Source of the DNA: a virus
Lineage: Duplodnaviria; Caudoviricetes
Virus record (IMG/VR): IMGVR_UViG_3300032303_000488
Location: 18,994-82,993 of that record
DNA length: 64,000 bases
Strand: one strand, 5' to 3'
Part shown: positions 1-64,000 of the stretch, piece after piece
How the letters are laid out: the number at the start of each line of letters is the position of its first letter
Numbering within the stretch: position 1 is the first letter of the stretch
Notes under the pieces: model-generated
What the model saw: only the letters and a program-made list of their open reading frames with translations
What the model was told of the DNA's origin: nothing
Database searches by the model: none
Position numbers and translations under genes: made by a program

Positions 1-149
1 TACAATCTTAATACATGAATACATGCATCATCATAGTTCTCATCTTCTTCTGCGGTTGTAGGTATACCGTCATGGGTAGAACAAACAGCAGGACCAACCC
101 ATCCTTGTGTCAAACCATGTTGTAGCCATTCGTCAAAAGTCATTGACAT
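1..149 (-). CDS. Small hypothetical protein, runs off the window edge (MSMTFDEWLQHGLTQGWVGPAVCSTHDG...)
   Basis: Manual translation; ATG at 149 follows a GAAAGGGG SD-like sequence and a consensus promoter. Confidence 0.7.
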   Translation of the reverse strand, partial: MSMTFDEWLQHGLTQGWVGPAVCSTHDGIPTTAEEDENYDDACIHVLRL

Positions 150-153
150 AGAA

Positions 154-200
154 AAACCCCTTTCAGGTCTATATCTATTATAGGGCACCGAAAGGGGTTT
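154..200 (-). terminator. Intrinsic terminator overlapping the promoter
   Basis: 11-bp inverted repeat aaacccctttc (154-164) / gaaaggggttt (190-200), T-rich 3' end on the minus strand, just after the stop of 207..443. Confidence 0.55.
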
Positions 201-205
201 GTCAA
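177..205 (-). promoter_or_regulatory. Consensus housekeeping-sigma promoter TTGACA-17-TATAAT
   Basis: Minus strand reads TTGACA aacccctttcggtgccc TATAAT. Confidence 0.85.
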
Positions 206-206
206 G

Positions 207-443
207 TTATTTTTTTGCTGGAATGTTATCAACAAATGCTGCATTAATCTCGTCTTGAGTTAGTTTACCATCGTTTAGGTATCCACGAGACAAGTCTTCA
301 ATTACATTTGCAATTCCCATAAATCCTGCTAGGATAGCAGTCTGGACTACATTGATTCCAATTACTGCACCTGCACCAATAGTAGCCAAAGCGGTTACCA
401 AAAACAGAGCAAGCATACGCTTTGCAATCTTTAAAATATTCAT
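207..443 (-). CDS. Small membrane protein with two hydrophobic segments (holin-like size)
   Basis: 78 aa, two hydrophobic stretches; TAATG-coupled to the upstream gene. Confidence 0.7.
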   Translation of the reverse strand: MNILKIAKRMLALFLVTALATIGAGAVIGINVVQTAILAGFMGIANVIEDLSRGYLNDGKLTQDEINAAFVDNIPAKK

Positions 444-622
444 TAGTCTTCCTCCTTATCTTTTGGGTTTCTAAGTGGATAAGTAATCATCCATAGAACT
501 GATGTTCCAATGATTGCATATCCTACAACTGTTTTTGCTGAACCCTCAAGGACCAGCCATGCTACAAACATACCAAGGAGTGTCCAGGCTTGACCGAGTA
601 GGTCATTTAAAAATTTCTTCAT
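443..622 (-). CDS. 59-aa two-TM membrane protein (MKKFLNDLLGQAWTLLGMFVAWLVLEGS...), missing from the ORF track
   Basis: Manual translation; TAATG overlaps at both ends. Confidence 0.75.
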   Translation of the reverse strand: MKKFLNDLLGQAWTLLGMFVAWLVLEGSAKTVVGYAIIGTSVLWMITYPLRNPKDKEED

Positions 623-2553
623 TAATCTTTCCTCCTTCTATATCCTGTGCTAGATGAACCACCTGTTGGTGCTCCACCTGCTGATGGTGATGCCATGAGT
701 GCAGCACCTGTTGCTGCGTTTACTGCTGCTCCAACAGCAACAACTGCTGTTACAACAATCTTTTTTGATTCTTCTCTTACTTTAGTAGACATGTCGGAAC
801 CAACGTTTCCCATAAAGTTAAGTGCACCAACCAAAGCCGCTGCTCCTGGAATGGCTGCAAGTTCTTCAGAAATTACAATGTCATCTGCTTGGGCTGCTAC
901 AAATAGAGCGTCAAGAGCCTGTTCATATTCTGGTGAACCTTGTTCTGAATTATTTAGGATTTCATTTGCTACAGATATAAGTTCTGCTACTTGTTCATTT
1001 GAAAGTGATTGTGGGTCTACCGTGGCTATATCTACTGGTAACTCAGGTTGATTGGGTTCGGGGGACACTGGCGGCTCTGGTTCTGGTAGCGGTTCTGGGA
1101 TAACTTCTGTTGGCTTTTCAACAGGTTCCTCGGTCTCCGTAGGTGTAGGTGCTGGCTCTTCATAAGGTGGAATGGAGTCAAGTTCTTGTTGGACTGCAAC
1201 TAATTCCTCCTGTTTTGTTATTACATCCTGAGATGCTACTTCAATTATACCTGCTTTTTCTGTTTGAACTAACAAAGATGACTCATAATCCTGTTGTAGT
1301 TTGTCCCTATCTGATATTGCAAATAACAAAGTAGATTCTTTTTCATTCAAATCAATTTGTGCTATGCCTATTGGTATTAGCAATGCAGAGTCATTAATTA
1401 GTAGTGCATTGGCATCCTCATCTGGAATAACTATAACTATATCTTCTTTTCTGTATCTAGTTTCTTCTCTAAATAAATTAATCTCATCATATACAGTTAC
1501 TTCATCGTAAATTGTTTCCTCTGTGTACACAGTTACTTCTTGATATTTTACAACTGGCTGATAGATTGTTTCTGTTACTGTTGTTTCTCCAAACCAAGAT
1601 GCAGGAATAATTTGCATGTTGTCACCAGAAATTTTTGAATAAAGTTGTACCCATGCTCCACCACCATTTTCATAATAGTATAAAGTGGTAGGATAAAATA
1701 TACCTGCTCTAATCCATACTTCTTGGGAGGTGCTACCACCTCCGCCTTTGTCACGCCAATCATTGATAAGGCTCATACCAGCAATAGTTAATTTAACTCC
1801 GTCATCTCCTGGAGCATAAAAACTATACCATCCATCTTGTGGAACCATTAGGTTTCCTTCAAACTTAACTAAAACGTCTTCAGTCTTTCCAGAATTTAAA
1901 ACTTGACCTCCACCCCATTGGAAATCAATGTTTGGTACGTTTTGAGTGGCTAACGGTGTCTCTTGTTCTGTTGGAAGTGGTGGGGCATTATTGTATCCCT
2001 GTCTATTATATGAAATTGCTGTAAGTCCACCTGGAACTACCCTTGTAATTTCAATTGGCTCATAGTCCAAATAAGATTGTAGTTCTGTATGAGGCACAAG
2101 GATTGTTCTTGGAACTAACTCTGTTCTTGGAACTAATTCTGTATAAGGAACTTGAACTGTATAGGGAACATCAATAGTCTGTGTAATTTCTTTGTCAGGT
2201 CTCACCCAGTTAGGGTCTAAAATTAATTTTGTATTGTAATCATCTTTAGCCAAATCTAAACTTGCTTGTGCTTTAGTTACAAGTAGTTCTTTATTCTGTA
2301 CATCTATAATTTTGTTATCTAGGATTGTTTTATTTGACTCTACTATAGCATCAATGGTAGATTTATTATCTAATGCTACTTGATATGTTTCTTGAGCAAG
2401 AGTTAGTTTACTTTGAGCAGCATCAACTTTGCCTTGGGCTTCTGCAACTACTGCATCATACTCAGCCTTTGTTTCCGCAGAGGCTGTTGATGGAAAAAAT
2501 AGACAGGAAAAGGCTAATAGTATTGCTAATAAAAATCTTTGGGGTTTATTAAT
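622..2553 (-). CDS. Membrane-anchored PA14-domain surface protein; probable ATT start at 2553 (643 aa)
   Basis: PA14 motifs (NIDFQWGGG, GWYSFY..GDDGVKL, YYENGGGAWVQL); frame stays open 100 codons upstream of the TTG at 2253; AAGGAG 7 nt before ATT; signal-peptide-like N-terminus; C-terminal hydrophobic segment. Confidence 0.8.
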   Translation of the reverse strand: MNKPQRFLLAILLAFSCLFFPSTASAETKAEYDAVVAEAQGKVDAAQSKLTLAQETYQVALDNKSTIDAIVESNKTILDNKIIDVQNKELLVTKAQASLDLAKDDYNTKLILDPNWVRPDKEITQTIDVPYTVQVPYTELVPRTELVPRTILVPHTELQSYLDYEPIEITRVVPGGLTAISYNRQGYNNAPPLPTEQETPLATQNVPNIDFQWGGGQVLNSGKTEDVLVKFEGNLMVPQDGWYSFYAPGDDGVKLTIAGMSLINDWRDKGGGGSTSQEVWIRAGIFYPTTLYYYENGGGAWVQLYSKISGDNMQIIPASWFGETTVTETIYQPVVKYQEVTVYTEETIYDEVTVYDEINLFREETRYRKEDIVIVIPDEDANALLINDSALLIPIGIAQIDLNEKESTLLFAISDRDKLQQDYESSLLVQTEKAGIIEVASQDVITKQEELVAVQQELDSIPPYEEPAPTPTETEEPVEKPTEVIPEPLPEPEPPVSPEPNQPELPVDIATVDPQSLSNEQVAELISVANEILNNSEQGSPEYEQALDALFVAAQADDIVISEELAAIPGAAALVGALNFMGNVGSDMSTKVREESKKIVVTAVVAVGAAVNAATGAALMASPSAGGAPTGGSSSTGYRRRKD

Positions 2554-2597
2554 TTGTAGTCTCCTTGTTGGGAATGTCCAACAAAACTATTATACCA

Positions 2598-4394
2598 CTA
2601 CATTATATTTATGTTGAACTGTTTAAAGTATGCATCTAAATCTTTTTGCTCTGGTTTATTGCGTTGAATGATATTACGCTTGTCAAACTCATGCATTTCT
2701 TCCGTTGGTTTTCTGTCACGAAATGTATGTATTTCTACCATCTGATTCATGTCTTTTACAGTGTGAGAGATAGCACCAAAGATAGCACCGCATACAGCAT
2801 CTGCAAGGTCCTTAGAGGACTTTCTAGGGTGGTCTACACGATTACCCCTCATAATTTTTAATTCTGTTAATTCTTCAAACAGCAACTCTATGGCTGGCAT
2901 AGCAAGTCTTTCTTCGTAAACAAGCATAGCCATATCTTCATAGTGTTTCTTGGCAACAGATACAGTCTCAGTCTTTATACCAACAGACTTTAATTCATTT
3001 TGAATATCAAACGATTGCCAACGGTCAAACGATACCATACCCAAATCAAATCCAAGTCTCCTCAAGTTCTGAATCCATTGCTTTACCTCTGAAAGGTTAA
3101 CAGGACCTTCAACTTTTGGTTCCCAATATACTACTGCATCTACCACTACGATAGGCATTACTTGGGCATAATCTTTAACTACCTGCACATTTACCCATTT
3201 TTCAACGTGAGCAATAGCCACAGCACATTTGTCGTGGCGTTGTGCAAGGTCAGCATGGACAAAGTATTTTTTATCTGGGTCTGGTTTAAATGATTCCATA
3301 AAACTTTTATTAGAATCAATGGGGTTTACAATTGTCATACAAGCACGAACTTTTTCCTGTTGCTTAAAGAAAGCGTCAGAGGCGTAGGTGGGGACACAAG
3401 CAAAACGCATCATGGCATCTCCCAGGTCTGTATAGAACGCTAATTTAAAGTCATCAATTTTACGAGTAGGATTTACCACCCATGTAGGTCTTTTAATAGC
3501 AAACATTCCTGGAAATTTATAAGACAAAATATTATCTTCTTCCCATTCAATATCTAGGCTATTTCCATCTGCATCTTCTGGCAAATCTGCATTCATAATA
3601 AACTTATGTTTCTTTATTACCACTTCTTTTTCGGCAATAACTGAGTCATACCTTTGGCTAATAAAGTCCCCAGGATAGCGTGGAAAAGAAAGTAGTGCTA
3701 CTTTGCCTAAGTCTGGAAAACGACTGTCTACGGAGGCACGGAAGGCTTTATAGATGTTGTCTGCGGTTTTTCCTTGGTCATTTCCAGTTCCAACTTCATT
3801 AGCAAAACCAGAAATTTCATCCAGCACTGCCAGAATAAGGTTTAGACCTTCGTGAGACTCTCGTTCTGAGTGTCCAGAATAAACAGTAATAGCATTATTA
3901 AACTCAATGCTATCTACTTTTGCATAATATTTACCAGCGAACCAAGGTGAACGCTCAATTTTGTTTTTGAAGCCCTTAAAAAAAACGTTCTTAGCCTGTT
4001 GTGCGTTAACAGCAATGTTGATAATATCAATAGCGTCTCCAGTAGGTTTGCCAAAATAACGAGCAGGGTCTTTAAGACAAAGTAATTTATAAACAATATA
4101 GGAACAAGCGACAGTAGAAACAAAATCCTTACCAGAACCTTTTCCAAGTTGTAGGATTACTTCATTCTTTGTATATTTTTTGTAGTATCTACGACCTTCT
4201 TCTTCACCAAGTAGTTCTATAACCTCTTCTAGTCTATAAATTTGTGACATTGCTTCAACAATGTCATACTGAATTTGAGATAGTGGTGGCTGTTGCAAAT
4301 AGTCTTCACCTTCAACAAATGTTTTAACATCTACTGGTATCTCTGCAAAAACGTTGCTCTTTAGTACCTCAAGAAAATCATTGAACATTGACAA
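2598..4394 (-). CDS. terL: Terminase large subunit
   Basis: Walker A QLGKGSGKD, Walker B LAVLDE, nuclease motifs HADLA, FDRWQS, KDLADA. Confidence 0.92.
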   Translation of the reverse strand: MSMFNDFLEVLKSNVFAEIPVDVKTFVEGEDYLQQPPLSQIQYDIVEAMSQIYRLEEVIELLGEEEGRRYYKKYTKNEVILQLGKGSGKDFVSTVACSYIVYKLLCLKDPARYFGKPTGDAIDIINIAVNAQQAKNVFFKGFKNKIERSPWFAGKYYAKVDSIEFNNAITVYSGHSERESHEGLNLILAVLDEISGFANEVGTGNDQGKTADNIYKAFRASVDSRFPDLGKVALLSFPRYPGDFISQRYDSVIAEKEVVIKKHKFIMNADLPEDADGNSLDIEWEEDNILSYKFPGMFAIKRPTWVVNPTRKIDDFKLAFYTDLGDAMMRFACVPTYASDAFFKQQEKVRACMTIVNPIDSNKSFMESFKPDPDKKYFVHADLAQRHDKCAVAIAHVEKWVNVQVVKDYAQVMPIVVVDAVVYWEPKVEGPVNLSEVKQWIQNLRRLGFDLGMVSFDRWQSFDIQNELKSVGIKTETVSVAKKHYEDMAMLVYEERLAMPAIELLFEELTELKIMRGNRVDHPRKSSKDLADAVCGAIFGAISHTVKDMNQMVEIHTFRDRKPTEEMHEFDKRNIIQRNKPEQKDLDAYFKQFNINIM

Positions 4395-4911
4395 TGGTTA
4401 TAACCTCTTGCTCTTTTGATACCTGCGAAAGCCTACGCATAATCTCGTCACGAATCTGTGGATACTCACTTGCAATATCTCTAAGAATACCAACAAGTAC
4501 ATCTTGTTTGTGTTCAATGTTTAGCATCTCTTCTGCCAGTTCTTTATTCTCAAGTAGACCAGCCTTTTGTAGCATGTCTATACGTTTGCTTTCAATATCC
4601 ATAACAAGTTTAATTGCGGCAGTCTTGGCACCAAGATTAGCAACAGTGGTAGCATCATCCATAACTTCGTATGCTTTACTAATTAGTTTGTTATAGTGTG
4701 TGTCTGCACCAACCAATGCTTCCTTTGCCCTAGCACGAATAGCAGCATTGTCAGAAGCCATTACACGCCACTGATTAATGTGGGCTACAACTTTTTGACG
4801 TGGTAGTGCAAGTGCTTTAGAAATTTGGGTAGGTTCTTCACCTTGGAGGTACTTCTCCACAACCTTATTCATCTCATCAAGATGTTCAACCGTTAATTCT
4901 TCAATCGACAT
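4378..4911 (-). CDS. Putative terminase small subunit (N-terminal HTH, helical body)
   Basis: Overlaps the terL start; HTH-like QISKALALPRQKVVAHI; helical composition. Confidence 0.55.
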   Translation of the reverse strand: MSIEELTVEHLDEMNKVVEKYLQGEEPTQISKALALPRQKVVAHINQWRVMASDNAAIRARAKEALVGADTHYNKLISKAYEVMDDATTVANLGAKTAAIKLVMDIESKRIDMLQKAGLLENKELAEEMLNIEHKQDVLVGILRDIASEYPQIRDEIMRRLSQVSKEQEVITIVNVQ

Positions 4912-5188
4912 TTTTCTTTGGTCTTCCTCGTTTTGTTGGAATTCTTTTTATCCTATCTGGAGTAAAAGAACGCCATATAGTAGGCTTTGCTTTTTGCATT
5001 TCAAAGCAGTCTACCCAAACTTTACCAGTTTCTGTATTGGTAACAAGACTTTCAAACATAAACTTTACGCCATGTTCCCCATCTATCTTAATGATATCAC
5101 CTTTAGCAATAGTAAAATTGCCGATTTCTAGGCTATCTTCTTTGTCAAATTTTGTTTGAATTTGTTTAACTAATTTTACTTTTTTCAT
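4901..5188 (-). CDS. Hypothetical protein
   Basis: 95-aa ORF coupled to its neighbours. Confidence 0.7.
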   Translation of the reverse strand: MKKVKLVKQIQTKFDKEDSLEIGNFTIAKGDIIKIDGEHGVKFMFESLVTNTETGKVWVDCFEMQKAKPTIWRSFTPDRIKRIPTKRGRPKKNVD

Positions 5189-5340
5189 CTTTTTGACTTC
5201 CTTAACTTAAACTTGGCTAAATAAACATAGACTGTTTCTACGCTAGTGCCACACTCTAAAGCAATTTGCTCTGGAGTTTTTTTATCTACATGGAATCTTT
5301 TGCGAAGCCACGCCTCATTGGTATAAAATTTATTAGCCAT
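5185..5340 (-). CDS. Small HTH DNA-binding protein
   Basis: MANKFY...TPEQIALECGTSVETVYVYLAKF; start at 5340 overlaps the upstream stop. Confidence 0.7.
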   Translation of the reverse strand: MANKFYTNEAWLRKRFHVDKKTPEQIALECGTSVETVYVYLAKFKLRKSKR

Positions 5341-5915
5341 CAGTATCCAAACGCCTTGTCCCAATTTTTTAAAGCCCAATGACCAATAGCACAAGCATCT
5401 GCAACATCGTCATCATCTAATTGTTTATCATAGTTTATATTAACAAAATTAATTGTTTTTTGTTTTCGAATACTTCGTTCTTCATTCTTAAACCAAGACA
5501 CAGATTTTCCTGGATTCTTTTTCTGTATCTCGTGTTTTTCTTCTTTGGTTATCTTCTTGTTGCCAATAAAGTTCTGCCATGTCATAGGTGAGACTGAGCC
5601 AATCCTCTTTACCCCAGCCATAGATGCAGCACCAAGCAATGCTCCCTGAACCATAGCCAACTGAGCGGCAGTCTTAGGACTGTTCATAAAGACTGTGTGT
5701 TCAATTATAATAGTATCAAAATCAAACTTATCAAAGAAGGCTTTTGTTTTCTTAGCAGCATCCATAACCTTGTCATAGGTAGACACGCCCTCAAACTTAA
5801 TCTTGCCACAAGCAATAATTTTATTATCGTCAAAGATGGCAAACGCTAGGCTGTTTGTGCTGGCATCAATAGCACAGAATCGTTTTGGTTTTTTAGTCAA
5901 GTTTAGTTTTACCAT
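5340..5915 (-). CDS. RuvC-like Holliday junction resolvase
   Basis: AIDAST, IIIEH and DDDVADA acidic motifs of the RuvC fold. Confidence 0.8.
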   Translation of the reverse strand: MVKLNLTKKPKRFCAIDASTNSLAFAIFDDNKIIACGKIKFEGVSTYDKVMDAAKKTKAFFDKFDFDTIIIEHTVFMNSPKTAAQLAMVQGALLGAASMAGVKRIGSVSPMTWQNFIGNKKITKEEKHEIQKKNPGKSVSWFKNEERSIRKQKTINFVNINYDKQLDDDDVADACAIGHWALKNWDKAFGY

Positions 5916-6192
5916 TTAGGATATCCTTAATCTCTTTAAGAGTGTCTTTAACGTCATCTGGATTTACCTCACAATTTTGACAAATAGTTTCCTCGGTGTA
6001 GATTGACAATTGTTTGTTACAAGATTTACAAAGTCTGACTTTTCCAACACGCTTCTTTACCTTATCCTTTAAATATTTTTCAGCAATCTTTTCTCTAGTT
6101 GCTTGTTCCCTGCATTCAGCAGAGCAGTATATCTGATAAGATAGTTTAGTTTGAAATTGCTTATCGCACCAATTACAGTGTTTGTTCTTCAT
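5893..6192 (-). CDS. Zinc-binding hypothetical protein
   Basis: CNWC, YCSAEC, CKSC, CQNC. Confidence 0.7.
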   Translation of the reverse strand: MKNKHCNWCDKQFQTKLSYQIYCSAECREQATREKIAEKYLKDKVKKRVGKVRLCKSCNKQLSIYTEETICQNCEVNPDDVKDTLKEIKDILNGKTKLD

Positions 6193-6982
6193 TTAAAGGC
6201 TCCAGAGATTTAATTTTTATCTCTCCAGAACCTGCAGAAGCACAAGCCGCTTGTATAGGGCATGTCTTGCATATCTTTGAATTAGAACGATAATTTTTCT
6301 CTGGCAGGGTTTTATCTTCCCAAGCCTTTCGAACATTCCTCATCCACTCAAAAGTGTTCTCTACCCACTCGTACATGTACTGATTTAATTCTACAGGAAA
6401 AATCAACAGTTCGTGATTGTTCTTGTTTTCATAAATCAGGATTGCTTTGCTTCTATTAAGAATCTTCATGTAAATAAGCAACTGGACCATATGCCCTAGT
6501 TTTGGCTTACCTGCACTTTTGCGATACTCAAATCCTTCATTCGGCATTGTCTTAATCTCACCAAGTAACTCTTGGTCTTCCCAATTAAGAATAACATCCC
6601 CATAGCCAAAGATTGGTGGGCTGTCGTATGTTACCTTGAATTCCGAATCTACAAGCAGACCAGGGACATTACCCATTGCTGTTTGAATTCTTTCGTGTGC
6701 CTTTGTACCAGCAGTCATGTTCGCACCGCCATAAGCATCAGCATTGTCTGTAAAGTTTGCACCCTCAAAGGCTAGATACCAATAGCGTGGACATTCTCCA
6801 TGAGAGAATGCTATTGTGCTAGGTGCAAATGTTTTCTTTGTTTGAAACTTATCTACACGATTGACAGTATAACCAGAGTTAATCTTTTCAATCAATGCTT
6901 CTTTGTCAAGGAATGAAGGTTTTGAATTTGGATTCGCATCAATCTTCTTGAGCATCACTTGTTGCAATAAATTTTTAGCCAT
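6173..6982 (-). CDS. Cas4-like / PD-(D/E)xK exonuclease
   Basis: ECPRYWY, GYGD..GEIKT, QLLIY and C-terminal CKTCPIQAAC (Fe-S cysteine pattern). Confidence 0.85.
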   Translation of the reverse strand: MAKNLLQQVMLKKIDANPNSKPSFLDKEALIEKINSGYTVNRVDKFQTKKTFAPSTIAFSHGECPRYWYLAFEGANFTDNADAYGGANMTAGTKAHERIQTAMGNVPGLLVDSEFKVTYDSPPIFGYGDVILNWEDQELLGEIKTMPNEGFEYRKSAGKPKLGHMVQLLIYMKILNRSKAILIYENKNNHELLIFPVELNQYMYEWVENTFEWMRNVRKAWEDKTLPEKNYRSNSKICKTCPIQAACASAGSGEIKIKSLEPLNEEQTL

Positions 6983-6988
6983 GATAAT

Positions 6989-7294
6989 TTAGCGAGTAAT
7001 ATATTTAAGAGCCGATACGAGGTTGTTAATAGCCTCTGCAGCGGTGTAGTAAATATTCTTTTTCGCTCTGTCTCCTTTATCTACGTTAGTAAGCCATGTG
7101 GCTTTGAAAGACATCTTCGCAGCAATTGCTTGCAAACGAACGATTTCTACTTGTGCAACGTTAAGTGGAATGTCTGGCTTAAGAATTACCTTAGCAATAA
7201 AGGTAAGAGCAGTAGTCAGTTCTTCATCATTCATAAAGTCAGCAATCTCTGTAAGACCATTGACCTGTTCAATTGTTGTCTGTGTTTGTTCCAT
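6989..7294 (-). CDS. Hypothetical helical protein
   Basis: 101-aa ORF with an AAGGA SD and an upstream TATAAT. Confidence 0.7.
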   Translation of the reverse strand: MEQTQTTIEQVNGLTEIADFMNDEELTTALTFIAKVILKPDIPLNVAQVEIVRLQAIAAKMSFKATWLTNVDKGDRAKKNIYYTAAEAINNLVSALKYITR

Positions 7295-7320
7295 TTTGTT
7301 TCCTTAATGTTATAGTTCTA

Positions 7321-7620
7321 TTATACACTATCAGGTGGTAATAGGTCAAGTATCATCTCTAGCAAAGACAACTCAATGACTGCTAGTCTTGTTTTGATTC
7401 CAGTATCGCCAAGGACAACTACAATTGCTGGGTTATTGTTATTACGAATAGCATCTGTAGTTGCCTTAGCCCAAACATCTTTATTTAGGGTAAAGGACTT
7501 GCCAACCTCTTTGAAGTCAACAGTAAACCCTTCCCAAGAAGCATCGCCCTTGTGAGTACCCCTGCCAGAGTTCTTGTGCTGTTTAGCACCAATACGCTTA
7601 CTCTCGCTTCTCTCGCTCAT
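7321..7620 (-). CDS. Small PD-(D/E)xK nuclease (Hjc-like resolvase)
   Basis: E..KRIGA..NSGRG..KGDA..TVDFKE pattern. Confidence 0.65.
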   Translation of the reverse strand: MSERSESKRIGAKQHKNSGRGTHKGDASWEGFTVDFKEVGKSFTLNKDVWAKATTDAIRNNNNPAIVVVLGDTGIKTRLAVIELSLLEMILDLLPPDSV

Positions 7621-7780
7621 AGTCTTTCTTCTTATTGTTTTTTAAACTAACCTCATTTAAATGTTTGTCTGGACACATCCAAGTTATTAATTTGTCTGAT
7701 GGATATACTCTTACAGACTTTACTTCTACCCTGCATGTATGACAAGGAAACTTACCTGGGTAGACTGTGTATTTACCCAC
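7598..7780 (-). CDS. Small zinc-ribbon protein
   Basis: CHTC...CPDKH; GTG start at 7780 overlaps the recA stop. Confidence 0.6.
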   Translation of the reverse strand: MGKYTVYPGKFPCHTCRVEVKSVRVYPSDKLITWMCPDKHLNEVSLKNNKKKDYEREKRE

Positions 7781-8780
7781 GAACAACCCTAGCCTTAATA
7801 TCATCTTGTAGGTCCAAGTCTTCACGAACACGAGCCACAAACTTATCTCTACCCTGTAATTTAGTTCCATCTGGTAGGATATACCAAGCACCTGTGCGTT
7901 CTACAATACCCATCATCTCTGCAGTATCAACCAAATCACCAATGCTATCAATGCCAACATCGCCTCGGAAATAAAAATCGTATTCTCCAGATTGGAATGC
8001 TGGCGATGTCTTGCTAAATTGAATCTCCCAACGAATCTTCCTACCAACTTTTTCCTCAATGAGTTTATCGCCAACTGCAATCTTGCCTTTAATTGCTTGA
8101 TTGTCTGATTCGGAAGAGAATAACTTGATAACCGTTGATGAATAAAACTTAGTAGCCTGACCACCTGAAGGCTGTTGACTAGTATACATAGCAGAAATAT
8201 TGTTACGAGATTGCGAGATAAGAACCATAAGGGTTGGCTTAACTTTGTTATTAGCATAATTAAGCATTTTCCAAGCGTTACTAAAATCTCTAGACTCCGC
8301 ACCAATCTGTTTAGTATTTTCCAATTGTTTAAGTTCATCAGTATCCTTTTCAAAATAGATAGCAGGTAGCAGTGATGTAATTGAATCAATTACAATCAAG
8401 TCTACCCCTGCGTTCATTAGGTTAGTTCCCACATCAACCATCTCATTAATAGTTCTGGCTTGTGACACAATAAGTTTATCTGTGTCTACCCCAAGTCTTT
8501 TAGCCCAGTCTTCAGAGTAAGCCATCTCTGCATCAATCCAAGCACACAACTTGCCTTCTTCCTGAGCCAGAGCAACCATCTGTAGACAAAGTGAAGACTT
8601 AGCAGAAGACTTGCTTCCCCAAACCAATACCTGTCTGCCCATAGGTAGTCCACCATTAAGTGCACGGTTAAGTCCAAAACTAGGGGTAGCCTGATATTCT
8701 GTTTTAAATCCAACACCATTAGTCAAACGCTTACGAATGCGTGGGTCTAGTGCTGCCATTGCTTCTTCTATAGTTGTCAT
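7773..8780 (-). CDS. recA: RecA/UvsX-like recombinase
   Basis: P-loop region GSKSSAKS, AWIDAE, LIVIDS, SGGQATKFYSS, C-terminal GAWY. Confidence 0.9.
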   Translation of the reverse strand: MTTIEEAMAALDPRIRKRLTNGVGFKTEYQATPSFGLNRALNGGLPMGRQVLVWGSKSSAKSSLCLQMVALAQEEGKLCAWIDAEMAYSEDWAKRLGVDTDKLIVSQARTINEMVDVGTNLMNAGVDLIVIDSITSLLPAIYFEKDTDELKQLENTKQIGAESRDFSNAWKMLNYANNKVKPTLMVLISQSRNNISAMYTSQQPSGGQATKFYSSTVIKLFSSESDNQAIKGKIAVGDKLIEEKVGRKIRWEIQFSKTSPAFQSGEYDFYFRGDVGIDSIGDLVDTAEMMGIVERTGAWYILPDGTKLQGRDKFVARVREDLDLQDDIKARVVRG

Positions 8781-9118
8781 TAGAAACGAACCCCATGTCT
8801 TTCTGGTCTAGACTTATTGTAGCCAGTCTTCTTTTCAAAAGCATCGTCAAGGCTACCATTGACATACTCAAACTCACGGAGACCTGCGTACAAGTCAAGA
8901 GTGCGAATAATAATGTCAGCCATTTCATCTGCTACTTCTTCTGGTCCTTTGGACTTTCGAATTGCTTCCATAACCTCTACCGTTTCTGACACAATCATCA
9001 TTAGTTGTTTAGTCATAAATATATCCAAGGATTCTTTATCATCATTGTTATAGGCAATGCCCCAAAAACCCTTTTCTACTGCGGTTTCGTGCAGTTCTTT
9101 TGCTACTTCATCAAACAT
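8780..9118 (-). CDS. MazG-like nucleotide pyrophosphohydrolase
   Basis: SETVEVMEA...EEVADEMADIIIR EXXE/EXXD motifs. Confidence 0.8.
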   Translation of the reverse strand: MFDEVAKELHETAVEKGFWGIAYNNDDKESLDIFMTKQLMMIVSETVEVMEAIRKSKGPEEVADEMADIIIRTLDLYAGLREFEYVNGSLDDAFEKKTGYNKSRPERHGVRF

Positions 9119-12100
9119 TTTCTACATCTTCCATAATTGTTGTTCCATCTTTAGTTTTACCTAAAGAGAATTTATACACATTTCCTTCATCAATCTTCAT
9201 GTAAGCCCTTGGGAATGCTGTTGGAAATACTGTTACGCTGTGCATATCACGATTAGTGTCTGCCAGTACGAGAGAAGCCATTTTCTTACCAGCCTTAGTT
9301 ACCCTTGGCTTAAATGACACTACAAATAGTTCATCATCTTTATATGGCAACTGACGATAGTTAAGAATTTTAATTAGCCCAGACAAATTACCTTTAGTTT
9401 CATCTGCTGGAATAGCAGTAACAATTCTATTATCACTTGCAAGAACTATATAAGTCTTCCCTGCTTCAATAGTTGTGTTTGCTTCATCAAAGATTCCAGT
9501 GCTACCAGTTTTATCTAGTAGTTCTACTCTTGACCAGCCATCACCACGCTTGATGTTCTTAATCATCCCCATCAAAATGTATGCACCCTTTTCTTCATAC
9601 TCTTCCACGTCATTAATGAATGCGTGATAGTGTTGTGGAATAGATGTATTAAACTCTGGTAGATTAAGATACTCATAAAGGTTCTCACGAACTTCTTCAT
9701 CGTTTCTAGGTTGGTCTTCAAAAGTAGCGGCTCCTACAAGGCGTAGAGCCTGTAATGCACGACTGTTAACACCATTGCCCTTACCAAATGTAAACTCTTC
9801 TAGTTCTTTGTAAGAACCAAAAGGTCTAGCGGCAAGATACTTATTAGCAATGTTATCACTAATAAACTTGATAGATGATAGTCCAAATCGAATTCCTTTA
9901 CCCTCGATTTTAAAATCAACATCTGATTCGTTGATGTGTGGTAAACGAACAGGAATACCCATACGTTTTGCTTCAATCAAATACTCAGTACGAGCATCTT
10001 TATCACTTTCATTCTTGAGCAATGAATACATAAACTCAATAGGATAATTGTGTTTTAACCATGCAGTCCAATAAGAAACTGTTGAATAAGCCACAGCGTG
10101 AGATTTGTTAAACGAGTATCCAGCGTGGGCTTCAAAGTCATGCCAAAGGTCTTGAGCAGCATTTGGAGTTAAGAATCTAGAAGCACCAGCAACGAACTTG
10201 TCTTTAAACACGTCAAACTCTTTAGCATCTTTCTTCTTACCAATAATCTTACGAACCTTATCCGCTTCAGCCATTGTCATTCCACCAAGTTCCACACAGG
10301 CAAGCATAACTTGTTCCTGATATAGAATACATCCATAGGTTTCTTGTGTGAATGCTTTTAGCACTTCGTGTTTGTAATCAATGTTTTGCTTACCATGTTT
10401 ACGAGCAACATAATCTTTACCAATTGTGTTCATAGCACCTGGACGAACCAAGGCATTAGAGGCAGCAAGTTCTGAAAAGTTTTTGATACCCATCTTAACA
10501 AGCAAGTTAGTGTATGGTGTTGCTTCACATTGGAATACGCCCTTGGTATAACCATCAGAAAGCATGCGATATACATTTGCATCTTTCATATCTAGTTTAT
10601 ATAAGTCAACATCAGTACCAGTACGCTCCTTGATGATAGCCAAAGTATCTTGAATAACAGATAGAGTTTTAAGACCCAAAGCATCAATCTTAATTAGACC
10701 AATGCGTTCTGCCTCTTCCATGTCTACTGCTACTACTGGAATACGTTCCTTGCTACCTGGAGTTGTTCTAGTCTCTAGTGGTGCATACTTAAAGATAGGT
10801 TCTTTAGCAGTAACCACACCAGCAGCGTGAATACCAGTACCACGAATACGACCACGCATTTGTTCACCATAAAGTTCAATCTCTGGATACTTCTCACGGA
10901 ACTCCTGAGTAGACTTAGACCTTAAATAATCATCCCAGTCATCAACCAGTTTAAGAACCTTGTTCACATCTGGTAGTGGAATGTTTAACACACGAGCAAT
11001 ATCTCTAATCATACCTTTACCCTTAAACTCAAGGAACGTAGCAATAGAAGCAACGTGTCTATACTGTCTAACTAAATAATCTTTAACATCCTCACGTCTT
11101 GAATCTTGAATATCTGTATCAATATCTGGAAAGTCATTACGTTCTGGATTGATAAAACGGAAGAACAGAAGACCATGCTCGATAGGGTCAATGTCAGTAA
11201 TGCCCAATGCATAACAAACTAAAGAACCAGCAGAAGAACCACGACCTGGACCAACCATAATGCGTTCTTTCTTAGCCCAGTTAATCATGTTACGAACAAC
11301 TAGGAAGTAAGGAGCAAAGTTTTTATCCTTGATGATTTGTAGTTCTTCTTCAGCCCTAATGTGATATGCAGGGTCAGCACCTACACCACGAGCAATCAGA
11401 CCCTCCATAGCAAGTTCATAAAGTTCTTGGTCTGGATTCTGATACTGTGCTGGTAGTAAGTCTAGGTGGTCTTTGATATTGTAATCTTCAACCTTGTTCA
11501 TAATCTCAATAGTATTATCATACATATCTTGTCTTACAATGCCCTGAGATTCCATAGAATTATGCATCTCTTCATCAGAGAGTAGGTGTATTTCATAATC
11601 TCTAAATGTAATCTGGCGGTCTGCACCATACAAGTAGTCCAACTTATCCATAAGGTTGTCATACTTTTGACTACCAGCAAAGTTTGCATCTTTCTGAACT
11701 TTGTTTGAATAAGTGTTTAGAATTAGTTTAAGTTCCTGAATCTCACGTTGTTCTGGTCCAGCATGATGGCAGTCAGGAGTAACGATAGGCTTGATACCAA
11801 ACTCATCTGCAAGAGCAAGAATAGTTTTATTAATTTCTGGTGGATTATGTGGCATAACTTCAATGTAGTAGTCATCGCCAAATGTTTTCTTAGCCCACTG
11901 CAAATGTTCTTTTGCAGCAGCAAGGTCATCTGCTTCAATTGCTTTAGCAAGGAAACCAGACAGACATCCAGAAGTAATGATAAGACCTTCTTTATATTTT
12001 TCTAGAGATTCCCAATCCATACGAGGCTTCTTATAGAAACCCTCAGTCCAAGCAATCTCATTTAGTTTGTTTAGATTCTCTAGACCTTTTTCATTCTTTG

Positions 12101-12392
12101 CAAGAATAATTAAGTGATTGTATACAGGGTTTAGTGGTGTGTCTTCACGTTCTGCCTTATCTCTTTGGTCAAAGCGGTCTTGTGCAATATATCCTTCAAC
12201 ACCAAGAATTGGTTTAATGCCCTTTTCAATAGCGGCACGATACATTTCACGATGTCCAGATAGCGAACCGTGGTCTGTGATTGCGATGGCTGGCATTCCA
12301 ATTTCAATTGCCCTGTCCACATATTCTTGTGGTGTTGCTATTCCATCAAATAGCGAGTAGTGAGTGTGAACGTGCAGTCCAGCATAACTCAT
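9111..12392 (-). CDS. dnaE: DNA polymerase III alpha subunit (DnaE)
   Basis: PHP motifs HVH, TDHG, SGC, DCH; GRGSSAGS; PDIDTD; KIDALGL; YSFNKSHA; C-terminal OB fold. Confidence 0.96.
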   Translation of the reverse strand: MSYAGLHVHTHYSLFDGIATPQEYVDRAIEIGMPAIAITDHGSLSGHREMYRAAIEKGIKPILGVEGYIAQDRFDQRDKAEREDTPLNPVYNHLIILAKNEKGLENLNKLNEIAWTEGFYKKPRMDWESLEKYKEGLIITSGCLSGFLAKAIEADDLAAAKEHLQWAKKTFGDDYYIEVMPHNPPEINKTILALADEFGIKPIVTPDCHHAGPEQREIQELKLILNTYSNKVQKDANFAGSQKYDNLMDKLDYLYGADRQITFRDYEIHLLSDEEMHNSMESQGIVRQDMYDNTIEIMNKVEDYNIKDHLDLLPAQYQNPDQELYELAMEGLIARGVGADPAYHIRAEEELQIIKDKNFAPYFLVVRNMINWAKKERIMVGPGRGSSAGSLVCYALGITDIDPIEHGLLFFRFINPERNDFPDIDTDIQDSRREDVKDYLVRQYRHVASIATFLEFKGKGMIRDIARVLNIPLPDVNKVLKLVDDWDDYLRSKSTQEFREKYPEIELYGEQMRGRIRGTGIHAAGVVTAKEPIFKYAPLETRTTPGSKERIPVVAVDMEEAERIGLIKIDALGLKTLSVIQDTLAIIKERTGTDVDLYKLDMKDANVYRMLSDGYTKGVFQCEATPYTNLLVKMGIKNFSELAASNALVRPGAMNTIGKDYVARKHGKQNIDYKHEVLKAFTQETYGCILYQEQVMLACVELGGMTMAEADKVRKIIGKKKDAKEFDVFKDKFVAGASRFLTPNAAQDLWHDFEAHAGYSFNKSHAVAYSTVSYWTAWLKHNYPIEFMYSLLKNESDKDARTEYLIEAKRMGIPVRLPHINESDVDFKIEGKGIRFGLSSIKFISDNIANKYLAARPFGSYKELEEFTFGKGNGVNSRALQALRLVGAATFEDQPRNDEEVRENLYEYLNLPEFNTSIPQHYHAFINDVEEYEEKGAYILMGMIKNIKRGDGWSRVELLDKTGSTGIFDEANTTIEAGKTYIVLASDNRIVTAIPADETKGNLSGLIKILNYRQLPYKDDELFVVSFKPRVTKAGKKMASLVLADTNRDMHSVTVFPTAFPRAYMKIDEGNVYKFSLGKTKDGTTIMEDVENV

Positions 12393-12421
12393 ATAAAATT
12401 TTCCTTAAGTTAGAGATGAAG

Positions 12422-12455
12422 AATGGGGGCAGAGAGCGAATCGTCTACCCCCATT
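12422..12455 (-). terminator. Hairpin between the ssb and dnaE genes
   Basis: aatggggg...cccccatt inverted repeat. Confidence 0.5.
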
Positions 12456-12465
12456 ACATTTATTT

Positions 12466-13119
12466 TTACCAGTCAGTGTTGCTGGATGTTAGAGATGGAG
12501 CATCAAAACCGAAGTAGAAATTCTCCTGCTCTGCATAAGCCACTTCACGAACAACCTTTTCTAGGTTAAATGGCTCAATGCCATCAAACTTGAAAGGTTC
12601 TGTGTCTGGCTTAGTTGGAAGCAATGTGTAATTGGTTTCAGTTCCCTGACCATTACGCTTAATCTTCCACTCTAGGTTTGAGATTGAGCCAGTCTCAATT
12701 GCATACTCACGGAGATTTCCGAAAGCAGACTGCTTTGAGATACCTTGTGACCATACAGCCACATAAGGTGCTTCAGTACCATCATCAATGATGACGTTAC
12801 CATACCAGCGAAGACGTGAACGCCATCCGCCCTTTGGTTCTTTACGACCCATTTCACAACCGTAGCAACGACCCTCAGAGTCAATTGTACAAACTGCCTT
12901 ACGCTTGTAATCCTTTGGATTAGTGTGTTCTGCGATTACCACAGATAGACCACGACTTTCATCGTAGTTTGCTGAATCTGTATCAAGTTCTTCAACAAAG
13001 CGAACTCTTGCAGATTGTCCGTCAGCCAGTTTTACCCAGCGAACTTTTTGACCATTGTTTTCATATTTTGGCTTATCCATTAATGCACCGATATCTTTTA
13101 GCCCTTTAATTACGCTCAT
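12466..13119 (-). CDS. Single-stranded DNA-binding protein (gp32-like)
   Basis: VKLADGQSARVRF, C..C zinc site, WKIKRNGQGTETNYTL, acidic/aromatic tail; sits in the replication cluster. Confidence 0.7.
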   Translation of the reverse strand: MSVIKGLKDIGALMDKPKYENNGQKVRWVKLADGQSARVRFVEELDTDSANYDESRGLSVVIAEHTNPKDYKRKAVCTIDSEGRCYGCEMGRKEPKGGWRSRLRWYGNVIIDDGTEAPYVAVWSQGISKQSAFGNLREYAIETGSISNLEWKIKRNGQGTETNYTLLPTKPDTEPFKFDGIEPFNLEKVVREVAYAEQENFYFGFDAPSLTSSNTDW

Positions 13120-13149
13120 AATTTCTCCTTATGTTTTCTTAGCGGTATA

Positions 13150-14094
13150 CTAGTTTAGCATACTAGCGATAGTTTTGTCAAACGATTCGTCAATATTTTT
13201 TATTGCTTCATCTGACATATCACCAATATCCTTGTATTGTTTATCTATTTTAATTACGTTAACACGAGAGCCAAGACGTTCAACTATCTTATCTTTCATA
13301 TTACCGCCAGCCTCATCATTATCAGCAATAACGATTATGTTATTGAAATATTTTCCGAGCAGGTCTGTTTGAAAATTGGATACGTTTGCACCCAATGTTG
13401 CTACCGCAGGAAAACCACACTGGTCTAAACGGATAGCATCAAATGATGATTCAACTACATAAACTTTGCCAGCAGTCTTGACACGATGTATGTTAAATAA
13501 AGTTTTTGCTTTTGGTAGTCCTGGGGTATTTTTAAACTCTTTACCCTCAATAGAACGACCAACAAATCCCACAGCAATACCATCTGGGGAATGTACAGGT
13601 ATCGTTACCATATCTTGCTTTTCTGAAAAACCAAGTTGAAACTTATTGATAGATGTTTGATTAATTAATCTGCCATCATAGTATCTAGTTGCTCTTGCAG
13701 ATTCTAATGCTTGCTGATTTAATCTTTTAATCTGCAATTCATCATATGGGATATAGTCTGGTTTCTCTACAAGTGTTTGATTAATCTGATATGACAAATC
13801 AATTTCAGTTTCTTTAGACTTGATGTAACGAACAGATTCAAAATAACTACGAGCAGATGTATGCATAATTAAAGCAACTAAGTCGCACACATGGTGACAA
13901 GAAAAGCAAAAGAATAGACCAGAACTTTTATCTACTTCACCAGCAGGTGAGCGATAGTTATTGTGGAAAGGACAAAATATAATGTAATCAGAATCTACTT
14001 CCGATTCGATTGTGATGCCTGACCCTGCGATAACTCGCTTAATTTGTTCTTTTGAGTAGGAACCATTTGTGTTCCGTCTATTCCTATTATCCAT
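13150..14094 (-). CDS. dnaG: DNA primase (CHC2 zinc finger plus TOPRIM)
   Basis: CPFH...CFSC; VVESSFDA; IIADNDEAG; KDIGDM. Confidence 0.88.
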   Translation of the reverse strand: MDNRNRRNTNGSYSKEQIKRVIAGSGITIESEVDSDYIIFCPFHNNYRSPAGEVDKSSGLFFCFSCHHVCDLVALIMHTSARSYFESVRYIKSKETEIDLSYQINQTLVEKPDYIPYDELQIKRLNQQALESARATRYYDGRLINQTSINKFQLGFSEKQDMVTIPVHSPDGIAVGFVGRSIEGKEFKNTPGLPKAKTLFNIHRVKTAGKVYVVESSFDAIRLDQCGFPAVATLGANVSNFQTDLLGKYFNNIIVIADNDEAGGNMKDKIVERLGSRVNVIKIDKQYKDIGDMSDEAIKNIDESFDKTIASMLN

Positions 14095-14339
14095 AATGCT
14101 TTATTCTTTCCTATGTATGTACCATATACTGTTAATGTAAATTCGTAGTAATCTTTTTCGTTATTATATTTTATCGTAAACTGTGGGTCTATGTCAAGTC
14201 TTGGCACATACCCCAATTCACACATCTCAAGTCCTTTGAGTCTCACAAGTTCTAAACGAAGTCTACCAATTGCGGCATCATTCTTAATGATTCCGTCAAA
14301 CGTAAAGTTCTTAATAGGTTTGTGATATATATTCTCCAC
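13995..14339 (-). CDS. Hypothetical protein; 3' end overlaps primase by about 100 nt
   Basis: 114-aa ORF with a GTG start just after a TATAAT. Confidence 0.65.
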   Translation of the reverse strand: MENIYHKPIKNFTFDGIIKNDAAIGRLRLELVRLKGLEMCELGYVPRLDIDPQFTIKYNNEKDYYEFTLTVYGTYIGKNKALWIIGIDGTQMVPTQKNKLSELSQGQASQSNRK

Positions 14340-14351
14340 ACTCTATTATAA

Positions 14352-15572
14352 CTAGTTATCTTCAAAATCCTTATAACGATAGTAACCTTTGTCAAAATCA
14401 ACCTGAACCAAGAATTCTCCCATAAACCCATTACGGTTCTTACGGAACACACACTCTAGAATGTCTGAGTTGGTGGCACGACCAAGAGCAAGAACCCAGT
14501 CAGCATCGTACGCAATTTGGCGTGACCAAGCAGTTTGACCAAGAGTAGGAACTGTATCTAACTTAGTAACGTCATCTGGTGTAGCAGAAGAGATAGCAAT
14601 AATAGGAATCTCTTCACCAATAGACATCAATTTAAGTTCACGAGAAAGGTTCTTCATACGAACAGTTTCATTATCTGATTTTTGATTTGGAGACATCAAC
14701 TGTAGGTAGTCTACAACAACTAGGTCAGGTTTGTACTGGTCAATTTTACCACGAATAACTGATGGCGTTACTTCCCCACCGTTATCATTAGAGATGATAT
14801 GGAACTCTGGTTTACCAGCAAGTTCCTTGGAGTGCCAACGCTTTAGGTCATTAATATCTACTTGACCATTGCTTAGTTTACGATGTGACCAAAGACCCTC
14901 ACCCATGATAGCAAACACACGGTTACGAACTTCTGTTTCTGACATTTCAAGTGAGATGATTAGCGGTGACTTGCCTTGCTTCCATGCCTGTACCGCCATG
15001 TAAAGTGCAAACCAAGACTTACCAATACCTGGATAGGCAAGGAACACACCCAACTGACCTGGAGTAATACCAGCAGGAAGATAGTTATCAAATCCTGGCA
15101 AACCAGTCTTAATACCAATTGAACCTAGTTCATTTTGACGAGCAAGGTTTTCAAAGTAAGCAACAGCAGAATCGATATCAGTGGCATCAATGTCACGGAT
15201 AACTGCTGTGTTCTTTTTTAGTTCCGATGTCTTCTGGATTAAATCTTCTAGTGCTTTAGTGCCCTGACCTGCTTGAACATCTGAAGCGGTAGTTCTAAGA
15301 ACATCCTTTAGACTATCATTTAAAAACTCAGCCTGTAGTTCTTCTAAGTGATACTTTGTAGCACCAATGTCATCAACAGGAATAAAATCACGGAACTTGT
15401 CTACTACCAAAGATACTGGTGGCACTGTACTATTGGCTTCGGAATAATTGCGGATAAAATTCCAAATATCATTGTGAGTTCTTAGGATGTTTTCAACATT
15501 TGCTTGTAGCAAAACGTGTACTTGCTTGTCTGCTAATACAGCAGAGATTAGTTTTGATTCTGTATTATTCAC
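14352..15572 (-). CDS. dnaB: DnaB-like replicative helicase
   Basis: Walker A AYPGIGKS, ISLEMS, VVVDYLQLM, YDAD, KNRNG. Confidence 0.93.
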   Translation of the reverse strand: MNNTESKLISAVLADKQVHVLLQANVENILRTHNDIWNFIRNYSEANSTVPPVSLVVDKFRDFIPVDDIGATKYHLEELQAEFLNDSLKDVLRTTASDVQAGQGTKALEDLIQKTSELKKNTAVIRDIDATDIDSAVAYFENLARQNELGSIGIKTGLPGFDNYLPAGITPGQLGVFLAYPGIGKSWFALYMAVQAWKQGKSPLIISLEMSETEVRNRVFAIMGEGLWSHRKLSNGQVDINDLKRWHSKELAGKPEFHIISNDNGGEVTPSVIRGKIDQYKPDLVVVDYLQLMSPNQKSDNETVRMKNLSRELKLMSIGEEIPIIAISSATPDDVTKLDTVPTLGQTAWSRQIAYDADWVLALGRATNSDILECVFRKNRNGFMGEFLVQVDFDKGYYRYKDFEDN

Positions 15573-15873
15573 TTAGCCATTCCTTTGCCTTGAGCCTACG
15601 TTCTGCTCGTTCTTTGTTGTCTTGTTGTACTTGTTTACGTTTGTAAACAATGTGGTCTGCATAATTTGCAAAATATTTCCATGATGGATTTTCTGACACA
15701 TCAAAATAATATTCTAGCAGGTCATAGCATTCAGGAATACCATAGGAAGCAATTAGGGCATCTGCTGCCCACTGCTCTACATTTAAATTTAGGGATGGCT
15801 TTTCTTCGTACTTTGCAGTATGTAGTTTACTGTAGCGACTAAGCAAAGCCATACGGTCTTTGCGTTCAGCCAT
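15565..15873 (-). CDS. Hypothetical protein next to the helicase
   Basis: 102-aa coupled ORF. Confidence 0.7.
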   Translation of the reverse strand: MAERKDRMALLSRYSKLHTAKYEEKPSLNLNVEQWAADALIASYGIPECYDLLEYYFDVSENPSWKYFANYADHIVYKRKQVQQDNKERAERRLKAKEWLSE

Positions 15874-16082
15874 TACTTATTCTCTGTCTCTTCTACAGAT
15901 TCCTTGACCTTTTCAGCCAATCTCTGTTCAACAAATGCATAGACACGTTCAAATGCTTCGCCAGTTGTTTCTCCATTACGCTTACTATCTGATACAGATA
16001 AGTCAATGCGGAGTGATTGGAAGTTACCTAGATTAAGCGTATAGCCTAATCCTACTGTAACCTTAGTGTCATCGTTATTCAT
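15873..16082 (-). CDS. Hypothetical protein
   Basis: 69-aa ORF coupled by TAATG. Confidence 0.7.
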   Translation of the reverse strand: MNNDDTKVTVGLGYTLNLGNFQSLRIDLSVSDSKRNGETTGEAFERVYAFVEQRLAEKVKESVEETENK

Positions 16083-16102
16083 ACCCTATGTCCTTTCAAG
16101 AA

Positions 16103-16633
16103 CTAAATTGATTCATTCCAGATAGGCACAAACCTGCCATCTTCTGTCTTTGTATAAACCAGTATACCATCGCCCATACGCCTTGTCAACTCTTGTCTGG
16201 TAGGTGTTACATCGTTGGTTATTAGTTTATCTTTTCTTGGTCTACCGTGGTGATAGGAAGCAAGTATATCACGAATTTCCTTTACCTGTGATTCGGAATA
16301 GTAAGAACGGACCTGCCAAGCCCTCTCTCCGCCCTTCTGTGACCCCATAGGGAAGGGAATAATGCCTTTTAGCATTAATGCTGGCATATATTTTTTATGC
16401 CTGTTAACAAGGCTTGCAGCCTCTCCTACAGTATATGCTCTTTCCCTAGTTTTCTTAAAATCACTAACTAAACAACTTTCAATCTGGTCTTTTATAATAT
16501 TATAAACAGACATTATTCCATTGGAGTTATTCATGTGATATACACGAACAAGGTCTCCATTCAAAAACCATACTTTTTTATTCCCTGGAATAATGGGCGA
16601 GGAGTTATATTGCTCCATTGTTTGAGCAGCCAT
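16103..16633 (-). CDS. MerR-like HTH DNA-binding protein
   Basis: YTVGEAASLVNRH..GIIP..R.YYSESQV pattern. Confidence 0.6.
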   Translation of the reverse strand: MAAQTMEQYNSSPIIPGNKKVWFLNGDLVRVYHMNNSNGIMSVYNIIKDQIESCLVSDFKKTRERAYTVGEAASLVNRHKKYMPALMLKGIIPFPMGSQKGGERAWQVRSYYSESQVKEIRDILASYHHGRPRKDKLITNDVTPTRQELTRRMGDGILVYTKTEDGRFVPIWNESI

Positions 16634-16635
16634 GA

Positions 16636-17109
16636 CTATAGTTTGGCTAAACCAATTGCTAAAACATTGACACGATACTTTATTGTTGGCTTATCTTTAT
16701 CTGAGTCTAGAACAACAGCAATAGTTGCCTTGTCAGTAGTTACGTTACTAACAACAACACCGTTTAATAATGTTGATGCAGTGCTTCCTGTACCAGTTAT
16801 AGAGTCTGTTTCGATTGTTGCAAAAACTAAGGGTGGGGCAAGAAAATCTGTTTTTTTGTCTTTTCCAAAAGTAACATCTTTTGTATATCTTGATGTCTCA
16901 GTTGCACTCAATGTTTGAGTTACTTCTAGTTGTGTTGTTGCAAAAATAAAACCACCAAAATAAGTTGTAATTGATTTCTTAGTGCTTGTATTATATATTG
17001 TTGCTGCAGCATTTGAAAATTTATCACCAATAGTGTTTATTTCATCCACTACCTGTCCTAGAAATATCTGGTCAATTAGCGTGTTTGAGCCTGGTTTTTG
17101 TAATGTCAT
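16636..17109 (-). CDS. Minor tail / tail-tip protein
   Basis: End of the tail module; beta-rich. Confidence 0.55.
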   Translation of the reverse strand: MTLQKPGSNTLIDQIFLGQVVDEINTIGDKFSNAAATIYNTSTKKSITTYFGGFIFATTQLEVTQTLSATETSRYTKDVTFGKDKKTDFLAPPLVFATIETDSITGTGSTASTLLNGVVVSNVTTDKATIAVVLDSDKDKPTIKYRVNVLAIGLAKL

Positions 17110-17116
17110 AGTATTA

Positions 17117-17854
17117 TTATACCACCAAACCAGAGTCTAAGATTGGTAATGTTGAGATAGCATCTGATTGAATTAGCAAAGCATTAGTATTTACAACTTT
17201 TATATTTGTTGGTACTGTAACAGCAACCTTAACAAAATTAGCAATCTTGTTAGTCTTTCCAGCAGTTGTTATTGGTCCTGGATTAGAACCCATATTTAAA
17301 ACAAGTGTTGAACCAGTTGTTCCAGACTGGGCAACCCAAGTTCCATTATATCCACTAGGAGTTATTCCAGAAAGAACAACTCGCTGCCCAGAAGTAATGC
17401 CATGAGTAACTACTGTTGTAAATGTTATGTTTGTAGTTCCAGTTGGTGTTTGAACGCCAATAGGCACAAATGGAGTATCAATATAATAGTTATTTGATGT
17501 AACCGTATCTTCATATGTAAAACTTGTGTACGCTCCTCCATTGTTGTAAGACCAACTAAAGTATATGTCAAATTTATTAGTTGGAAAAGAGTTGGGGGTG
17601 GTCCATTTTACATTCATGCCAACGCCACCAGACTCTACAGAACTTGCAGAAATTGATGGAGAAAAACCAGTTAGAACATTAGCAATACTTCCTTGCGTTA
17701 CCTGATTCACTCCAGACCATTGTGTAAGGGCTTCACCTTCACCTGTTACTAATCTATATTTAAAAAAATAGTCTAAGTTAGAAGAACTGTTTTTAATAAC
17801 TGCAACAGAATTGTCAAATATATTAAAACTACTTGTAACAATATTATCAGCCAT
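17117..17854 (-). CDS. Minor tail protein with an inserted small beta module
   Basis: Tail-module position; THGITSGQRVVLSG...YNGTW module. Confidence 0.6.
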   Translation of the reverse strand: MADNIVTSSFNIFDNSVAVIKNSSSNLDYFFKYRLVTGEGEALTQWSGVNQVTQGSIANVLTGFSPSISASSVESGGVGMNVKWTTPNSFPTNKFDIYFSWSYNNGGAYTSFTYEDTVTSNNYYIDTPFVPIGVQTPTGTTNITFTTVVTHGITSGQRVVLSGITPSGYNGTWVAQSGTTGSTLVLNMGSNPGPITTAGKTNKIANFVKVAVTVPTNIKVVNTNALLIQSDAISTLPILDSGLVV

Positions 17855-18990
17855 TATAAAACATCCACCATATAACTAAATTCAATAAAACTTGAAGTGT
17901 TGTCTGATTTTAAAATTGGCAAAGAGTCTGAGGTTTTCATAACCGTGTATGCTGTAAGACCATATACGTTGCTAAATGATGAAACATTTTCTAACCTTAA
18001 TGCGTCTAGTGCTACATAAAAATCTCCTGCTGTTGCTGGAGAAGTTCCAGTTACCGAAACATAAATTTTAATAGTAGTAACTTTATCCCAAGAAAATGTT
18101 CCTGTTTTAAATAGTTCATTTATTTTTTTCTTAACTACAACATATCTATTATTTGTAAAATCCCATTGACCAGCAGATACCCCATTATCTAAATTAACAA
18201 CAAAACTTGCGTATTGTGGACTAGCACCGTCAGTATTTGCAAATTGAACAAGTATTTTAACATTGCTTGGAACGTGTGTGCTCCCAATACCGCCTCTGTT
18301 TATTACAGTAAACGCCAACCGAATTTCATCCTCTGATGAGTTTTTAGTTAAATCTATTGTTTGTGTTGCTAAATGTATGTGGTCTCCTGAAGTGATGCTT
18401 AGGTCTGTGCCACTTACTGCAAGAATAGAAGAATCTCCCCTAACAAAAATTGTTCTATCAAAGAACCTTGGTCTTTCGTGTCTAGTAAGTCTATCTGGAT
18501 TTTCTAAGTTATCAAATAATCCATTATTTGAATTTGTATAAAATACTTTATCGCCTATAGTAATTGCATTTGATGAACTATTAAAAATACCAGTAAGGTA
18601 CAGAGGAACAGGAACTATTGTTGATGATACATGAGACTCCCAAAGTTCATTAGAATCAAAAAATATTAATGACTGACTATCTAATCCAGTGGGTTTTGGA
18701 TTATTTTCAGAAGGGTATACCCCAATTTCTGTTATTTCATATCTTTCTTCTGTTGGAAGTTCTGCTGTAAGTACTATCTTGGTTGTTCCAGAATCTGTTA
18801 ATACACTTCTAGAAATAATTGGAACCCTGAGTGTCTCAAAGTCAAGGGATGTTTTTGTAGAATAATCTCCAAATACTCCGCCCGAAGCAAGAGGTTTTGG
18901 TCCACAACCAATAGCCAAATATGAGGCGTACGAGTCTGTTTGTCCAACTAGGTACTTACCAATAATTTGTTTTCCAGTATTTGTAATCAT
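17854..18990 (-). CDS. Minor tail / baseplate protein
   Basis: MITNTGKQIIGKYL..YLAIGCG..ELPTEERYEITEIG; tail-module position. Confidence 0.6.
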   Translation of the reverse strand: MITNTGKQIIGKYLVGQTDSYASYLAIGCGPKPLASGGVFGDYSTKTSLDFETLRVPIISRSVLTDSGTTKIVLTAELPTEERYEITEIGVYPSENNPKPTGLDSQSLIFFDSNELWESHVSSTIVPVPLYLTGIFNSSSNAITIGDKVFYTNSNNGLFDNLENPDRLTRHERPRFFDRTIFVRGDSSILAVSGTDLSITSGDHIHLATQTIDLTKNSSEDEIRLAFTVINRGGIGSTHVPSNVKILVQFANTDGASPQYASFVVNLDNGVSAGQWDFTNNRYVVVKKKINELFKTGTFSWDKVTTIKIYVSVTGTSPATAGDFYVALDALRLENVSSFSNVYGLTAYTVMKTSDSLPILKSDNTSSFIEFSYMVDVL

Positions 18991-18999
18991 AATAATCTC

Positions 19000-19680
19000 C
19001 TAATATATTGTATCATTTTTAACGTAATTTGGTGCAAAAGTCTCCACTTGAAGTTTATACGATTGCTCTGTTTCAGAAATTGGAATGCTTACCGTTACCA
19101 CAGAATTTGTCAATAAAGCACTATAAGATGTAAGATTATTTTGAAAATATGAGAAATTTCCTTTTTGTAATTTAATTATTTCTGTTGGTAAATAAAAATT
19201 TTTAGAATCAACAATGTCTAAAATATTGTTGTTTAACACAGCATTATTTGTATAAAAATTTTGTCTATGAGCAACCTGTAAAATTTCATTTCCAGTCAAA
19301 CTTTTAAGGCTAAGGGCTGCTTCAATTGCATAGTCTGGTTGTCCGTCAAAGAATGCGTATGTAAATATTGATGTGTCTGCTGTTTTTGTAGAAACCGCAG
19401 TTGTGGTAGTTGTGGTAGTGCTAGTAGTAGTAGTGGCTGAAGTTACAATTGGGTTTGGAATTATTGGAACACATCGAAGAGTTACGCTATCTATGTAACC
19501 ACCAACAATCTGTCCAGGAGCAAATTGACTTGCAGTTGCTGGAGAAAATGTTGGTCCACGACCCAGTTGTGTTCTTAGAACAGGACCATAGGGTGTGTTT
19601 ACATATTTTGATGGTTTTGGTGCTTTAATTGATGGTGGAACTTCTGTTGTGTCGACTCCCCAATTTTCCCATTCTGGCAT
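19000..19680 (-). CDS. Hypothetical virion protein with Pro/Thr-rich N-terminus
   Basis: Poly-Thr tract; lies between tail genes. Confidence 0.55.
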   Translation of the reverse strand: MPEWENWGVDTTEVPPSIKAPKPSKYVNTPYGPVLRTQLGRGPTFSPATASQFAPGQIVGGYIDSVTLRCVPIIPNPIVTSATTTTSTTTTTTTAVSTKTADTSIFTYAFFDGQPDYAIEAALSLKSLTGNEILQVAHRQNFYTNNAVLNNNILDIVDSKNFYLPTEIIKLQKGNFSYFQNNLTSYSALLTNSVVTVSIPISETEQSYKLQVETFAPNYVKNDTIY

Positions 19681-22600
19681 TATGATACCTCACTTAAATA
19701 TATAATTGTTGAAGGACCAGTTTCTGCTGTTTGATGCTCAATAGCATACACAACAAAGTTGTTGTCGGTTACAGTGTTAGGCAAAGTTTTGTTTGTGTCA
19801 TAAGAAAACTTAACTAAATCACCTAATTGAATAATTGGCATACCAAATATTTCAACAGCAACTGCTTTTCTAGGTTTAGATATTCTAGTAATTATATATT
19901 CCATTAATTCTTTTGCAGTATCTTCACTTTGAATATACGGAGAATCAATTGCAAAGGCTTTATTGCCATATGTAACTCTATTATTTTTAATATCTGTGTA
20001 TGTATTTTTATATACCTGCGAAGTATAATCACTGTTTGAAGAAAAATTACTACGATTAGTGTAAAATCCATCTACCGTTAATTCTCTTGCAATTTCTTCT
20101 GTATAGGCAACTCCAACAATGTTTAAAGTTGTGTCAATACTATCTCCGTTACCTAACCCCAAAGCAAAGTCAGAAGTATTAAAAACTAAAAATTCTGCAC
20201 GATAGGGTGTGCTGTTATATCCAGCAATTAAGTATTGTGCAAGTGCTGCTGGTTGCGGTGCTATTTTAGAACGTAATGCTGGATATGCTTTATCAAATTT
20301 AACGTTAAGATATGCACACTCTCTCATAATTGTTCCAAACTCTTCGTAGTAAATGCTATTCTCAGGAATTTCAGAAGGGGATAGACTAGATAAAAATCCT
20401 GTTCTTACTAGGGAGTTTACAGAATATTGGCTATAACTTAAATTTGAAGTTTTGTCGCCATTAAAAATTTCTGAAGATGCTTTAACTTCTGATGCCGCTG
20501 GCTTTTTCTTTAAAGTTTTTATAGCATAAACATTGTTAAACATTACTTGAGAAGAACCTCTTGTAAACAAAGATATGTTTTGAGATATTCCGTTTGTTAC
20601 TGGTTCCTTATCTTGAACAGTTCCAAGAAGTCCACCATTAAAATAAAGAGATACTCTCCAATCTTTATTATTTATTTTATTAACTTTAATTCCTAAATCA
20701 TAAATTGAATCTTCTGTTGAGTCTTGCAACTTTTTTACTTTAGAAGCAAACTTGCCAGAATCAACTAAAATATTTTGAAATCCTGAATAAAGAACTGTTG
20801 GTTTTAATATACCACCTACAAGGTTTAGTCTATAAAAAAGAATTGTTTTTGTATCTATAGAATCTGTGATTATAAAATTTTTAGTATCTGCATAATTTAA
20901 AGCAACTATTTCGTAGTAGTATCCTTCACCAGAGGTGTTTGTTAATATTCCAATTCCTCCAGATTCTCCATTAACTGGACCACTTAGATTTGTAGAAGTG
21001 TATAGTGGATAACTTCCAGAAAGTTTTTGTTTATCTAATTTGTTTCCTTTTTCATCAGTTTCTTGTGGTGTACCTAGCAACCTTAGTGTAGTGCCAAATA
21101 TATCATAGGCTACAGTTGTTCCCAAATCTTTTTTTACATAATTTATTGATGGACCATTGTTAGATTTAACTGAAAAATTTGGTCCAGACAATAAAAGTGC
21201 AGATGCTTGTAAAGAACCCGAATGCTCATAATTTTTTGTGTTTACGTTGTATTTTGGTAAACTTAAAAAGTTTTTAATTGTTGTTTTTGGTGGCTTCATT
21301 TTAGTATTTTTTAAATTTGTTTTATTAGCAACTATATCATTTGTAATTGTTGAAGATGTTTTGGAATTAAAAAGATATTGCCAATCTGTAACTAATGGTT
21401 CTATAGGGTTTTTCCAATTATAATCTAATTCTTTTTCAGTTGCTGTATGGTCTGTAATAGTTGTGCCAAATTGTCCACGACCATGTTTTGCAATTGTATT
21501 TTCTACATATGTTCCGTCAGAGTTATATTTTGGTTCTGCATAGATTCTAATTATTCCAGTAGGATACATTTTTTGATTAAGAGATAACTCAGAATAGTAT
21601 TTGATGTAGTCGTTATCATTTTGAATCCATACTTTTTGATTTCCAGCACTATATTGTATGGCATCATATCTAATAATTTCTCCATTTGCATAAAGATATC
21701 CGCTTGGTCTAGCCATCCAATAAACATTATCTCCAAAATCTATTTCATTATATTTAATTTCTTGATTAACAACTTTTGGTATTGACGTTGTTAATTTTGA
21801 TGCCAATGGCATTGCAGTTAAAACATATCCATTTGCAGTTATGTCTTCTCCATTTGGAGATTTAATTATTTTTTCTTGTCTATCATTTATTGACCACAAA
21901 ACTACCTGCTCATAAGATAAGTATTTTTCTTTATCTAATAAACTTTCCGATGATACTTGATTTGATTGTTTTTTAATATAACGATTATAATAAGTTATTT
22001 TTCCATCATTATAAATATCATTTGATTGTGATGATATGTTTATAATATTTGTTTTTTTGGTACCAGTGTCAAAACCGTAAATTGTAGTATTATAGTCTCT
22101 ATCTGCTGGGCTGTCTGGTACTAAATATTTTTTGCTCATAACGATAAAGTTGTTTGACTCGTCAAAGAACATGGTTGTTTGTGTTGCAATGGCAATGTCC
22201 TGCAGAACCTGCATAACTGTTTTGTTTGGTGAAATAAAGAAATTAGGAATAACGGTATCTTGCTCATCATTTAATCTTTTAAATGAATAATTAGAAAAAC
22301 CAATTGAGTCTAATAATGTTGCAATAATATAACTTGTTGAGGCATTTGTTAAAAATATTTCTGGGGCTATTTGAGATTCAAGTTGAAATACAAAATCTCT
22401 TAATGTTATTTTTAAATTTCTGTTAGAGTCATCATATTGAGGAAAACCATCTGCATACATTGTTTTTAAAGGAACATGATAGTCTTTATAACTATTGTCT
22501 GTTTGTTTTACTTTAGATATGGTTTCATAGAATTTTAATTGCAAATTTTTGGTAACAAAACTAAATTGCAAGTCATTTCCACTATAGGTATTTAATAAAC

Positions 22601-24050
22601 TGTTTTCATTATTTTGATTAAATACTGCGTTGTAGTCAAAGATAGACAATTCTCCGTTAGATGCTAGTAGTTGTCCTACTGGTAGAGAACTTACCCCTAA
22701 GTCTGATGCATATTTTTTTAATGAGAATGAAGATGTTACATCTGTTAAGTCTACCGCCAATCTTGGAGAAAGTTCTATGAGGTCAAATATTGTTCTTTTA
22801 TTTTTCATGCTAGTTACAACAATTCTTAAACCATTTACATATTCAAACTCTCTGTATGTTAAAATATCATTTTCTGTATAACTTGGTGTCAAACTTTTGT
22901 CTAATTCTTTTAGAAACAATTGAGCATTTGATATTGAATCTTCGCTTCTATACCACCCATAAGTTGGAGTTATTGCAACATAATTACTCAAGGTTGTCAA
23001 ACTTGTTCCACCATTATGAATATAAATAGTTCCTTTGTCCGTGTTTGATGATTTAACTAAGTATGATTGTCCAGCAAAAGTTTCTCCAGTCATGCTCGGT
23101 AGTGAGGATGTTGAAGCCAGTGTCCCAAGCAGTAAAAATTTATCTTTATAGGTTGTAAGAATTTCTGAATTTGTTAATCCGTAAGAAAGTTCAAAGTATC
23201 CGTCCCAACCAGCATCTAAAGTAAACTGGTCTGAAGTTGTAGAATAAATGTCTACCCAAGTATTACTGCTATTTAATTTTTGAACTTTCCAGGACAGTGG
23301 GGTAGATTTATAATTAACGGTAGAGTTAATAAAAAATGGGTCTTTGTTTGTAGGACTAGCAGGACTAATCAATGCCCCACTATCAATAGTACTCACATTT
23401 GTCTGAAGTTTTATAACAACTTTATTTGTTGGAATTTGATTTTTATAAACTACAAAAGGTGCTGCGTCTTGGATTAGAGAAGGACTGTCGGATGTTGAAA
23501 TACCAAAATCAATATTTCCACTAGTTCTAAATGATGACCAATATTTAAAATTGTCATTTTTACCTGCTGGATAATATCTTGGTCTTGCAAAGATACTGCT
23601 TGAATATGCTGGCAAGATGTATTTTCCATTTTCCCTTCCCCTTAATTTATTAATTCCAGAACGTGGTCTAAATTTTTTGAAACAATCTTCTAAAGACATT
23701 AAGTTTTTTTGTCTTTCGTTTGATGACAAAAAATTTACTGGTGTTGCACTTTCATTTGTATAGCCACCATCGATTGTAGTATCGTAATCTGTAAAACCAT
23801 ACCAAGTTCTATTTGCAACTAAAGTGTTTTCGTCTTCAAATACCCAAGTATTTGGAAGAGTGTTTGCAGGACTACCAGAAGTTGGTCTATTTTTATAGTT
23901 ACCAATTGATTTAATATTTTCAAAAATATTTAAATTCCATTCGGCAAGTACTTTGCTTTTTGTTTCAATGGATGCCGATTCTTGCAGATGATTTGTTAAA
24001 GCGGTATTGGTATACACTATGCTTCCTCCAGCGTCATAGAGATGTTCCAC
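19680..24050 (-). CDS. Large tail-tip / hub protein (1456 aa)
   Basis: Second gene after the TMP; C-terminal IDSPYIQ..GMPIIQLGDLV resembles tail-tip hub ends. Confidence 0.7.
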   Translation of the reverse strand: MEHLYDAGGSIVYTNTALTNHLQESASIETKSKVLAEWNLNIFENIKSIGNYKNRPTSGSPANTLPNTWVFEDENTLVANRTWYGFTDYDTTIDGGYTNESATPVNFLSSNERQKNLMSLEDCFKKFRPRSGINKLRGRENGKYILPAYSSSIFARPRYYPAGKNDNFKYWSSFRTSGNIDFGISTSDSPSLIQDAAPFVVYKNQIPTNKVVIKLQTNVSTIDSGALISPASPTNKDPFFINSTVNYKSTPLSWKVQKLNSSNTWVDIYSTTSDQFTLDAGWDGYFELSYGLTNSEILTTYKDKFLLLGTLASTSSLPSMTGETFAGQSYLVKSSNTDKGTIYIHNGGTSLTTLSNYVAITPTYGWYRSEDSISNAQLFLKELDKSLTPSYTENDILTYREFEYVNGLRIVVTSMKNKRTIFDLIELSPRLAVDLTDVTSSFSLKKYASDLGVSSLPVGQLLASNGELSIFDYNAVFNQNNENSLLNTYSGNDLQFSFVTKNLQLKFYETISKVKQTDNSYKDYHVPLKTMYADGFPQYDDSNRNLKITLRDFVFQLESQIAPEIFLTNASTSYIIATLLDSIGFSNYSFKRLNDEQDTVIPNFFISPNKTVMQVLQDIAIATQTTMFFDESNNFIVMSKKYLVPDSPADRDYNTTIYGFDTGTKKTNIINISSQSNDIYNDGKITYYNRYIKKQSNQVSSESLLDKEKYLSYEQVVLWSINDRQEKIIKSPNGEDITANGYVLTAMPLASKLTTSIPKVVNQEIKYNEIDFGDNVYWMARPSGYLYANGEIIRYDAIQYSAGNQKVWIQNDNDYIKYYSELSLNQKMYPTGIIRIYAEPKYNSDGTYVENTIAKHGRGQFGTTITDHTATEKELDYNWKNPIEPLVTDWQYLFNSKTSSTITNDIVANKTNLKNTKMKPPKTTIKNFLSLPKYNVNTKNYEHSGSLQASALLLSGPNFSVKSNNGPSINYVKKDLGTTVAYDIFGTTLRLLGTPQETDEKGNKLDKQKLSGSYPLYTSTNLSGPVNGESGGIGILTNTSGEGYYYEIVALNYADTKNFIITDSIDTKTILFYRLNLVGGILKPTVLYSGFQNILVDSGKFASKVKKLQDSTEDSIYDLGIKVNKINNKDWRVSLYFNGGLLGTVQDKEPVTNGISQNISLFTRGSSQVMFNNVYAIKTLKKKPAASEVKASSEIFNGDKTSNLSYSQYSVNSLVRTGFLSSLSPSEIPENSIYYEEFGTIMRECAYLNVKFDKAYPALRSKIAPQPAALAQYLIAGYNSTPYRAEFLVFNTSDFALGLGNGDSIDTTLNIVGVAYTEEIARELTVDGFYTNRSNFSSNSDYTSQVYKNTYTDIKNNRVTYGNKAFAIDSPYIQSEDTAKELMEYIITRISKPRKAVAVEIFGMPIIQLGDLVKFSYDTNKTLPNTVTDNNFVVYAIEHQTAETGPSTIIYLSEVS

Positions 24051-24631
24051 ATGTCAAAGTTAGTACCCCCACGTTTTTGAACACTCCAAGTAAAATCTGT
24101 AATATACATTTCTAAAACTTCTTGATATTGAGCCAAATGCGTATAAGCAGCATCATTTCTGCCAAACTCATTAAACTTATCGTACGCTAAGAAAACATAA
24201 AAAGTTCCATAATGTTTTTCATACCAATCCAACAGTTCAACACCGCCAGCACCCCCATCTACCGTGTTTTTATCTACAAGGCTGGTTGGAAGACCTGTTG
24301 TTGTATCTATATTTGGGTCAGCACTGAATGACCTTGATGGCAACATATCCCAAGATACTGACAATGTTCTTTTGTCTGCAATCCAGTAAGAACGCATACG
24401 ACCATTAACCATACGTTGACGATTTTCAATTCTTTGTACTCCAAAATCAAGGGAACTTCTGCTGTGGTCTGACAAAACTATAAAACTACCAGTGTCATTT
24501 AAAGAATTATTAATTTCATATCCAGAAGGAACATATGAGCCACCAGATAGTTCTCCTGCGTCCTCGGAAAAAAGAATAGCCTGTGGTCTAGCATACTGCT
24601 TTCTAGCATTCATGTATGTTGAATTGGTCAT
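24017..24631 (-). CDS. Distal tail (Dit-like) protein
   Basis: Directly after the TMP; beta-rich, 204 aa. Confidence 0.6.
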   Translation of the reverse strand: MTNSTYMNARKQYARPQAILFSEDAGELSGGSYVPSGYEINNSLNDTGSFIVLSDHSRSSLDFGVQRIENRQRMVNGRMRSYWIADKRTLSVSWDMLPSRSFSADPNIDTTTGLPTSLVDKNTVDGGAGGVELLDWYEKHYGTFYVFLAYDKFNEFGRNDAAYTHLAQYQEVLEMYITDFTWSVQKRGGTNFDMWNISMTLEEA

Positions 24632-27600
24632 CCGTTCAATCCTCTTATTCTTCCATTGTCAATCTGTCTAATCTTAGTCATTACCGCATTTGCTATCTGG
24701 TCTGGGTTTGAATTAGAACTTACATTGACGTTTATTTCATATGTGTTACTATTATACACTGAATCTCCTGCTACCGCTGATACTCCGCCCACAAGTCCAC
24801 CATCTGCATATCCATTAATCTTGTTAAGAGTTCCTGAACCAATTCTATCCACCGCTGACTTCTTAATAACAAATTCTCCTGGAGTAAGCATAGCAGGAAC
24901 TGTATCTGTTCCCATAGCAAATCCACCATTTGCATATCCACCTTGGGCAAGGTATGAAGGAACCATTCCTCCACGAGAAAATCCTCCAAAGAATTTACCA
25001 TTAAGAACCATTCCACCATTAGCATATTGTGTAGGAGCAGGTTCTGGATTAGGCATAACAAATCCACCAGTGGCATATCTATTTGGGAAGAGTCTACCAA
25101 AAAGATTTTTCATAGGTGCTTTAGAATCTTTAGAAGGAAGCACCGAATCAATAAACTGTTTACCAGGATTTACTGTAATGCCTATTCCCTTAATACCCAA
25201 CGAATCAAGTAACGCTTTCAATGCAGCCTTTCGTTCTGCCAAATCTGCTGCAATTTTTTCTACAGCCTGTGGTCCAAATCTATCAGTAGGATTTAGCATA
25301 ATGGATTCTATATCTTTTACAGTAAATCCTCCAGGAAGATGTGCCTCAATATATGGGAAACTTGCTGGAGTCTTGATACCAGGAATTTCTTTACGCATAA
25401 TATTTTGAGTAGATTCAAGAAGTCCGTGCATTGTTGGGTATGTTGAGAATATTGATGATAATTTTTGCACACCTGGATTTCTTTGTCCTAGTCTGAGTGC
25501 TTGGTCCCAAATTGAAAGACTATCTCCCATAGAAACTGTTGCCTTACCCAAAGTGCTAGGCTTTAGTTTTATGGTGTTGTCTCCATATCTCTGAACGTAT
25601 CTACTAAACGGATTTACAAGTTGATTAAAATTATTGATTGCCTGTTGAGAAGGAGTTTGCTTACCACGATTCCAAATAGAACCTTCGGTCATAAGCATGT
25701 CTTCTTTTGTTGTCAGGAATCCGTATGCTGGTGTTTGCTTTGAAGTAGCATTTGCAGGAATACCCATCATGTTTTGTTCAACTGCTATTCTGTTCATTAG
25801 ACTATCTGAGGTAGAACTTCTAATACCAGGAACTCTCATGTTGCCATAGAAGTTATCCTTAAGCATGTTGTGCAGTGCGTCATTGGAAAGATTAAACCCT
25901 AATGTTGGTGTAAGTTTTTTAACCTTGCTGGCAATTCCCTGTGTTCCACTAACCATACCAACACCTGATTCATAGAATTTATCCGCCCAAGTTCCCAAAG
26001 CCGCCAAAGCATTTTTACCACCACGAATACCCAAACCTGTTTTAAGAAAATTACCTACTACTCCCAAACCTTTTCCAGCAAATTTTGCTAAAGAACCACC
26101 AAAGGCTCCAAGTGGTGCAAGAAGTGCATTTAGAATACCTCCGCCAACATCACCTTGACCAAAAGCGGTAGCAGAATCTCCTGCAAGCATTCCAGCACCA
26201 ATACCTGGAGTAAAATATGCGGCAGTTCTTCCAAATTCCATAAGACCAGAGTCATCGTGTGCCAAAGCCCATCGTTGTCTTCTTACTACAGGGTCTTCTA
26301 TTTTTAGCCATTCACCATTATTCCAAGGCTCGTCAAAGAAACTTGATGGATGCCATTTGCCATAAGCATCTAAACCTCCAGGGTCTCTAGGCTTAGGCTT
26401 AGGTTTACCACCATCTTTGTATCCAACCAAACCACCATTGGCAAATTTTTGCATTGGATTTTTTGATGCATTTTGAAGTCTATAGAATAAGTCTCTCAAA
26501 CCACCAGTCATACCAGATTGCATATCTCCAGTTTTTGCTGTCAGATTCATAAATTTTGCTAGTTCTGGATTATTTTTAATCATATCCTGAATAAGAGGAT
26601 TTGTTTTAGCATTAATTGCAGCAATATTGATAGGGTCTAATCCACTCTTTTTTAAATCAAAACCTAACATGTTTGCTATTTTATTTATTTGTGGTGTAAG
26701 ACTCTTTTTATGTGTTAGACTATCTGTAAATTTAGATGATTGGAATCCTCCAAAAAAATATGCATCTTTAAAATCTGCTGCACTTATTTCAGAAAGTCCA
26801 TTCTTTTTAAGAATGTCATTTGTTTGACGTAAATTAAATCCTGAAGATTTCATGGCTTCTACAATGCTTGATGTTCTTTGTGCAAGTTCTTTAGTAAATA
26901 GATAGTCTACAGAATCTTGTCCTTCTGCAGTTAATGATGTAATTCCTAAATCAATATTTTCAAATCTTTTTGTTTTTTTATTAAACAAAATATTCATTCC
27001 ATGAGTATCACTATTACCTAAAAGTGCATTTGTTGGTAATGCTTCATCAATATATTTTCTTAACGCTTTAGCAAGGGTGTTAGCACCCTCAACTTTATTT
27101 GGTGCATCATTAATATATTTTCTTAACCATCCTTGTGAAGAAGGAATTAGGTCTGGAATAATCTTACTTCCAACAGTTGTTCTATTAAGCATTTGAAGTT
27201 TTGGTCCACCCAAACCTAATTTAGCCCAAATAGTTGAACCAATGAATTCTCCTGTTGTTTCAACAGTAGTGTCTGGTCTTTTTACATAATACTTTTCTCC
27301 ATTAATTATTCTATATGCACCAGGGGTTGCTCCTTCTGCCTCATTCAACAAATGTGTTGGAGTTATCTTTAAACCTTTTTTGGGTGTCTTTAATACTAGA
27401 GGGAATCCAAATGCTTGTGCTGCTTTTTTACCTACTCCCTTTACCGCCCCAGGCACAGCAGCAAAAGCATAATCTATTGGGTCTGTTGGGTCAAATATAA
27501 AATCTTTATAGAATTGACTTGTATTCTTTGCACCAGTCTTAATTGTTTTTGCAGCGGTATTATTTAGATAAGCACTAGGATTTCCACCACCAGCATAAGT

Positions 27601-30600
27601 ACCATTAATTAATCCTTGAAGCCAACCCATAGGGTCCAAGAATGGGTTAGGTGCACCTGTATCTCTTTTTACCATTCCTCCAGGAGCATATCCGACCATG
27701 CCACCATTGGCAAAAAGTTTAGTCATGTTTCCAAGTAGACCACCCATTCCATTTCCACCATACATGTGATTTTCTATTAGAGAAATTGGTGCTCCCCCTC
27801 CAGTATATAGTGGTTTCTTTTTCTTAGGGAATATTCTAGGAATACCAGATTTAGGTGGGAATGGCTCTTTACTTCCTGGAATCCAAATTCTAGAATTTCT
27901 GTATAGTCTACGTTCCTTACCAGTTTCTGGGTCAATGTTTGACTTAAGAATTCTTGACCACCAAGAACCAACTTCCATTCCGCCAGGAAGTGTGCTTTCT
28001 GCTGTAGACCAATAACTTTCTCCGTGACTTACAACCCACCTACCCTTTTCATCCCATTGTGGTGCAGGGCGTGGACCAATATATCCACCATCTGCATAGC
28101 CATTGTAGCCACCATTTTTAAAGTGACGAACCATACCTCCATCTGCATATTTTGGAGTATTTGGAGATAATGTTGGATGTAAATTTACAACATTAGGATT
28201 AGTATAATATGAATTCCAGGCTTTTTCCTGAGCCTTATCAGTAAACATTGATTTCTTTGTAAGTAAATTTGTATTTAGTCCAAGTGTTTTAAATCCTTCT
28301 GCTACTTTGTCTGGTCCCCAAAGTCTAGACATAGCACTTGCTAAGATTTTTGCTTCTGCTTTATCTAATCCATTATAATTTCCATACATCTTATTAGCAA
28401 TAAGATTATTTCTTGCAGACAAATCTTTTCTACCAGGAATAAATCCAGTCCAATAATTATCTTGTGCAATTTTATCAATATATGGGACACCTAATCTTCT
28501 AGATTCAATCAAGGCTTTGTAATATTTTATTGTTCCAGCAACCGAAGTAAAAGACGCACTTTCATTTGTTCCATCTTTAAAGTCAACCAATGACCTTTGT
28601 CCCTTAACGTGGCTAGGTCCTCTTCCATTATACCAACCCTTGTTTGCGTCACCAAGATTATATCCAAACAATGATTTTTCAAAGAAATTGTGTGAGTAAT
28701 TATACCATCTTGGGTCATCTGCTCTGGTTATTGGTTTTGCTAAATCATCTAACGTATATGGCTTGGGCTTAGGCTTCTTTTTAAACTTATCCACCATACC
28801 GCCAGCGGCAAACCCTAGCCTATCTGCTTGGTTTAATTTATCGAGGGTATTTACACCAATAGTCTTTACAGCATTTGCTCTAATAACATATTCTCCATTA
28901 GAAAGCATTGCTGGAATACTGTCGCTTGTTCCGCTACCTGGACCTGTAATGTGACCGCCAATTGCTGCTTTAGGAACTAGTTTTCCATCTACAACATCAT
29001 AGCCTGGAAGATATTTCAGTTGTGCTTTTTGTTTATTTGCTATAAATTGTAAAGGATTGTTCCAAAATTCTGAATTAAAAATATCACCTATACCACCCAA
29101 TTGTTGCATAGTAATATTAAATCCAGCATCCAGATAACCATTAAAATCTTTTTTATTTAATCCTTTTTCAACAACTGGTGCTGTTCCTGCTTGAACTGGT
29201 GTATTAGTTGTAAGTTGAGATGTTAGGTCAGCAATGCTTGCAGATAAATCATTAACAGAATTTGACAATCCTGCTTGACTATCTTGTAATGGTTTTATTT
29301 CTGCTTTTCTAGCATCGTCTAAACCTGTTTTTTGATTATCCAAAGAAGCCTGAATATCATTGTTTTGAATGTTTATTGCTGCCGTAGCCGCAGCAGCAAT
29401 ATCTCCTCTATTTAATGCTTCTGCAAGCGTTAGTTGTCCTTGTTGAGATTTTGCAATTTGTTCATTTAATGTTTTTAATTTTTCAATTTGAGAAATACGT
29501 TTATCATATCTATCATTAATTTTACCTTCAAGTGCTTGAATATCTTCTGTTTGGTTTTGAATTCCTGTAAGTTGTTTCTTTTTTTCATTTATTTTACTAT
29601 TAATTATGTCTTGTTTTTTAATTGCATTGTTAATATTTTTTTCTTGTTGTATTCTTTGCTTATCTCCACCGAATTCTAGGGTATTTAGAATATCCTGAGT
29701 TAATGTAACGCCTTTAAGCATTGCTTCTCCAACCAGTTCTTGTTCTGCCAAAGTTAAGTTTTTTATGGCTTCTGCAGCCTTTGCTGCTTCTGGACCTAAA
29801 CTTGCAAGAGCAGCGTTAAAAAATTCTATTCCTGTTGCATTTGGCATTTTATTTGTAATAGCAATTAATTGTTCATACTCGATATTAAATGTTTTTGTAC
29901 TAATTGTTCCAGTTTGCAATTGTCCAGACAATCCACTAAGGTATGAACCAAAAGTTGCTGCATTTGCTTTTAGTTGTTCTAGATTCTGTTGGTCACGGAA
30001 TACTGGTGTGTCTAAGAATCCCTCTCCCTTGCCAGTTATCTGGTCAGCAATAGTACTTCCATTATTTGACCAGTAACCTCCAAATTCTTTTGTAAAGTTT
30101 TTTGCTGCTTGCTGTGCATTTTGCTTTAATGCTGCCTGACCCTTTGGGTCATTTAGAGAGAATATGTTTTCTGAAATGCTTATCTTTTCTTTTCCTGCTT
30201 CATTCTTAATGGCATCAATAATTGCTTTAACCTGTTCTTTTTCCATACCCTGACCATATAGGTCAACGGCAAGAGCCTTCAAAGCATTTGTAACTTCAAC
30301 ATCAGATAGGCTCTTTAGTTTTTCAGCCTGTGGTTTATACACTTCTTTAAACTGGTCACTGGCTTGGAATTGTTTTGCAATAGATGCTTGTGCTTGTGTC
30401 TGGTCGCTACCAGTTATTTGCATTGCACGAACACCAGTAAGTTTAATATCTGTTCCAAAGAAATCATTTATTTTTGTCAATTTATCTTGAGTAATTTTTA
30501 AAGTTTCTGTAACTGCTGAATATGCATCTGCATTTTTCTTAATAAGTGGAAGAATAATTTTATCGAATGCTTCGTATGCTGTAATTGCTAAACCTACATA

Positions 30601-33600
30601 TGGAATCAATTTACCAAATAAAGGAATAAGTCTTCCAACAACAGGACCAAGATTTTTAAACATTCCAAGAACACCAGTAACCATAGATGCCATACCAGCA
30701 ATTTGTCCTGCTTCTCCTGGAAGAACCATGGAAGCCATACCAAGACCCATAGATGTTCCAAACATTCTTCCTTGAAATTTTCCTGGGTCCATCTTTGAAA
30801 CATTTACTCCAGCACTAGTAAAGAAATTGTTATATTTAGTTGACATTTTACCAAGACGTGATTTTTGGAATTTTGTTGCTGGGTTGGGACCATACATTGT
30901 TCCAGTCATAGGTGTTTCAGTTTTTGGATAATATGACTGAGTTACAGGGTCATAACCCATATCTGCAATTACTCTTCTATTTGTGTTATTTGGAATAAGT
31001 ATATTCTGTGACTGTGAACCTGCTGGGGTAATAAAAGCACCCTCACTTATTACACGTCTTGCTCCTGTTGCTACTGCACGACCAACTTGTTCTCCAGCAT
31101 TTTCTGCCTGAGAAACACTAGCATCAATTCCCTTGATAGCACCCTTACCAATATTTTGTCCAGACTCTTCTGCAATTTTTGATGGAGATGCTTGCTTAGT
31201 AGCATCTTTTACTCCCTGAACAATTGACTCTTCAGTTTGTGTTTTTATTTGAACACCAACTGATTTTAATGCTGTTTTTGCAGAATTTGAAAGATTTGGA
31301 TTTGCGGCAAGTGCTTCCATGCTTTGATATTTAGGTTCATTAAAATGTCCTAATTGGAAGTCTTTTCCAGATTGTCCAGTCATTCTTTCATATAGTGTTT
31401 TTGCACCTCCACCTAAAGATAAGTATCCACGAACACCAGTGCTACCCAAAGAGTATATTGATTTTCTTGCTCTTTCTAAGAACTTTCCTCCTGCACGTCT
31501 TGGCATAGTTGGCATGCTTCCATAAAAATCTTCTGATAATCCTAAAGTTCTTGATAATGCAAGTTTTTCTGCATCTGTTGTAGCCAATTGTAATGCTTCT
31601 TTTTCTACAAATTTTGCAGCAGATATTCTAGCAAGACGCATTCTTTCTTCTGTATTTTGAATATTTGCAAATGTTGTTTCAAATTCTGAATTTATTTTAT
31701 TTGTAAATACTTTAAAAATATTTTCATATTTAGCATAGATTGGGTCAAATAACCCCTTAGCAACTGATGCTTGACTTGGTTTAATTCCCATTGACTCACC
31801 TATACGGAGTGCACCAAAACTTAATATTTGTGCAGGGTCTCTAATTAGACTTGCATTTTTAGACATGTTTTCTCTTGCATCTTGAAGTCTTAGTCCATAT
31901 TCTGCATATGTTGGAACCTCTCCTGGCTTACCCTGTCTGAATCCAGGAATATTTCCAGATACTAATTGATTTATAAAATGTGGATTTCTTGCTACTACCG
32001 AAGCAGGAATAATGGCTTCACCATTAGATACCTTGGCTAAAATAGAATCACTAGTACCTGTTCCAGGACCAGAAATAATACCACCAGTGGCATATTTTCT
32101 AATAGGTCCTCTAGGTGTGATTGGAACATTAAAACCTCTCTGTGCGGCTACAGAACGCTCATAGGCTGCTGTTAGCATGTCTACTGCTGCCGCTTCGGAT
32201 GTAAATGTTTGCTTTAGTTTAGAGTGAACTTGGTCAAGAGATGATGCGATAGCAGCAGCATTAATTTGTTCCTGAGTCATATAGTTTACTTGTTCACCAA
32301 GACTTAGAGATGATTTACCAGTTTTATTAAAGATATCTTTAACAAGGGCAAAACCCTTAATTACGTTTGCCACAGCATTAGCAATAAGACCAAATGACAT
32401 AAGTAGAACTGGACCAACAATACCAGCAACAGCAACAAACTTAACTATAAATCCTTTAACTCCTTCGCCAAGACCATTAAAGTTTTTTAATACTTCTGAA
32501 CCAAAATTAATTAATGGCGTGATAGCCTTCATAAATTGTTCACCAACAGGTGCTAATTGTGCTTGAAAATCAGCAATAGCCTTTTGAAACTTATATAGCG
32601 GTGATTCTGAAATTTTGTTTAATTCTTTTTGTGATAGCATGGCTAGTTCAAGGCTACTTTGTCCTGCTAACCTTAATACCTCGGATGCTTGGCTACCTTG
32701 AGCAATAACGTTTTTAAACAATGTGGACATACGAGCAAATTGAAATTTACCAAATAGTTGTTCAATTGCTCTTGCTCTATTTAATGGGTCTAGAGTATCT
32801 AATGCTTGAGCAAAATCTACTACTGTTTTCTTTAGGTCACCTTTATCTTTTTCAACAATTCCCTTGATGTTAATACCAAATCCAGAAAGCATTTTGCTTG
32901 CAGTATTAGTAGGATTAATTAAAGATGCTAAACCAGATTTCAGTGCGTTGGCACCTTCTGACGCATTAATACCACCTTCTTTCATTGCTGTTAGGAAGAA
33001 AGCAAGGTCTTTGACATCTCCACCTAGTTGTTGAATAACAGGAGCAGCCTTTGGAATGGCTGTTGTCATATCATCAATATTAAGAACTGTTTGGTTTTCA
33101 ACAGCGTTCAGGAAGTTAATGTTTTTTGCAAGGTCTTTACTAGAGATATTGAAAGCATTAGTTAAAGATATAGTTGTTTGCAAAGCCTTCTGTTGGTCTA
33201 CCCCACCAAGAACTGAAAGTTTTGTAGCACTGTTTACTTGAGCAAGTAGGTCTGCACCTTTTTTACCAGTTGCGGCTGCTGATGCAGCCATATCCATACT
33301 ATCTTTTACTGCTACACCATACTTAGTGTATTCTAAAGCAAGTTGCTTTATTTGCTCAACCATCTTATTTGTTTCAGCAGTGGTTGTTCCTAAATCTCCA
33401 TATACACGCTTAAGTTTAATAGAGGCTTCTTCAATTTGCTGATAGGCTTTCATTGCAGCCCCACCCATAATTGAAAGTGGGATAGTGAAACCAACCATCA
33501 ACTGGCGACCAGCCCATTGGGTATTCTTACCAAAGTTCAATAGGTTTGTTGAACCTTGTTTTAAAAGTTGATTTAATAACTGTTGACGTTGTGCGGCTAT

Positions 33601-34080
33601 CTGTGTTTTTGTTCCAAGATTTTGCATATCAAGTGCAAGTGGTCTAACCTTGATTGCTTGCATTGCACCATTAGCATCACGACCAAGTTTAATATATTGT
33701 GATTGTAGGTCTTTTACTCTTTCACGAGCAACCTTGTTAATGGTTTCAAATTCAGATTTAAATAATTTACTAAATGTTTTAGATGCTCCACCAGCATATC
33801 TAAAATACTCACCCATTGTGAGTTTGTTCTTTTCGAGGGAGTGGGTGAATTGTTCGGCAGTAGTTCTAACCTTAACCATACTTGCACTAAATGCACCAGT
33901 AGAGTTAATTGAGTTTATAAGATTTTGTTGTAAGTTCCTGGAGTCAGCAGCGGACGCTGCCCCCATCTTTGCCATTTGTGTATGGAAGGCTGAGATTTGA
34001 TTTTGAAGTAATCTGATACTGTCCATTGCGGAAGCAGTATCAATATTAATTCTAATATTGGATTGGATATCATCAGCCAT
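24628..34080 (-). CDS. Tape measure protein (3150 aa) with C-terminal cargo cassettes
   Basis: TMP core motifs (TQWAGRQLMVGFT, LTDLAFF-like segment, GANALKSGLASL); follows the tail chaperones; repeated GPGTGTSDSIPAMLSNGE motifs; kinase, LysM and DUF3626-like segments. Confidence 0.93.
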   Translation of the reverse strand: MADDIQSNIRINIDTASAMDSIRLLQNQISAFHTQMAKMGAASAADSRNLQQNLINSINSTGAFSASMVKVRTTAEQFTHSLEKNKLTMGEYFRYAGGASKTFSKLFKSEFETINKVARERVKDLQSQYIKLGRDANGAMQAIKVRPLALDMQNLGTKTQIAAQRQQLLNQLLKQGSTNLLNFGKNTQWAGRQLMVGFTIPLSIMGGAAMKAYQQIEEASIKLKRVYGDLGTTTAETNKMVEQIKQLALEYTKYGVAVKDSMDMAASAAATGKKGADLLAQVNSATKLSVLGGVDQQKALQTTISLTNAFNISSKDLAKNINFLNAVENQTVLNIDDMTTAIPKAAPVIQQLGGDVKDLAFFLTAMKEGGINASEGANALKSGLASLINPTNTASKMLSGFGINIKGIVEKDKGDLKKTVVDFAQALDTLDPLNRARAIEQLFGKFQFARMSTLFKNVIAQGSQASEVLRLAGQSSLELAMLSQKELNKISESPLYKFQKAIADFQAQLAPVGEQFMKAITPLINFGSEVLKNFNGLGEGVKGFIVKFVAVAGIVGPVLLMSFGLIANAVANVIKGFALVKDIFNKTGKSSLSLGEQVNYMTQEQINAAAIASSLDQVHSKLKQTFTSEAAAVDMLTAAYERSVAAQRGFNVPITPRGPIRKYATGGIISGPGTGTSDSILAKVSNGEAIIPASVVARNPHFINQLVSGNIPGFRQGKPGEVPTYAEYGLRLQDARENMSKNASLIRDPAQILSFGALRIGESMGIKPSQASVAKGLFDPIYAKYENIFKVFTNKINSEFETTFANIQNTEERMRLARISAAKFVEKEALQLATTDAEKLALSRTLGLSEDFYGSMPTMPRRAGGKFLERARKSIYSLGSTGVRGYLSLGGGAKTLYERMTGQSGKDFQLGHFNEPKYQSMEALAANPNLSNSAKTALKSVGVQIKTQTEESIVQGVKDATKQASPSKIAEESGQNIGKGAIKGIDASVSQAENAGEQVGRAVATGARRVISEGAFITPAGSQSQNILIPNNTNRRVIADMGYDPVTQSYYPKTETPMTGTMYGPNPATKFQKSRLGKMSTKYNNFFTSAGVNVSKMDPGKFQGRMFGTSMGLGMASMVLPGEAGQIAGMASMVTGVLGMFKNLGPVVGRLIPLFGKLIPYVGLAITAYEAFDKIILPLIKKNADAYSAVTETLKITQDKLTKINDFFGTDIKLTGVRAMQITGSDQTQAQASIAKQFQASDQFKEVYKPQAEKLKSLSDVEVTNALKALAVDLYGQGMEKEQVKAIIDAIKNEAGKEKISISENIFSLNDPKGQAALKQNAQQAAKNFTKEFGGYWSNNGSTIADQITGKGEGFLDTPVFRDQQNLEQLKANAATFGSYLSGLSGQLQTGTISTKTFNIEYEQLIAITNKMPNATGIEFFNAALASLGPEAAKAAEAIKNLTLAEQELVGEAMLKGVTLTQDILNTLEFGGDKQRIQQEKNINNAIKKQDIINSKINEKKKQLTGIQNQTEDIQALEGKINDRYDKRISQIEKLKTLNEQIAKSQQGQLTLAEALNRGDIAAAATAAINIQNNDIQASLDNQKTGLDDARKAEIKPLQDSQAGLSNSVNDLSASIADLTSQLTTNTPVQAGTAPVVEKGLNKKDFNGYLDAGFNITMQQLGGIGDIFNSEFWNNPLQFIANKQKAQLKYLPGYDVVDGKLVPKAAIGGHITGPGSGTSDSIPAMLSNGEYVIRANAVKTIGVNTLDKLNQADRLGFAAGGMVDKFKKKPKPKPYTLDDLAKPITRADDPRWYNYSHNFFEKSLFGYNLGDANKGWYNGRGPSHVKGQRSLVDFKDGTNESASFTSVAGTIKYYKALIESRRLGVPYIDKIAQDNYWTGFIPGRKDLSARNNLIANKMYGNYNGLDKAEAKILASAMSRLWGPDKVAEGFKTLGLNTNLLTKKSMFTDKAQEKAWNSYYTNPNVVNLHPTLSPNTPKYADGGMVRHFKNGGYNGYADGGYIGPRPAPQWDEKGRWVVSHGESYWSTAESTLPGGMEVGSWWSRILKSNIDPETGKERRLYRNSRIWIPGSKEPFPPKSGIPRIFPKKKKPLYTGGGAPISLIENHMYGGNGMGGLLGNMTKLFANGGMVGYAPGGMVKRDTGAPNPFLDPMGWLQGLINGTYAGGGNPSAYLNNTAAKTIKTGAKNTSQFYKDFIFDPTDPIDYAFAAVPGAVKGVGKKAAQAFGFPLVLKTPKKGLKITPTHLLNEAEGATPGAYRIINGEKYYVKRPDTTVETTGEFIGSTIWAKLGLGGPKLQMLNRTTVGSKIIPDLIPSSQGWLRKYINDAPNKVEGANTLAKALRKYIDEALPTNALLGNSDTHGMNILFNKKTKRFENIDLGITSLTAEGQDSVDYLFTKELAQRTSSIVEAMKSSGFNLRQTNDILKKNGLSEISAADFKDAYFFGGFQSSKFTDSLTHKKSLTPQINKIANMLGFDLKKSGLDPINIAAINAKTNPLIQDMIKNNPELAKFMNLTAKTGDMQSGMTGGLRDLFYRLQNASKNPMQKFANGGLVGYKDGGKPKPKPRDPGGLDAYGKWHPSSFFDEPWNNGEWLKIEDPVVRRQRWALAHDDSGLMEFGRTAAYFTPGIGAGMLAGDSATAFGQGDVGGGILNALLAPLGAFGGSLAKFAGKGLGVVGNFLKTGLGIRGGKNALAALGTWADKFYESGVGMVSGTQGIASKVKKLTPTLGFNLSNDALHNMLKDNFYGNMRVPGIRSSTSDSLMNRIAVEQNMMGIPANATSKQTPAYGFLTTKEDMLMTEGSIWNRGKQTPSQQAINNFNQLVNPFSRYVQRYGDNTIKLKPSTLGKATVSMGDSLSIWDQALRLGQRNPGVQKLSSIFSTYPTMHGLLESTQNIMRKEIPGIKTPASFPYIEAHLPGGFTVKDIESIMLNPTDRFGPQAVEKIAADLAERKAALKALLDSLGIKGIGITVNPGKQFIDSVLPSKDSKAPMKNLFGRLFPNRYATGGFVMPNPEPAPTQYANGGMVLNGKFFGGFSRGGMVPSYLAQGGYANGGFAMGTDTVPAMLTPGEFVIKKSAVDRIGSGTLNKINGYADGGLVGGVSAVAGDSVYNSNTYEINVNVSSNSNPDQIANAVMTKIRQIDNGRIRGLNG

Positions 34081-34107
34081 CCATTAACACCTCTTTATTT
34101 ATTTGTA

Positions 34108-34425
34108 TTAGATGAGACCACCGAGGGCGGAATCTCCTAATTTAATGCCAGATGCTTCTTCCACAATTTTGTAGACAGTCGGTAAGTCTAGAAGGTCTTC
34201 TAGTGCCTTAAGGTCTGTTGCAATTTCTGGCTTATACTGCTTAAGAGCGATTTGTACACACTCCATTAGCAAGTTCATTGACTTGTCATTGTCATCAGCA
34301 ACTTTTGAGATTTCATCAAACTTTTTCATAAAATCACGAAGAAGAGAAATCTTTAATGGTCTGATGTCAACAGTTGTTCCATCAATAAGAGTAATTGTCT
34401 TCTCTTCATTAATAGTTGTTGTCAT
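34108..34425 (-). CDS. Tail assembly chaperone, short (G-like)
   Basis: Directly upstream of the TMP; paralogous to the N-terminus of 34465..35187. Confidence 0.75.
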   Translation of the reverse strand: MTTTINEEKTITLIDGTTVDIRPLKISLLRDFMKKFDEISKVADDNDKSMNLLMECVQIALKQYKPEIATDLKALEDLLDLPTVYKIVEEASGIKLGDSALGGLI

Positions 34426-34464
34426 TTGTCCTCCTTATAAGGTCATAAATAAATTATAACATAA

Positions 34465-35187
34465 TTAAGCAATGTCGTTTACAACTTCGTAACCTAATCC
34501 GTGACCAATTCCAAATCCTGCTTGCTGGGCTTTGACTCCTTGTAGGGCTGTAATATCATTTGGATTTCCACTACCGATACCGCTTGCTTTTGCGGCTACC
34601 CTTGCTTTCATGGCTTCCCAGGGGTCCTCTTCTTGCTTGCCACTTGCTTCATCTAAATCAATTCCTTTAAGAGATGCGGTAAATTTTTTATCCTGATACT
34701 CCATCTCTCTTTTTTGCTCAAGGATTGACATTAATTCTGCCAAACATATAGAAGATTCTAGTTCATCATAGTTCTTCCAAATACCTAAAAGAAAAGCCTC
34801 AGATTCTAATTTATTTAAATCTAAATCATCCCATCCAGACTTAGAAGATGACTCTTCATTTACTTGTTTTTGTTCTTCTTGAACTTCATCTGATTCTTCG
34901 CTATCCATCTTAATTCCACCAGCATACTCCACAATTTTGTACATAGTTTTTAAATCAAATGTGTCTTCAAATTTATCTATAGTATCAATTTCTGGATAAA
35001 ACTGTTTCATTGACACAGTGGCGGCTTTTGTAAGAATTTCAACAATTTCATGCTCATCTTTTGCATTTTTTACTAAATTGAATTCTTCCATAAATTGTCT
35101 CATATACTTTATTTTAAGTGGAGATATCTCTATCTGTTTTCCATAGATTGTATAAACATGATTCATATCATATATTTTTGTAGGCAT
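34465..35187 (-). CDS. Tail assembly chaperone, long (GT-like)
   Basis: Between major tail and TMP; G-like N-domain plus a C-terminal extension. Confidence 0.7.
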   Translation of the reverse strand: MPTKIYDMNHVYTIYGKQIEISPLKIKYMRQFMEEFNLVKNAKDEHEIVEILTKAATVSMKQFYPEIDTIDKFEDTFDLKTMYKIVEYAGGIKMDSEESDEVQEEQKQVNEESSSKSGWDDLDLNKLESEAFLLGIWKNYDELESSICLAELMSILEQKREMEYQDKKFTASLKGIDLDEASGKQEEDPWEAMKARVAAKASGIGSGNPNDITALQGVKAQQAGFGIGHGLGYEVVNDIA

Positions 35188-35204
35188 AGTCTATTATACC
35201 AAAA

Positions 35205-35236
35205 GAAACTGCCCCAGGAATCCCTAGGGCAGTCTC
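35205..35236 (-). terminator. Intrinsic terminator after the major tail gene
   Basis: gagactgccc...gggcagtttc followed by tttt on the minus strand. Confidence 0.7.
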
Positions 35237-35261
35237 ATCAGTATTAAGTTGTTATTTAGTT

Positions 35262-35984
35262 TTAGTAACTACGGTCAACAATCTTTCCATACGCACCATT
35301 TGAGTCTGGTAGTAGACGGAATTCAACGTCAAACATAGTTGCAGAATCACGCTTTGCAGAAACTGTTACGTTTTGAACCGAAACAGCCTTGTAAGCAATG
35401 TAGATACGCTCGTGATTATCTGTTGTTAGTGTTGCACCTTCTGGGGCTGCACCAACAGCAATAATTCCACGCTCTACTGGATATTCTCCTAGGTTACCAG
35501 AAACGATATCGATGTATCCGCTGTCATTGTTTGCAACACCAGTAACTGCTCCAGTTGTTGTTGGAGGAGTTGATAGACCAGTGTCTGACCATGTAGGGAT
35601 TACTGTTGCATTCCCAGTTGTAGCATACTTCTGAGTAATTGCCATCAATAAGTTTTCTAGAGTTCCTTCTGCTAGAGAAGTTTTCATTGTTACTGTCATT
35701 CCAGACTTGAACAGACGTGCTGTGTCTAGAAGTTGGTCAACCTGAACGTCTCCAAATGTTGGTGTAAATGTTAGGTCTAGACCGTTTCCAGTATATCCAA
35801 CATTTCTTACCAAAGAGTCGTAGCGGTTGCTCAAAGTCTGCTTGTAAGATTCTCCAGTAACTGTTTTTGGAAGACTGTTTGTTACTGAATCTCCAATTGC
35901 ACCTGCTGTTCTTGAAACGAACAATGCTGCGGCACCAACTACGATATTGCTAGATGTACCTCTTGTATAATTTGCATTTGCCAT
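35262..35984 (-). CDS. Major tail protein
   Basis: NIVVGAAALF, VGYT.NGL, VDQLLD..LFK, FDVEFRLLPD; canonical position. Confidence 0.85.
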   Translation of the reverse strand: MANANYTRGTSSNIVVGAAALFVSRTAGAIGDSVTNSLPKTVTGESYKQTLSNRYDSLVRNVGYTGNGLDLTFTPTFGDVQVDQLLDTARLFKSGMTVTMKTSLAEGTLENLLMAITQKYATTGNATVIPTWSDTGLSTPPTTTGAVTGVANNDSGYIDIVSGNLGEYPVERGIIAVGAAPEGATLTTDNHERIYIAYKAVSVQNVTVSAKRDSATMFDVEFRLLPDSNGAYGKIVDRSY

Positions 35985-36055
35985 ATTTTTTTCACCTCTT
36001 TTTCTTTTAAAAAATATATGGGCTTGTGTTTCCTCTATATAATTATAACAGCCTT

Positions 36056-36580
36056 TTATGGTTGTTCTAATAAATGATAATCATAGTAAATAATGATTTT
36101 ATTGCCAGCATAAGTCCTTGCGGTTCCAAAGTTAACAATATCTCTAGTTTCTTGTAGTTGAAATACCTTGAAATAATGAAACTTAAAATTTGGTTGAAGG
36201 ATTTCATTTTCAACAAATAACTGCCCTTTTTGTAGGCACCATTTATTAATCTCTTCTGCTGTTTCATCTTCACGGTCCATAAGTCTTAGCGTTTGCTCAG
36301 TTACTTTTACCATATTTACTACAGAATTTTCAGCAGTAGCATAAAAATAATAAAGGACTTGTTCACATTTAACATGTGGAAATGGATTTCTTCGCATTCT
36401 AATCATGCGGTCGTATGTTGCCATAACTCCGCTTGTTGGAAAATATTCTGTTAAATCATTTAGAGTAGATGGCACCGAAGGAAAGAATGGCATTGTTTCA
36501 AAGCCCAATCCTTCTAATTTTTCTTGAAGATAAGCGTTTACCCACAATACTGGGGTATTTAAAATTGATGTTTTAGACAC
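36056..36580 (-). CDS. Tail terminator / neck protein
   Basis: Directly upstream of the major tail gene. Confidence 0.6.
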   Translation of the reverse strand: MSKTSILNTPVLWVNAYLQEKLEGLGFETMPFFPSVPSTLNDLTEYFPTSGVMATYDRMIRMRRNPFPHVKCEQVLYYFYATAENSVVNMVKVTEQTLRLMDREDETAEEINKWCLQKGQLFVENEILQPNFKFHYFKVFQLQETRDIVNFGTARTYAGNKIIIYYDYHLLEQP

Positions 36581-37253
36581 TTAAATCACCTGCCTTTGCA
36601 ATCCAATTATACCCTACTTCAATACCTTTTGCTTTACCTCCAGTTTTACCAGCCTTAAAATTATCTTTATATGCTTTAGCATTACTGAGATGTTGAGTTA
36701 TTCCTGTTAGGTCTAAAACAGATTGCCTAAAGTGTTCTTTAAAAAATAAATCAAATAGACGTTCAAACGAACCCATGACGTGAGTACCACCTGGATGTTC
36801 TATTGTTACTGCATTTGGCGTAAAAACTTGTTCCCCATCTACATTAAACGTAAGAACACTTGCATTTGTAGGTGATATGGTTACTGGCAATCCTCTTTCC
36901 ATAATTTTTGCTTTGTCATAAAATGGTTGATTAGAACCATTACTAACACTAATAGATTGAGTAAAAGTACCATTAAAAGAAATCCCCCCCTCACGAACTA
37001 TATAATTTATATCAAATAGTCTTGCTCCAGGATTACCAACCTGATACCATTCATATATGTGATGATACATTTGTTGGTCTACCCTGGCTTGCTGGTCAAC
37101 AAAGTTTTTAAATATTTCTACAGCACTATTAGCGACACCATCCGAAAGTTTTTTATTACCTAATACTGCACCCTGAAGAAAACCTTCTGAATATCCTGTT
37201 ATATTCATTAAATCTTTAAAAAATATTTTATCATCAAATTTTATAGATATCAT
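36573..37253 (-). CDS. Neck / tail-completion protein
   Basis: Position in the neck cluster. Confidence 0.55.
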   Translation of the reverse strand: MISIKFDDKIFFKDLMNITGYSEGFLQGAVLGNKKLSDGVANSAVEIFKNFVDQQARVDQQMYHHIYEWYQVGNPGARLFDINYIVREGGISFNGTFTQSISVSNGSNQPFYDKAKIMERGLPVTISPTNASVLTFNVDGEQVFTPNAVTIEHPGGTHVMGSFERLFDLFFKEHFRQSVLDLTGITQHLSNAKAYKDNFKAGKTGGKAKGIEVGYNWIAKAGDLSV

Positions 37254-37693
37254 AGGTCTGCCGCCTGGTTTTCAGAACGTCTAACTAAAACTTTGTAGTA
37301 TTCAACCATTCCAAATGGTCCAACAACTGGATTAAGGGATGCAATTTCAAATACTGTAGATTTCCCTTTTCTAATACCAGAAGACTCATTATAAATAAAA
37401 TTACCAGACTTATCTCTAATATTAGCAATAATAATATTGGTAATAGAATATGAATCATTAGAACTTGCGGTTAAATCATTTCTAACTCTACCAATAAGCA
37501 AATTATCTAATTCAAGTTTATTTTCTGAATTTACGTCTTGCTTAGTTTTTCTTCCTGCTGGATTAAAGAAACATGCAATTGTTCTATCTAGAACCCATGT
37601 CTTTTTTGTATTTCCATAACCACCTGTTTCTACAATAGGATAGTAAATATCAGCAAGTAGTGGGTATGTAAAATCTGTAGTTTCGCATATCAT
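37250..37693 (-). CDS. Head-closure (stopper) protein
   Basis: Follows the adaptor; beta-rich, 147 aa. Confidence 0.6.
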   Translation of the reverse strand: MICETTDFTYPLLADIYYPIVETGGYGNTKKTWVLDRTIACFFNPAGRKTKQDVNSENKLELDNLLIGRVRNDLTASSNDSYSITNIIIANIRDKSGNFIYNESSGIRKGKSTVFEIASLNPVVGPFGMVEYYKVLVRRSENQAADL

Positions 37694-38850
37694 TATAGTA
37701 TTGCTGGCTTGAATACATTACCCTTATAGTTGTTAAGAATCTTATCAACAAGCATATTGCCAGTTCCCTCCAAAAATTGTGGAGCAAATTTAATATCAAA
37801 TTGGTCTGTACTATACTGTGTAACAAATCGTTTGTAGTAGTCATTTGTTCCGCATTTTAGTTCTTCAATAAGGATTGTTGCAGCCCTTTCTACATCTGGC
37901 GGAATAGTTTTATATCCAGCATCCAGGATAAAAGTATAGTCAAATCCTTCTGTAAAAGCAACATATCCATTTCTTGCTCCAGAATATACCCCAAGGTCTC
38001 CAGATGCCACTGGGAGTCTTAGTGGTGTTGATTCATTTCTATTGTATATTCCGTTTGCCTCTACTCTAGCAATGGCAGAATTGTCTAACAATGTCTTGTA
38101 TTCGTATTCCCAGGTTCTAAGAACTGTTCCTGCAGTAGAGATGTTTCCTGTTGTTGAGTTTGCAAAACTAAAAGATGTAGTTGTTGGAACTGCTGTAATA
38201 GTGAACATGCCACGATATCCTGTTGGAATAACTGTAGAGATAGTTACTACGTCTCCAACTTCGTATCCGTGAGCAATGGCGGTAGTTAGGGTTACAGTTC
38301 CAGATGATATTGTTGGAGTTTGTGTTGCAATGGTAATAGCAACATCTTCTCCATTATAAATAAGAACATTGTTCTCATATACTTTTAAAACTTTATTGAC
38401 ATTATGCCAAATTGGAAAGTAGTCTCCGCCCTGTCCTTCTTTTATAATGACTAATTTGTGATTATAAAAAGCATCTCCGTTTGCAGAATGGTCTAAAATG
38501 TAACCATCCATAATTGACCTTGCAATAATTTCCCATTTTTTATACTCGGCAATTTCATCTATAGTTGTTGCTAAAATATTTGGATTAACATATGGACGAT
38601 AAATGCTTAGGTTATCATCTACAACAACTTCCCCACTTGAGTCAGTTACTTTAAACAAAAACTCACGGTCAAACTGTATTTTTGAGCGTGGCAAAACATA
38701 TGATACTTGCTTATTTGCATCTGACGTAAGTGTTGATGTTTCATATGAGTGGTCCACCAAATCCTCTACATAAACAGAATATGCAGTATTTGCTGCTGGC
38801 ACATCCCACTTAGTTGTAATTGGATATGGCGGAACCCTCAAGACTTCCAT
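37693..38850 (-). CDS. Head-to-tail adaptor with an inserted beta module
   Basis: C-terminal GYKTIPPDVERAATILI...GNMLVDKILNNY is typical of adaptors. Confidence 0.7.
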   Translation of the reverse strand: MEVLRVPPYPITTKWDVPAANTAYSVYVEDLVDHSYETSTLTSDANKQVSYVLPRSKIQFDREFLFKVTDSSGEVVVDDNLSIYRPYVNPNILATTIDEIAEYKKWEIIARSIMDGYILDHSANGDAFYNHKLVIIKEGQGGDYFPIWHNVNKVLKVYENNVLIYNGEDVAITIATQTPTISSGTVTLTTAIAHGYEVGDVVTISTVIPTGYRGMFTITAVPTTTSFSFANSTTGNISTAGTVLRTWEYEYKTLLDNSAIARVEANGIYNRNESTPLRLPVASGDLGVYSGARNGYVAFTEGFDYTFILDAGYKTIPPDVERAATILIEELKCGTNDYYKRFVTQYSTDQFDIKFAPQFLEGTGNMLVDKILNNYKGNVFKPAIL

Positions 38851-39234
38851 TTAGGCAAATGCCTCCGCCACTTCTTCTGGAGTGCATAGGCGAACGCCTT
38901 TTTGTGCTACCCAAAAGTCTACATACCTTTTTGGAACGATGTTGTAACCAACATTAATCTTTCCAAAGCCGTCTGCATATACGTTGCGTGTTGAAAATAG
39001 TGCAACTTTTGTTGTTGCTGAATCTACTACAACTTCTTTCTTTTCTACCTTTGCTTTTTCAGCATTTGTAGTTGTTGAACCCATTACGCCATCTGCATTG
39101 AATCCCAATGTAGGAACGTCTTTCTTAGATTCTGGTGTTACAATAACCTTTTCCTCAACTACTTCTACTACTGTTTCTGCAACTGCATCTTCAATAATAG
39201 GTTTTGAGATAGGTGTGTTTTTTATTTCAGCCAT
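38851..39234 (-). CDS. Hypothetical protein downstream of the capsid gene
   Basis: 127 aa; AAGGAGG SD; acidic N-terminus. Confidence 0.7.
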   Translation of the reverse strand: MAEIKNTPISKPIIEDAVAETVVEVVEEKVIVTPESKKDVPTLGFNADGVMGSTTTNAEKAKVEKKEVVVDSATTKVALFSTRNVYADGFGKINVGYNIVPKRYVDFWVAQKGVRLCTPEEVAEAFA

Positions 39235-39283
39235 GATAAATCCTCCTTAGATTTATTTTAATTATACCAGATAAATATAGAAA

Positions 39284-39311
39284 GGGGGTAGAGAAATTAA
39301 TCCCTACCCCC
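39284..39311 (-). terminator. Intrinsic terminator after the major capsid gene
   Basis: gggggtag / ctaccccc inverted repeat, then tttct on the minus strand. Confidence 0.7.
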
Positions 39312-39336
39312 ATTCAAGTGTAACACTAAACAGAGA

Positions 39337-40497
39337 TTAGTCTGTTGTTGCGTCTGCGAATGCTACTGCATCTAGTTCTTCCCAGGCAAGCCCGAAACGA
39401 ACGAAGACAGTATATTCTACTGTATCCTTCTTAGGAACGTAGAAACGGTTCACAGTGATATCTCTCTGGAAGCCCCAAATACGGTTCTGTGGGAACGTTA
39501 AATCAACGAATCCTGCAGGGTAGTAAGGAACTTCAAGAACAGGTACACCTAGAACACGAGTCTGACGTGCTTCTCCAAAAGTCTGGTTTGCACCACCTAG
39601 GAACTCTCCACGAGAACCTTCGGTAGAACCGATGTTAGCAATAACTGTACCATTGTTCTTAACAATGTTGGCAAATGTATCTGTACCAGCATAGAACTTT
39701 AGTCCGTTAGTGATAGCACGGTATCTACGAGGCATAGCCAAGATAAGTGCTTGCATTCTTTCAGTTGTCCAATCAGTGAACGCTACGTTAGACCCAACTA
39801 GAGTTGAGTTGATAACTTCGTGTGCACTTCCAAGGTTGTTTCCAGTTGTGTTTGGACTAGTCTTTTCCAAGTTAATGAATCCATTCATAATGCTTAGGAA
39901 CGAACCTGTTGAACCGTCACCATTGATGGCTAGGTCTTCGATGTCGTTACCGAAAGCATTAGTCATTAGACGAACTAAGTGGTCTTCTAGAGCAGCACCC
40001 TCGATGTTATCTTCGAGTGACTCTGCGGAGACTTCCCAGTCTAGACGAATCTTCTTGGTAGTTAGTTCAACCTTAGAGAAGGTAGCACCAGTATTGGTAT
40101 AAGTTGAAACACCCTGGCTTGCAGCACGAATAACACGGTCTCCCACGTTAATCTTCTCCAATTCCATTGTGTTTGCTCTCATTGTAACTCTGCGACCGTC
40201 TTTTGCAAGTGTGGTTGCGTCCCAAACATAATCGATAAATCGTCTTGCCTGTTCAGGGCGTAGGATACCAGTACCTGGGTAAGTCGGACTTGCAGTGGCA
40301 GATGGATTGACTCCATTCTGACCTGTTGTTACACCAAAGTTAGCGGTTGGGCTGTTACCCATGTAAGTACCGTGCTCTGAGAAAGAGCCTGTACCTGACG
40401 AAACGCTTGCTGATGTACCGAAAGCACCTTCAGCATTTGGGTATCCAGAAACTGGAGACGCACCTGAAGGCATATTTTTGATAATTTCTTCTGACAT
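39337..40497 (-). CDS. Major capsid protein (HK97 fold)
   Basis: GILRPEQARRFIDY, LDWEVSAESLEDNIEG, AFGNDIEDLAINGD; follows the protease; AGGAGG SD before MSEEIIK. Confidence 0.9.
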   Translation of the reverse strand: MSEEIIKNMPSGASPVSGYPNAEGAFGTSASVSSGTGSFSEHGTYMGNSPTANFGVTTGQNGVNPSATASPTYPGTGILRPEQARRFIDYVWDATTLAKDGRRVTMRANTMELEKINVGDRVIRAASQGVSTYTNTGATFSKVELTTKKIRLDWEVSAESLEDNIEGAALEDHLVRLMTNAFGNDIEDLAINGDGSTGSFLSIMNGFINLEKTSPNTTGNNLGSAHEVINSTLVGSNVAFTDWTTERMQALILAMPRRYRAITNGLKFYAGTDTFANIVKNNGTVIANIGSTEGSRGEFLGGANQTFGEARQTRVLGVPVLEVPYYPAGFVDLTFPQNRIWGFQRDITVNRFYVPKKDTVEYTVFVRFGLAWEELDAVAFADATTD

Positions 40498-40522
40498 TTT
40501 ATTTTTCACCTCCTAAGTGAGT

Positions 40523-41773
40523 TTATTTTAGTAAATCGGATGTTGTGAGGAAACTTCCGCCCCATACTGATTTTTCCACCAGTACTGGTTCCTGAATGAC
40601 CTCACCGAGGTCACCAGACTTGCGGAAAGCGGTGTCTGCTTCAACAGCATCGATACGCTTTCCAAGATTGCCAAAGCCTGTTTCTGCATCTGCAACCTGT
40701 GCGGTTACAAATCCAACTGACTTCTTTAGTTCAGCAACTTCTGCTACTAGTGATGCATTTGCATCTGCTAGTGACTTTACGATTGCTGCAATGTCGCTAA
40801 AGGCTGTTGTAACTGTTGTGCCTAGTTCTGTAACTGCCTTAGCAATTACTTCCTCTGAACCTGGAACAACATCTTCTACAACTTCTTCTACATGTGCTGG
40901 CTCGGCTACTAGAGCCTCTTCAACAACTTCTTCTGTAGCAGGAGTGTCAACTACAACTTCTGCCTCTGGAACGACATCTACTGATTCAACGTTTACGTTT
41001 TCATCGGTCATGTTATCATTCTCCTTTTTAATAGTCTTAGAAGTATTAATGCCTTTAGCACTATCTACTAAGAACTTTATCATGTTAAGTTTGTCAGCAT
41101 CTGACTTCTCAACAAAACCTATATTCTGCATACTTGCACCAGTAACTGGGCTAGTTGCAGATTCTTCTTCTGTGATTGTTACCAATCCTGATTCTTTGTC
41201 CCAGAATACATTTTCTAGAACTGCATCGGTACCCTCGCCTGTAATAGTATTAACACCGTTTACTTTTTCAACAGATAGGATGTTTGCAAACTGATTTGCT
41301 GGACTATCAACAAGGGATAACTCAACCAAGTCATAGTCTTTAATAATTCTAATAGCGGAATCGCTTTTTTCGTCATAGCCATCATCCCACTTGTTCATCT
41401 TGCCACCAATAGAGAATCCAGTAAGTGTGCCATCTAAAACCTTTTCCCAAGTGTCTTGTGCACCTTTTGAAACATAAGCAGATACATATACACCCTGATA
41501 AAACTTCTTTGTTTCTGGGTCAAAATATTTATCTTCCTTAAATGCTACCATCTTGCCTACTGCTTTTGGCTGGTGCATTTCACGGATGTTACCACGGAAC
41601 TTAGAGAAGGCTGATACGGATGCTTCTGGGGTAACGATATCGTTTTGCTTGTCAATATTATCAAGCGTGGCAAATCCAGATACAATTCTACGTTCTGCAT
41701 CTATCTTTGTGAGAGGCATAGAAATACGAACATTATTTCCGTCAATGTCAAAATGTGCTTTCTGAATACTCAT
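40523..41773 (-). CDS. Prohead protease with C-terminal scaffold
   Basis: VSGFATLDNIDKQND, REMH, GFSIGG, ELSLVDSPAN; acidic coiled-coil tail. Confidence 0.9.
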   Translation of the reverse strand: MSIQKAHFDIDGNNVRISMPLTKIDAERRIVSGFATLDNIDKQNDIVTPEASVSAFSKFRGNIREMHQPKAVGKMVAFKEDKYFDPETKKFYQGVYVSAYVSKGAQDTWEKVLDGTLTGFSIGGKMNKWDDGYDEKSDSAIRIIKDYDLVELSLVDSPANQFANILSVEKVNGVNTITGEGTDAVLENVFWDKESGLVTITEEESATSPVTGASMQNIGFVEKSDADKLNMIKFLVDSAKGINTSKTIKKENDNMTDENVNVESVDVVPEAEVVVDTPATEEVVEEALVAEPAHVEEVVEDVVPGSEEVIAKAVTELGTTVTTAFSDIAAIVKSLADANASLVAEVAELKKSVGFVTAQVADAETGFGNLGKRIDAVEADTAFRKSGDLGEVIQEPVLVEKSVWGGSFLTTSDLLK

Positions 41774-41831
41774 AGTATTAATTATAGCCCCTTTTTATAA
41801 AAGTGTTATGGAATTGTTATTATACCACTTT

Positions 41832-43430
41832 TTAAGAGGAGCGTCTCCCCTCGCCTTGAGCATTCCTACCTGCAGTTGTTGCTGTGTTGTCAGCCTGTGC
41901 TTGTTGGCGTTGGGCATCACGCTCTCTGTTCCCTGCATTGTTAGCGTTTGAGTCTGCTGCTTGGCGAGCAGTAGGCTGAATCATTGAGTCACTTTCTTCA
42001 CGCTCTGGAAGATTAAGAAGTTCACGAGCCTCATTAGGAACCATAATCTGGTTCTTAACATAGTTAGTAAGAATCTGTGACTGAGCCAATTCGTCAGTAA
42101 GTGTAAGTTCGTTAAACTTGAATTCTAAAACATCTGTCTTTTCACGAATAATTTTATTAAGAATCTTTTCAAGATTGCGTTGTGCTGGTCTTGCTACCTG
42201 CTCTTTGAATGTTCTGTCTTGTGCTAGTGAGTCAGCAATTGATGATGAACTGCTACCACCAAGTTTTGAAAGTGGTACTTGGTGAGCAACAAGAATATCG
42301 TCACGGTTCTGGTCACGGTATTTTGAAAATGAGCCTTCCTGAACACCATTTTCAATTGGTTCCATCTTGAACTCAACCTTATTGCTATCTGAATCTCCTG
42401 GCAATGGGATGTAAAGAGTTCTGTGTGACTGACCCTTTAGACCAGTCTGTAAGAAACGGAACAACTTGTCCTCTGCCTCTTGGGTAAGTTGTGCACCCTT
42501 AAGAGTTACGATATAGCGAGGAACAGCCTTATTGTTGAAGTAGTCAATGTTGTATTGTGATGCAAGCATGTCTCCTAGCAGAGATGGCATAGCAGCCATA
42601 ATGTCTGGCACACCATAGAAAGTGTTTAATGGAGAGTATTCTTTAATGTGAATAATCTCGTTTGGTCGTGGGTCTTCAGTAATGTAGTTTACGTTCTTTG
42701 CTCCAAAATTACGGAAGTAAACAACTTTTTGAGCAATAATTTGAACATATCCATCACGAAGTCTGCGTACACGCATTGTGGATGCTGGAATGTGACCAAT
42801 GTAGCCAATCTCTCCAGTAGTTGTTCTTCCAACTTCAATGTATCCGTTCCCCATTGCGTGTACATCAGTAAATACTTTTTCGAGAACAGAAGAGAATGAT
42901 TCGTCTTGGTTTAGCCCTTCTATCCAATCTCTAAGTTGGACCTTAAGCCTTTCAATTCTGTTTCTGGCACGAGCCATCTGGTCTGCTGATGCAGCCTCTA
43001 GTTTAAGATTTGTTCTATCGGATACAATAAAATCATAGCCAAGACCAACTGTGTTTTCAACTTTTGCATCAATAGCAGCGTGATTAGCAAATGATGTGTC
43101 ATAATAATTTGCAAGTTCGTAAAGATTGTATGGTGGGGTAATTACGTCAAACAATGCGTATGCATTACGAAATACAATACCTGGATTAATTGCATTTGAC
43201 CTTGCCCCATTTGTGCCCATTTGGATTGCTCCAGCAGACTCAAGGTAGGCATCGTCACCCAAAGATTTAGATAGTCTAGAACTCCTACGCTTAAAATTGG
43301 TTTGCATACCAGCAAGTCCCTTTAGTTCATCCCAAGACTTTACAAATGGGTCCATAGAAGCAAACTCATTTACAATTTCTTGAGCCTCGTCTAAACGAGC
43401 AGGTGTATTTGCATATTCATAGTAACTCAC
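41832..43430 (-). CDS. Portal protein
   Basis: GNGYIEV, HIPASTMR, EIIHIK..YGVPD, YFNNKAVP, ILVAHQVP, MVPNEARELLNL. Confidence 0.92.
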   Translation of the reverse strand: MSYYEYANTPARLDEAQEIVNEFASMDPFVKSWDELKGLAGMQTNFKRRSSRLSKSLGDDAYLESAGAIQMGTNGARSNAINPGIVFRNAYALFDVITPPYNLYELANYYDTSFANHAAIDAKVENTVGLGYDFIVSDRTNLKLEAASADQMARARNRIERLKVQLRDWIEGLNQDESFSSVLEKVFTDVHAMGNGYIEVGRTTTGEIGYIGHIPASTMRVRRLRDGYVQIIAQKVVYFRNFGAKNVNYITEDPRPNEIIHIKEYSPLNTFYGVPDIMAAMPSLLGDMLASQYNIDYFNNKAVPRYIVTLKGAQLTQEAEDKLFRFLQTGLKGQSHRTLYIPLPGDSDSNKVEFKMEPIENGVQEGSFSKYRDQNRDDILVAHQVPLSKLGGSSSSSIADSLAQDRTFKEQVARPAQRNLEKILNKIIREKTDVLEFKFNELTLTDELAQSQILTNYVKNQIMVPNEARELLNLPEREESDSMIQPTARQAADSNANNAGNRERDAQRQQAQADNTATTAGRNAQGEGRRSS

Positions 43431-43831
43431 TAGTCTTCACTTCCAAATTCTAGTTGTGTCTTTTTTGCTGCAATTAAAGCCCCAAGGTCTGTTTCTGACG
43501 GAATGTATCCTTGAGCCATACGGTCAATTTGTTCGCTATACTCTTCGTCAGATACCTTGCGAACATTTGCATAAAATAAAGGCTGACCATCAGGGAATCC
43601 TAGCCATCTTGCTTCATTGCGAAGAAGAGTAACTCTGGATTCATCGCCACGCATTGAGTCAATGCTTAGGGCATTTCCGCTGTCATCTGTTAAAACCTTG
43701 CCAGAGCGTAATTGCCAAACGTAAATTCCATAGTCTGAAAAAGGTTCTTCTATGAGAGAAACCTTTGTTTTTCCAATTTGGTTGGGCATGACTTGACCAA
43801 TATCTTTTGTAGTATCTATATTCATAACCAC
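43430..43831 (-). CDS. Hypothetical protein coupled to the portal gene
   Basis: 133-aa ORF. Confidence 0.7.
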   Translation of the reverse strand: MVMNIDTTKDIGQVMPNQIGKTKVSLIEEPFSDYGIYVWQLRSGKVLTDDSGNALSIDSMRGDESRVTLLRNEARWLGFPDGQPLFYANVRKVSDEEYSEQIDRMAQGYIPSETDLGALIAAKKTQLEFGSED

Positions 43832-43843
43832 TAGTATACCACA

Positions 43844-46800
43844 TTATGCAATGTCAAGTGTAATTGTGTTCTTTTGTATGTCCATATAGCCAATATATTT
43901 ATATCCATTAAATTCTATGTTTTTGATATTTGAAGAAGTGTCTACTAATATCTTGTTTGTGCCAGTGTATGTTTTAAAAATTTCTTTCATTCCATTATCG
44001 TAAACCTTATAATACTCCGAAAGGCTGCTAGATTTCCAAGTTGTTAATGCATTCCAAAGACCATTATCTACATCGTTCCAGTTAACAATTGTGATTTTTT
44101 GAGAACTATTTTCAGAGTCAAGTCCATAAAATGAAATATTGTCTAACAAAATATTTGATGTTATTTTAATTTTGCTAAGTGACTCTGAAACATCTATTGG
44201 ATTTAAGAAAGATAGACCTAAAAAGTTCCATTCATCTAACTCTATAACTGGGCTTGCAACAATTTTACCGTTTAAGTAATATATTGGAATATTTGTAGTA
44301 GAATTCGTGTATATGTAGCCTTTAGTGTTTGAGGCATTTATTGACTTTAAATAAAATGAGATTGTTTCATTTTTAGAAGTTATTTCAAATACTTTGACGG
44401 CTGTTGTTGGAAATTCTTTAATGTCTGCTAATAAAGACATCTGTATAGAATTAATTTTGATGTTTAAGGATGGGTTTCCTATTTCAAAAAATATACCCCT
44501 GTCTTGTGCCGAATCGTAATTTCCACAAAATCTTATTCCAGAATGCCTTGTTAGGTATAAATAGGGTGTGCTTTGCTTATAAACTAAATATGGGTTTTTA
44601 CTTTTATAGTTGTATTTTCCACCAGAATAAATGTATGGATATAAGTCTACAGAATACTTTGTTCCAATTGGATTATATTTTGTTCCTTCTGGATTTTGTT
44701 CTGTTGCAACAGTTGGAGCATAATCTAAAGTTTTTGCAGCAATCTGAAAATGCCTAATCTCGTATGGTTTTAGGTTAACTGCTTTATCGTTTAATTCTAT
44801 GTGGAATACAATTGCCCACTTGTCCCAATCTAGCCCTGTATTTGCTAGTGTTGGTGGGTAAACAATCATACCATTTACAAATTCATATTTAGATGCCTCA
44901 TCTGGCGTATTGGCATCAATTAATCTATTTTCATTTGCTAGAATTGTTGATGCAAATTCTGAAATATTTTTTATTGCACCATTAGACAATCTTTGAAATG
45001 TAAGATATGTTTTTAATTCTGAATTTGATGTGTCAAAATTACCAGAACTATAGGTTCTTGTTTCTGGATAGTCTACGTTTATTTGAATAAAATCTAATTC
45101 TTCAATTGGTACATCGCTGGCATTATTGATAGTTCTTGTTAATTTATTTAATGGAATATAGTCTTGCCAGTATGAGTTTGTTGCAATATCAAGAATAGTT
45201 TTTTCATATTCTTTTATTGCAACTATTGTGTAGGTTGCTGTTCTTGGTAATAATGTAGAATATGAAGAACCAAGAGTCAGAATTCCAGAGGTAAATAGGC
45301 TTGAGATATCTGCAAAATTTCTAGATGAACATAGCCCAACCTTATAGATATTTCCAGTAAAAGTATTTGATGTTAAGTTATCTCCACCAACATAAACATT
45401 AAGACTATTTACATCACTCAGGAATGAGGCAACATCAGTGTTTGCTGTCACTAATGACTTTATATCTATACCTACAGCAAACTTTACATTGTGAGTAATT
45501 GACTTTGTTGTTATGGTTGATTCGGTTCCATTGTATTTTATTTTGTATGAAACAGTTGTGTTTACTAGAGATACCCTAAGATAATCGCTTGTAGATTCAT
45601 TTAGTATTTCAAAAAGAATTTGTTCAGTACCGCTGCCTGTCAAAGACTTGAATACTCCGTATATGCCACTTGCCAAATGCTCATTTTTATTAAAAGAAGA
45701 TGAGTAAAGATATCCTTGATTTGTTGACCAATTCCTGGATGAGCCAGTAACAGTTGGTCTTAGATTTATAAAAACATCTGAATCTCCAGAAGCAACATTT
45801 GTTAGGTATAGGTCTTTAAGCCATAGCGATGATGTATACAGGGATGTTGTTACTTCTGGAACAGCGTAAGACCTTGTAGAAAGAGTTTGAGTAGGACTTA
45901 CGTCAAAGTTATCAATTATTGAAGCCTGTTCCCACTTTGCTTGAAAACTTGGGTAGTTGTAGTTGTTTATATAATTTGCAAAACCAAAATCAGCAAGAAT
46001 TGCATTTCCACCATATTTAATATTTATATCGAGTGGAACATCTACCGCTTGGGCGTAAGCCAATCTCATTTTAGATAATACGCTCGAACATTTGTATGGA
46101 TAGATTGCAATTGAATCTACTTCTACAAACTTAACATCAGAGTATGCAAAAATACCAATCCAGTCCTGACTTTTTGAAGAACCATCTAATTTTGCTGGAA
46201 GTGTTAGTGTTGATGTTTGTATTGGTAAAGAAATTACATCATCGCCATCTACCGCTAATACCGCATAATTTTCTGCAATTTTAAATTGTAAAAGCATTGG
46301 TCTATACAGTTCTGACAAATAAAATGATTGTATATCTTCACCAATTTTTAAACTTATAAATTCTTTAGTTACATAGACCCCATCTGTTGATGCTAATGGT
46401 CCAATAATTCTTTTAGGAGTTGAGTTATTGGCATTTATCCGTATCATCATTTCAAGAGTTAGTTCTTTATACCGTCCGTTTTCATTTAATAATCCAAACC
46501 CAGGGAATATAAAAGATGGTTGATTTTCGGTTGCGTTTGCATAAAATATTGCAGAGTTTCCAGAACCATATGATAGAGACATACCAGCATTTTTACCATA
46601 AAGATTACTTCCAGTGCCAATATAGTAAGCACTATACTCTTGAGTTCCATAAGATTTTGACTCTATTCCAAATGTTTGTGTAGTAGCAATTGTGGCTGGT
46701 ATTGAAATGAGTGTTTGTCCAAAAGATTCTCCATTAAATGGTTCTGAATTTTTTCCAATAGTTAATCCATTTATATAATATTTTGGGGATACAGATGAAT

Positions 46801-47269
46801 ATACAAATTCAATTTTTAAATTTTTGCTTGTTGCTTGATTTGAAAATGTAAAAGAAACTGGAATCCAAGTTAGTGTTGGATATTTAGTTCCATATATAAT
46901 TTTTTCTTGAGAAGTTATTCCAGTATGTCCAACTTTAACTGTAACGTCAGTTATTGTTTGAATATAAAAACTTACAGTAAATCCACCAGCATCCGAAGTA
47001 AAAGTTGTACCTGAAACTAAGGTGGTTGTTCCAGCACTTCCTCCACCAGTAATTTCCGTAACATAACTTGAAGGAAATGGTGATGTCTCTGGCTTATGTA
47101 TTCCACTTGTAATAGTTTGTGTTGTTCCATTTGTTTTTGTCCAAGTATCTAAGGTTCTAAATGGTTCTGAAATTAAAGAAACATAGTCAGACGTGTCATC
47201 CAATGACCATACCGCTAAAGGATGTTCGCTTAGGATTTTATCTGCATACAGATTCGTTGTGATAGGCAT
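43844..47269 (-). CDS. Large virion protein with LamG/concanavalin-like and carbohydrate-binding-like domains
   Basis: LSEHPLAVWSLDD N-terminus; beta-rich; probable leaderless start. Confidence 0.55.
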   Translation of the reverse strand: MPITTNLYADKILSEHPLAVWSLDDTSDYVSLISEPFRTLDTWTKTNGTTQTITSGIHKPETSPFPSSYVTEITGGGSAGTTTLVSGTTFTSDAGGFTVSFYIQTITDVTVKVGHTGITSQEKIIYGTKYPTLTWIPVSFTFSNQATSKNLKIEFVYSSVSPKYYINGLTIGKNSEPFNGESFGQTLISIPATIATTQTFGIESKSYGTQEYSAYYIGTGSNLYGKNAGMSLSYGSGNSAIFYANATENQPSFIFPGFGLLNENGRYKELTLEMMIRINANNSTPKRIIGPLASTDGVYVTKEFISLKIGEDIQSFYLSELYRPMLLQFKIAENYAVLAVDGDDVISLPIQTSTLTLPAKLDGSSKSQDWIGIFAYSDVKFVEVDSIAIYPYKCSSVLSKMRLAYAQAVDVPLDINIKYGGNAILADFGFANYINNYNYPSFQAKWEQASIIDNFDVSPTQTLSTRSYAVPEVTTSLYTSSLWLKDLYLTNVASGDSDVFINLRPTVTGSSRNWSTNQGYLYSSSFNKNEHLASGIYGVFKSLTGSGTEQILFEILNESTSDYLRVSLVNTTVSYKIKYNGTESTITTKSITHNVKFAVGIDIKSLVTANTDVASFLSDVNSLNVYVGGDNLTSNTFTGNIYKVGLCSSRNFADISSLFTSGILTLGSSYSTLLPRTATYTIVAIKEYEKTILDIATNSYWQDYIPLNKLTRTINNASDVPIEELDFIQINVDYPETRTYSSGNFDTSNSELKTYLTFQRLSNGAIKNISEFASTILANENRLIDANTPDEASKYEFVNGMIVYPPTLANTGLDWDKWAIVFHIELNDKAVNLKPYEIRHFQIAAKTLDYAPTVATEQNPEGTKYNPIGTKYSVDLYPYIYSGGKYNYKSKNPYLVYKQSTPYLYLTRHSGIRFCGNYDSAQDRGIFFEIGNPSLNIKINSIQMSLLADIKEFPTTAVKVFEITSKNETISFYLKSINASNTKGYIYTNSTTNIPIYYLNGKIVASPVIELDEWNFLGLSFLNPIDVSESLSKIKITSNILLDNISFYGLDSENSSQKITIVNWNDVDNGLWNALTTWKSSSLSEYYKVYDNGMKEIFKTYTGTNKILVDTSSNIKNIEFNGYKYIGYMDIQKNTITLDIA

Positions 47270-47294
47270 ATCTACTATTCTATCACATAAGAAA

Positions 47295-47322
47295 ATACCC
47301 TGCCAAGTTAATGACAGGGTAT
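47295..47322 (-). terminator. Intrinsic terminator after nrdJ
   Basis: ataccctg / cagggtat inverted repeat with T runs on both sides. Confidence 0.7.
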
Positions 47323-47336
47323 CTTTTTAGTGATAA

Positions 47337-49367
47337 TTATTTAATTTTAATCTCACAATAGTCTGTAGTACAGTAACTTTCTCCAAGAGCCTCTAAGTTC
47401 TCTACTCCATCATAGATAGCAGAGAAATCAATCTTTGCTAGTCTACCAATGTAGTAGTCGTATTCTTCTTCTGTAATTTCAGAGTATGGCTGTTGTGGAT
47501 AAACTGTGTTTCCCATTGGCAAGAATGAGACTGCCTTTAGTTGTCCCTCATACATGTTTAAAACAGATGAGATGTGCTGTTTTTCAGTTGCTGTATCAAA
47601 TGATAGTGTTACTGAAACACCGTTATCTGACCAATACTTTTGAGCGGTAGCAGCAAGTGCTGTCTTCTCGAATAGAGTTACATCTTTTTCTGCTCGTTTC
47701 TGTCCTGAAGCAATTGGGAAGTATACTACTGAAGTATTTGCTGATACTAGGTCTGCCTCAATCTTATACCCTGCCGCTTTAAACAAGTGAAGCATTGGGT
47801 CTGTATTTCCAAAACGAATTGCTCTTAGATAGAACTTTCCGCCTGGACCCCAGTGAACACCAGGAGTTGCACCCGAAAGAATTGATACAGAACCAGATGG
47901 CTTGACTGTGGTTACACGAATTGATTCACGAACACACATCCACTCCGAATACTTATTATCATAATAGCGAATCTTCTTGTATCCTTCATCCATCCATTCA
48001 CGAGTAGTAGGCAAACCATGCTCGTCAGCAAATGATGCAATGCCTGTTAGAGATGTTCCAATTCTACGGTTTCTTTGCATGATACCGTTAGTCTGTTGCC
48101 AGTGAGTAGGAAGAAGTGTAACAGTCTTTCCATACAAATAAGCAAACTTAAGAGTACGCAGGAAGTCTTCTTTTGATTCGTGGCGGTTTAGGTGTACTTC
48201 CACAAGTGTGCATAGTTCATATGACTCTAGTGGCTGTTCTGCACACGGATTGAACCCCATTACACGATAGTCCTTGCCATCTGCTGGGTCTGCTAAACGA
48301 CCAAAGTTACGAGCAACATCAAGCCAAATAAATCCTGGTTCACCATTGTCAACGATGCGGTCTACATACTTTTCGTAATCCATACCAACTTTTGCTTCGA
48401 TAGAGTTATTTGACATCCAAGCCCATCCTGGATTGTTTGGGTCATATGAGTTGCGTTCTGGGAATACATCTGCATTTTTCAAATTTAGGAAGTCTTCATC
48501 TCCGTCTACCCCAAGTGCAAGGGTAGCAGAACGTCTAACATTCCCTGAAACAACGCAGGTACCAATAAGGTTAATTAAATCAACAATGGCACGAGCATCT
48601 AGGTTATCTCCAACACGCTGAGTAAGGACATGAGCGATGCGTTCATGTAATTTAATTAATGGTGCAGGACCAGAGGCTACGCCACCGAATCCTTTGATTG
48701 GAGCACCTTCTGGACGAACCTCAGAATAGTCAAACTTCTGAATGCTCTGACCTGTACGAAGATATGAGTTGATTAGCAAACGAGTTGCTTCTACCCAGCC
48801 TTCACGAGTATCAGGAACTATATAAGTGACTTCTGGTTCTGATGGTGCATAAATAGCAAAGTTCTTATCTTTACCAAGGGTATCAAAGCCAACACCAATA
48901 CCAAGCATAAGAGCATCCATAACCCAAGCAAACAACTGACCTGGGTCATTCTTGTCTAAGTCTTTAGTTGATACCATAGCACAATTCTGCAATGCCGCTG
49001 AATTACGCTTCTCCATTGTAAGTGGTGTACCAAAAGTCCACATACCACGACCTGGAGGTGTCCACTTTAGTGTAAACATACGGTCAAATGCTTCTTGTGC
49101 TGACTTCTGTGCTTTATAGTCATTCCATGGGAGACGATTCTCCTTTGCATGGTTTTTCTGGACAGAATACATACCTTCAATAACTCTGCGTACAACTTCG
49201 TACCAGCGTTCTTTGGTTCCGTCTTCTTTAACTCGTGAGTAGGTACGAACAAAAGTAATTTCACCTAATGCGTTGCCACCTGCATCCACGAATCCAAAGG
49301 GTGATTCCAATGTTTTGTACTTTTCGACAAAATCTGTTGGTAGGGTAAAAGAAAAAATTTCTGACAT
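47337..49367 (-). CDS. nrdJ: Class II (adenosylcobalamin-dependent) ribonucleotide reductase
   Basis: TPPGRG, LQNC, NPCAEQ..ELCTLVE, TTVKPSG, C-terminal YCTTDYC. Confidence 0.92.
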   Translation of the reverse strand: MSEIFSFTLPTDFVEKYKTLESPFGFVDAGGNALGEITFVRTYSRVKEDGTKERWYEVVRRVIEGMYSVQKNHAKENRLPWNDYKAQKSAQEAFDRMFTLKWTPPGRGMWTFGTPLTMEKRNSAALQNCAMVSTKDLDKNDPGQLFAWVMDALMLGIGVGFDTLGKDKNFAIYAPSEPEVTYIVPDTREGWVEATRLLINSYLRTGQSIQKFDYSEVRPEGAPIKGFGGVASGPAPLIKLHERIAHVLTQRVGDNLDARAIVDLINLIGTCVVSGNVRRSATLALGVDGDEDFLNLKNADVFPERNSYDPNNPGWAWMSNNSIEAKVGMDYEKYVDRIVDNGEPGFIWLDVARNFGRLADPADGKDYRVMGFNPCAEQPLESYELCTLVEVHLNRHESKEDFLRTLKFAYLYGKTVTLLPTHWQQTNGIMQRNRRIGTSLTGIASFADEHGLPTTREWMDEGYKKIRYYDNKYSEWMCVRESIRVTTVKPSGSVSILSGATPGVHWGPGGKFYLRAIRFGNTDPMLHLFKAAGYKIEADLVSANTSVVYFPIASGQKRAEKDVTLFEKTALAATAQKYWSDNGVSVTLSFDTATEKQHISSVLNMYEGQLKAVSFLPMGNTVYPQQPYSEITEEEYDYYIGRLAKIDFSAIYDGVENLEALGESYCTTDYCEIKIK

Positions 49368-49437
49368 AGCGTTTCCGCCTTTCCATAACTGTAATAGATA
49401 AATTATACCATAGTTTTATGAAAAGTCAAACACTGTA

Positions 49438-51630
49438 CTACGCAACAGTTCCATAATCTGTTCTACCATCATTAGTGTCGTTTGGAGTTCCAATTAGTCT
49501 GGTTCCCTGAACCGCTGTCCAATATGTAGTTGGAGCAGTAGTAGAAATTAAGTCGGCAGCAGTCCTGGAAATTTGAGTACTACCAGCAGTTGTAACAGTT
49601 GCAGAGGCTTGTAGCCTTCTGGCTACTGCTGTAAATCCATTATGTGTAGGTACTGCCTTTAAGGTAACAATAATTAAATCTGTTCCAGTAGATATAGGGG
49701 TAAATGTTATGTTAGGTACAACACCAGTTGGAAAAGGAGTGTCAAAGGTGACGACCGCTTCACCTGCTGGGCTAGGAACAGCAGCCCAATCACTTGAAGC
49801 AATTTTTCCTGTTCTTACATCGAATGGAATTGGTTCAGCCCAGCCTATATTTGTTGCACCTGGTGCAGGAAAACCGTTTTTTAAGACTTGACCTGGTAAC
49901 GTAGATTCGGCAGTATACGCAAATCCTCTATTGGAGTTTGTATAAGGAATTCTTCTTGCTCCTGAAACAGAAACAGCAAAACCAGAAGTAAAAGTGTATG
50001 TGATAGGTGTAGTTCCCATCACAATATCTCCGTTTATAATATTTGTAAATGTTTTATCTGCTTGGTCTGAACCAACACTTCCATTTTCAACATATACGCT
50101 ATGTTTTTCAAAATTTTCTGCGGCTAGGTCGCTATCAGTAGCACGAGTAAAGACAAATGAAGTAGTGGTTCCAACAGCACCTACGGTAGTTACTGTATAA
50201 ATACCATTTTGTAGGTTTGAACTTGTTCCACCTTGGTTTTTAATAAGAATACGGTCACCAACAACAAATGAATAACCGTCAATAGTTACAGCAGTCCAGT
50301 TTGTAGAAGTTGCAATAGTTAAAGTCGCTCCTACACCAGCAGTGCCGTTTGCATAAGTGGTAGTAATAGTTCCACCAACAAGGTTGTTAGAAGTTCCTAA
50401 TGCTCCAGTAGTTGCACACTTTACTGATACTCTTGAAGTTGGGTTAATAATCTGTGAGTCTACATATGCTCTATTTACTAAATCAGTATCATATTTTACA
50501 CTTCCAGCAGTTGAACCAGTAATTGACGGAATAGTTCCAGTAAATACAGCATTATCTTTATCTGCCTTTAGATTAAGTGCATTCTGCTGATAAGTAGAAA
50601 CTGGTTTTGCTGTGTCAGCAGTATTGTCTACAGAACCTAATCCAACCATTGTTTTTGTAATCCCTGAAACAGTTCCTAAGAATGTAGTTGTAGAACTAGC
50701 ATTTCCAATGTTTATAGTAGGAGAATATGATGTACCAATACTTATTGTTCCTGCAGTTCCAGTGTTTTGCCTGGCACCAGTATCAATTGTAATAGCCCCA
50801 CTACTTCCTGTTCCTGCTCCTGCATAAACTCCATTTCCAGTTTGAATAATTATTGATTTTGTTGAAGTGCTTACAATGCTTGTTGTTTTAATTTCAAAAT
50901 CTTGAACAGTTGAACCTGTAATTCCATATAGTCCAGTTGCAATTCCTGATGTAAAAATTGGGTTTATTTTATTTACTTTTCCATCTAAATCACTGTTGTT
51001 TGCTTTAGCATTTAATGCAGTCTGTTGAGCAGTAGAAACAGGTTTTCCTATGTCAGTAGTATTGTCTACAGAGCCTAATCCAACCATTGTTTTTGTAATC
51101 CCTGAAACAGTTCCTAGAAATATAGTTGTAGAATCAACATTTCCAATATTTATAGTTCCAGTAGTTCCACCACCTGATTTACTTCCAACATCAATATTTA
51201 AATTGCCAGAATTACCTGATGCACCTGAACCATTACCTGTTTTAATAGTAATTGCACCTGAGTTACCACCTGCAGATGCTGAGTTTCCAGTATTGATTGT
51301 TACAGAACCAGTAGTAAGAGAGGAGTTAGATGTTGTTCCAGTACCAATAGTAATTGCACCAGAAGCGGTTGCACCGCTTGCAGTTGATATAGGAAGGGTC
51401 ACACCAAGAGCAGACTGAACTCCTGTAATGGAGGTTCCTGCACCTGTAAAGTTAGTGCCCCCACCTCCTGCTGATGATGCATATGAAAGAGCATTCCATA
51501 AAAGAGTTCCATCACCAATTTTAAATTTATTTGTATCTGATTCCCAACCCATTTCTCCAGCAAGCAAAAGAGGATTGGAAGTAGTCCATTGAGTTGCTGT
51601 TCCTCTTTTGTGCTGAATAATTGTTGACAT
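49438..51630 (-). CDS. Tail fibre-like protein with an Mtd-N-like start
   Basis: IQHKRGTATQWTTSNPLLLAGEMGWESDTNKFKIGDG; Gly/Thr-rich repeats. Confidence 0.75.
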   Translation of the reverse strand: MSTIIQHKRGTATQWTTSNPLLLAGEMGWESDTNKFKIGDGTLLWNALSYASSAGGGGTNFTGAGTSITGVQSALGVTLPISTASGATASGAITIGTGTTSNSSLTTGSVTINTGNSASAGGNSGAITIKTGNGSGASGNSGNLNIDVGSKSGGGTTGTINIGNVDSTTIFLGTVSGITKTMVGLGSVDNTTDIGKPVSTAQQTALNAKANNSDLDGKVNKINPIFTSGIATGLYGITGSTVQDFEIKTTSIVSTSTKSIIIQTGNGVYAGAGTGSSGAITIDTGARQNTGTAGTISIGTSYSPTINIGNASSTTTFLGTVSGITKTMVGLGSVDNTADTAKPVSTYQQNALNLKADKDNAVFTGTIPSITGSTAGSVKYDTDLVNRAYVDSQIINPTSRVSVKCATTGALGTSNNLVGGTITTTYANGTAGVGATLTIATSTNWTAVTIDGYSFVVGDRILIKNQGGTSSNLQNGIYTVTTVGAVGTTTSFVFTRATDSDLAAENFEKHSVYVENGSVGSDQADKTFTNIINGDIVMGTTPITYTFTSGFAVSVSGARRIPYTNSNRGFAYTAESTLPGQVLKNGFPAPGATNIGWAEPIPFDVRTGKIASSDWAAVPSPAGEAVVTFDTPFPTGVVPNITFTPISTGTDLIIVTLKAVPTHNGFTAVARRLQASATVTTAGSTQISRTAADLISTTAPTTYWTAVQGTRLIGTPNDTNDGRTDYGTVA
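50594..51156. repeat. Internal direct repeat of about 120 bp in the fibre gene (about 50594-50718 and 51032-51156)
   Basis: Shared gtattgtctacaga..ctaatccaaccattgtttttgtaatccctgaaacagttcct, encoding GTVSGITKTMVGLGSVDNT twice. Confidence 0.85.
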
Positions 51631-51634
51631 TTTT

Positions 51635-51871
51635 TTAGTTAGATTCTCCCAATGAATCTAGTTCTGTTTTATAAACAGAAATCATTTGATTTAACAAATT
51701 AATATTGATGTTGATTTCTGTTAATGCTTGTTCGTTTTTTTCTTCTTGTGATTCAAGAACCTTTAGGTTAAGGCTTAATTGATAAGCCTCTACTGCTAAG
51801 GACTGAATTCTTTGTGATACTACCGATGTTCTTTCGTCAACGGTAAGTAGAGAGTTAAAATCAATAGACAT
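51635..51871 (-). CDS. Small coiled-coil hypothetical protein
   Basis: MSIDFN start after a GAAAGGTGG SD. Confidence 0.65.
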   Translation of the reverse strand: MSIDFNSLLTVDERTSVVSQRIQSLAVEAYQLSLNLKVLESQEEKNEQALTEINININLLNQMISVYKTELDSLGESN

Positions 51872-51996
51872 GATTTGACCACCTTTCAATGTAGTAAAAC
51901 AATTATAGCACATTGAATATTGTCAAATAGGTTAAATCGTGGTATAATTTATATGAACACCCTTTAAAAAGGTGTTTTTCCGTTAAGGAGGAAAAT

Positions 51997-52545
51997 ATGA
52001 ATAATTTAAAAATCAAAAAATTACTCGCCACAGGAATTTTAAGTTTAACTATGACTGGTTGTGTTACCCCTCAAGCCAGTGCTGCTGAAATGCCTATAAC
52101 AAATACGGTTGTAAGTAAAGTAACAAATATTACAGCCAGTTTAATTTACAATGCTAAATTAAACAAAAATACCGACAAAATGAAAGAAACCCTGACTAAG
52201 ATGTTTCATCGTGTAAACAAAACACCTTATGTTTTTTCTGGTTCTACTCCATATGGTTGGGATTGTTCTGGAATGGTAGTATGGATGTATGAACAATTTG
52301 GAACTACCTTGCCACATTCTGCAAACAAGCAAGCACACATAGGTAAAAGAGTTTCTATTCCAAAATTAGGGGACATTGTTGTTTTTGCTTATAAAGGTTC
52401 TACAAACTTTTATCATTCTGGAATTTATATTGGCAAGGGTAAAATAGTAAACTCTAATCGTTACTATGGAACTACAGTTATTGAACCATTAACTGATTAC
52501 AAAAATAGTCAGATAAGATTTGTAAGAGTTGTTCCTACTATTTAA
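51997..52545 (+). CDS. NlpC/P60 cell-wall peptidase, probable lipoprotein
   Basis: DCSG catalytic Cys and HSGIY His; signal peptide ending LTMTG-C; own TGGTATAAT promoter and AAGGAGG SD. Confidence 0.88.
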   Translation: MNNLKIKKLLATGILSLTMTGCVTPQASAAEMPITNTVVSKVTNITASLIYNAKLNKNTDKMKETLTKMFHRVNKTPYVFSGSTPYGWDCSGMVVWMYEQFGTTLPHSANKQAHIGKRVSIPKLGDIVVFAYKGSTNFYHSGIYIGKGKIVNSNRYYGTTVIEPLTDYKNSQIRFVRVVPTI

Positions 52546-53365
52546 TACCATAAACTGTGTAGGTTGCACCAGTAGGAATTGCTGTTGCAAAAATTAAATC
52601 AATTTGAGTAACTCCTGACCCCATACCACTTGTAACCATATTTCCACTACCAAAACTACCATTACAACCAAATGTAACATGTTTAGTACCAGAAACATAT
52701 GGTTCAAAAATTTCTACAACTACTCGGTCTCCAGATGTTTGAAGAGATTGTCCACCAGAAATAGCAAGAGCAGAACCGCTTGTAGAACTATACCATCCAG
52801 CAGTACCAGTTGTATTACTCTGATACCTCATATATGAATATGAATAACCAGTAGTAACAGCATTAATCCTCATGCTTAGGCTTCCTGAAGAACCTACTGT
52901 GCCTCCGTATATGCTAATTAATAATTTTCTGTAAGTAACAGATGAACCTAGGCTTATAGTAGTAGTTAGTGCTGTTATATTTCCACTACTTAACAAAGTA
53001 TGTCCAGCATCTCCAATATATGCAACAGTTTTTCTTACAGAACTGTCGTTTGTTAGATAAATATTTGTTCCATCATATTCCATTGCACCAGTTTGAGTAA
53101 TTGATTTAAGTGCTCCAGAAACAAATCTTAATGGTGCAACTGATGTACTCTGAGTTACAAGTGTTGTAGTTCCAGTAAATGTTGGTCCTGCTATGATTGA
53201 CTTAATATATCCAGCCAATGAGTTTGCTGTAATAGCAGCATTATTTGCAGGTTCGCCAGAAATACCATAACTTAAAAGCCTTAAGGCTACCTGAATATCT
53301 GCAGTTTCAGTAAGTGCTGGTACTGTTAATTGATAGGATGTGGATGCTCCAACGGTAGTAGTCAT
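52538..53365 (-). CDS. Minor tail / fibre protein
   Basis: Thr/Ser-rich; GAMEYDG module shared with the collagen fibre. Confidence 0.6.
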   Translation of the reverse strand: MTTTVGASTSYQLTVPALTETADIQVALRLLSYGISGEPANNAAITANSLAGYIKSIIAGPTFTGTTTLVTQSTSVAPLRFVSGALKSITQTGAMEYDGTNIYLTNDSSVRKTVAYIGDAGHTLLSSGNITALTTTISLGSSVTYRKLLISIYGGTVGSSGSLSMRINAVTTGYSYSYMRYQSNTTGTAGWYSSTSGSALAISGGQSLQTSGDRVVVEIFEPYVSGTKHVTFGCNGSFGSGNMVTSGMGSGVTQIDLIFATAIPTGATYTVYGIK

Positions 53366-53384
53366 GTCTTAATTATACCATAGC

Positions 53385-54416
53385 CTAATCATTAAATAAT
53401 TTCATTTTATGTGAAATTATTGACCTAACGTTAATTTCTTTTTTATCAATTTCATAGGTTTTAGACCATTTCCACAGTTTCATGTTATGTTTTGATGACA
53501 TCATAATGTTAAATGGCAGGGCACCCCAAGCAGAGATATCTCTAAATATGCTATTTGTTTTTATAATAATATTATTTGTTTTTTTAGAAAAATAGTAGGA
53601 TAAAAACCATTTTTCTTTTTTATAGTAATGAATTGCCAAACTGTTGTATGTTTCTCTTGTTGGATATTTGATTATTGATTTGATAAAATAAAAAATCTTA
53701 AATTTTCCAGTTAGCCCCAAAATTCTATAAGCAAGAGCCACGTCAATCTTTCCAACATCTTTTAATTTTATTAAAGATTTGGCAACTTTTCTTGCTTCTT
53801 CTATTCTGTTAAATTGCAATAATTGATGACATTGATAAATATGATACCTTGCATTTTTATATTCATTATAAGCATCCTCAATCATTTGATTATATTGTTC
53901 ACGAGATTTATCTATATCTGGATGATGAGATACTTCTAGACCTTCACAAAACTCTTGTCTAACTTCTGTTCTGTCTGGAACAACTGCTTCATGCATTAAA
54001 TATATCCATCTAAAACCATGGCGTTTATGAATTCTATTATTTATAAATGTGTCATCTGGATGAGTTTCATCTTCATCTTTAAAAGTTATGTTAAATTTAT
54101 AACTTACTTGTTCCGATGTCATTGTTTCAAGTTTTTCACGCCAGCCTTCGGATAGTGTTTCGTCCATGTCCATAGACACACAGTAGTCAATATCATCGGG
54201 CAGCAATGCAAGTGCGGCATTTCTTGCGTCATCAAATCTCCAGGGCTTTACAGAAATATCTATAACTTTAATTCCAAGTTTTTTAGCAATACGTTTCGTT
54301 TTATCTGTTGAACCTGTATCTGCAATTAATAAATAATCTGCATCTTTAGCAGATTCATACCAACGCTCTACAAATTTTTCTTCATTTAGAGCAATCGTGT
54401 ATACCGCAATTTTCAT
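53385..54416 (-). CDS. GT2 family glycosyltransferase with helical C-terminus
   Basis: AVYTIALNEE, DTGSTD, FDDARN, DMDE, HEAV. Confidence 0.88.
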   Translation of the reverse strand: MKIAVYTIALNEEKFVERWYESAKDADYLLIADTGSTDKTKRIAKKLGIKVIDISVKPWRFDDARNAALALLPDDIDYCVSMDMDETLSEGWREKLETMTSEQVSYKFNITFKDEDETHPDDTFINNRIHKRHGFRWIYLMHEAVVPDRTEVRQEFCEGLEVSHHPDIDKSREQYNQMIEDAYNEYKNARYHIYQCHQLLQFNRIEEARKVAKSLIKLKDVGKIDVALAYRILGLTGKFKIFYFIKSIIKYPTRETYNSLAIHYYKKEKWFLSYYFSKKTNNIIIKTNSIFRDISAWGALPFNIMMSSKHNMKLWKWSKTYEIDKKEINVRSIISHKMKLFND

Positions 54417-55339
54417 TATTTTTTAACCTTTTCCTTTGCCTTATTATATAATTCTATCATAGGTTCCCCCCAAGCATCATTATCCTTGAACACGTCAACT
54501 ACTATTTTATCTACCTCTAAGGCTGCTTTACACCAAGTTAGGCACTCTTCCCATCTTTCATGTTTTTCATACCATTTAGCAATATAGTAATATGGTTCTC
54601 GTCTATGTGGTGCTGTTTGTAAACAAAGTAAAAGATATTCCCCAGTTTTTTCAGGTATGATTTCTGAAAGAGTTTTATACACATTAGCAGCGTCCTCGTT
54701 TGGAAAATTAGGAATATTTAAAACTTGAAGATAGTATTTTTCTGCTTCCTCAAATTTACCCTCTGCTTGTAATGCTTTAGTAAGATATCTATAATATCTT
54801 CCAACGTTTGGATTTTCTGTTAATGCATCTTTAAGTAATTGTAAATACTGAGTTCTAGGTTTATCTCTATCTGGAACATGCGTTACCTCGATACCTGGAG
54901 AAAATTCATCAATCATTTCAGTTCGGTCAGGAACAACTCCTTCGTGCATTAAATATTTCCACATAAACCCATGCCTAGCATGAATACGATTATTTACAAA
55001 ATTTTCATCATTATAGAAAACATAGGTAATCTGATTACCTGTTGTTTTTTCCAAGGCTTCTCTCCACCCTTCAGAAATTACCTCGTCCATATCAAGAGAT
55101 ACGCACATGTCTATATCATCTGGTACAAGGGCTAAAGCAACGTTTCTGGCTGTGTCAAATCTCCAAGGTTTGATTGAGATATTGAACACATTGATGCCAA
55201 GAGATTTAGCAATTTCCACGGTACGGTCAGTTGAACCAGTATCAGCAATGAGGATATAGTCAGCGTCCTTTACAGAATTGTACCAACGTTCAACGTGTTT
55301 TTCTTCATTAAGTGCAATTGTATAAACTGCAATTTTCAT
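54416..55339 (-). CDS. GT2 family glycosyltransferase with TPR-like C-terminus
   Basis: Same motifs as its neighbours; helical repeats ending PHRREPY. Confidence 0.88.
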   Translation of the reverse strand: MKIAVYTIALNEEKHVERWYNSVKDADYILIADTGSTDRTVEIAKSLGINVFNISIKPWRFDTARNVALALVPDDIDMCVSLDMDEVISEGWREALEKTTGNQITYVFYNDENFVNNRIHARHGFMWKYLMHEGVVPDRTEMIDEFSPGIEVTHVPDRDKPRTQYLQLLKDALTENPNVGRYYRYLTKALQAEGKFEEAEKYYLQVLNIPNFPNEDAANVYKTLSEIIPEKTGEYLLLCLQTAPHRREPYYYIAKWYEKHERWEECLTWCKAALEVDKIVVDVFKDNDAWGEPMIELYNKAKEKVKK

Positions 55340-55341
55340 AT

Positions 55342-56391
55342 TTAACTTTCTAAATAGTGTTTGTAATTATTTTGCAATCTTTTATCGTTTGGCTGCAAAT
55401 CTAAAGCAATTTTACCATAACTTCTTGCTAAATCAAAATTCTGTAAATTATAGGCTGAAATGGCTGCTAAATCATAAGGCAACTCATTCCAAGCAAACTC
55501 TTCACAAAGATAATCTAATGGCTTATCTTTAATGGCTAACGCCTTTTCTGAAAACTCAAAAACATTTTTCCAATCTTCTAATCTATAATAGTATAAAGCA
55601 ATATCTACATATGTTTCTCGTCTAGAGGTATCTTCATATAAAGATTTATTTAAATAGTCTAATGATTCATTTGGATTACATTGTGCAAGATATCTATATG
55701 CTCTTCCTCTTTCGGCACCCCATAATGCTGTAGGTAAATTTAAATATCTTTTAAATTCTTCGGTAGCCTGTTCAATAGAATTATTAAAAAATAATTCTCT
55801 AGCATAATAGAAAGCATTTCTATCATCTTGTGGGTCTTCTTTAACAGATAAAGCGAGAAGAGGCAAATACTGTCCACGAGATTTTGAATTATCTGGATAA
55901 TGATGAATTTCCAATCCAATCCATCCTTGAACTTCATCTACTGTAGATGTTGTTAATATTTCGTGAACTGGATGTTTCCACCTATAATTTTTTCTAGAAT
56001 GAATCTTATCTCCACCGTATTGTAATCCAGGTTTTCCATCTTCAAGCCATGACCAAGTATATTGATATCTAGGTCTTGTATATTTAACGTCAAATGCTTT
56101 CTGTAATTCATTTTTCCAACCTGGTTGTAAAACCTCATCCATATCAAGTGCTATGCAATAGTCAATATCTTTTGGAATGGCAGCAAGTGCTGCATTACGA
56201 GCATCGTCAAAACGCCAGGGAAAAATATTAATATTAATAACATTAATACCCAAAGATTTTGCAAGTTTAATAGTTTTATCAGTAGACCCTGTATCTGCTA
56301 TTAATAAATAATCAGCGTCCTTGGCTGATTCATACCATCTTTTAACAAACTGCTCTTCATCTAAAGCAATTGTATATACTGCTACTTTCAT
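55342..56391 (-). CDS. GT2 family glycosyltransferase with TPR-like C-terminus
   Basis: DTGSTD, DMDE, VHE, R..FYYAREL, TPR-like helices. Confidence 0.9.
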   Translation of the reverse strand: MKVAVYTIALDEEQFVKRWYESAKDADYLLIADTGSTDKTIKLAKSLGINVININIFPWRFDDARNAALAAIPKDIDYCIALDMDEVLQPGWKNELQKAFDVKYTRPRYQYTWSWLEDGKPGLQYGGDKIHSRKNYRWKHPVHEILTTSTVDEVQGWIGLEIHHYPDNSKSRGQYLPLLALSVKEDPQDDRNAFYYARELFFNNSIEQATEEFKRYLNLPTALWGAERGRAYRYLAQCNPNESLDYLNKSLYEDTSRRETYVDIALYYYRLEDWKNVFEFSEKALAIKDKPLDYLCEEFAWNELPYDLAAISAYNLQNFDLARSYGKIALDLQPNDKRLQNNYKHYLES

Positions 56392-56451
56392 TTTAAAAAT
56401 CCTTTAAATTATAAGAAATAAATAATACCACAATTTTAATAAAACTAAATA

Positions 56452-56607
56452 CTATGACTGTGTATTAGATAAATTTTGAATTTGAGTTTCTAATGCTTCT
56501 ACTTTTGCAACTAAAAGCACAATAGCATCATGTGCTGCTTTCAATGCTGCTGGATTTGCTATTCCATCATTTTCCCAGTAAGTTAATAATTCAGTTATTT
56601 CATTCAT
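56452..56607 (-). CDS. 51-aa coiled-coil protein, missing from the ORF track
   Basis: Manual translation MNEITELLTYWENDG...; GAAAGGA SD. Confidence 0.65.
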   Translation of the reverse strand: MNEITELLTYWENDGIANPAALKAAHDAIVLLVAKVEALETQIQNLSNTQS

Positions 56608-56620
56608 GGTTTATCCTTTC

Positions 56621-59600
56621 TTATGCCCAAGCACTTCCAACATTGGTAACAGTTCCATTACCAAGTGGAGTTATTTTTATGTAAGAACCAGCATTGGCAT
56701 TAAACAGATAATCGGCACTGGTAGTACTTGCACTAATTGCTGGAGAAATTTTTACTGTACCAGTACCAGTCACACGAATAATTCCTCTGACGCTATAAAT
56801 TGAATATCTAGAACCAGTTGTAGTAGTAGCAAGTACTGAAACAGCAGCATTGTTAATGTTTCTAAGTCTAGACACTGCTGATGCAGTTGCAAGGCTTGTT
56901 GTATTGCTTGACGTTGAAATTTCTTGATAAATAGTTGTTGTAGGTGAACCAGATACAGTAGTCAATAAGAACGAGTGACTAAATGTAGGTGTGCTTCCAG
57001 CAGCAGCAGTTATAGAAGTAGAAACACTCAACTCTACTTCATATGTTGTCCCTGCCACTAGAGTTAATCCAGTTGTAGCAGTTCCAAATATGGATTTAGC
57101 AGTAGTGGTAGCCGAGAAATCAACATTGCTGCTTCCGTCAGAAACATAGTAGTAAGAAGCAACATCAACTGCTCTACCTGTAGTTGCGTTTGGTGTTTTA
57201 TAAAAGGCTTTTCCATCATACTCATTGGCACCTGCAATTGGCGTAGCAAGAACAAGGGTAGAGGTACTATCAAAATAAAGTGGGCTAGTTCCAGCACCTG
57301 TTGCACCTTGTCGAAGAGTCAAAGAAGAAGTAAGAATTCCTCCAGTAAAACTAGGTCCTGTAGGACCAGTAACTGTACTTGCTGACCCTGTTGGTCCTGT
57401 AGGACCAGTTGGACCAGTGGGTCCTGTAGAACCCACGTTTCCTGCAACAGTAAATGTCCAAGCACTAGCAGAACCAGAACCAGAAATATTATCTACGTTT
57501 ACAGTTATTGATGAGTTAGTCGTAAGGGCAGTTATAGTACCTTCAAAATATGTGGTTGGTGTTGCTGTCATTACAACTCTTACTCTTTGACCATTTAAAA
57601 ATGCTCCAGATGATGTTACTGCAAAAACTTTAGAGCCAGTTCCAATAGTTAAAGTAGATGTAGACGTTACTCCTGTATATCCTGTACCTGTAATACCTGT
57701 ATCTCCAGTAGGACCTGTAGGACCAGTTGGTCCAGTAGCACCTACTTCACCAGCAACGCTAAACTTCCAAGAACTGCTAGAACCAGAACCAACAAACTTA
57801 TCTACCTGAACAAATAAACCTATGCCATCTTCGTAGGAGCCATTTATTACACCTTCAACATATTGTGCGGTATTGGTTTGAGAAATAACTCTAACCCTCA
57901 TACCCAATGTATAAGCACCAAAAGAATTAAGTTCAAAACCTGCAGAACCAGTGGCAAATGTAATCGTAGATGTGCTAGTTATACCGCTGTATCCCACACC
58001 AGTACTACCTGTTGGTCCAGTCGGACCAGTTGGACCTGCAACAGTAGAAGTTGGTCCTGTTGGTCCAGTTGAACCCTGTGGTCCTGTTGGACCTGTTACA
58101 GTAGATGCTGCACCAGTAGGTCCAGTGGGACCCTGTAAACCTGTTGGTCCTGTTGGACCCTGTAAACCTGTTGGTCCTGTTGGACCCTGTAAACCTGTTG
58201 GTCCTGTTGGACCTTGTAAACCTGTTGGTCCTGTTGGACCAGCAACTGTAGAAGCACTACCTGTAGCACCTGTTGGTCCAGCAACAGTACTTGCAGCACC
58301 TGTTGGTCCAGTCGGACCTTGGTTTCCCTGAATTCCTTGAGAACCTTGATTTCCTTGTGCTCCTGTTGGTCCTGTAGGACCTTGACTTCCTTGAGCACCT
58401 GTTGGACCTGTAGAGCCATTAGTTCCATTAATTCCAGTTGCACCAGTAGGTCCTGTTGGACCAGTAACGGTGCTGGCTGCACCTGTAGGTCCTGTAGCAC
58501 CAGTGGTTCCTGTTGGTCCTGTAGGACCAATACCACCAACTTGAGTAAAAGTAATAATGTCAGTTCCAATAATAATAGACGTATTAGTTCCAGTGCCAAC
58601 CGAGTTCATCATCCAAGATGTGTTAGCATTAACAGAACCAGTTTGAACCAAAAGAAAGTCACCGTCTTGAACTTGTTCAGAAACACTGTTATCATAATCT
58701 GTTGAACGAGTTAAAACATATGGAACAGATGCAGAACCTTGATTTGTTACTAAATAAATACCATTATGTAGTTGGTTTGTTTGATTTTTAACCAACAATC
58801 TTTCACCAGTATTGAGACTTCCGCCATCAACGTTTAAACGCCCATTTGCTGTAGCAGTTAATGTAGCACCAACACCAGTACCGCCATCAGCACCAATAGT
58901 TCCTGATACATAAGTAGGGTTATCTGAAAGAATTGTTGTAGTTGCTTTATGAGCAGTATCATGTGCGTTAGTATTTCCAGCAGGACCCTGAGCACCAGTA
59001 GGACCAGTGCTACCTTGAATACCTTGCGGTCCTGTTGGACCAGTAATAGTAGATGCGGCACCTGTTACTCCAATTGGTCCTGTAGGACCTTGTAATCCTG
59101 TTGGTCCTTGAGAACCTGTTATCCCCTGAATACCCTGATTACCCTGAATACCTTGACTACCTTGAGGTCCCTGTATCCCAGTAGGTCCAGTTACACCTTG
59201 AATTCCTTGTGCTCCTGTTGGTCCTGTAGGACCTTGATTTCCTTGAGCACCAGTAGGTCCTGTAGGTCCTTGCAAACCTGTTGTTCCTGTAGGACCTTGC
59301 AAACCTGTTGGACCTGTTACTCCTTGAATCCCCTGTGCTCCTGTAGGTCCAGTTGAACCTACGGAACCTTGTGGACCTGTTGGACCTGTGCTTCCTGTAA
59401 GTCCAGTTGCTCCTATTGGACCAGTAACGGTACTTGCAGCACCAGTTGCACCAGTAGAACCTGTAGGACCTTGTGGACCAGTAGAACCCTGAATACCTTG
59501 TAGACCCTGTGGACCAGTAGGTCCAGTTACAGCAGATGCTGCTCCTGTTGGTCCTGTAGGACCAGTAACTATACTTGCTGCACCTGTTGGTCCTGTAGGA

Positions 59601-59803
59601 CCAGTAACTGTACTTGCAGCACCTGTTGGTCCTGTTGGACCTATTGCCCCAGTAGAACCAGTTGGTCCAGTAGAACCTGTTGGTCCTGTGTTTCCAGATG
59701 GTCCACCGAAACCAACAACTTCTATGTTTTTAGAATTATTTGTTGAGGTTATTTTTAAGTTTATATTTTGAGTGGTATCGGGAATAATTTTAAATGTAGT
59801 CAC
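56621..59803 (-). CDS. Collagen-like (Gly-Pro-Thr) fibre protein, 1060 aa
   Basis: Long (G-X-Y)n runs dominated by GPT, interrupted by globular domains. Confidence 0.92.
58128..58235. repeat. 4 x 27-bp tandem repeat in the collagen gene
   Basis: ggaccctgtaaacctgttggtcctgtt unit; last copy has one substitution. Confidence 0.9.
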
Positions 59804-59804
59804 T

Positions 59805-60200
59805 TTATAGACTACTTCCTGTAATATCAGAATATACTACAATGTTTCCAATGATTGGGGTCCATTTTTTAGAATCAATTGTTACTTGTAGGTCAAACTT
59901 AAGTTCAGCAACAATGGTAGAACTTCCTAAACCCCAAGATAAACTAATTGCATTTGGAATAGATACTGTAACATATCCTGCGGCAGATGTAATTGTCAGA
60001 GAGTATTTGGTTTCTGTTTTAGGGTCATAGGCACTTGCTAAGTATGTCCATCCTGTAGTATTTTTGGCGGTAACACCATCATCCTCATACCAATAAAACG
60101 TAGCAGATGCATCATCACCACGAACAATGGTCCATTTAATATTTGAGGGTTCTGCTCCAATAGAAATCACGGAATCAGAAGAACAAGACGAACAAGACAT
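59805..60200 (-). CDS. Virion structural protein (BppU-N-like)
   Basis: [22 protein letters not shown]; probable leaderless start at 60200. Confidence 0.6.
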
Positions 60201-60225
60201 ATAAACATTATACACTATAAATAAA

Positions 60226-60273
60226 GAACCAGTGCCTGAAGTGGGTATGAGAGAGAGTATCAGACACTGGCTC
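60226..60273 (-). terminator. 14-bp hairpin with U-rich tail (terminator or small RNA)
   Basis: gagccagtgtctga / tcaggcactggttc pair fully with two G-U pairs; followed by tttattt. Confidence 0.7.
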
Positions 60274-60418
60274 TATATGATAAATTATATCATTTTGTAG
60301 GGATTTTTATTTTCATTTGACAAATCACAAAAAGTGTGATACCCTCTTATCTATAGAGATAAGGGCTACTATATTATATATTAGTATATATTATAGTTTA
60401 TATATATTATAGTAATAA

Positions 60419-60712
60419 TCAAAGTTCGTTATTTTCTGATTTTTTAGTTTTGTTAGTTTTGACACCTTCGTTAATAAGAACGTTGTAAAGGTTGTCGATT
60501 TTATCTTCTAATTGATGTGATTTTTGCTCTAGTCTATTAACCTGGTCTTTCATCGATGACCCTCCGTTAGGCTTGAGTTCTGATAAATTATTTTTAAGTT
60601 CGGTTGATAGGACTTTAATTTCTGCGGTAATGAACCATTTGATTCCGCCAATAATAATAGCGATGATAGATAATGCGGTTAGTATTAAACCTGCCCAATC
60701 TGTAATTGTCAT
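60419..60712 (-). CDS. Single-TM membrane protein with PNGGSS motif
   Basis: N-terminal TM, then ELKPNGGSSMKDQVNRLE as in actinophage small membrane proteins. Confidence 0.7.
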   Translation of the reverse strand: MTITDWAGLILTALSIIAIIIGGIKWFITAEIKVLSTELKNNLSELKPNGGSSMKDQVNRLEQKSHQLEDKIDNLYNVLINEGVKTNKTKKSENNEL

Positions 60713-60942
60713 AATATAAATAATTATACACTATCTTTTGAGTGTTTCGAGTTTTTTGAAACGGTAAAAATATGAGACACCAAACCCACACAAATGCCAG
60801 TATGCAACAAAGTTGCCAGATAGGTCAAATAGGGGTTTAAATGCCCCATAGAGCGATTAGAACCTATGCTTCCTAACACAGATACCCCCAAAATATGTTA
60901 TACTTATTTTCTAACGAAAATACTACCGAAAGAGAGAGACTT

Positions 60943-61125
60943 ATGGAAGACAAAGTTCCGTACATCAAACATTATGAATCAAAAGAATATCTTGAAGCAT
61001 GCATAGCAGCCAAGATGACATCAAAGGATATAGCCAATCAGAGTAAAGTGTCGTATAAACTTGTTAACTGGTGGCTGATAAAGCATGGATTGCTTCGCAA
61101 TACCCCAGAAATTAGGTTACCATAA
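60943..61125 (+). CDS. Small HTH DNA-binding protein
   Basis: MEDKVPY...TSKDIANQSKVSYKLVNWWLIKHGL; start inferred from a GAGAGAG SD-like run. Confidence 0.65.
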   Translation: MEDKVPYIKHYESKEYLEACIAAKMTSKDIANQSKVSYKLVNWWLIKHGLLRNTPEIRLP

Positions 61126-61349
61126 TGGAAATCGTTATCATATCGTTATCTATATTAATATTTATAGGCATATTTGCTTATCTACATCACCAAATCAAAT
61201 TCAGAGACACAGAAAACAAAATACATCACTGCAAAGTACCATATGTACAATACTTCCATCCAAAACAAGATTGGCAATGCAACAAATGCAAAGCATACTG
61301 GTATGTTAAACATGACAGTTACGGTTCATACTTTATCAAAAGGCAGTAA
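61125..61349 (+). CDS. Small membrane-anchored zinc-ribbon protein
   Basis: N-terminal TM, HHC...CNKC; TAATG coupling. Confidence 0.65.
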   Translation: MEIVIISLSILIFIGIFAYLHHQIKFRDTENKIHHCKVPYVQYFHPKQDWQCNKCKAYWYVKHDSYGSYFIKRQ

Positions 61350-61516
61350 TCTGCATACCCTCGAAATCTGAAAAAAAATATTTTTGTATTGTAACAAATC
61401 TGAATATTTTGATTATGTGTATGATACAGGACTACACACTACTAAAATAGAAGTAATAGTGAGCACACTATACGCCCTATGTTTATAACGAATTGATAAC
61501 GATAGGAGTGTTGCTA

Positions 61517-61545
61517 TTGACAAACTAAATAAACTATGATAGTAT
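61517..61545 (+). promoter_or_regulatory. Sigma70-type promoter TTGACA-17-TAGTAT
   Basis: Direct sequence match. Confidence 0.75.
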
Positions 61546-61575
61546 GTAAACATAATAAAGAATAGGAAATAACAA

Positions 61576-61716
61576 ATGCACGGAAACTCAAAGACAGCCC
61601 TACTAATGCGTATAGTAGACTTACAGAAATTTTTATCTACTACTACTGATGAAGGTATGCGTAATCACTACCTTGCTGAGATAAACAAACTAATGAAGCG
61701 TGTTTATAACAAATAG
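61576..61716 (+). CDS. 46-aa early microprotein
   Basis: Manual translation MHGNSKTALLMRIVDLQ...; TAGGA SD. Confidence 0.65.
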   Translation: MHGNSKTALLMRIVDLQKFLSTTTDEGMRNHYLAEINKLMKRVYNK

Positions 61717-61802
61717 ATAACAACCTGCGACACACCCCCTACACACCTAGTAAATGTCAGTGGTAGGGTGTAGTGTATAACTATAACAAGAAAGGTTATC
61801 AA

Positions 61803-61958
61803 ATGTCAGAAATCAAAACTCTATGGGCTGTTGGATTTGCGTATGAAGAAGCAGTAGCAGTATTTACATCACAAGAAAAAGGTTTAGCATTCAAGGAAAA
61901 GTTTGACCTTGACTACTGCGAACCAATTGAACTTGACCCTGAAGAATACCCTGCCTAA
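61803..61958 (+). CDS. 51-aa early microprotein
   Basis: GAAAGG SD; downstream of motif copy 1. Confidence 0.7.
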   Translation: MSEIKTLWAVGFAYEEAVAVFTSQEKGLAFKEKFDLDYCEPIELDPEEYPA

Positions 61959-62017
61959 TGGAAGCGTTGCTAATCGTAATCATCTTGCTACCTCTGATTT
62001 ATCTACTAGGAGAATAA
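61958..62017 (+). CDS. 19-aa hydrophobic peptide MEALLIVIILLPLIYLLGE
   Basis: TAATG coupling at both ends. Confidence 0.5.
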   Translation: MEALLIVIILLPLIYLLGE

Positions 62018-62136
62018 TGAAGAACTTACCTAAACAAATCTTCGCCTACGCTTGTAAGCGTTGCTCATCTATCTCATCAATACAGTTGAAGAAGAAGAGT
62101 ATAACAGTTTATAGTTGTAGGTGTGTCGCTACTTGA
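62017..62136 (+). CDS. 39-aa Cys-containing microprotein
   Basis: CKRC..CRC; AGGAG SD; TAATG coupling. Confidence 0.55.
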   Translation: MKNLPKQIFAYACKRCSSISSIQLKKKSITVYSCRCVAT

Positions 62137-62163
62137 CATACCGCCCCGAAAGGGGTCGGCACC

Positions 62164-62172
62164 TGTGGATAA
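62164..62172 (-). promoter_or_regulatory. Perfect DnaA box TTATCCACA
   Basis: Plus strand reads TGTGGATAA. Confidence 0.55.
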
Positions 62173-62271
62173 CTTTTTACTTAGTTAAGTTTAGGTAAAC
62201 AATTCCCCGAAATGTCTAAAATGCGGCGTGTCGCACCCCTAAATGTCAGTGGTCTAATGTATAGTAATACT

Positions 62272-62385
62272 ATGAAAGATAAAAAGACAGAACTAACAGT
62301 AATGCTTGCTAAGTATGCCAGAGCAGGTATCCCCCTAACTACTGCTGAAAAGAACCTTGTAAAGTATCTACTAAGCAAAAAATAA
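62272..62385 (+). CDS. 37-aa early microprotein, leaderless
   Basis: ATG 6 nt after TATAGT; MKDKKTELTVMLAKY... Confidence 0.65.
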   Translation: MKDKKTELTVMLAKYARAGIPLTTAEKNLVKYLLSKK

Positions 62386-62479
62386 CAGTTCGATAACGAA
62401 ATAGCAACACACCCATAAACATCCCCAAAATGTCAGTGGTCGCTGGTAGTGTAATAGTAGTCAAAGAAAGGACTAACAA

Positions 62480-62599
62480 ATGACAACCTATGAAATCAAA
62501 GCAAGATACAAAGAACTAATGCGAATTGCTGAAAGTGATGTAATGACCGCAGGTGAGTTTGATGAACTAATGGCAATGTTTAGCAAACTAACCAAATAA
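62480..62599 (+). CDS. 39-aa early microprotein
   Basis: GAAAGGA SD; MTTYEIKARYKELMR... Confidence 0.65.
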   Translation: MTTYEIKARYKELMRIAESDVMTAGEFDELMAMFSKLTK

Positions 62600-62725
62600 T
62601 AATCTTGGTTATTTAGTGAGCCTGATTAGGTGAGCCTAGAAATAGCAAATAAACTAATCAGCAAATAAATAAATAATCGCAACAAAACTAAATAAATAAT
62701 AATCTATAAAAGAAATGAGAAATAA

Positions 62726-62863
62726 ATGTCACATAACGAAAGCAAGAAATACACGCTAGTAGAATACACATTCGCAGGTAAGCGTGGCGTGTCAGCAATA
62801 CACCATCTAGACCTAGTCAAGTTCTTAATAGAACACCCTGACGCTGTAATACTAAAAAAGTAA
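62726..62863 (+). CDS. 45-aa early microprotein
   Basis: MSHNESKKYTLVEYTF...; A-rich leader. Confidence 0.6.
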   Translation: MSHNESKKYTLVEYTFAGKRGVSAIHHLDLVKFLIEHPDAVILKK

Positions 62864-62912
62864 CAGTTAGGTAACAATCTGCGACACGCCCGAGTGCGTG
62901 GTCGGCACATCC

Positions 62913-62924
62913 GAACAAATGTTC
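62913..62924. promoter_or_regulatory. LexA (Cheo-type) box-like palindrome GAAC-N4-GTTC
   Basis: ccGAACaaatGTTCaa, upstream of motif copy 4. Confidence 0.45.
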
Positions 62925-62982
62925 AATTACGTTAAGGTGTGTCGTTCCCCCAAATGTCAGAGGTATGGTGTAGTTTATAACT

Positions 62983-63129
62983 ATGAATACTAAACCTTGT
63001 TTCCTTTGCTCAGTCGCTACCCCTGCTCACCTTGTTGTTATCTCTAATGGCAATGTGTTCCGTTCCTGTGAGGCGTGTCTTGCTTCATACCCTGACCACC
63101 TTGTTGAGACAACTGTTGCTCTACCCTAA
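62983..63129 (+). CDS. 48-aa zinc-finger microprotein, leaderless
   Basis: CFLC...CEAC; ATG 6 nt after TAGTTT. Confidence 0.65.
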   Translation: MNTKPCFLCSVATPAHLVVISNGNVFRSCEACLASYPDHLVETTVALP

Positions 63130-63143
63130 CTAAAGGTTCCACT

Positions 63144-63251
63144 ATGGAAAACTGCTGCTACTGCTCCAAGCCATCTCCAGAAGTAAAACTCTGGGGGCAG
63201 GTGTGCCACTCTTGTGAGGACACGCTAGACTGGGGAGATGATGAAGAGTAA
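63144..63251 (+). CDS. 35-aa zinc-finger microprotein
   Basis: CCYC...CHSC; AAAGGT SD. Confidence 0.6.
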   Translation: MENCCYCSKPSPEVKLWGQVCHSCEDTLDWGDDEE

Positions 63252-63406
63252 ACTTGACAAACACCCGAAAGGGTGCCGACCCACGACACGCCCGAAAAAC
63301 ATTTATAACGGTATTGTTATAATCCCCAAAATAGTGCCTTATTTGCCTTCCAATGTCAGTGGTCAAGTGTATAATAAAGGTATAAGAAAAGAAATGAGAA
63401 ATAAAA

Positions 63407-63568
63407 ATGGTTGGAATTATCTGTGTCTATGACGGAACTAAGACTTGGGCTTACATCTGCCCTACTTGTAAAGAGTATGATGGTCTAATGGAAATCAGCA
63501 AGGCAGTAAAAGAGTATGACTTTATTGCTGAAATGTATGCTGATGAAATTGCGTTTATGCCTAGTTAG
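63407..63568 (+). CDS. 53-aa microprotein with CxxC
   Basis: Manual translation; downstream of motif copy 5. Confidence 0.65.
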   Translation: MVGIICVYDGTKTWAYICPTCKEYDGLMEISKAVKEYDFIAEMYADEIAFMPS

Positions 63569-63613
63569 GCTAAATGTCAGTGGTTGCCTGTATAATAAAA
63601 CTAATCAAAAGAA

Positions 63614-63796
63614 ATGGAAAATAAAATGTTAGATAAAGACTTTGATACTTTTAGACTAATGAACGAACTAAGACTAAAAGATGGCATTGCTGGTGAAAAC
63701 CCTGTTGCCTATGCTTATGGTCTATGTTTTGGACAACTAACTCAAAAGCAAAAAGCGTTGATTGCTCAAATTGTAAATAAGATGGAGAATAAATAA
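63614..63796 (+). CDS. Small early protein
   Basis: Downstream of motif copy 6; the start could also be the second Met. Confidence 0.7.
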   Translation: MENKMLDKDFDTFRLMNELRLKDGIAGENPVAYAYGLCFGQLTQKQKALIAQIVNKMENK

Positions 63797-63891
63797 TGGA
63801 AGACTGGAAACTCGCATTAGCAGAAATCCAAAAGTCAATGAGAGAAAACTTTATTTCTCAAATCAAAACTAATGAAAAGGAAAATAAATAA
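63796..63891 (+). CDS. 31-aa microprotein
   Basis: TAATG coupling, GGAG SD; MEDWKLALAEIQK... Confidence 0.55.
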   Translation: MEDWKLALAEIQKSMRENFISQIKTNEKENK

Positions 63892-64000
63892 ATGGAGAAA
63901 GCATTCTTACAAATTGGTCTAGTAATGTCAGCGTTAGTTGCTGGTATCTTTTCGTTCTTCATCAGTGATACCCTAAACTATTTAGGTTTATTTACTGATA
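63892..64000 (+). CDS. Small membrane protein, truncated by the window end
   Basis: MEKAFLQIGLVMSALVAGIFSFF... hydrophobic segment. Confidence 0.55.
   Translation, partial: MEKAFLQIGLVMSALVAGIFSFFISDTLNYLGLFTD

Follow-up and report, generated by a model that had tools for sequence, protein, structure and literature searches.

Injected phage proteins precede phage gene expression and are therefore important for host takeover and for beating the immediate defenses of the cell. Known examples are either packaged in the head (T4 Alt and the polyvalent proteins) or are single fusions (the RNA polymerase of P23-45 and T5 pb2C), and muralytic domains are known in T5 pb2 and in many Gram-positive phage tape measure proteins (TMPs). 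Polymorphic toxin systems are said to combine a conserved trafficking part with shared pre-domains and variable C-terminal enzyme domains, which recombine from locus to locus. In lambda gpH (gpH* plus gpHC) and T5 pb2 (pb2* plus pb2C), a C-terminal piece of the TMP is cleaved, kept in the tail tip, and thought to be first out. The lambda piece, gpHC, derives from the C terminus of gpH (PMC12617516), and pb2C, which carries a muralytic domain, stays in the T5 tail and is expelled first (PMC10038345). In Thermus phage P23-45, gp96 is a TMP of 5,002 aa to which an active enzyme, a virion RNA polymerase, is fused (Chaban et al. 2024, PMC10770324). Polyvalent proteins are giant, virion-associated proteins with chained ADP-ribosyltransferase (ART), protein kinase, GNAT, and peptidase domains and are predicted to be co-injected with DNA (Iyer et al. 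2017, PMC5512222); TMPs are never mentioned in that article (0 occurrences of "tape"). Further, TMP-related effectors of the Sle1 type occur in contractile injection systems of actinobacteria (Nagakubo et al. 2026, PMC13277306). Here we describe a phage TMP with a duplicated end module and an array of four exchangeable cassettes, including one with an ART fold and a probable kinase, which we think probably serve as tail-delivered effectors of host takeover or anti-defense.

Results

The window that we analyzed, a stretch of 64,000 nucleotides, lies on an 83-kb IMG/VR contig of an uncultured siphophage. In agreement with the first-pass annotation, a TP901-type TMP of 3,150 aa is encoded here by one minus-strand ORF (P0001; positions 24628-34080), and all features described below lie on the same strand. 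Two family models match the protein above their cut-offs, namely PF10145 (E 8e-26, aa 247-444) and TIGR01760 (E 4e-33, aa 205-556), and it also matches TMP PHROGs. The gene is flanked by chaperone-like genes and by distal-tail and minor tail genes in an order kept in 10 related loci, and we conclude that it encodes the sole TMP of this phage. For comparison, we used 23 related giant TMPs, 21 from a search and two from same-clade IMG/VR loci (L002 and L003); no cultured relative was found, and neither the TMP N terminus nor cassette C was detected in 185,579 species genomes. The N-terminal core (aa 1-660; 32101-34080), which contains a transmembrane-like segment by hydrophobic window (aa 536-581), is 65-96% identical in all full-length relatives and has a dN/dS of 0.08. 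The identity of the body (aa 706-1700; 28981-31965) among relatives is 22-84%, and composition and hydrophobicity divide it into a variable part (aa 706-1120), a hydrophobic, Gly-rich part (aa 1121-1200), and a coiled-coil-like part (aa 1201-1700), with aa 1416-1775 matching phrog_3547 (TMP). At around aa 1620-1700, the composition shifts from coiled-coil-like (AEKLQ 45%) to blocks rich in Gly, Pro, and aromatic residues, which bears out the earlier placing of the end of the helical body near aa 1620.

The blocks that follow the body are set between copies of a unit that we call the end module, i.e. a [YF]AxGG-flanked "GxGTSDSIPAxLSxGEfVI" unit followed by a terminal segment that fits into the tip of the tail. 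The first copy, M1 (YATGG..GTGTSDSILAKVSNGE; aa 661-705; 31966-32100), is 59-63% identical to the second copy, M2, across 35-37 aa, and in some relatives, an insert of 187 aa lies between two copies of M1. M2 (aa 1701-1765; 28786-28980), which ends in RLGFAAGGMV and is 80-95% identical in relatives, matches residues 1020-1071 of JBD30 gp46 (PDB 8rk3_A, E 4e-6) and residues 720-784 of lambda gpH (score of 63, whereas shuffles averaged 33 and reached 52 at most), and the matched lambda stretch starts at FATGG and finishes at YATGG. The M2 stretch or the related motif in T has matches in 244 cultured-phage records, nearly all of them within proteins annotated as TMPs. T, the canonical C-terminal module of the TMP (aa 3002-3150; 24631-25077), consists of a delimiter cluster, a third end-module copy (GTDTVPAMLTPGEFVI), and the final ~55 aa; it matches the C-terminal ends of 19 PHROGs (TMP or unnamed), is 40-84% identical in relatives, and is 38-45% identical to M2. 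The canonical end module is duplicated here as M2 and T, with cassettes A-D (1,240 aa) between them.

The delimiter [YF][AK]xGG occurs 14 times in the TMP compared with 0.42 occurrences expected (5,000 shuffles, maximum of 6), and aa 1701-3150 alone contain 13 motifs against 0.29 expected. The motifs lie at aa 663, 1757, 1978, 1987, 1995, 2123, and 2131 (nt 32094, 28812, 28149, 28122, 28098, 27714, and 27690, respectively) and at aa 2162, 2546, 2554, 3002, 3019, 3049, and 3091 (nt 27597, 26445, 26421, 25077, 25026, 24936, and 24810, respectively), and GTSDS..GE-type motifs lie at nt 32058 and 28932, with GTDTVPAMLTPGE at approximately nt 24888; all GG and GTSDS-type motifs that had been listed from the initial inspection of the DNA were recovered at their positions. 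Three delimiter clusters lie between cassettes, namely cluster 1 (YADGGMV, FKNGGY, and YADGGYI; aa 1978-2000; 28081-28149), cluster 2 (FANGGMVGYAPGGMV; aa 2123-2140; 27661-27714), and cluster 3 (FANGGLVGYKDGG; aa 2546-2560; 26401-26445). Short, imperfect repeats of the DNA (22-26 nt, 70-88%) coincide with the delimiters, and one of 26 nt brackets cassette C (27689-27714 and 26420-26445, 23 of 26 positions equal). A single pattern, [KR]x0-2[YF]AxGG[MLIFY]V, fences each cassette, and this pattern also flanks the end module itself. Judged by sequence likeness, the GG motif is already known: in lambda gpH and JBD30 gp46, it borders the canonical end module of the TMP. The membership of the motif in this module was a point that the first-pass annotation had missed.

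When the related TMPs were compared, as had been proposed at the outset, the N terminus and T were conserved in the 23 proteins, and cassettes A-D were present, absent, replaced, or reordered (the order in P0003, for example, is B-D-x-C). The ends of high-scoring segment pairs (HSPs) fell within 15 aa of a motif in 43% of cases compared with 12% in the null (maximum of 14.9% in 1,000 trials), a 3.5-fold enrichment, with more than half of the homology breakpoints lying away from any motif. At cluster 1, HSP ends fall at aa 1977-2001, and at cluster 3, 13 HSPs begin at aa 2541-2546. Synonymous divergence also differed along the protein: between the window and L046, dS was 1.04 in the N terminus and 0.27-0.32 in cassette B, the C adapter, and cassette C, and between the window and L053, it was 0.40 in the N terminus and 1.09 in cassette D. 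These comparisons show that cassettes have been exchanged between lineages. Every cassette tested had a dN/dS of 0.20-0.45, and the cassettes are under purifying selection. Relatives carry a GNAT acetyltransferase cassette (motif RGKGIAQ) and other domains behind shared adapters. The shuffling, the breakpoints, and the dS values together support the proposal that the region is a series of mutually unrelated cassettes that can be exchanged, with GG motifs as the fences and conserved flanks on either side.

We could not assign a fold to cassettes A and B. Cassette A (aa 1766-1977; 28150-28785) opens with a KPKPKP linker, has a dN/dS of 0.20, and had no match in Pfam, PHROG, or PDB; it is present in P0006, P0009, and P0019 (56-59% identity) and in P0007 and P0010 (32-36%) and is absent from the other relatives. 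Cassette B (aa 2001-2122; 27715-28080) is found in 10 relatives (38-90% identity). It resembles LysM by eye only, and the LysM label given to it earlier was not reproduced by a Pfam scan (E≤10), a six-frame search with PF01476, or a profile search against PDB.

Cassette C follows an adapter (aa 2141-2227; 27400-27660) that recurs in relatives as a conserved pre-domain. In P0017, this adapter precedes the first GNAT-like copy (aa 2027-2334, overlapping the adapter end); in P0022, the stretch behind it contains an HEFQH motif, and in P0007 and P0020, it is followed by sequence other than cassette C. The domain itself (aa 2228-2545; 26446-27399) is probably a HipA-like/PI3-PI4-type kinase, to judge from its motifs: Lys-2267, Glu-2278, Asp-2358-x-His-2360-x-x-Asn-2363, and Asp-2377 are invariant in seven sequences (a shallow family of 60-81% identity), and the motifs (VK, E, DxHxxN, and the Mg-binding D) are collinear with those of Escherichia coli HipA, including LIGATDGHAKNF, with LLGNSDTHGMNILF aligning with HipA LIGATDGHAKNFSV. 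The ESM Atlas placed cassette C near a HipA_2 cluster (0.93, 156 shared features), which we treat as a lead only. The AF2 model had a pLDDT of 44.6, cassette C had no match in Pfam (including HipA_C and HipA_2) or, with a profile, in PDB, and hhalign against E. coli HipA gave a probability of 0.3. Hence, of the earlier kinase assignment, the collinear motifs stood and the database matches did not appear; the assignment is plausible, has no statistical support, and draws on the motifs and the language-model lead only.

The D adapter (aa 2561-2646; 26143-26400) also recurs in relatives and consists of a KPKPKP linker, a conserved segment, and then a Gly-rich, hydrophobic stretch (approximately aa 2620-2690), with a hydrophobic window at aa 2643-2668. 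In P0005, the adapter occurs (at aa 2831-2940) without the ART domain. Two of the blocks had been described as lying behind segments resembling the pre-toxin domain PT-TG; no block, the adapters of C and D included, matched PT-TG or any other pre-toxin family in Pfam at E≤10, and the segments before the C and D domains are better called family-specific pre-domains.

The AF2 model of the cassette D domain (aa 2647-3001, core at approximately aa 2716-2974; 25078-26142) had a pLDDT of 75.6. Foldseek against PDB placed SopF (7dn9/7dn8) on top (E 1e-5), and across the structure comparisons, SopF was followed by DarT, KptA, OspC3, CteC, and cholera toxin. The VIA comparison with SopF gave a Z of 10.8 over 201 aligned residues with 16% identity and an rmsd of 5 Å, a moderate superposition, and that with DarT gave a Z of ~10. 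All clear structural matches (17 rows with Z≥5) are ART-type or related NAD+-dependent transferase folds, and the fold matches in BFVD include DUF3626 phage proteins and phage-encoded fusions of the ParB-like and minor-capsid kinds. A phmmer search of 1.84 billion proteins with cassette D retrieved P0037 (4e-8), P0039 (1e-5), P0040 (3e-5), and P0044 (7e-4), all four of which carry PF12294 (DUF3626) above the cut-off. Direct comparison of PF12294 with cassette D by hmmscan gave no match at E≤10, nor did a six-frame search, which is a weak search, as control genomes were equally silent. The earlier DUF3626-like label is thus confirmed indirectly, by the transitive phmmer matches and the fold. 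In 15 sequences, the catalytic Glu (Glu-2912) is invariant, and of the NAD-site aromatic residues, Tyr-2832 is invariant and Tyr-2786 nearly so; the YIEAH of cassette D aligns with the YIEAH of SopF, which has an I-Y-E triad (PMC10333799), and this puts Glu-2912 on the SopF Glu in an alignment that alone has an E of 1.3. Overall, we conclude that cassette D is a SopF/DUF3626-type ADP-ribosyltransferase fold with predicted transferase activity. The blocks are therefore not all ordinary TMP helices without catalytic folds, because at least one cassette shows a catalytic, toxin-type fold.

We also compared the protein with two classes of conflict protein. As in polymorphic toxins, variable enzyme domains lie behind shared pre-domains and recombine; no immunity gene or spare cassettes were found downstream of the TMP in the window or in 10 relatives, and the absence of a nearby immunity gene that had been remarked on before is upheld, the downstream genes being conserved tail genes. 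As in polyvalent proteins, an ART and a kinase-like domain occur in one giant protein, with GNAT in relatives; Pfam scans of the TMP and 12 relatives detected none of the polyvalent markers (MuF, ParB-N, and DarB-type helicase/methylase).

Discussion

Because cassette D has a toxin-type, NAD-using fold, the tail probably brings ready-made enzymes ahead of the DNA. We favor, with moderate confidence, the reading that this TMP uses its duplicated end module to carry an exchangeable array of effectors into the host. By analogy with T5 pb2C and lambda gpHC, in which the C-terminal part of the TMP is located in the tail tip and exits first, the array between M2 and T would enter before the DNA. The cassette enzymes need NAD+, ATP, or acetyl-CoA, so that their most likely place of action is the cytoplasm, where they would be pre-made effectors of host takeover or anti-defense. 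We infer that the delimiter would offer a short patch of homology through which cassettes are exchanged, and it may also be a processing site. A point against this reading is that folded domains of 300-400 aa, three or six copies of each, cannot fit the lumen of the tail tube, so that unfolded storage and refolding after ejection would be required.

A more elaborate version of this reading, which we regard as possible and hold only tentatively, is that the TMP is an injected polyprotein. It would be cut beside the delimiters, at [KR]x0-2[YF]AxGG, upon ejection or after tail assembly, freeing cassettes with their adapters to reach the cytoplasm before the DNA; the glycine-rich segment of the D adapter would be a membrane-translocation segment, and phages would recombine at the delimiter to re-equip the payload. 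If so, phages would have their own multi-enzyme equivalent of polymorphic toxins, carried in the tail.

We consider it unlikely that the cassettes are instead a kit for penetrating the envelope, which binds or cuts peptidoglycan in the periplasm and inserts into the membrane rather than acting in the cytoplasm. The release of C-terminal TMP pieces into the periplasm by T5 (PMC10038345), an OmpA-type peptidoglycan-binding domain near the end of a sister-clade TMP (L023, E 1e-12), the resemblance of cassette B to LysM by eye, the occurrence of the T motif in a cyanophage protein annotated as lysozyme, and the Gly-rich, hydrophobic segment of the D adapter are consistent with such a kit. However, none of the cassettes has a match among the families of lysozymes, transglycosylases, or peptidases, the searches did not bear out LysM in cassette B, and the recognizable folds (ART, GNAT, and kinase-like) use cytoplasmic NAD+, acetyl-CoA, and ATP. 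It seems improbable, more so than the envelope kit, that the cassettes are mainly filler that fixes or varies the length of the tail, or tube spacers, with the enzyme folds as decayed remnants of captured genes; tail length is set by TMP length, which spans 2,493-4,022 aa in this family, and most cassettes match no recognizable family, but dN/dS is 0.20-0.45 across all cassettes tested, cassette composition is globular-like rather than coiled-coil-like, and divergent copies show little or no variation in the catalytic-type residues of cassette D (Tyr-2786, Tyr-2832, and Glu-2912), in the GNAT motif RGKGIAQ, or in the kinase motifs. Slightly less probable again is that the cassettes are true conflict toxins, which kill or arrest non-permissive cells or block superinfecting competitors. 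The layout of trafficking part, shared pre-domain, and variable C-terminal enzyme resembles that of polymorphic toxins, the structural relatives of cassette D include DarT and cholera toxin, and HipA is a toxin; against this, conserved tail genes come next after the TMP in each of the 10 loci examined, without an immunity gene or spare cassettes, and the cargo is part of a virion protein that is essential and goes into every host cell. That the long ORF is an assembly chimera, in which the 22-26-nt repeats within the gene misjoined reads in a metagenome assembly, is very improbable, as 23 independent contigs from varied samples and sources (JGI, ENA, and Logan) have the same plan, intact ORFs of 2,300-4,000 aa, and the same flanking genes, and the repeats are far shorter than a read.

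If the array is indeed a set of tail-delivered effectors, its exchangeable ART, kinase, and acetyltransferase cassettes would give phages a second route of delivery, modular and through the lumen of the tail, and would explain why some TMPs are far longer than the tail requires. The short fence peptide would provide natural rules for inserting proteins that are to be loaded into a phage tail.

With respect to known systems, SopF, a type III effector, depends on eukaryotic ARF GTPases for its activation, and there is no hint of either the SopF target or this activator for cassette D. Polymorphic toxins have one terminal toxin, whereas this TMP has several tandem enzymes and no immunity gene, spare cassettes, or pre-toxin family. 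Going by the available part of the source on Sle1 (PMC13277306), the likeness lies in a carrier that derives from a TMP and whose functional domains at the C terminus, a toxin among them, can be exchanged; Sle1 is, however, the cargo of a phage-tail-like particle rather than the ruler of an infectious phage and has a single functional domain, and that part of the source describes no GG-type delimiter. The array may be the tail-borne counterpart of the head-packaged polyvalent proteins and of the TMP-fused RNA polymerase of P23-45. Among the fold relatives that cassette D has in BFVD are phage proteins typical of the polyvalent class (ParB-like ones and minor-capsid ones of the MuF type), but polyvalent proteins are tied to head, portal, or MuF packaging, and this TMP lacks their markers (MuF, ParB, and DarB-type helicase or methylase). 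Like the present protein, P23-45 gp96 is a giant TMP, with an active enzyme that works in the host cytoplasm directly after injection; unlike it, gp96 has one N-terminal, lineage-fixed enzyme and no motif-fenced array, exchange, ART, kinase, or GNAT. The released piece in lambda and T5 is ~90-160 aa with at most one small domain, compared with 1,240 aa and four unrelated cassettes here, and, unlike in lambda and T5, the end module occurs three times with the cassettes between the last two copies; cleavage at the motif, like delivery into the host, is something that we only infer. M2 and T are homologous to a [YF]ATGG-flanked module in lambda gpH (aa 731-785) as well as to the JBD30 gp46 stretch given above, and, for this conserved module of lambda gpH, for which a cleavage site and role are not yet established (PMC12617516), our finding provides a function-linked reading.

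The tape measure gene

The ORF at 24628-34080 (minus strand), one single ORF of 3,150 aa in an IMG/VR virus record of 82,993 bp (completeness estimate 82%; the window is bases 18994-82993), is a tape measure protein (TMP), referred to from here on as P0001. It has PF10145 at aa 247-444 and also TIGR01760, and its aa 1-670 match many TMP PHROGs. Upstream of the gene are two chaperone-like genes and a major tail protein with an Ig domain, downstream are a 204-aa protein and a 1,456-aa minor tail protein, and this gene order is identical at ten related loci. The two genes directly upstream (34108-34425 and 34465-35187, minus strand; 105 aa and 240 aa) have one N-terminal PHROG domain in common (phrog_10504), to which the 240-aa protein adds phrog_10474, and they look like a chaperone pair arranged as two separate paralogous genes, not the usual G/GT frameshift. 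We note that the minor tail protein gene (19680-24050, minus strand) has a G+C of 0.30-0.31 compared with 0.35-0.39 in its neighbours, such as a receptor-binding region would show after recent exchange, and that a 250-aa ORF antisense to the Gly-rich TMP end (24656-25408, plus strand) probably arises artefactually from runs of GGN/NCC codons. A megablast search with the TMP gene against 50,697 phage records returned zero matches. The TMP N-terminus and the cassette C domain were absent from genome scans of 185,579 species, so the scans identified neither a host nor a prophage.

Cassettes are fenced by flanks of a TMP end module

Around aa 1620-1700, P0001 changes from a coiled-coil-like composition to one rich in Gly, Pro, and aromatic residues, in agreement with the first-pass annotation, which had ended the helical body there and split the remainder into blocks bounded by [YF]AxGG-type motifs; on re-checking, every motif position it listed was correct. 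The delimiter, as [YF][AK]xGG, occurs 14 times in P0001 compared with 0.42 times in shuffles (maximum 6 in 5,000), and 13 of the 14 lie within aa 1701-3150. Its extended consensus is [GK][YF]A[ND]GG[ML]V (209 distinct occurrences in 24 proteins), and 74% of the motifs that come first in a cluster have Lys or Arg at most 3 residues upstream, compared with 32% expected. A GTSDS..GE-type motif is found three times, at aa 675, aa 1717, and about aa 3060.

The stretch preceding the cassettes, M2 (aa 1701-1765), matches residues 1020-1071 of JBD30 gp46 (PDB 8rk3_A, E 4e-6) and aligns with residues 720-784 of lambda gpH (score 63; shuffles 33 ± 5, maximum 52), a region with FATGG at its start and YATGG at its end. 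The last 149 aa, T (aa 3002-3150), are 38-45% identical to M2 and match 19 PHROG families, mostly TMPs, at their C-terminal ends. The delimiter is therefore the flank of a canonical TMP end module, which is present three times in P0001 (M1, aa 661-705; M2; and T). When aa 1701-3150 were used in a tblastn search, 244 cultured-phage records matched the M2 stretch or the T motif only, and almost all of these matches fall in annotated TMPs. We read the short clusters of delimiters between cassettes as the two flanks of the end module without its middle.

An 18-nt repeat encoding KPKPKP (26390-26407 and 28760-28777) follows two delimiters (FAAGGMVDKFKK and YKDGG) and is probably a flexible linker. 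Further, a myovirus protein of Synechococcus phage S-SCSM1 annotated as lysozyme/endolysin (NC_070962.1, 164229-164384) contains a T-type end-module motif (60% identity over 57 aa, E 5e-7); thus, the end module is not confined to siphophage TMPs.

Cassettes are gained, lost, and exchanged among related phages

Using aa 1764-3004 as the query against 5.8 billion proteins, we recovered 21 related TMPs with lengths of 2,319-4,022 aa, and an IMG/VR scan yielded two further TMPs of the P0001 clade. That scan also revealed a sister clade (L006-L044) whose TMPs are 3,200 to 4,000+ aa long, have an N-terminus about 55% identical, contain 0-4 copies of the GG motif, and give no match to the GTSDS-type pattern used; one of its members (L023:8218-13443) has an OmpA-family peptidoglycan-binding domain near the TMP end (E 1e-12), a hint that the host is diderm. 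The first-pass annotation had proposed testing whether cassettes vary between related TMPs while the flanks stay conserved, and block-wise BLAST bore this out: the N-terminal 660 aa are 65-96% identical, T is kept, and the cassettes vary. Most relatives have cassette D, 10 have B, 6-7 have C, and 5 have A; P0003 and P0004 carry the arrangement B-D-x-C, and many stretches of related TMPs match nothing in the window. Splitting the proteins at their motifs gave 39 segment families, including 23 singletons. Searching for shortened versions of the array gave ten matches of 363-1,536 aa; nine come from contigs <9 kb and the tenth, of 1,106 aa, from a 36-kb contig, with none demonstrated to be a stand-alone cassette. 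We also observed, in four relatives (P0005, P0007, P0008, and L002; aa ~650-970), two M1 copies enclosing a 187-aa insert, indicating that the N-proximal end-module copy is an insertion site too.

The ends of high-scoring segment pairs (HSPs) on P0001 cluster at aa 2541-2546 (13 HSPs), 1977-2001, 2128-2148, and 3001-3020, and secondary sites at aa 2224-2241 and 2643-2661 divide the adapters that precede C (aa 2141-2227) and D (aa 2561-2646) from their domains. When all pairs are pooled, 43% of the 1,582 HSP ends have a motif no more than 15 aa away, compared with 12% under the null (at most 14.9% across 1,000 trials); the values are 31% and 12.7% when only non-redundant breakpoints are counted, and over half of the breakpoints are away from motifs. 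The DNA encoding the delimiters consists of 22-26-nt repeats that are 70-88% identical, and one repeat pair (26420-26445 and 27689-27714, 23/26 identical) flanks cassette C. Synonymous divergence shows that cassettes have been exchanged: between the window and L046, the backbone has a dS of 1.04 compared with 0.27-0.32 for B, the C adapter, and C, and between the window and L053, the backbone has a dS of 0.40 compared with 1.09 for D, which is 36% identical in amino acids. Purifying selection acts on every cassette tested (dN/dS 0.20-0.45, compared with 0.08 in the N-terminus).

Cassette D has an ADP-ribosyltransferase-type fold

The domain of cassette D (aa 2647-3001) has an ADP-ribosyltransferase (ART)-type fold. 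A phmmer search of 1.84 billion representatives returned 27 proteins only, mostly giant and TMP-like. The DUF3626-like label assigned at first pass was upheld indirectly, with four of the checked distant matches carrying Pfam DUF3626 above the cut-off. The Salmonella effector SopF belongs to this family (PMC6682159) and is an ART that has an I-Y-E triad (PMC10333799). With an AF2 model (pLDDT 75.6, 15-sequence alignment) as the query, Foldseek ranked SopF (7dn9/7dn8) top in the PDB (E 1e-5), followed by DarT, OspC3, and CteC, and VIA-align placed SopF first at Z 10.8 and DarT next at about 10, ahead of KptA, OspC3/CopC, CteC, pierisin, and cholera toxin, all of which are ART-type or related NAD+-dependent transferase folds. 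Tyr-2832, Glu-2912, and several Gly residues are invariant, and the YIEAH of D aligns with SopF's own YIEAH, an alignment that is by itself not significant. In BFVD, phage proteins with the D fold bear the names DUF3626, NAT_SF, ParB-like N-terminal, and minor capsid protein, settings characteristic of injected polyvalent or MuF-type proteins. In P0005, the D adapter is present without the ART.

The other cassettes

Seven copies of a ~300-aa cassette with the acetyl-CoA loop RGKGIAQ, which is absent from the window, occur in relatives (two in P0017 and one each in P0007, L002, P0008, P0005, and L003). The best eight PDB matches of its profile are all GNATs (best E 0.003), and 4/7 members have weak Pfam Acetyltransf_1 matches.

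Cassette C (domain aa 2228-2545) is probably a HipA-like kinase, judging by its motifs: the invariant VK, E, DxHxxN, and IDLG are collinear with those of E. coli HipA (LLGNSDTHGMNILF compared with LIGATDGHAKNFSV), and its ESM Atlas neighbours include a HipA_2 cluster at 0.93. The kinase label of the first-pass annotation gained statistical support in no test: hhalign against E. coli HipA and the profile search of the PDB gave no match, and the Smith-Waterman score against HipA was below the shuffle mean, so that nothing but the motifs lines up. The AF2 model was unusable (pLDDT 44.6, 6-sequence alignment), and a word-based search found no stand-alone relatives of the C domain. The C adapter sits before the kinase-like domain in P0001. 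In P0017, the first GNAT-like copy follows this adapter and overlaps its end; in P0022 (aa ~2520-3000), the adapter is followed by a different sequence whose HEFQH is possibly the HExxH of a zinc metallopeptidase, as read from a single sequence; and in P0007 and P0020, it precedes sequence of no recognised family.

Searches of single blocks with Pfam, PHROG, and NCBIfam gave no match for A, B, or C, and profiles of A and B gave none in the PDB. A LysM domain, previously suggested for B, was not reproduced by Pfam, a LysM HMM, or the PDB profile, and the HMM detected none in the window's genome and five related records.

Proposed role of the delimiter and of the array

We favour a role of the delimiter as a recombination patch, based on the breakpoint enrichment and the DNA repeats; the chance that it serves as a structural strand of the end module seems to us even, and a role as a processing site is more tentative, suggested by the upstream Lys/Arg and by its position relative to lambda and JBD30. 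These roles are not exclusive. In lambda, gpHC is a ~14-kDa piece cut, at a site not exactly located, from the glycine-rich C-terminal region of gpH, and it remains bound to gpI in the tail tip (PMC12617516); the gpH region that aligns with M2 belongs to gpHC. Residues 1022-1066 of JBD30 gp46 are predicted to form a hook anchoring the TMP after a speculative cut at Arg-1066 (PMC11445458), which aligns with Arg-1754 of P0001, three residues upstream of FAAGG. A search for Gly-Gly-type proteases found no C48 or C39, and the record yielded a single protease, of the HK97 prohead type (PF04586, E 2e-8; ~41276-41461 in ORF 40523-41773, minus strand), which adjoins the major capsid gene.

By analogy, TMP C-termini would plug the tail tip and exit first, and the M2-to-T stretch should therefore enter the cell before DNA. 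T5 pb2C, a C-terminal piece with a muralytic motif cut after R1127, is retained in the tail and proposed to be first out (PMC10038345), and a lambda/T5-like cut near M2 would yield a 1,450-aa "TMP-C" carrying the entire array. Because folded domains of 300-400 aa in the tube lumen are physically implausible, we assume unfolded storage and later refolding. The hydrophobic, Gly-rich stretch that precedes the ART is, as a lead, reminiscent of the glycine zipper of T6SS Tde1, which is common to some TMP C-terminal regions and needed for membrane translocation (PMC10240207). Cytoplasmic action is expected because the folds in question (ART, GNAT, and kinase) depend on cofactors found in the cytoplasm, and the cassettes may help to take over the host or to counter its defences, as polyvalent proteins are proposed to do (PMC5512222).

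Comparison with known systems

Our literature search found no paper on a motif-fenced, recombining multi-enzyme array in a phage TMP, and the polyvalent-protein paper (PMC5512222) never mentions tape measure proteins. The cassette array is well supported as an architecture and, by analogy, plausible as a delivery system. Sle1 of contractile injection systems is a TMP-derived carrier with swappable heads (PMC13277306). T5 pb2C and the P23-45 RNA polymerase are known single enzymatic domains in TMPs, the latter, fused to its TMP, with demonstrated action in the host cytoplasm (PMC10770324); polyvalent proteins are known multi-enzyme injected proteins.

Follow-up and report, generated by a model that had tools for sequence, protein, structure and literature searches.

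The kinase gp0.7 of phage T7 is an early gene product made after entry and not a component of the virion. As far as it is cited in PMC5512222, it is the classical phage kinase phosphorylating host translation factors. A precedent for delivery of kinase domains is provided by polyvalent proteins, which enter with the virion or by conjugation (PMC5512222). Like the tape measure protein (TMP) described below, these proteins are large and multidomain, are predicted to enter the cell together with the invading DNA, include protein-modifying enzymes such as kinases, and recombine in a cassette-like manner. Their kinases, found mainly in (pro)phages of Verrucomicrobia-Chlamydia and Bacteroidetes, make up a clade of the Ser/Thr/Tyr type from which the C-terminal subdomain has been lost, whereas the kinase described here is PI3K/PIKK-like and its carrier is the TMP itself. 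The words "tape measure" do not occur in PMC5512222.

TMPs with embedded enzymatic motifs are cited in PMC13277306 and PMC3853054, namely the Rpf-like motif of mycobacteriophage TM4 and the peptidase of T5 pb2. In those cases, as we propose here, an extra module in the TMP is co-ejected and acts on the host at entry; however, the known modules target peptidoglycan, outside the membrane, without requiring ATP, whereas a kinase would have to reach the cytoplasm. Another precedent comes from Tme and Sle1, effectors of actinobacterial contractile injection systems (CIS) that pair a TMP-like coiled-coil carrier with a variable, exchangeable C-terminal domain that is proposed to conform to the lumen of the tube and to refold once ejected (PMC11126660, PMC13277306). 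Tme and Sle1 are cellular CIS cargo with a single cargo domain, whereas the locus studied here encodes the TMP of an infectious phage with arrays of such domains. The word "kinase" has no occurrences in PMC13277306, no kinase domain is reported for Tme or Sle1, and we found no kinase inside a TMP in the literature searched.

Carrier protein and kinase motifs

The window (the whole 64,000-nucleotide stretch analyzed here, from an uncultured freshwater phage) contains a 3150-aa ORF, P0002, which is identified as a TMP by its matches to PF10145 PhageMin_Tail (aa 247-444, E 8e-26) and to PHROG tape measure families (E as low as 2e-99). It is flanked by chaperone-like ORFs on one side and minor tail proteins on the other, a gene order consistent with a siphovirus tail module. 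The PhageMin_Tail core lies inside the N-terminal ~717 aa, a region that is 56-93% identical across all relatives; among relatives with ~83% identity over these 717 aa, TMP length varies from 3150 to 4233 aa. A ~130-aa C-terminal end downstream of the cassettes is likewise conserved in all relatives. A Kyte-Doolittle scan (window 19, mean at least 1.5) found aa 537-580 to be the sole TMP segment above threshold. The same viral record encodes WhiB (E 9e-13, over the family cut-off), a marker for assigning actinophages (PMC6802176), which points to an actinobacterial host.

The preliminary description had placed a HipA/PI3K-like kinase at TMP aa ~2240-2400, a range that proved correct, with K2267, E2278, D2358, H2360, N2363 and D2377 as key residues. 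All of the motif strings that it quoted are present in the minus-strand translation of 26480-27660, in the frame of the 3150-aa ORF.

24628..34080, minus strand: TMP ORF P0002, 3150 aa, a single open frame
32749..33342, minus strand: PhageMin_Tail core, aa 247-444 (PF10145)
32341..32472, minus strand: hydrophobic membrane-type segment, aa 537-580 (Kyte-Doolittle scan)
26659..27336, minus strand: predicted kinase-fold core, aa 2249-2474, equal to P0003 residues 50-275 (AF2 model, PDB fold searches)
27280..27333, minus strand: Gly-rich loop G-x-T-P-G-(G/A) to beta3 Y-Y-V-K (invariant columns, model)
27321-27277, minus strand: GAYRIINGEKYYVKR, beta3 Lys motif (translation)
27249-27247 (Glu codon), minus strand: TTGEFIGSTIWAKLGLGGP, containing the alphaC Glu (translation)
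27247..27249, minus strand: alphaC glutamate E2278 (invariant E79, model helix 73-88)
27024-26983, minus strand: LLGNSDTHGMNILF, D-x-H-x-x-N catalytic loop (translation)
26992..27018, minus strand: catalytic loop G-N-S-D-T-H-G-M-N, aa 2355-2363 (D2358, H2360, N2363)
26961-26944, minus strand: ENIDLG, DxG motif (translation)
26944..26952, minus strand: metal-binding D-L-G, DFG equivalent, aa 2377-2379 (invariant D178, G180)

Residues G2250, G2254, Y2265 and K2267 of the Gly-rich loop and beta3 are the invariant columns G51, G55, Y66 and K68, and the model has strands at 55-60 and 63-68 over this region; the catalytic loop contributes invariant columns G156, N157, D159, H161 and N164, and D-L-G starts 14 residues past N2363. 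The TMP contains a single instance of the pattern D-x-H-x-x-N followed 8-20 residues on by D-[LFYM]-G, a pattern seen in 15 of 20,000 composition-preserving shuffles (4 of 20,000 when extended by the upstream K and E), and the kinase motifs are more than chance.

Fold, conservation and sequence kinship

The AF2 model (pLDDT 73.8, pTM 0.75; core 84-98), whose input was 13 homologous sequences only and whose N-lobe is of lower confidence (pLDDT 61-84), predicts that TMP aa ~2249-2474 form a compact ~225-aa domain with a protein-kinase-like fold in which the catalytic set is complete. Foldseek returned 302 PDB matches at E <= 1e-3, the best being PI3KC2a, Tel1, p110 and VPS34 (E 2e-5 to 2e-4). 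All top rows of three PDB fold searches are kinases, pseudokinases or kinase-fold enzymes; among the matches listed there are hundreds of kinases and hardly anything else. Against BFVD, the best viral matches include phage multidomain proteins annotated as ADP-ribosyltransferase, portal or head-morphogenesis proteins.

Sixteen columns are invariant among the 13 homologues at identities as low as 23%, and 11 of these belong to canonical motifs (Gly-rich loop, beta3 Lys, alphaC Glu, G-N-x-D-x-H-x-x-N and D-L-G) that map, as expected, to secondary-structure elements of the model. The mean column identity of the alignment is 41%, and positions around the catalytic residues vary freely. The kinase domain is under purifying selection, with dN/dS of 0.24-0.46 in six pairs; all eight copies translated in this analysis are free of stop codons. 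The domain is part of a small, previously unnamed family confined to giant TMPs of uncultured phages; ~20 members were sampled, all metagenomic (13 of them used for the alignment and model), none was present among 50,697 GenBank phage records, and a pattern-limited search found no cellular homologue. One candidate homologue, P0021, was rejected as a false positive arising from leucine-rich repeats.

By sequence signature, the domain comes closest to the catalytic and metal-binding loops of the PI3K/PI4K/PIKK kinases, and its N-lobe shows HipA-like features. PF00454 (PI3_PI4_kinase) matches 6 of 13 members from the catalytic loop to the DFG region (profile positions 143-170, best E 3.8e-4, all below the gathering score), HipA_2 gives sub-threshold matches to the N-lobe in three members (profile positions 20-62), and one member has a sub-threshold match to LepB_N. 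No family match reached a Pfam gathering score (the best scored 20.9 bits, with the cut-off at 27.1), which falls short of establishing formal membership in HipA_C or PI3_PI4_kinase. For the kinase copy of the window itself, there was no Pfam, PHROG or PDB sequence match. LepB_N was a weak lead from a language model as well. Searched against the PDB, the family profile matched Tel1, ATM, TOR and mTOR at E 0.03-1, a marginal range (0.03 and above) in which a chance match, BoNT/X light chain, scores as high as the kinases.

With the PI3K/PI4K/PIKK kinases (PF00454; Tel1/ATM, mTOR, VPS34, PI3KC2a), the TMP kinase shares G-x-D-x-H-x-x-N-I-L and, 14 residues on, I-D-L-G; Tel1 reads G-D-R-H-G-H-N-I-L ... 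I-D-L-G, and the catalytic region aligns with it ungapped over 30 aa. Unlike these enzymes, the TMP kinase has T, S, A or I in place of the D-R-H Arg, lacks a helical/FAT accessory domain, and is ~225 aa long rather than ~350 or more. The G-N-x-D-x-H-x-x-N loop type and the logic of a conflict-system kinase are common to it and the HipA/HipA_2 toxin kinases (PF07804, PF20613), from which it differs in lacking the HipA N-terminal domain and an antitoxin partner. Its N-to-D spacing is 14 residues; that of E. coli HipA is 18. HipA structures were absent from the PDB profile matches at E <= 10 and from the fold-search matches listed. The minimal kinases RIO and Bud32-PRPK show no sequence similarity to it, and its D-x-H-x-x-N loop is of a different type. 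Together, the AF2 fold, the invariant motifs and PF10145 bear out the earlier claim of a PI3K/PIKK/HipA-type kinase-fold domain, with its motifs in the order given, inside a genuine TMP.

Mobility of the kinase cassette

27670..27714, minus strand: upstream linker FANGGMVGYAPGGMV, aa 2123-2137 (motif scan)
27412..27513, minus strand: junction/adapter segment FYKDFIFDPTDPIDYAFAAVPG...KKAAQA, aa 2190-2223 (conserved in relatives)
26407..27672, minus strand: mobile kinase cassette, linker to linker, aa 2137-2558, ~420 aa (relocates as a block)
26407..26445, minus strand: downstream linker FANGGLVGYKDGG, aa 2546-2558 (motif scan)

The cassette is bordered by (Y/F)AxGG(L/M)V linkers ~220 aa upstream and ~190 aa downstream of the catalytic loop, distances that are constant in 10 relatives. 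The DNA of the upstream linker is one copy of an imperfect direct repeat, D3 (27677-27708), and that of the downstream linker is its reference copy (26408-26439). TMP aa 2137-2558 match aa 3075-3500 of the P0007 TMP, in which the kinase cassette is preceded by a cassette located downstream of the kinase in the P0002 TMP; this order is inverted in both P0007 and P0008. Across ~20 metagenomic TMPs, cassette order and position vary, the kinase cassette lying anywhere from aa 43 to 3629.

The junction segment precedes the kinase in nine relatives and has low pLDDT in the model. In the P0014 TMP (72-93% identical), it is retained (81% identity to the P0002 TMP over aa 2191-2227); similarity stops at aa 2233, and a different ~200-aa cargo occupies the kinase slot. 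The segment DFIFDPTDPIDYAFAAVPGAVKGVGKKAA, upstream of the kinase motifs in the same TMP frame, had been called pre-toxin-like; it behaves as a shared junction, kept in P0014 before other cargo, and no Pfam PT-domain match was found. Enzymatic cargo is not unique to the P0002 TMP, since P0016 has, directly upstream of its kinase, a domain of the HAD-IIIB acid phosphatase type (E 5e-17). The kinase cassette is swappable cargo, shuffled and replaced between related TMPs.

Proposed delivery and candidate substrates

Because this TMP module is kinase-like in fold and keeps all catalytic residues, the phage probably injects an enzyme as well as DNA into its host. We consider it fairly likely that the domain, with its complete catalytic set, is delivered with the virion and phosphorylates a host component at the start of infection. 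The cassette would be assembled into the virion within the TMP in an extended, non-native state in the tail tube, would exit before the DNA as the TMP is ejected through the actinobacterial envelope, and would then refold in the cytoplasm and consume host ATP, most likely phosphorylating a protein on Ser/Thr. Translation or defence proteins of the host, put forward in the preliminary description, would be candidate targets. In siphophages, the C-terminal part of the TMP lies at the tail tip and exits first. Unfolding and refolding must be assumed, since three folded copies of a ~25-kDa domain exceed the tail-tube lumen. Points against such a delivered kinase are that ATP, to our knowledge, is not available outside the membrane, that the domain lacks the Arg found in the D-R-H triad of PI3K, and that D-L-G is followed by a short segment in which the basic residues of lipid-kinase activation loops are missing.

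That a delivered, active phosphotransferase acts instead on a membrane lipid or small molecule, e.g., phosphatidylinositol in the actinobacterial membrane that the TMP would insert into, or a cell-wall precursor, seems unlikely. Such a substrate would suit the nearest sequence signatures, which are those of lipid-kinase families (PI3_PI4_kinase in 6/13 members, LepB_N in 1/13), the top Foldseek matches to class I, II and III PI3Ks and PI4KB, and the membrane-type TMP segment, which would put the kinase domain beside the membrane; moreover, the few bacteria that make phosphatidylinositol include actinobacteria, and the protein-kinase-like fold covers many small-molecule kinases, with WaaP among the fold matches. 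However, the loops are equally near those of the PIKK protein kinases Tel1, ATM and mTOR, a structure-only ranking prefers the protein kinases RIO, IRAK and PRPK, and both the basic activation loop after D-L-G and the helical (PIK) accessory domain are absent.

Slightly less credible still is a kinase that acts late in the producing cell, the TMP serving as a polyprotein or scaffold whose cassette, once folded in the cytoplasm, would phosphorylate proteins of the host or the phage (possibly the TMP itself) before being cut at the GG linkers or excluded from the tail lumen. The TMP is synthesized in an ATP-rich cytoplasm, the tail tube is too narrow for folded globular domains, and a length spread of 3150-4233 aa is hard to square with all residues measuring the tail; proteolytic processing is known for some TMPs (lambda gpH, T5 pb2), and the repeated linkers could serve as processing sites. 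Yet a Pfam search detected no protease domain or known cleavage motif in the TMP, delivered effectors typically show cassette swapping like that of polymorphic toxins, there is no evident reason why an enzyme acting late in the cytoplasm should be fused to a TMP, and conservation of the ~130-aa C-terminal end downstream argues that the cassettes remain part of a single polypeptide, flanked by its two functional ends.

Improbable, too, is a pseudokinase or a structural or binding module without phosphotransfer, such as a nucleotide-binding plug or a host-protein binder. Kinase-fold proteins are often pseudokinases, the fold matches include IRAK3, MLKL and the TYK2 pseudokinase domain, and the D-R-H Arg is missing; however, pseudokinases typically lack one or more catalytic residues, whereas K68, E79, D159, N164, D178 and the Gly-rich loop are all invariant here at 23-75% identity. 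Chance motif resemblance in a low-complexity structural protein without a kinase domain, for which the lack of database matches to the window's own copy and the P0021 false positive might speak, is effectively refuted by the shuffles, the invariance of the motifs in 13 homologues and the kinase matches in the fold searches.

Kinase motifs and predicted fold

The motif strings on which a HipA/PI3K-like kinase had been proposed were all recovered by minus-strand translation of window positions 26480-27660, in the frame of the tape measure protein (TMP).

Putative kinase motifs, translated from the window
27321-27277, minus strand: GAYRIINGEKYYVKR, segment with the beta3 Lys
27249-27247, minus strand: Glu of GEF, the alphaC Glu
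27024-26983, minus strand: LLGNSDTHGMNILF, catalytic loop (D-x-H-x-x-N)
26961-26944, minus strand: ENIDLG, metal-binding loop (D-x-G)

The TMP has a single occurrence of the pattern D-x-H-x-x-N followed 8 to 20 residues on by D-[LFYM]-G; among 20,000 shuffled sequences, 15 contained it, and 4 did so when an upstream Lys and Glu were also required. An alignment of 13 copies of the domain, with identities to the window copy (P0003, whose residue numbers are used here) ranging from 75% to 23%, contains 16 invariant columns (G51, G55, Y66, K68, E79, S106, P150, N152, G156, N157, D159, H161, N164, D178, G180, and F275), 11 of which make up the Gly-rich loop, beta3 Lys, alphaC Glu, catalytic loop, and D-x-G, in kinase order. 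The PKL catalytic set (K68, E79, D159, N164, and D178) is invariant across the 13 sequences, down to 23% identity, and dN/dS values of 0.24 to 0.46 in six pairs of kinase copies show that the copies are under purifying selection. Beside this conservation, we regard a pseudokinase as very unlikely and a chance resemblance of the motifs as scarcely credible.

AlphaFold2, run on the same alignment, returned a model with a pLDDT of 73.8 and a pTM of 0.75, the C-lobe core reaching 84 to 98. In this model, K68 lies at the end of strand 63-68 and E79 inside helix 73-88, residues D159 to N164 come after a long helix (130-154), and D178 follows strands 165-168 and 173-176. The predicted structure is bilobal, with a beta-rich N-lobe carrying the alphaC helix and a helical C-lobe carrying the catalytic and metal-binding loops, which corresponds to the PKL fold. 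Foldseek against the PDB gave 302 matches at E ≤ 1e-3, led by PI3KC2a, Tel1, p110alpha, VPS34, and PI4KB (E values of 2e-5 to 2e-4); upon re-ranking of the top 1000, PRPK stood at 10.3, IRAK4 at 10.2, and Rio1 at 10.1. Given these fold searches, the kinase-fold assignment is solid for a predicted model, and the model has the kinase fold anticipated in the preliminary description.

The affiliation of the domain with a particular kinase branch is less simple. A permissive threshold (E ≤ 10) was applied in Pfam scans of each of the 13 aligned members. PI3_PI4_kinase (PF00454) was matched by six of them, always over the stretch from the catalytic loop to the DFG (profile positions 143-170 of 241), and 4 of 10 members rescanned singly gave E values of 4e-4 to 8e-3; the best member (20.9 bits, E = 3.8e-4) stayed below the gathering threshold of 27.1 bits, and the window copy had no match to this family. 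HipA_2 (PF20613) was matched by 3 of the 13 in the N-lobe only (best E = 0.017, 14.8 bits versus a cut-off of 27), LepB_N by one, and HipA_C (PF07804) by none. The best ESM Atlas scores, 0.85 to 0.88, are below the level counted as more than a lead; of these rows, only LepB_N was considered, as a lead.

A family profile searched against the PDB found Tel1, ATM, TOR2, mTOR, and Mec1 at E values of 0.03 to 1. Tel1 aligns with the family consensus over 30 ungapped residues (a-l-l-G-N-i-D-t-H-s-e-N-i-l-f ... n-i-D-l-G versus H-V-L-G-L-G-D-R-H-G-H-N-I-L-L ... H-I-D-L-G in Tel1). The PF00454 loop consists of D-R-H-x-x-N and, about 13 to 14 residues later, a D-F-G-type metal loop; in the TMP kinase, the spacing from D-x-H-x-x-N to D-L-G is 14 residues, and the Arg of D-R-H is not conserved. 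Designed helical repeats and the BoNT/X light chain stood atop the PDB profile lists through chance or composition and were disregarded. Pfam detected neither a helical (PIK/FAT) accessory domain nor HipA_N or couple_hipA in the TMP; the ~110 residues upstream of the kinase appear in the model as a low-confidence linker or adapter. No small regulator gene, as a HipB-type antitoxin would be, lies next to the kinase, which is internal to a structural protein.

Based on the subthreshold Pfam matches, the PDB profile search, and the Tel1 alignment, we classify the domain, from its sequence, as a divergent compact (~225-aa) kinase with active-site loops of the PI3K/PIKK type and some likeness to HipA; formally, it belongs to no curated family. 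Hence, the proposed placement in the HipA/PI3K kinase superfamily holds for the PI3K/PIKK-type motifs and the kinase fold but not for curated membership in HipA or PI3_PI4_kinase, since the profile comparison with HipA_C and PI3_PI4_kinase yielded subthreshold matches to the latter and none to the former.

The tape measure protein and its exchangeable cassettes

The carrier ORF is one unbroken frame of 3,150 aa (window 24628-34080, minus strand). Its residues 247-444 match PhageMin_Tail in Pfam (PF10145, E = 8e-26), and its N-terminal ~700 aa match many PHROG tape measure families, with E values down to 2e-99. This TMP core, the very great length of the ORF, and its site, with tail chaperones on one side and distal tail proteins on the other, identify it as a tape measure protein. 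Its upstream neighbors are a major-tail/Ig-domain protein and two chaperone-like ORFs related to each other, both matching phrog_10504; a 204-aa ORF and a 1,456-aa minor tail protein follow downstream. This gene order fits a siphovirus tail module.

Features in and around the TMP gene
34465-35187, minus strand: 240-aa ORF; first 100 aa match phrog_10504, the long form also phrog_10474
34108-34425, minus strand: 105-aa ORF matching phrog_10504, just upstream of the TMP
~31920-32100, minus strand: G-P-G motif, first copy (aa ~660-720)
~28785-28980, minus strand: G-P-G motif, second copy (aa ~1700-1765)
~24790-24975, minus strand: G-P-G motif, third copy (aa ~3035-3097)
26408-26439 and 27677-27708: imperfect direct repeats (69% identity) corresponding to the linker DNA
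25081-26373, minus strand: last large cassette (TMP aa 2570-3000), 55-73% identity in three relatives, 42 invariant columns

Judging from their sequences, the 105-aa and 240-aa ORFs look like short and long forms of a tail chaperone, encoded by two separate genes rather than through a frameshift. The TMP also contains three copies of the motif G-P-G-(T/S)-G-T-S-D-S-I-x-A-x-(V/L)-S-N-G-E-x-(I/V)-I, the third of which (~aa 3055-3090) is looser; these copies account for the matches of many PHROG TMP families and also cross-match between relatives.

When the whole TMP was compared with 15 relatives, the N-terminal ~717 aa (56-93% identity) and the C-terminal ~130 aa were conserved and the middle was variable. 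The kinase block (query aa ~2137-2558) relocates as a unit: it comes after rather than before the next cassette in relatives P0007 and P0008 (order inverted), directly behind the N-terminal region in P0012 and P0013, and close to the C-terminus in P0017 and P0022, and the kinase position in other TMPs ranges from aa 43 to 3629. In ten close relatives, linkers of the form (Y/F)(A/K)xGG(L/I/M)V are located ~220 aa before and ~190 aa after the catalytic loop. The relative P0014 is 72-93% identical to the TMP up to aa 2233 and keeps the segment FYKDFIFDPT.P.DYAFAAVPG...KKAAQA; past it, P0014 has a different ~200-aa cargo, closed by the same linker type, and this cargo (aa ~2515-2700) recurs elsewhere in P0006 (aa 2970-3168), which also bears the kinase.

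With alternative cargo at one junction and cargo recurring in other positions and carriers, the shuffling of cassettes follows the pattern by which polymorphic-toxin or polyvalent-protein cargo recombines. This pattern supports reading the segment upstream of the kinase as a junction. The segment had been described as pre-toxin-like; the cargo swap in P0014 supports its junction role, but no pre-toxin (PT-*) or MuF carrier domain was matched in the TMP by Pfam at E ≤ 1. No immunity-like gene was identified.

The cargo shared by P0014 and P0006 has no Pfam match at E ≤ 0.5; by eye, it contains an R...S-x-S...Q-x-E-like series reminiscent of ADP-ribosyltransferases, giving the impression of an R-S-E/ART-like domain. 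In the TMP-like protein P0016, residues 372-537 match a HAD-IIIB acid phosphatase (PF03767, E = 5e-17) immediately upstream of the kinase, and this predicted phosphatase is a second recognizable enzyme cargo in the TMP family. The last large cassette of the window's TMP has no Pfam match, and its AlphaFold2 model from five sequences (pLDDT 46) is unusable; a DUF3626/ART identity has been suggested for it.

Among TMPs with ~83% identical N-terminal 717 aa (relatives P0002-P0014), length varies from 3,150 to 4,233 aa, which sits oddly with a strict ruler role for the cassette region: either tail length in this clade varies by a third, or the cassette region measures no length.

The window's own kinase copy, P0003 (TMP aa 2200-2480), had no match in Pfam, PHROG, or PDB sequence searches. 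Of 1.84 billion representatives searched exhaustively with phmmer, only 12 proteins matched, and a further search, word-indexed and made among long proteins, gave 12, some of them the same. Barring one false positive and an ORF of 367 aa from a 1.2-kb contig, the homologues are 869-4,233 aa long; every complete homologue scanned has the TMP core domain, and all are metagenomic. No stand-alone relatives of 139-504 aa were found by word-indexed search with a single-sequence or profile query, and no relative was found among GenBank phages (50,697 records) by blastn or tblastn, including with divergent members at E ≤ 1. A pattern scan of cellular genomes from 185,579 species found none either, which, the pattern being narrow, is weak evidence of absence. 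The false positive, P0021 from the phmmer search, is a leucine-rich-repeat protein with 12 chance matches over the catalytic-loop region and was excluded as a homologue.

Possible role at the onset of infection

In siphophages, the TMP occupies the lumen of the tail tube, its C-terminal part lying at the tip, and is the first to be expelled. The usual view of TMPs is that they act as rulers and form channels, and the additional modules known in them cleave peptidoglycan on the outside of the cell. The cassette would leave the tail with the TMP, ahead of the DNA, and refold. A kinase requires ATP, and the conserved active site therefore argues for the cassette reaching the cytoplasmic side of the membrane, as we infer that it does. 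The cassette may well be a pre-made kinase acting at the onset of infection, most likely on a protein substrate. For TMP-like cargo of contractile injection systems (CIS), globular C-terminal domains have been proposed to fit the lumen and refold once ejected (PMC13277306).

A lipid or small molecule as the kinase substrate is unlikely, and activity in the producer cell, or processing of the cassette before assembly, is less likely still. Unlikely too is a phosphoinositide-type lipid kinase that would refold once the TMP has inserted into the actinobacterial cytoplasmic membrane and would take phosphatidylinositol or a similar lipid at the site of entry as its substrate, thereby remodeling the membrane; such local remodeling would open or stabilize the DNA conduit or mark the entry site. 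If true, this lipid kinase would be a phage counterpart of the way in which Legionella effectors and eukaryotic viruses manipulate phosphoinositides, and proof that ~1,000 C-terminal TMP residues reach the cytoplasmic face of the membrane.

In our full-text literature search, no description of a TMP-borne kinase turned up. The TMP-embedded modules already known (TM4 and T5 pb2) act on peptidoglycan (as cited in PMC13277306 and PMC3853054), and the TMP-related CIS effectors Tme and Sle1 have exchangeable functional domains, none of them reported as a kinase. Polyvalent proteins are predicted to be delivered with phage or plasmid DNA, and a distinct C-lobe-less Ser/Thr/Tyr-type kinase clade was described from Verrucomicrobia and Bacteroidetes elements (Iyer et al. 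2017, PMC5512222); that study does not mention tape measure proteins, whereas here the TMP itself is the carrier. The best viral matches by Foldseek against BFVD include phage multidomain “ADP-ribosyltransferase,” portal or head-morphogenesis proteins, as well as a phage protein annotated “PI3K/PI4K catalytic domain.” On the strength of these predicted structures, kinase-fold cargo in virion proteins is not unprecedented.

An enzyme that depends on ATP and has its active site intact makes sense in a TMP only if part of the TMP enters the cytoplasm; cytoplasmic access of the TMP during siphophage DNA entry becomes directly testable here. A family of true phage TMPs is seen to act as recombination-driven multicassette carriers, extending the logic of polyvalent proteins and polymorphic toxins, and likewise that of the recently described TMP-like CIS effectors, to the tape measure in an infectious virus. 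With this domain, a new family of compact PI3K/PIKK-like kinases is also defined.

Phage genome and probable host

The window belongs to an IMG/VR viral record (82,993 bp, estimated 82% complete, GC content of about 37%) with genes for portal, prohead protease, major head protein, DNA polymerase, ribonucleotide reductase, and collagen-like fibers. Upstream of the window's first base are a WhiB-family gene (G000:C1:16510-16683; E = 9e-13, above the family cut-off) and a Peptidase_M23 gene (G000:C1:18148-18444; E = 1.5e-18); Amidase_2 was not found in the record. The related records are 14-32% complete fragments, in which a WhiB search was uninformative. Since actinophages from fresh water are assigned by the marker whiB (PMC6802176), a low-GC freshwater actinobacterium is the probable host; its placing in fresh water rests on likeness to the phages of that study. 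If active, the kinase would equip the phage with a ready-made means of host takeover or counter-defense in abundant uncultured freshwater Actinobacteria. These bacteria depend heavily on Ser/Thr phosphorylation.

Elsewhere in the window, a 1,141-aa ORF (43844-47269, minus strand) between the portal and ribonucleotide reductase genes has no PHROG match at E ≤ 1e-5. Two paralogous beta-1,4-glycosyltransferase-like genes (53385-54416 and 55342-56391, minus strand; phrog_13126, E = 4e-66 and 7e-112) adjoin the collagen-like tail fiber gene at 56621-59803.

Follow-up and report, generated by a model that had tools for sequence, protein, structure and literature searches.

Putative PafBC-type promoters with upstream WhiA-, LexA- and DnaA-type sites in the early region of an actinophage

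Organization of the early region

The window analysed here, a 64-kb stretch of an 83-kb phage record, ends in a plus-strand block whose first gene (60919-61125) encodes a small helix-turn-helix protein. This is the best-conserved early gene, with 53-88% identity in eight related contigs, and its AlphaFold model (mean pLDDT 82) contains four helices. Fold searches retrieved weak Fis/GerE-like matches only (E>1), without significant similarity to the folds of PafB or of sigma domain 4, and no Pfam family was assigned; the protein is a candidate phage DNA-binding protein. An array of 12 plus-strand micro-ORFs of 31-60 aa follows (61576-64000), located at 61576-61716, 61803-61958, 62017-62136, 62272-62385, 62480-62599, 62726-62863, 62983-63129, 63144-63251, 63407-63568, 63614-63796, 63796-63891 and from 63892 to the contig end. 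In related contigs, eight of 11 micro-ORFs (61803-61958 being left out) are found at 50-97% protein identity and a ninth is weakly matched at 36-43%. The micro-ORFs and early ORFs gave no Pfam or PHROG family, and the 'host-takeover' roles proposed for these microproteins in a sequence-only reading of this DNA are speculation. The first micro-ORF is preceded by a canonical sigma-A type promoter (61517-61545, plus strand; TTGACA-17-TAGTAT), which is the top sigma-70-like match of the region (10/12).

The phage has a GC content of 37% and encodes a WhiB protein, the matches to which all come from actinophage records (302/302). Carriage of WhiB thus marks it as an actinophage, in line with the actinobacterial host proposed earlier. 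The lack of an integrase, previously noted for the window, extends to the whole 83-kb record. In the same record neither a WYL domain nor a sigma-70 region 2 indicative of a sigma factor was found, and a sigma region-4-like helix-turn-helix was matched below the cut-off only. The record is estimated to be 82% complete and the early block continues off the contig end, so that a phage-encoded factor could sit in the missing part.

Promoters without a -35 element

The fixed-spacing promoter motif noticed earlier corresponds to TGTCAG-N10-TAnnnT without a -35 element, and all six of the copies then reported are present on the plus strand: P1 (61755-61776, with TAGTGT as the -10), P2 (62244-62265, TATAGT), P3 (62431-62452, TAGTGT), P4 (62955-62976, TAGTTT), P5 (63354-63375, TATAAT) and P6 (63575-63596, TATAAT). 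The motif is far above chance, with seven copies in the 64-kb window against 0.82 expected and none of 100 shuffles reaching seven; the seventh, at 24342 on the minus strand, is intragenic and probably a chance occurrence. Two further plus-strand copies are situated after the contig end (genome positions 71 and ~3150). The upstream element stands in the context aATGTCAGtgg, and the hexamers 17 nt 5' of the -10 of P1-P6 read tagtaa, ccctaa, cccaaa, ccccaa, cttcca and ggctaa, respectively. Thus, a -35 consensus at the canonical distance is absent at all six promoters, none of which is listed by a sigma-70 scan. The 37-aa ORF of P2 has its ATG at 62272, only 6 nt past the -10, from which a leaderless mRNA is predicted; the ATG of the 48-aa Cys-rich ORF of P4 (62983) is likewise placed 6 nt past the -10, and its transcript is also predicted to be leaderless.

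The PafBC (RecA-NDp) promoters of mycobacteria and further actinobacteria follow the consensus tGTCgg(N10)tA(N3)T, in which the 5' element is located at -23 to -28, GTC is invariant and a -35 is lacking (PMC8635444), and this spacing is found in all six window promoters and in the two beyond the contig end. At such promoters PafBC inserts between the promoter DNA and sigma-A domain 4 and thereby permits initiation, a mode termed sigma adaptation (PMC8635444, PMC11804915, PMC8223512), and the literature describes binding of ssDNA by PafBC via its WYL domains. Judged from sequence, this motif is the strongest link of the region to DNA damage, and it had been missed by the sequence-only reading.

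The 85 related contigs, which form a single nucleotide-similarity network, contain 653 PafBC-type promoters, and among 120 sequences TAnnnT lies at exactly the offset of P1-P6 in 415 of 602 distinct ATGTCAG contexts. As these contigs belong to one network, they may share motifs by common descent and not through independent recruitment. The negative control consisted of five cultured phages of Rhodococcus and Streptomyces (~130 kb), in which the promoter pattern is at control level only. In five small actinobacterial genomes, taken as host-like from one family through one MAG match and perhaps not those of the phage's host, the pattern was counted 40 times, compared with 11 times for a reversed control. 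The genes behind it include recA, dnaE-like, ruvA, nuclease and DnaQ/DinG-like genes, and the ATG is often 6 nt past the -10 of these predicted host promoters, as in P2 and P4 of the phage. WYL-domain ORFs of ~310-330 aa are found in 29 of 31 small genomes of this family, mostly as adjacent, pafBC-like pairs.

The -26 box could instead be read by a phage factor, such as an appropriator like T4 MotA/AsiA or a protein mimicking the DNA-binding domain of PafB. In that case the array would form a delayed-early or middle class triggered by one of the products of the sigma-A-driven first genes, and its resemblance to the PafBC promoters of the host would be due to mimicry or coincidence. Such a factor would suit the single ordinary sigma-A promoter ahead of the array, the highly conserved helix-turn-helix protein (60919-61125), the confinement of the motif-sharing contigs to one related group and a record that is 82% complete. 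We consider it quite unlikely, given that the box is the published PafBC motif (PMC8635444), that box and spacing also precede DNA-repair genes in cellular actinobacteria, that the 60919-61125 protein does not significantly match the folds of PafB or sigma domain 4, and that the record, at this completeness, yielded no WYL domain or sigma factor and only a sub-threshold r4-like helix-turn-helix.

Sites upstream of the promoters

The motif CGACAC[AG]CC occurs six times in the window against 0.14 expected, and no other copies exist in the 83-kb genome; the six sites are those reported earlier (61728(+), 62120(-), 62225(-), 62882(+), 62936(-) and 63284(+)), three of them reading CGACACGCC and three CGACACACC. 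The box at 61728-61736 (plus strand, CGACACACC) starts 26 bp before the A preceding TGTCAG of P1, and the minus-strand boxes at 62225-62233 and 62936-62944, which read GGCGTGTCG and GGTGTGTCG on the plus strand, start 18 bp before the corresponding A of P2 and P4, respectively. Related contigs repeat this geometry, with starts 25-26 bp (plus orientation, the commonest arrangement) or 16-19 bp (minus) before the A, and a 7.9-fold enrichment of the box within 150 bp 5' of the promoters. A composite in which the box is followed by TTGACAtacc is kept in four relatives (L012, L021, L025 and L064). The plus-strand box at 62882-62890 (CGACACGCC) is identical at 9/9 bases to the motif of Minch et al. 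as quoted in PMC13473873, and that at 63284-63292 (plus strand, CGACACGCC) comes after TTGACA (63254), a hairpin with a GAAA loop at 63262-63275 and a further motif, X, in inverted orientation. The X motif, GGTCGGCAC, is present at 62154-62162(+), 62900-62908(+) and 63273-63281(-) and is enriched 8.9-fold within 150 bp 5' of PafBC-type promoters in related contigs.

The earlier assignment of the CGACAC box to WhiA agrees well with published motifs. The experimentally derived extended WhiA motif is GACACGCC or CGACACGCCGn, and CGACACGCC(G) is the M. tuberculosis motif from WhiA/WhiB2 ChIP and IDAP (PMC13473873); WhiA sites lie on either strand and at variable spacing 5' of promoters (PMC10243135). 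On this sequence match, the boxes are putative WhiA sites. The host-like genomes encode WhiA in five of five cases, and genome-wide CGACACRCC does not exceed its reversed control in them. In actinobacterial chromosomes the composite of box and promoter precedes a UvrD-like helicase gene and an FtsK-like gene; the scan of cellular genome contigs gave 12 matches against ~9 expected by a naive estimate, so that the contexts are informative and the count is not.

The box at 62120 belongs to an inverted pair, GGTGTGTCG and TGACATACC (62120-62142), which overlaps a micro-ORF stop codon and may represent a double site for WhiA or else the hairpin of a terminator. It adjoins a GC-rich hairpin with a GAAA loop (62143-62156, plus strand), a putative terminator without a U tract, whose stem differs in sequence among relatives with pairing retained in several; the box stem and the adjacent GNRA hairpin fold with -22.4 kcal/mol (z -2.7). 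Some of the boxes, together with GGTCGGCAC and the GAAA hairpins, might therefore be RNA terminators or processing signals between micro-operons, an unlikely reading on balance. The 9-bp stem formed by the 62120 box with TGACATACC beside a GNRA hairpin at a stop codon argues for it, as do related contigs in which GC-rich hairpins with compensatory changes adjoin boxes. It is opposed by two other segments that fold no better than shuffles, by the lack of a U tract after the hairpins, by the lack of an Rfam match and by the position of the fixed-distance boxes 5' of the -26 element, which lie outside hairpins.

The four plus-strand RTAAC-N6-RTAAC direct repeats described earlier are all present and above chance (six in the window against 0.87 expected), with a fifth at 61134 on the minus strand. 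R1 (61485-61500) lies 16 bp 5' of the -35 hexamer of the 61517-61545 promoter; R2 (61706-61721) lies 6 bp 5' of a WhiA-type box, a spacing that recurs in three relatives (L012, L015 and L021); R3 (62382-62397) is followed by the box-like CAACACACC (62405-62413); and R4 (62860-62875) reads GTAACAGTTAGGTAAC. The order of repeat, AA[CT]CTG, box and promoter, which had been recognized in two units, holds at 61706-61776 and at 62860-62976, and in the latter the GGTCGGCAC motif, a palindrome and an inverted box stand between box and promoter. MtrA/GlnR-type sites are direct repeats of the form [GT]T[GA]ACC-N5-GT[GT]ACn or gTnAc-N6-GaAAc (PMC5650626). The phage repeat shares the 11-bp period with the MtrA consensus, and its ATAAC/GTAAC half-sites fit in part; in host-like genomes the repeat is not enriched (50 against 105 in the control). 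The proposed GlnR/MtrA assignment gains no support from these data.

The palindrome is a GAAC-N4-GTTC LexA-type SOS box (CGAACAAATGTTCA, 62912-62925). With one flanking base on each side, cCGAACAAATGTTCaa (62911-62926) agrees with the LexA consensus tCGAAC-N4-GNNCGa (PMC9380542), and CGAACAnnTGTTCG is found at the matching place in four relatives (L015, L021, L025 and L064); the earlier suggestion of a LexA site is thus supported at the level of sequence. A LexA box would normally lie over or close beside the promoter it represses. The phage box is placed ~42 bp 5' of the P4 -26 element, without overlapping the promoter, and no sigma-A promoter can be recognized across it, so repression of P4 is not obvious; in host recA regions the LexA box (tcGAACAnnTGTTCga) is likewise separated from the promoter. 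DnaA boxes usually come in clusters; here the one perfect DnaA box of the region, TTATCCACA (62164-62172, minus strand), is present as reported. Relatives carry one or two DnaA boxes at the same place, often in tandem with a 12-bp period, and the box is enriched 7.7-fold 5' of PafBC-type promoters in related contigs. By count in the window these two single sites are not significant (of 100 shuffles, 17 equal or exceed the count of CGAACAAATGTTC, located at 62912-62924, and 14 that of TTATCCACA); the enrichment over background envisaged earlier is therefore seen for the promoter motif, the CGACAC box and the repeat, but not for them. The motifs are kept in related phages, as the sequence-only reading required, and this includes the single LexA and DnaA sites at matching positions.

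In small actinobacterial genomes whose recA loci span 37-70% GC, 24 of 29 recA upstream regions have a WhiA box, a LexA box and a PafBC-type promoter in this order, and the order in the phage unit 62882-62976 is identical.

A model of early transcription driven by host PafBC

We propose, with a probability of about 70%, that host PafBC, acting as a sensor of ssDNA, turns on the early genes and that WhiA, LexA and DnaA modulate them. The region would be the start of the early block of a low-GC freshwater actinophage encoding WhiB, in which one sigma-A promoter precedes six short units of transcription in the window and at least two more beyond the contig end. Each unit would have a hybrid promoter of the class read by PafBC, with a -26 element and a TAnnnT -10 in the absence of a -35. 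Phage early transcription would then require active host PafBC and hence start once ssDNA is present, its source being the infection itself or DNA damage. Host WhiA, on either strand, as well as LexA and DnaA at one site each, would bind 5' of the promoters, and since the arrangement reproduces that of the host recA control region they would probably tune individual units. What the sequences establish is the identity and geometry of the elements, their conservation in related contigs, the recurrence of this grammar at repair genes of the host-like genomes and the occurrence of pafBC-like and whiA genes in these genomes; binding, PafBC dependence and the physiological logic are what we infer. 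It is somewhat more probable than an even chance that abundant freshwater actinophages, as a large group, have placed their whole early programme under host PafBC, with co-regulation by WhiA together with a WhiB of host or phage origin.

Two other readings use the same sites. They may mainly be decoys, by which replicating phage DNA titrates PafBC, WhiA, LexA and DnaA and blunts the DNA-damage, defence, cell-division and replication programmes of the host, expression of the microproteins being secondary. The densities would fit, with eight PafBC-type promoters per 6-kb phage block against 6-10 per 1.3-Mb host-like genome and six WhiA-type boxes within 1.6 kb against 4-10 per such genome, and PafBC is reported to influence phage resistance in work cited in PMC12848934. 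However, every -26 element lies at an exact distance from the -10 and from a conserved ORF, twice in a leaderless arrangement, which fits working promoters and is not needed by decoys; we regard a mainly decoy role as very unlikely, and it is in any case compatible with the PafBC model. Least credible is the original proposal of generic promoters at which WhiA, MtrA/GlnR, DnaA and LexA defer lysis according to the host cell cycle. Its actinobacterial host, its WhiA, LexA and DnaA motif identities and its lack of an integrase hold, and a repeat with a period of 11 bp would be appropriate for a regulator of the OmpR family, but the promoters are not generic, having a PafBC element and no -35, the RTAAC repeat is at 50 against 105 in host-like genomes, and the GlnR/MtrA part is unsupported; lytic deferment is speculation.

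In actinobacteria, PafBC acts as the master activator of the response to DNA damage, and a growing number of links tie WYL-domain regulators to defence against phages. If the phage early promoters are PafBC promoters, the host alarm would become the phage's ignition: an alarm raised by DNA damage or foreign DNA would be a 'go' signal or would end a quiescent carrier state. This would provide a timing mechanism for phages of slow-growing, streamlined freshwater actinobacteria, account for WhiB carriage in these phages, constitute the first class of phage promoters to depend on a WYL-domain activator of the host, and offer hundreds of natural promoter variants for the study of sigma adaptation and of WhiA/WhiB interplay. 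Our literature search found no paper on phage promoters of the PafBC class.

The phage promoters resemble RecA-NDp promoters (PMC8635444, PMC11804915, PMC8223512) in the -26 GTC, the 10 nt to TAnnnT, the lack of a -35, the co-occurring SOS box, as at recA, and the leaderless 6-nt starts seen in phage and host-like genomes alike. They differ from the known examples in lying in a phage genome, before an early microprotein array and in eight copies within ~6 kb. As in WhiA/WhiB promoters (PMC10243135, PMC13473873), the phage box is the extended WhiA motif, 5' of the promoter on either strand, and the M. tuberculosis recA promoter region is itself bound by WhiA (PMC13473873). At sepX of S. venezuelae, sigma-A domain 4 together with WhiB contacts the -35 (PMC10243135), whereas the phage promoter is of PafBC type and, unlike in the sepX system, the phage supplies its own WhiB.

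Sigma appropriation at the middle promoters of T4 depends on a MotA box at -30 and on AsiA, both factors being encoded by T4. The promoters described here likewise have a specific box in place of the -35, separated from an ordinary -10 by a short, constant distance; in contrast to T4, no phage factor was found in this 82% complete record and the box belongs to a host regulon. Alphaproteobacterial phages carry CtrA sites, and temperate phages carry sites for LexA and DnaA, and in these too expression is coupled to a regulator of host state. Theirs are mostly repressor or operator sites on ordinary promoters, whereas here the core promoter itself is of the host stress-regulon type, and several host regulators appear to be brought together in an arrangement like that of the host recA region.

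The PafBC-type promoters of the early block

The window is the final 64 kb of a linear, single-contig virus record of 82,993 bp (82% complete according to CheckV; 37% GC), and its end is the contig end. Genes for the portal, protease, capsid, DnaE-type polymerase, primase and helicase and a very long tape-measure gene lie on the minus strand, and a block of tiny ORFs on the plus strand runs from ~60,900 past the contig end and resumes at genome positions 1-3,490. Six predicted promoters in this block (P1-P6, 61755-63596, plus strand) have a conserved aATGTCAGtgg at about -30 to -20 and a TAnnnT -10 element and are without a -35 element. With TGTCAG, ten bases and TAnnnT, they fit base for base the PafBC motif, a 22-nt consensus tGTCgg(N10)tA(N3)T with a strictly conserved GTC, no -35 element and a 5' part at -23 to -28 termed the '-26 element' (PMC8635444). 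For RNA polymerase with sigma-A to read this motif, PafBC must insert itself between sigma domain 4 and the DNA (PMC8635444); binding of single-stranded DNA to the WYL domains activates PafBC (PMC11804915). The motif, named RecA-NDp, is present in other actinobacteria too, and several genes including recA have RecA-NDp and an SOS box together (PMC8223512).

The ATG is 6 nt past the -10 element in both P2 and P4, and the corresponding mRNAs are therefore predicted to be leaderless. An alternative in which ATGTCA is a -35 element, separated by 16-17 nt from a -10 further downstream, was rejected because TAnnnT at offset 17 is the conserved element, found at exactly this offset in 415 of 602 distinct ATGTCAG contexts from related contigs, and because this TAnnnT puts two start codons at the predicted +1. 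Sigma-70-type matches are no commoner than in shuffles, the sole strong one being an ordinary promoter, TTGACA-17-TAGTAT, at 61517-61545.

The motif positions reported by the sequence-only reading agree throughout with the sequence. The motif classes recur in related contigs, and the window counts exceed shuffle expectations for the promoter motif (7 versus 0.82), the WhiA-type box CGACACRCC (6 versus 0.14) and the repeat RTAAC-N6-RTAAC (6 versus 0.87). The single LexA-like site (CGAAC-N4-GTTC, 1 versus 0.14) and the DnaA boxes (TTATCCACA, 2 versus 0.77) are not significant against window shuffles. All promoter motifs are confined to the plus strand of the early block bar one at 24342-24363 on the minus strand, inside the tail-module coding region, which is probably a chance match as it is within the expectation of 0.8 per window. 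The six boxes, three each of CGACACGCC and CGACACACC, fall within 1.6 kb and have no other copies anywhere in the genome. An AT-rich spacer at 62600-62725, in which GTGAGCCT is repeated twice and AAATAA many times, precedes a 45-aa ORF at 62726 that is without its own PafBC-type promoter; in the related contig L036, GAGCCTAG repeats flank a LexA-type box.

Conservation among related phages

An IMG/VR scan found the promoter motif at 119 loci. Of these, 85 form one nucleotide-similarity network, whose 840 kb contain 653 promoter motifs, 249 boxes and 207 DnaA boxes; most loci outside it have at most 1-2 promoter motifs, a chance-like number. The contigs L012, L015, L021, L025/L064, L036, L073 and L078 share 70-88% identity with parts of this genome, and their early regions have the same motif classes. 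Eight of the 11 micro-ORF proteins compared (the second ORF of the array was left out) are 50-97% identical in relatives, and a ninth matches weakly. Within 150 bp upstream of promoters in related contigs, enrichment is 7.9-fold for the box, 7.7-fold for TTATCCACA, 6.7-fold for the RTAAC repeat, 8.9-fold for GGTCGGCAC and 10-fold for a CRP-like palindrome, TGTGA-N6-TCACA, which is not found in this phage. Aligned units reveal a conserved module, beginning with an inverted box, TTGACAtacc, often a GC hairpin and GGTCGGCAC in either orientation, and continuing from one DnaA box, or two, to the RTAAC repeat, another box and finally the promoter. The LexA-type palindrome CGAACAnnTGTTCG is conserved at the equivalent spot upstream of the leaderless Cys-rich gene. 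The contigs with the motif all belong to a single related group, so that what they share reflects constraint and not independent invention.

More distant members of the group (L003, L007, L008, L010, L011, L018, L019, L121, L126, L127 and L130) have the CRP/GlxR-like TGTGA-N6-TCACA palindrome in place of the RTAAC repeat, often preceded by TTATCCACA, with the box and PafBC-type promoter following at the usual distance. None of 50,697 cultured phage records matched the region by blastn, and in the five closest cultured relatives of ~130 kb (Rhodococcus phages Trina, NiceHouse and Weasels2, and Streptomyces phages Circinus and Jada) the PafBC pattern occurs at control level only. Thus, the array is a trait of this freshwater group and not of actinophages generally.

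The box matches the motif of known WhiA sites. In M. tuberculosis, ChIP-seq and IDAP-seq yielded the WhiA motif GACACGCC; CGACACGCCGn comes from an earlier data set and cGACACGc from a one-hybrid study in M. smegmatis, and the promoter region of recA is likewise bound by WhiA (PMC13473873). Streptomyces promoters have the GACAC motif on either strand, at variable spacing upstream of the -35 element, and WhiA works there jointly with WhiB, which is bound to sigma domain 4 (PMC10243135). In related contigs CGACACGCC accounts for 202 of 227 boxes, with G or C as the next base. The box at 62120 pairs with TGACATACC beside a GAAA hairpin just past a stop codon (z -2.7), and some boxes may thus double as terminator stems; two other hairpin segments folded unremarkably, and an Rfam search matched no RNA family. 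RNA pairing between the box and GGTCGGCAC was also considered and was rejected, as it is lost in relatives with an inverted GGTCGGCAC.

The same grammar in actinobacterial genomes

Across 185,579 species genomes, the composite box-N16/17-ATGTCAG-N10-TAnnnT was matched 12 times against ~9 expected naively, so that the count says little and the contexts are the informative part. Six matches are in actinobacterial MAGs, upstream of a UvrD-like helicase, an FtsK-like protein and small leaderless ORFs; five are in phage-like fragments of low GC that had been assigned to unrelated MAGs, and one, in Methylobacterium, looks random. Short low-GC contigs with the phage-type promoter module (L121, L122, L126, L127 and L130), found in Flavobacteriaceae, Gammaproteobacteria, Chitinophagales and Bacteroidia MAGs among the GTDB species genomes, are probably mis-binned phage fragments.

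Starting from one of the matched actinobacterial MAGs, the 1.2-Mb 'Actinomycetota bacterium NASQAN2011_433_B_bin.6', a host-like set of 31 genomes of one family (1.0-2.1 Mb) was assembled. WYL-domain ORFs of ~310-330 aa, mostly in adjacent pairs like pafBC, are present in 29 of the 31, and WhiA in all five genomes tested. Upstream of recA, a GACAC[AG]C-type box is found in 29/29 regions, a GAAC-N4-GTTC box in 27/29 and a PafBC-type promoter in 19/29 (strict) or 28/29 (relaxed), with the order box, LexA box and promoter in 24/29; some of these loci are of 37-42% GC. The phage unit at 62882-62976, with a box, LexA box, inverted box, PafBC-type promoter and leaderless gene, shares this order and is thus built like the host-like recA control region.

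Five host-like genomes contain 40 copies of TGTCAG-N10-TAnnnT against 11 for the reversed control. Intergenic copies lie upstream of recA, a dnaE-like gene, ruvA, a PD-(D/E)XK nuclease, a DnaQ/DinG-like gene and small Cys-rich proteins, many with an ATG 6 nt past the -10 element; eight such promoters in 6 kb of phage DNA are about as many as in a whole 1.3-Mb host-like genome. In L187, L190 and L196, small leaderless Cys-rich proteins of 70-100 aa (CxxC...CxxC) sit behind PafBC-type promoters, and the leaderless P4 gene of the phage and its neighbours also encode CxxC-rich microproteins. Whole-genome counts of CGACACRCC and the RTAAC repeat in host-like genomes do not exceed reversed controls, so that there only position supports the box and nothing supports the repeat, leaving the earlier assignment of the latter to MtrA or GlnR unsupported.

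Host, phage-encoded factors and proposed regulation

The actinobacterial host assumed by the sequence-only reading is borne out, low GC notwithstanding, by a clear phage WhiB (96 aa, L120:16408-16698 in the genome record, minus strand; Pfam 1.3e-11 and PHROG WhiB families) with a Cys-X(n)-C-X2-C-X5-C pattern and GVWGG, whose tblastn matches (302/302) are all in phages of Mycobacterium, Streptomyces, Rhodococcus and similar hosts. WhiB-like genes are taken as an actinophage marker, and the GC content of cultured 'Ca. Planktophila' phages is a little under that of their hosts (PMC10202952). RmlB-like and Glf-like genes were dropped as host markers, being too divergent.

Six-frame searches of the 82%-complete record found no WYL domain, no sigma-70 region 2 and, as had been claimed, no tyrosine or serine integrase. 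The replication module has a 74-aa ORF (5212-5289, minus strand) with a sub-threshold sigma-70 region-4-like HTH (E 8e-4). Searches of the early ORFs against Pfam, PHROGs and NCBIfam assigned no function. The best-conserved early protein (60919-61125) has a small four-helix HTH fold, for which a structure search gave generic HTH matches only, none significant, and is a candidate binder of the RTAAC repeats or GGTCGGCAC. Outside the window, the early block is followed by a stretch free of genes (L120:3480-4360) that may be the replication origin. Its elements are a perfect TTGACA-17-TATAAT promoter and several more TTGACA hexamers, an inverted GGTCGGCAC together with an RTAAC repeat, and a pair of perfect DnaA boxes spaced 24 bp apart.

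Motif identities, geometry, conservation and host grammar are direct observations, and we hold it likely, at roughly 70%, that the early block is PafBC-driven, with WhiA, LexA and DnaA sites as modulators laid out as at host recA. Judging from the motifs, PafBC would bind these promoters and they would depend on it, the single-stranded DNA signal presumably coming from the infection or from prior DNA damage. The idea of a panel reading DNA-damage and cell-cycle regulators stands for the WhiA, LexA and DnaA motif identities and falls short in having missed PafBC, the main player; the lytic deferment scenario found no support. Our literature search returned no paper describing PafBC-class phage promoters; one study, as cited in PMC12848934, linked pafBC to mycobacteriophage resistance. 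The phage WhiB could act as a partner of host WhiA at the boxes; alternatively, it could compete with the WhiB of the host, as is reported for the WhiB of TM4 in work cited in PMC10202952.
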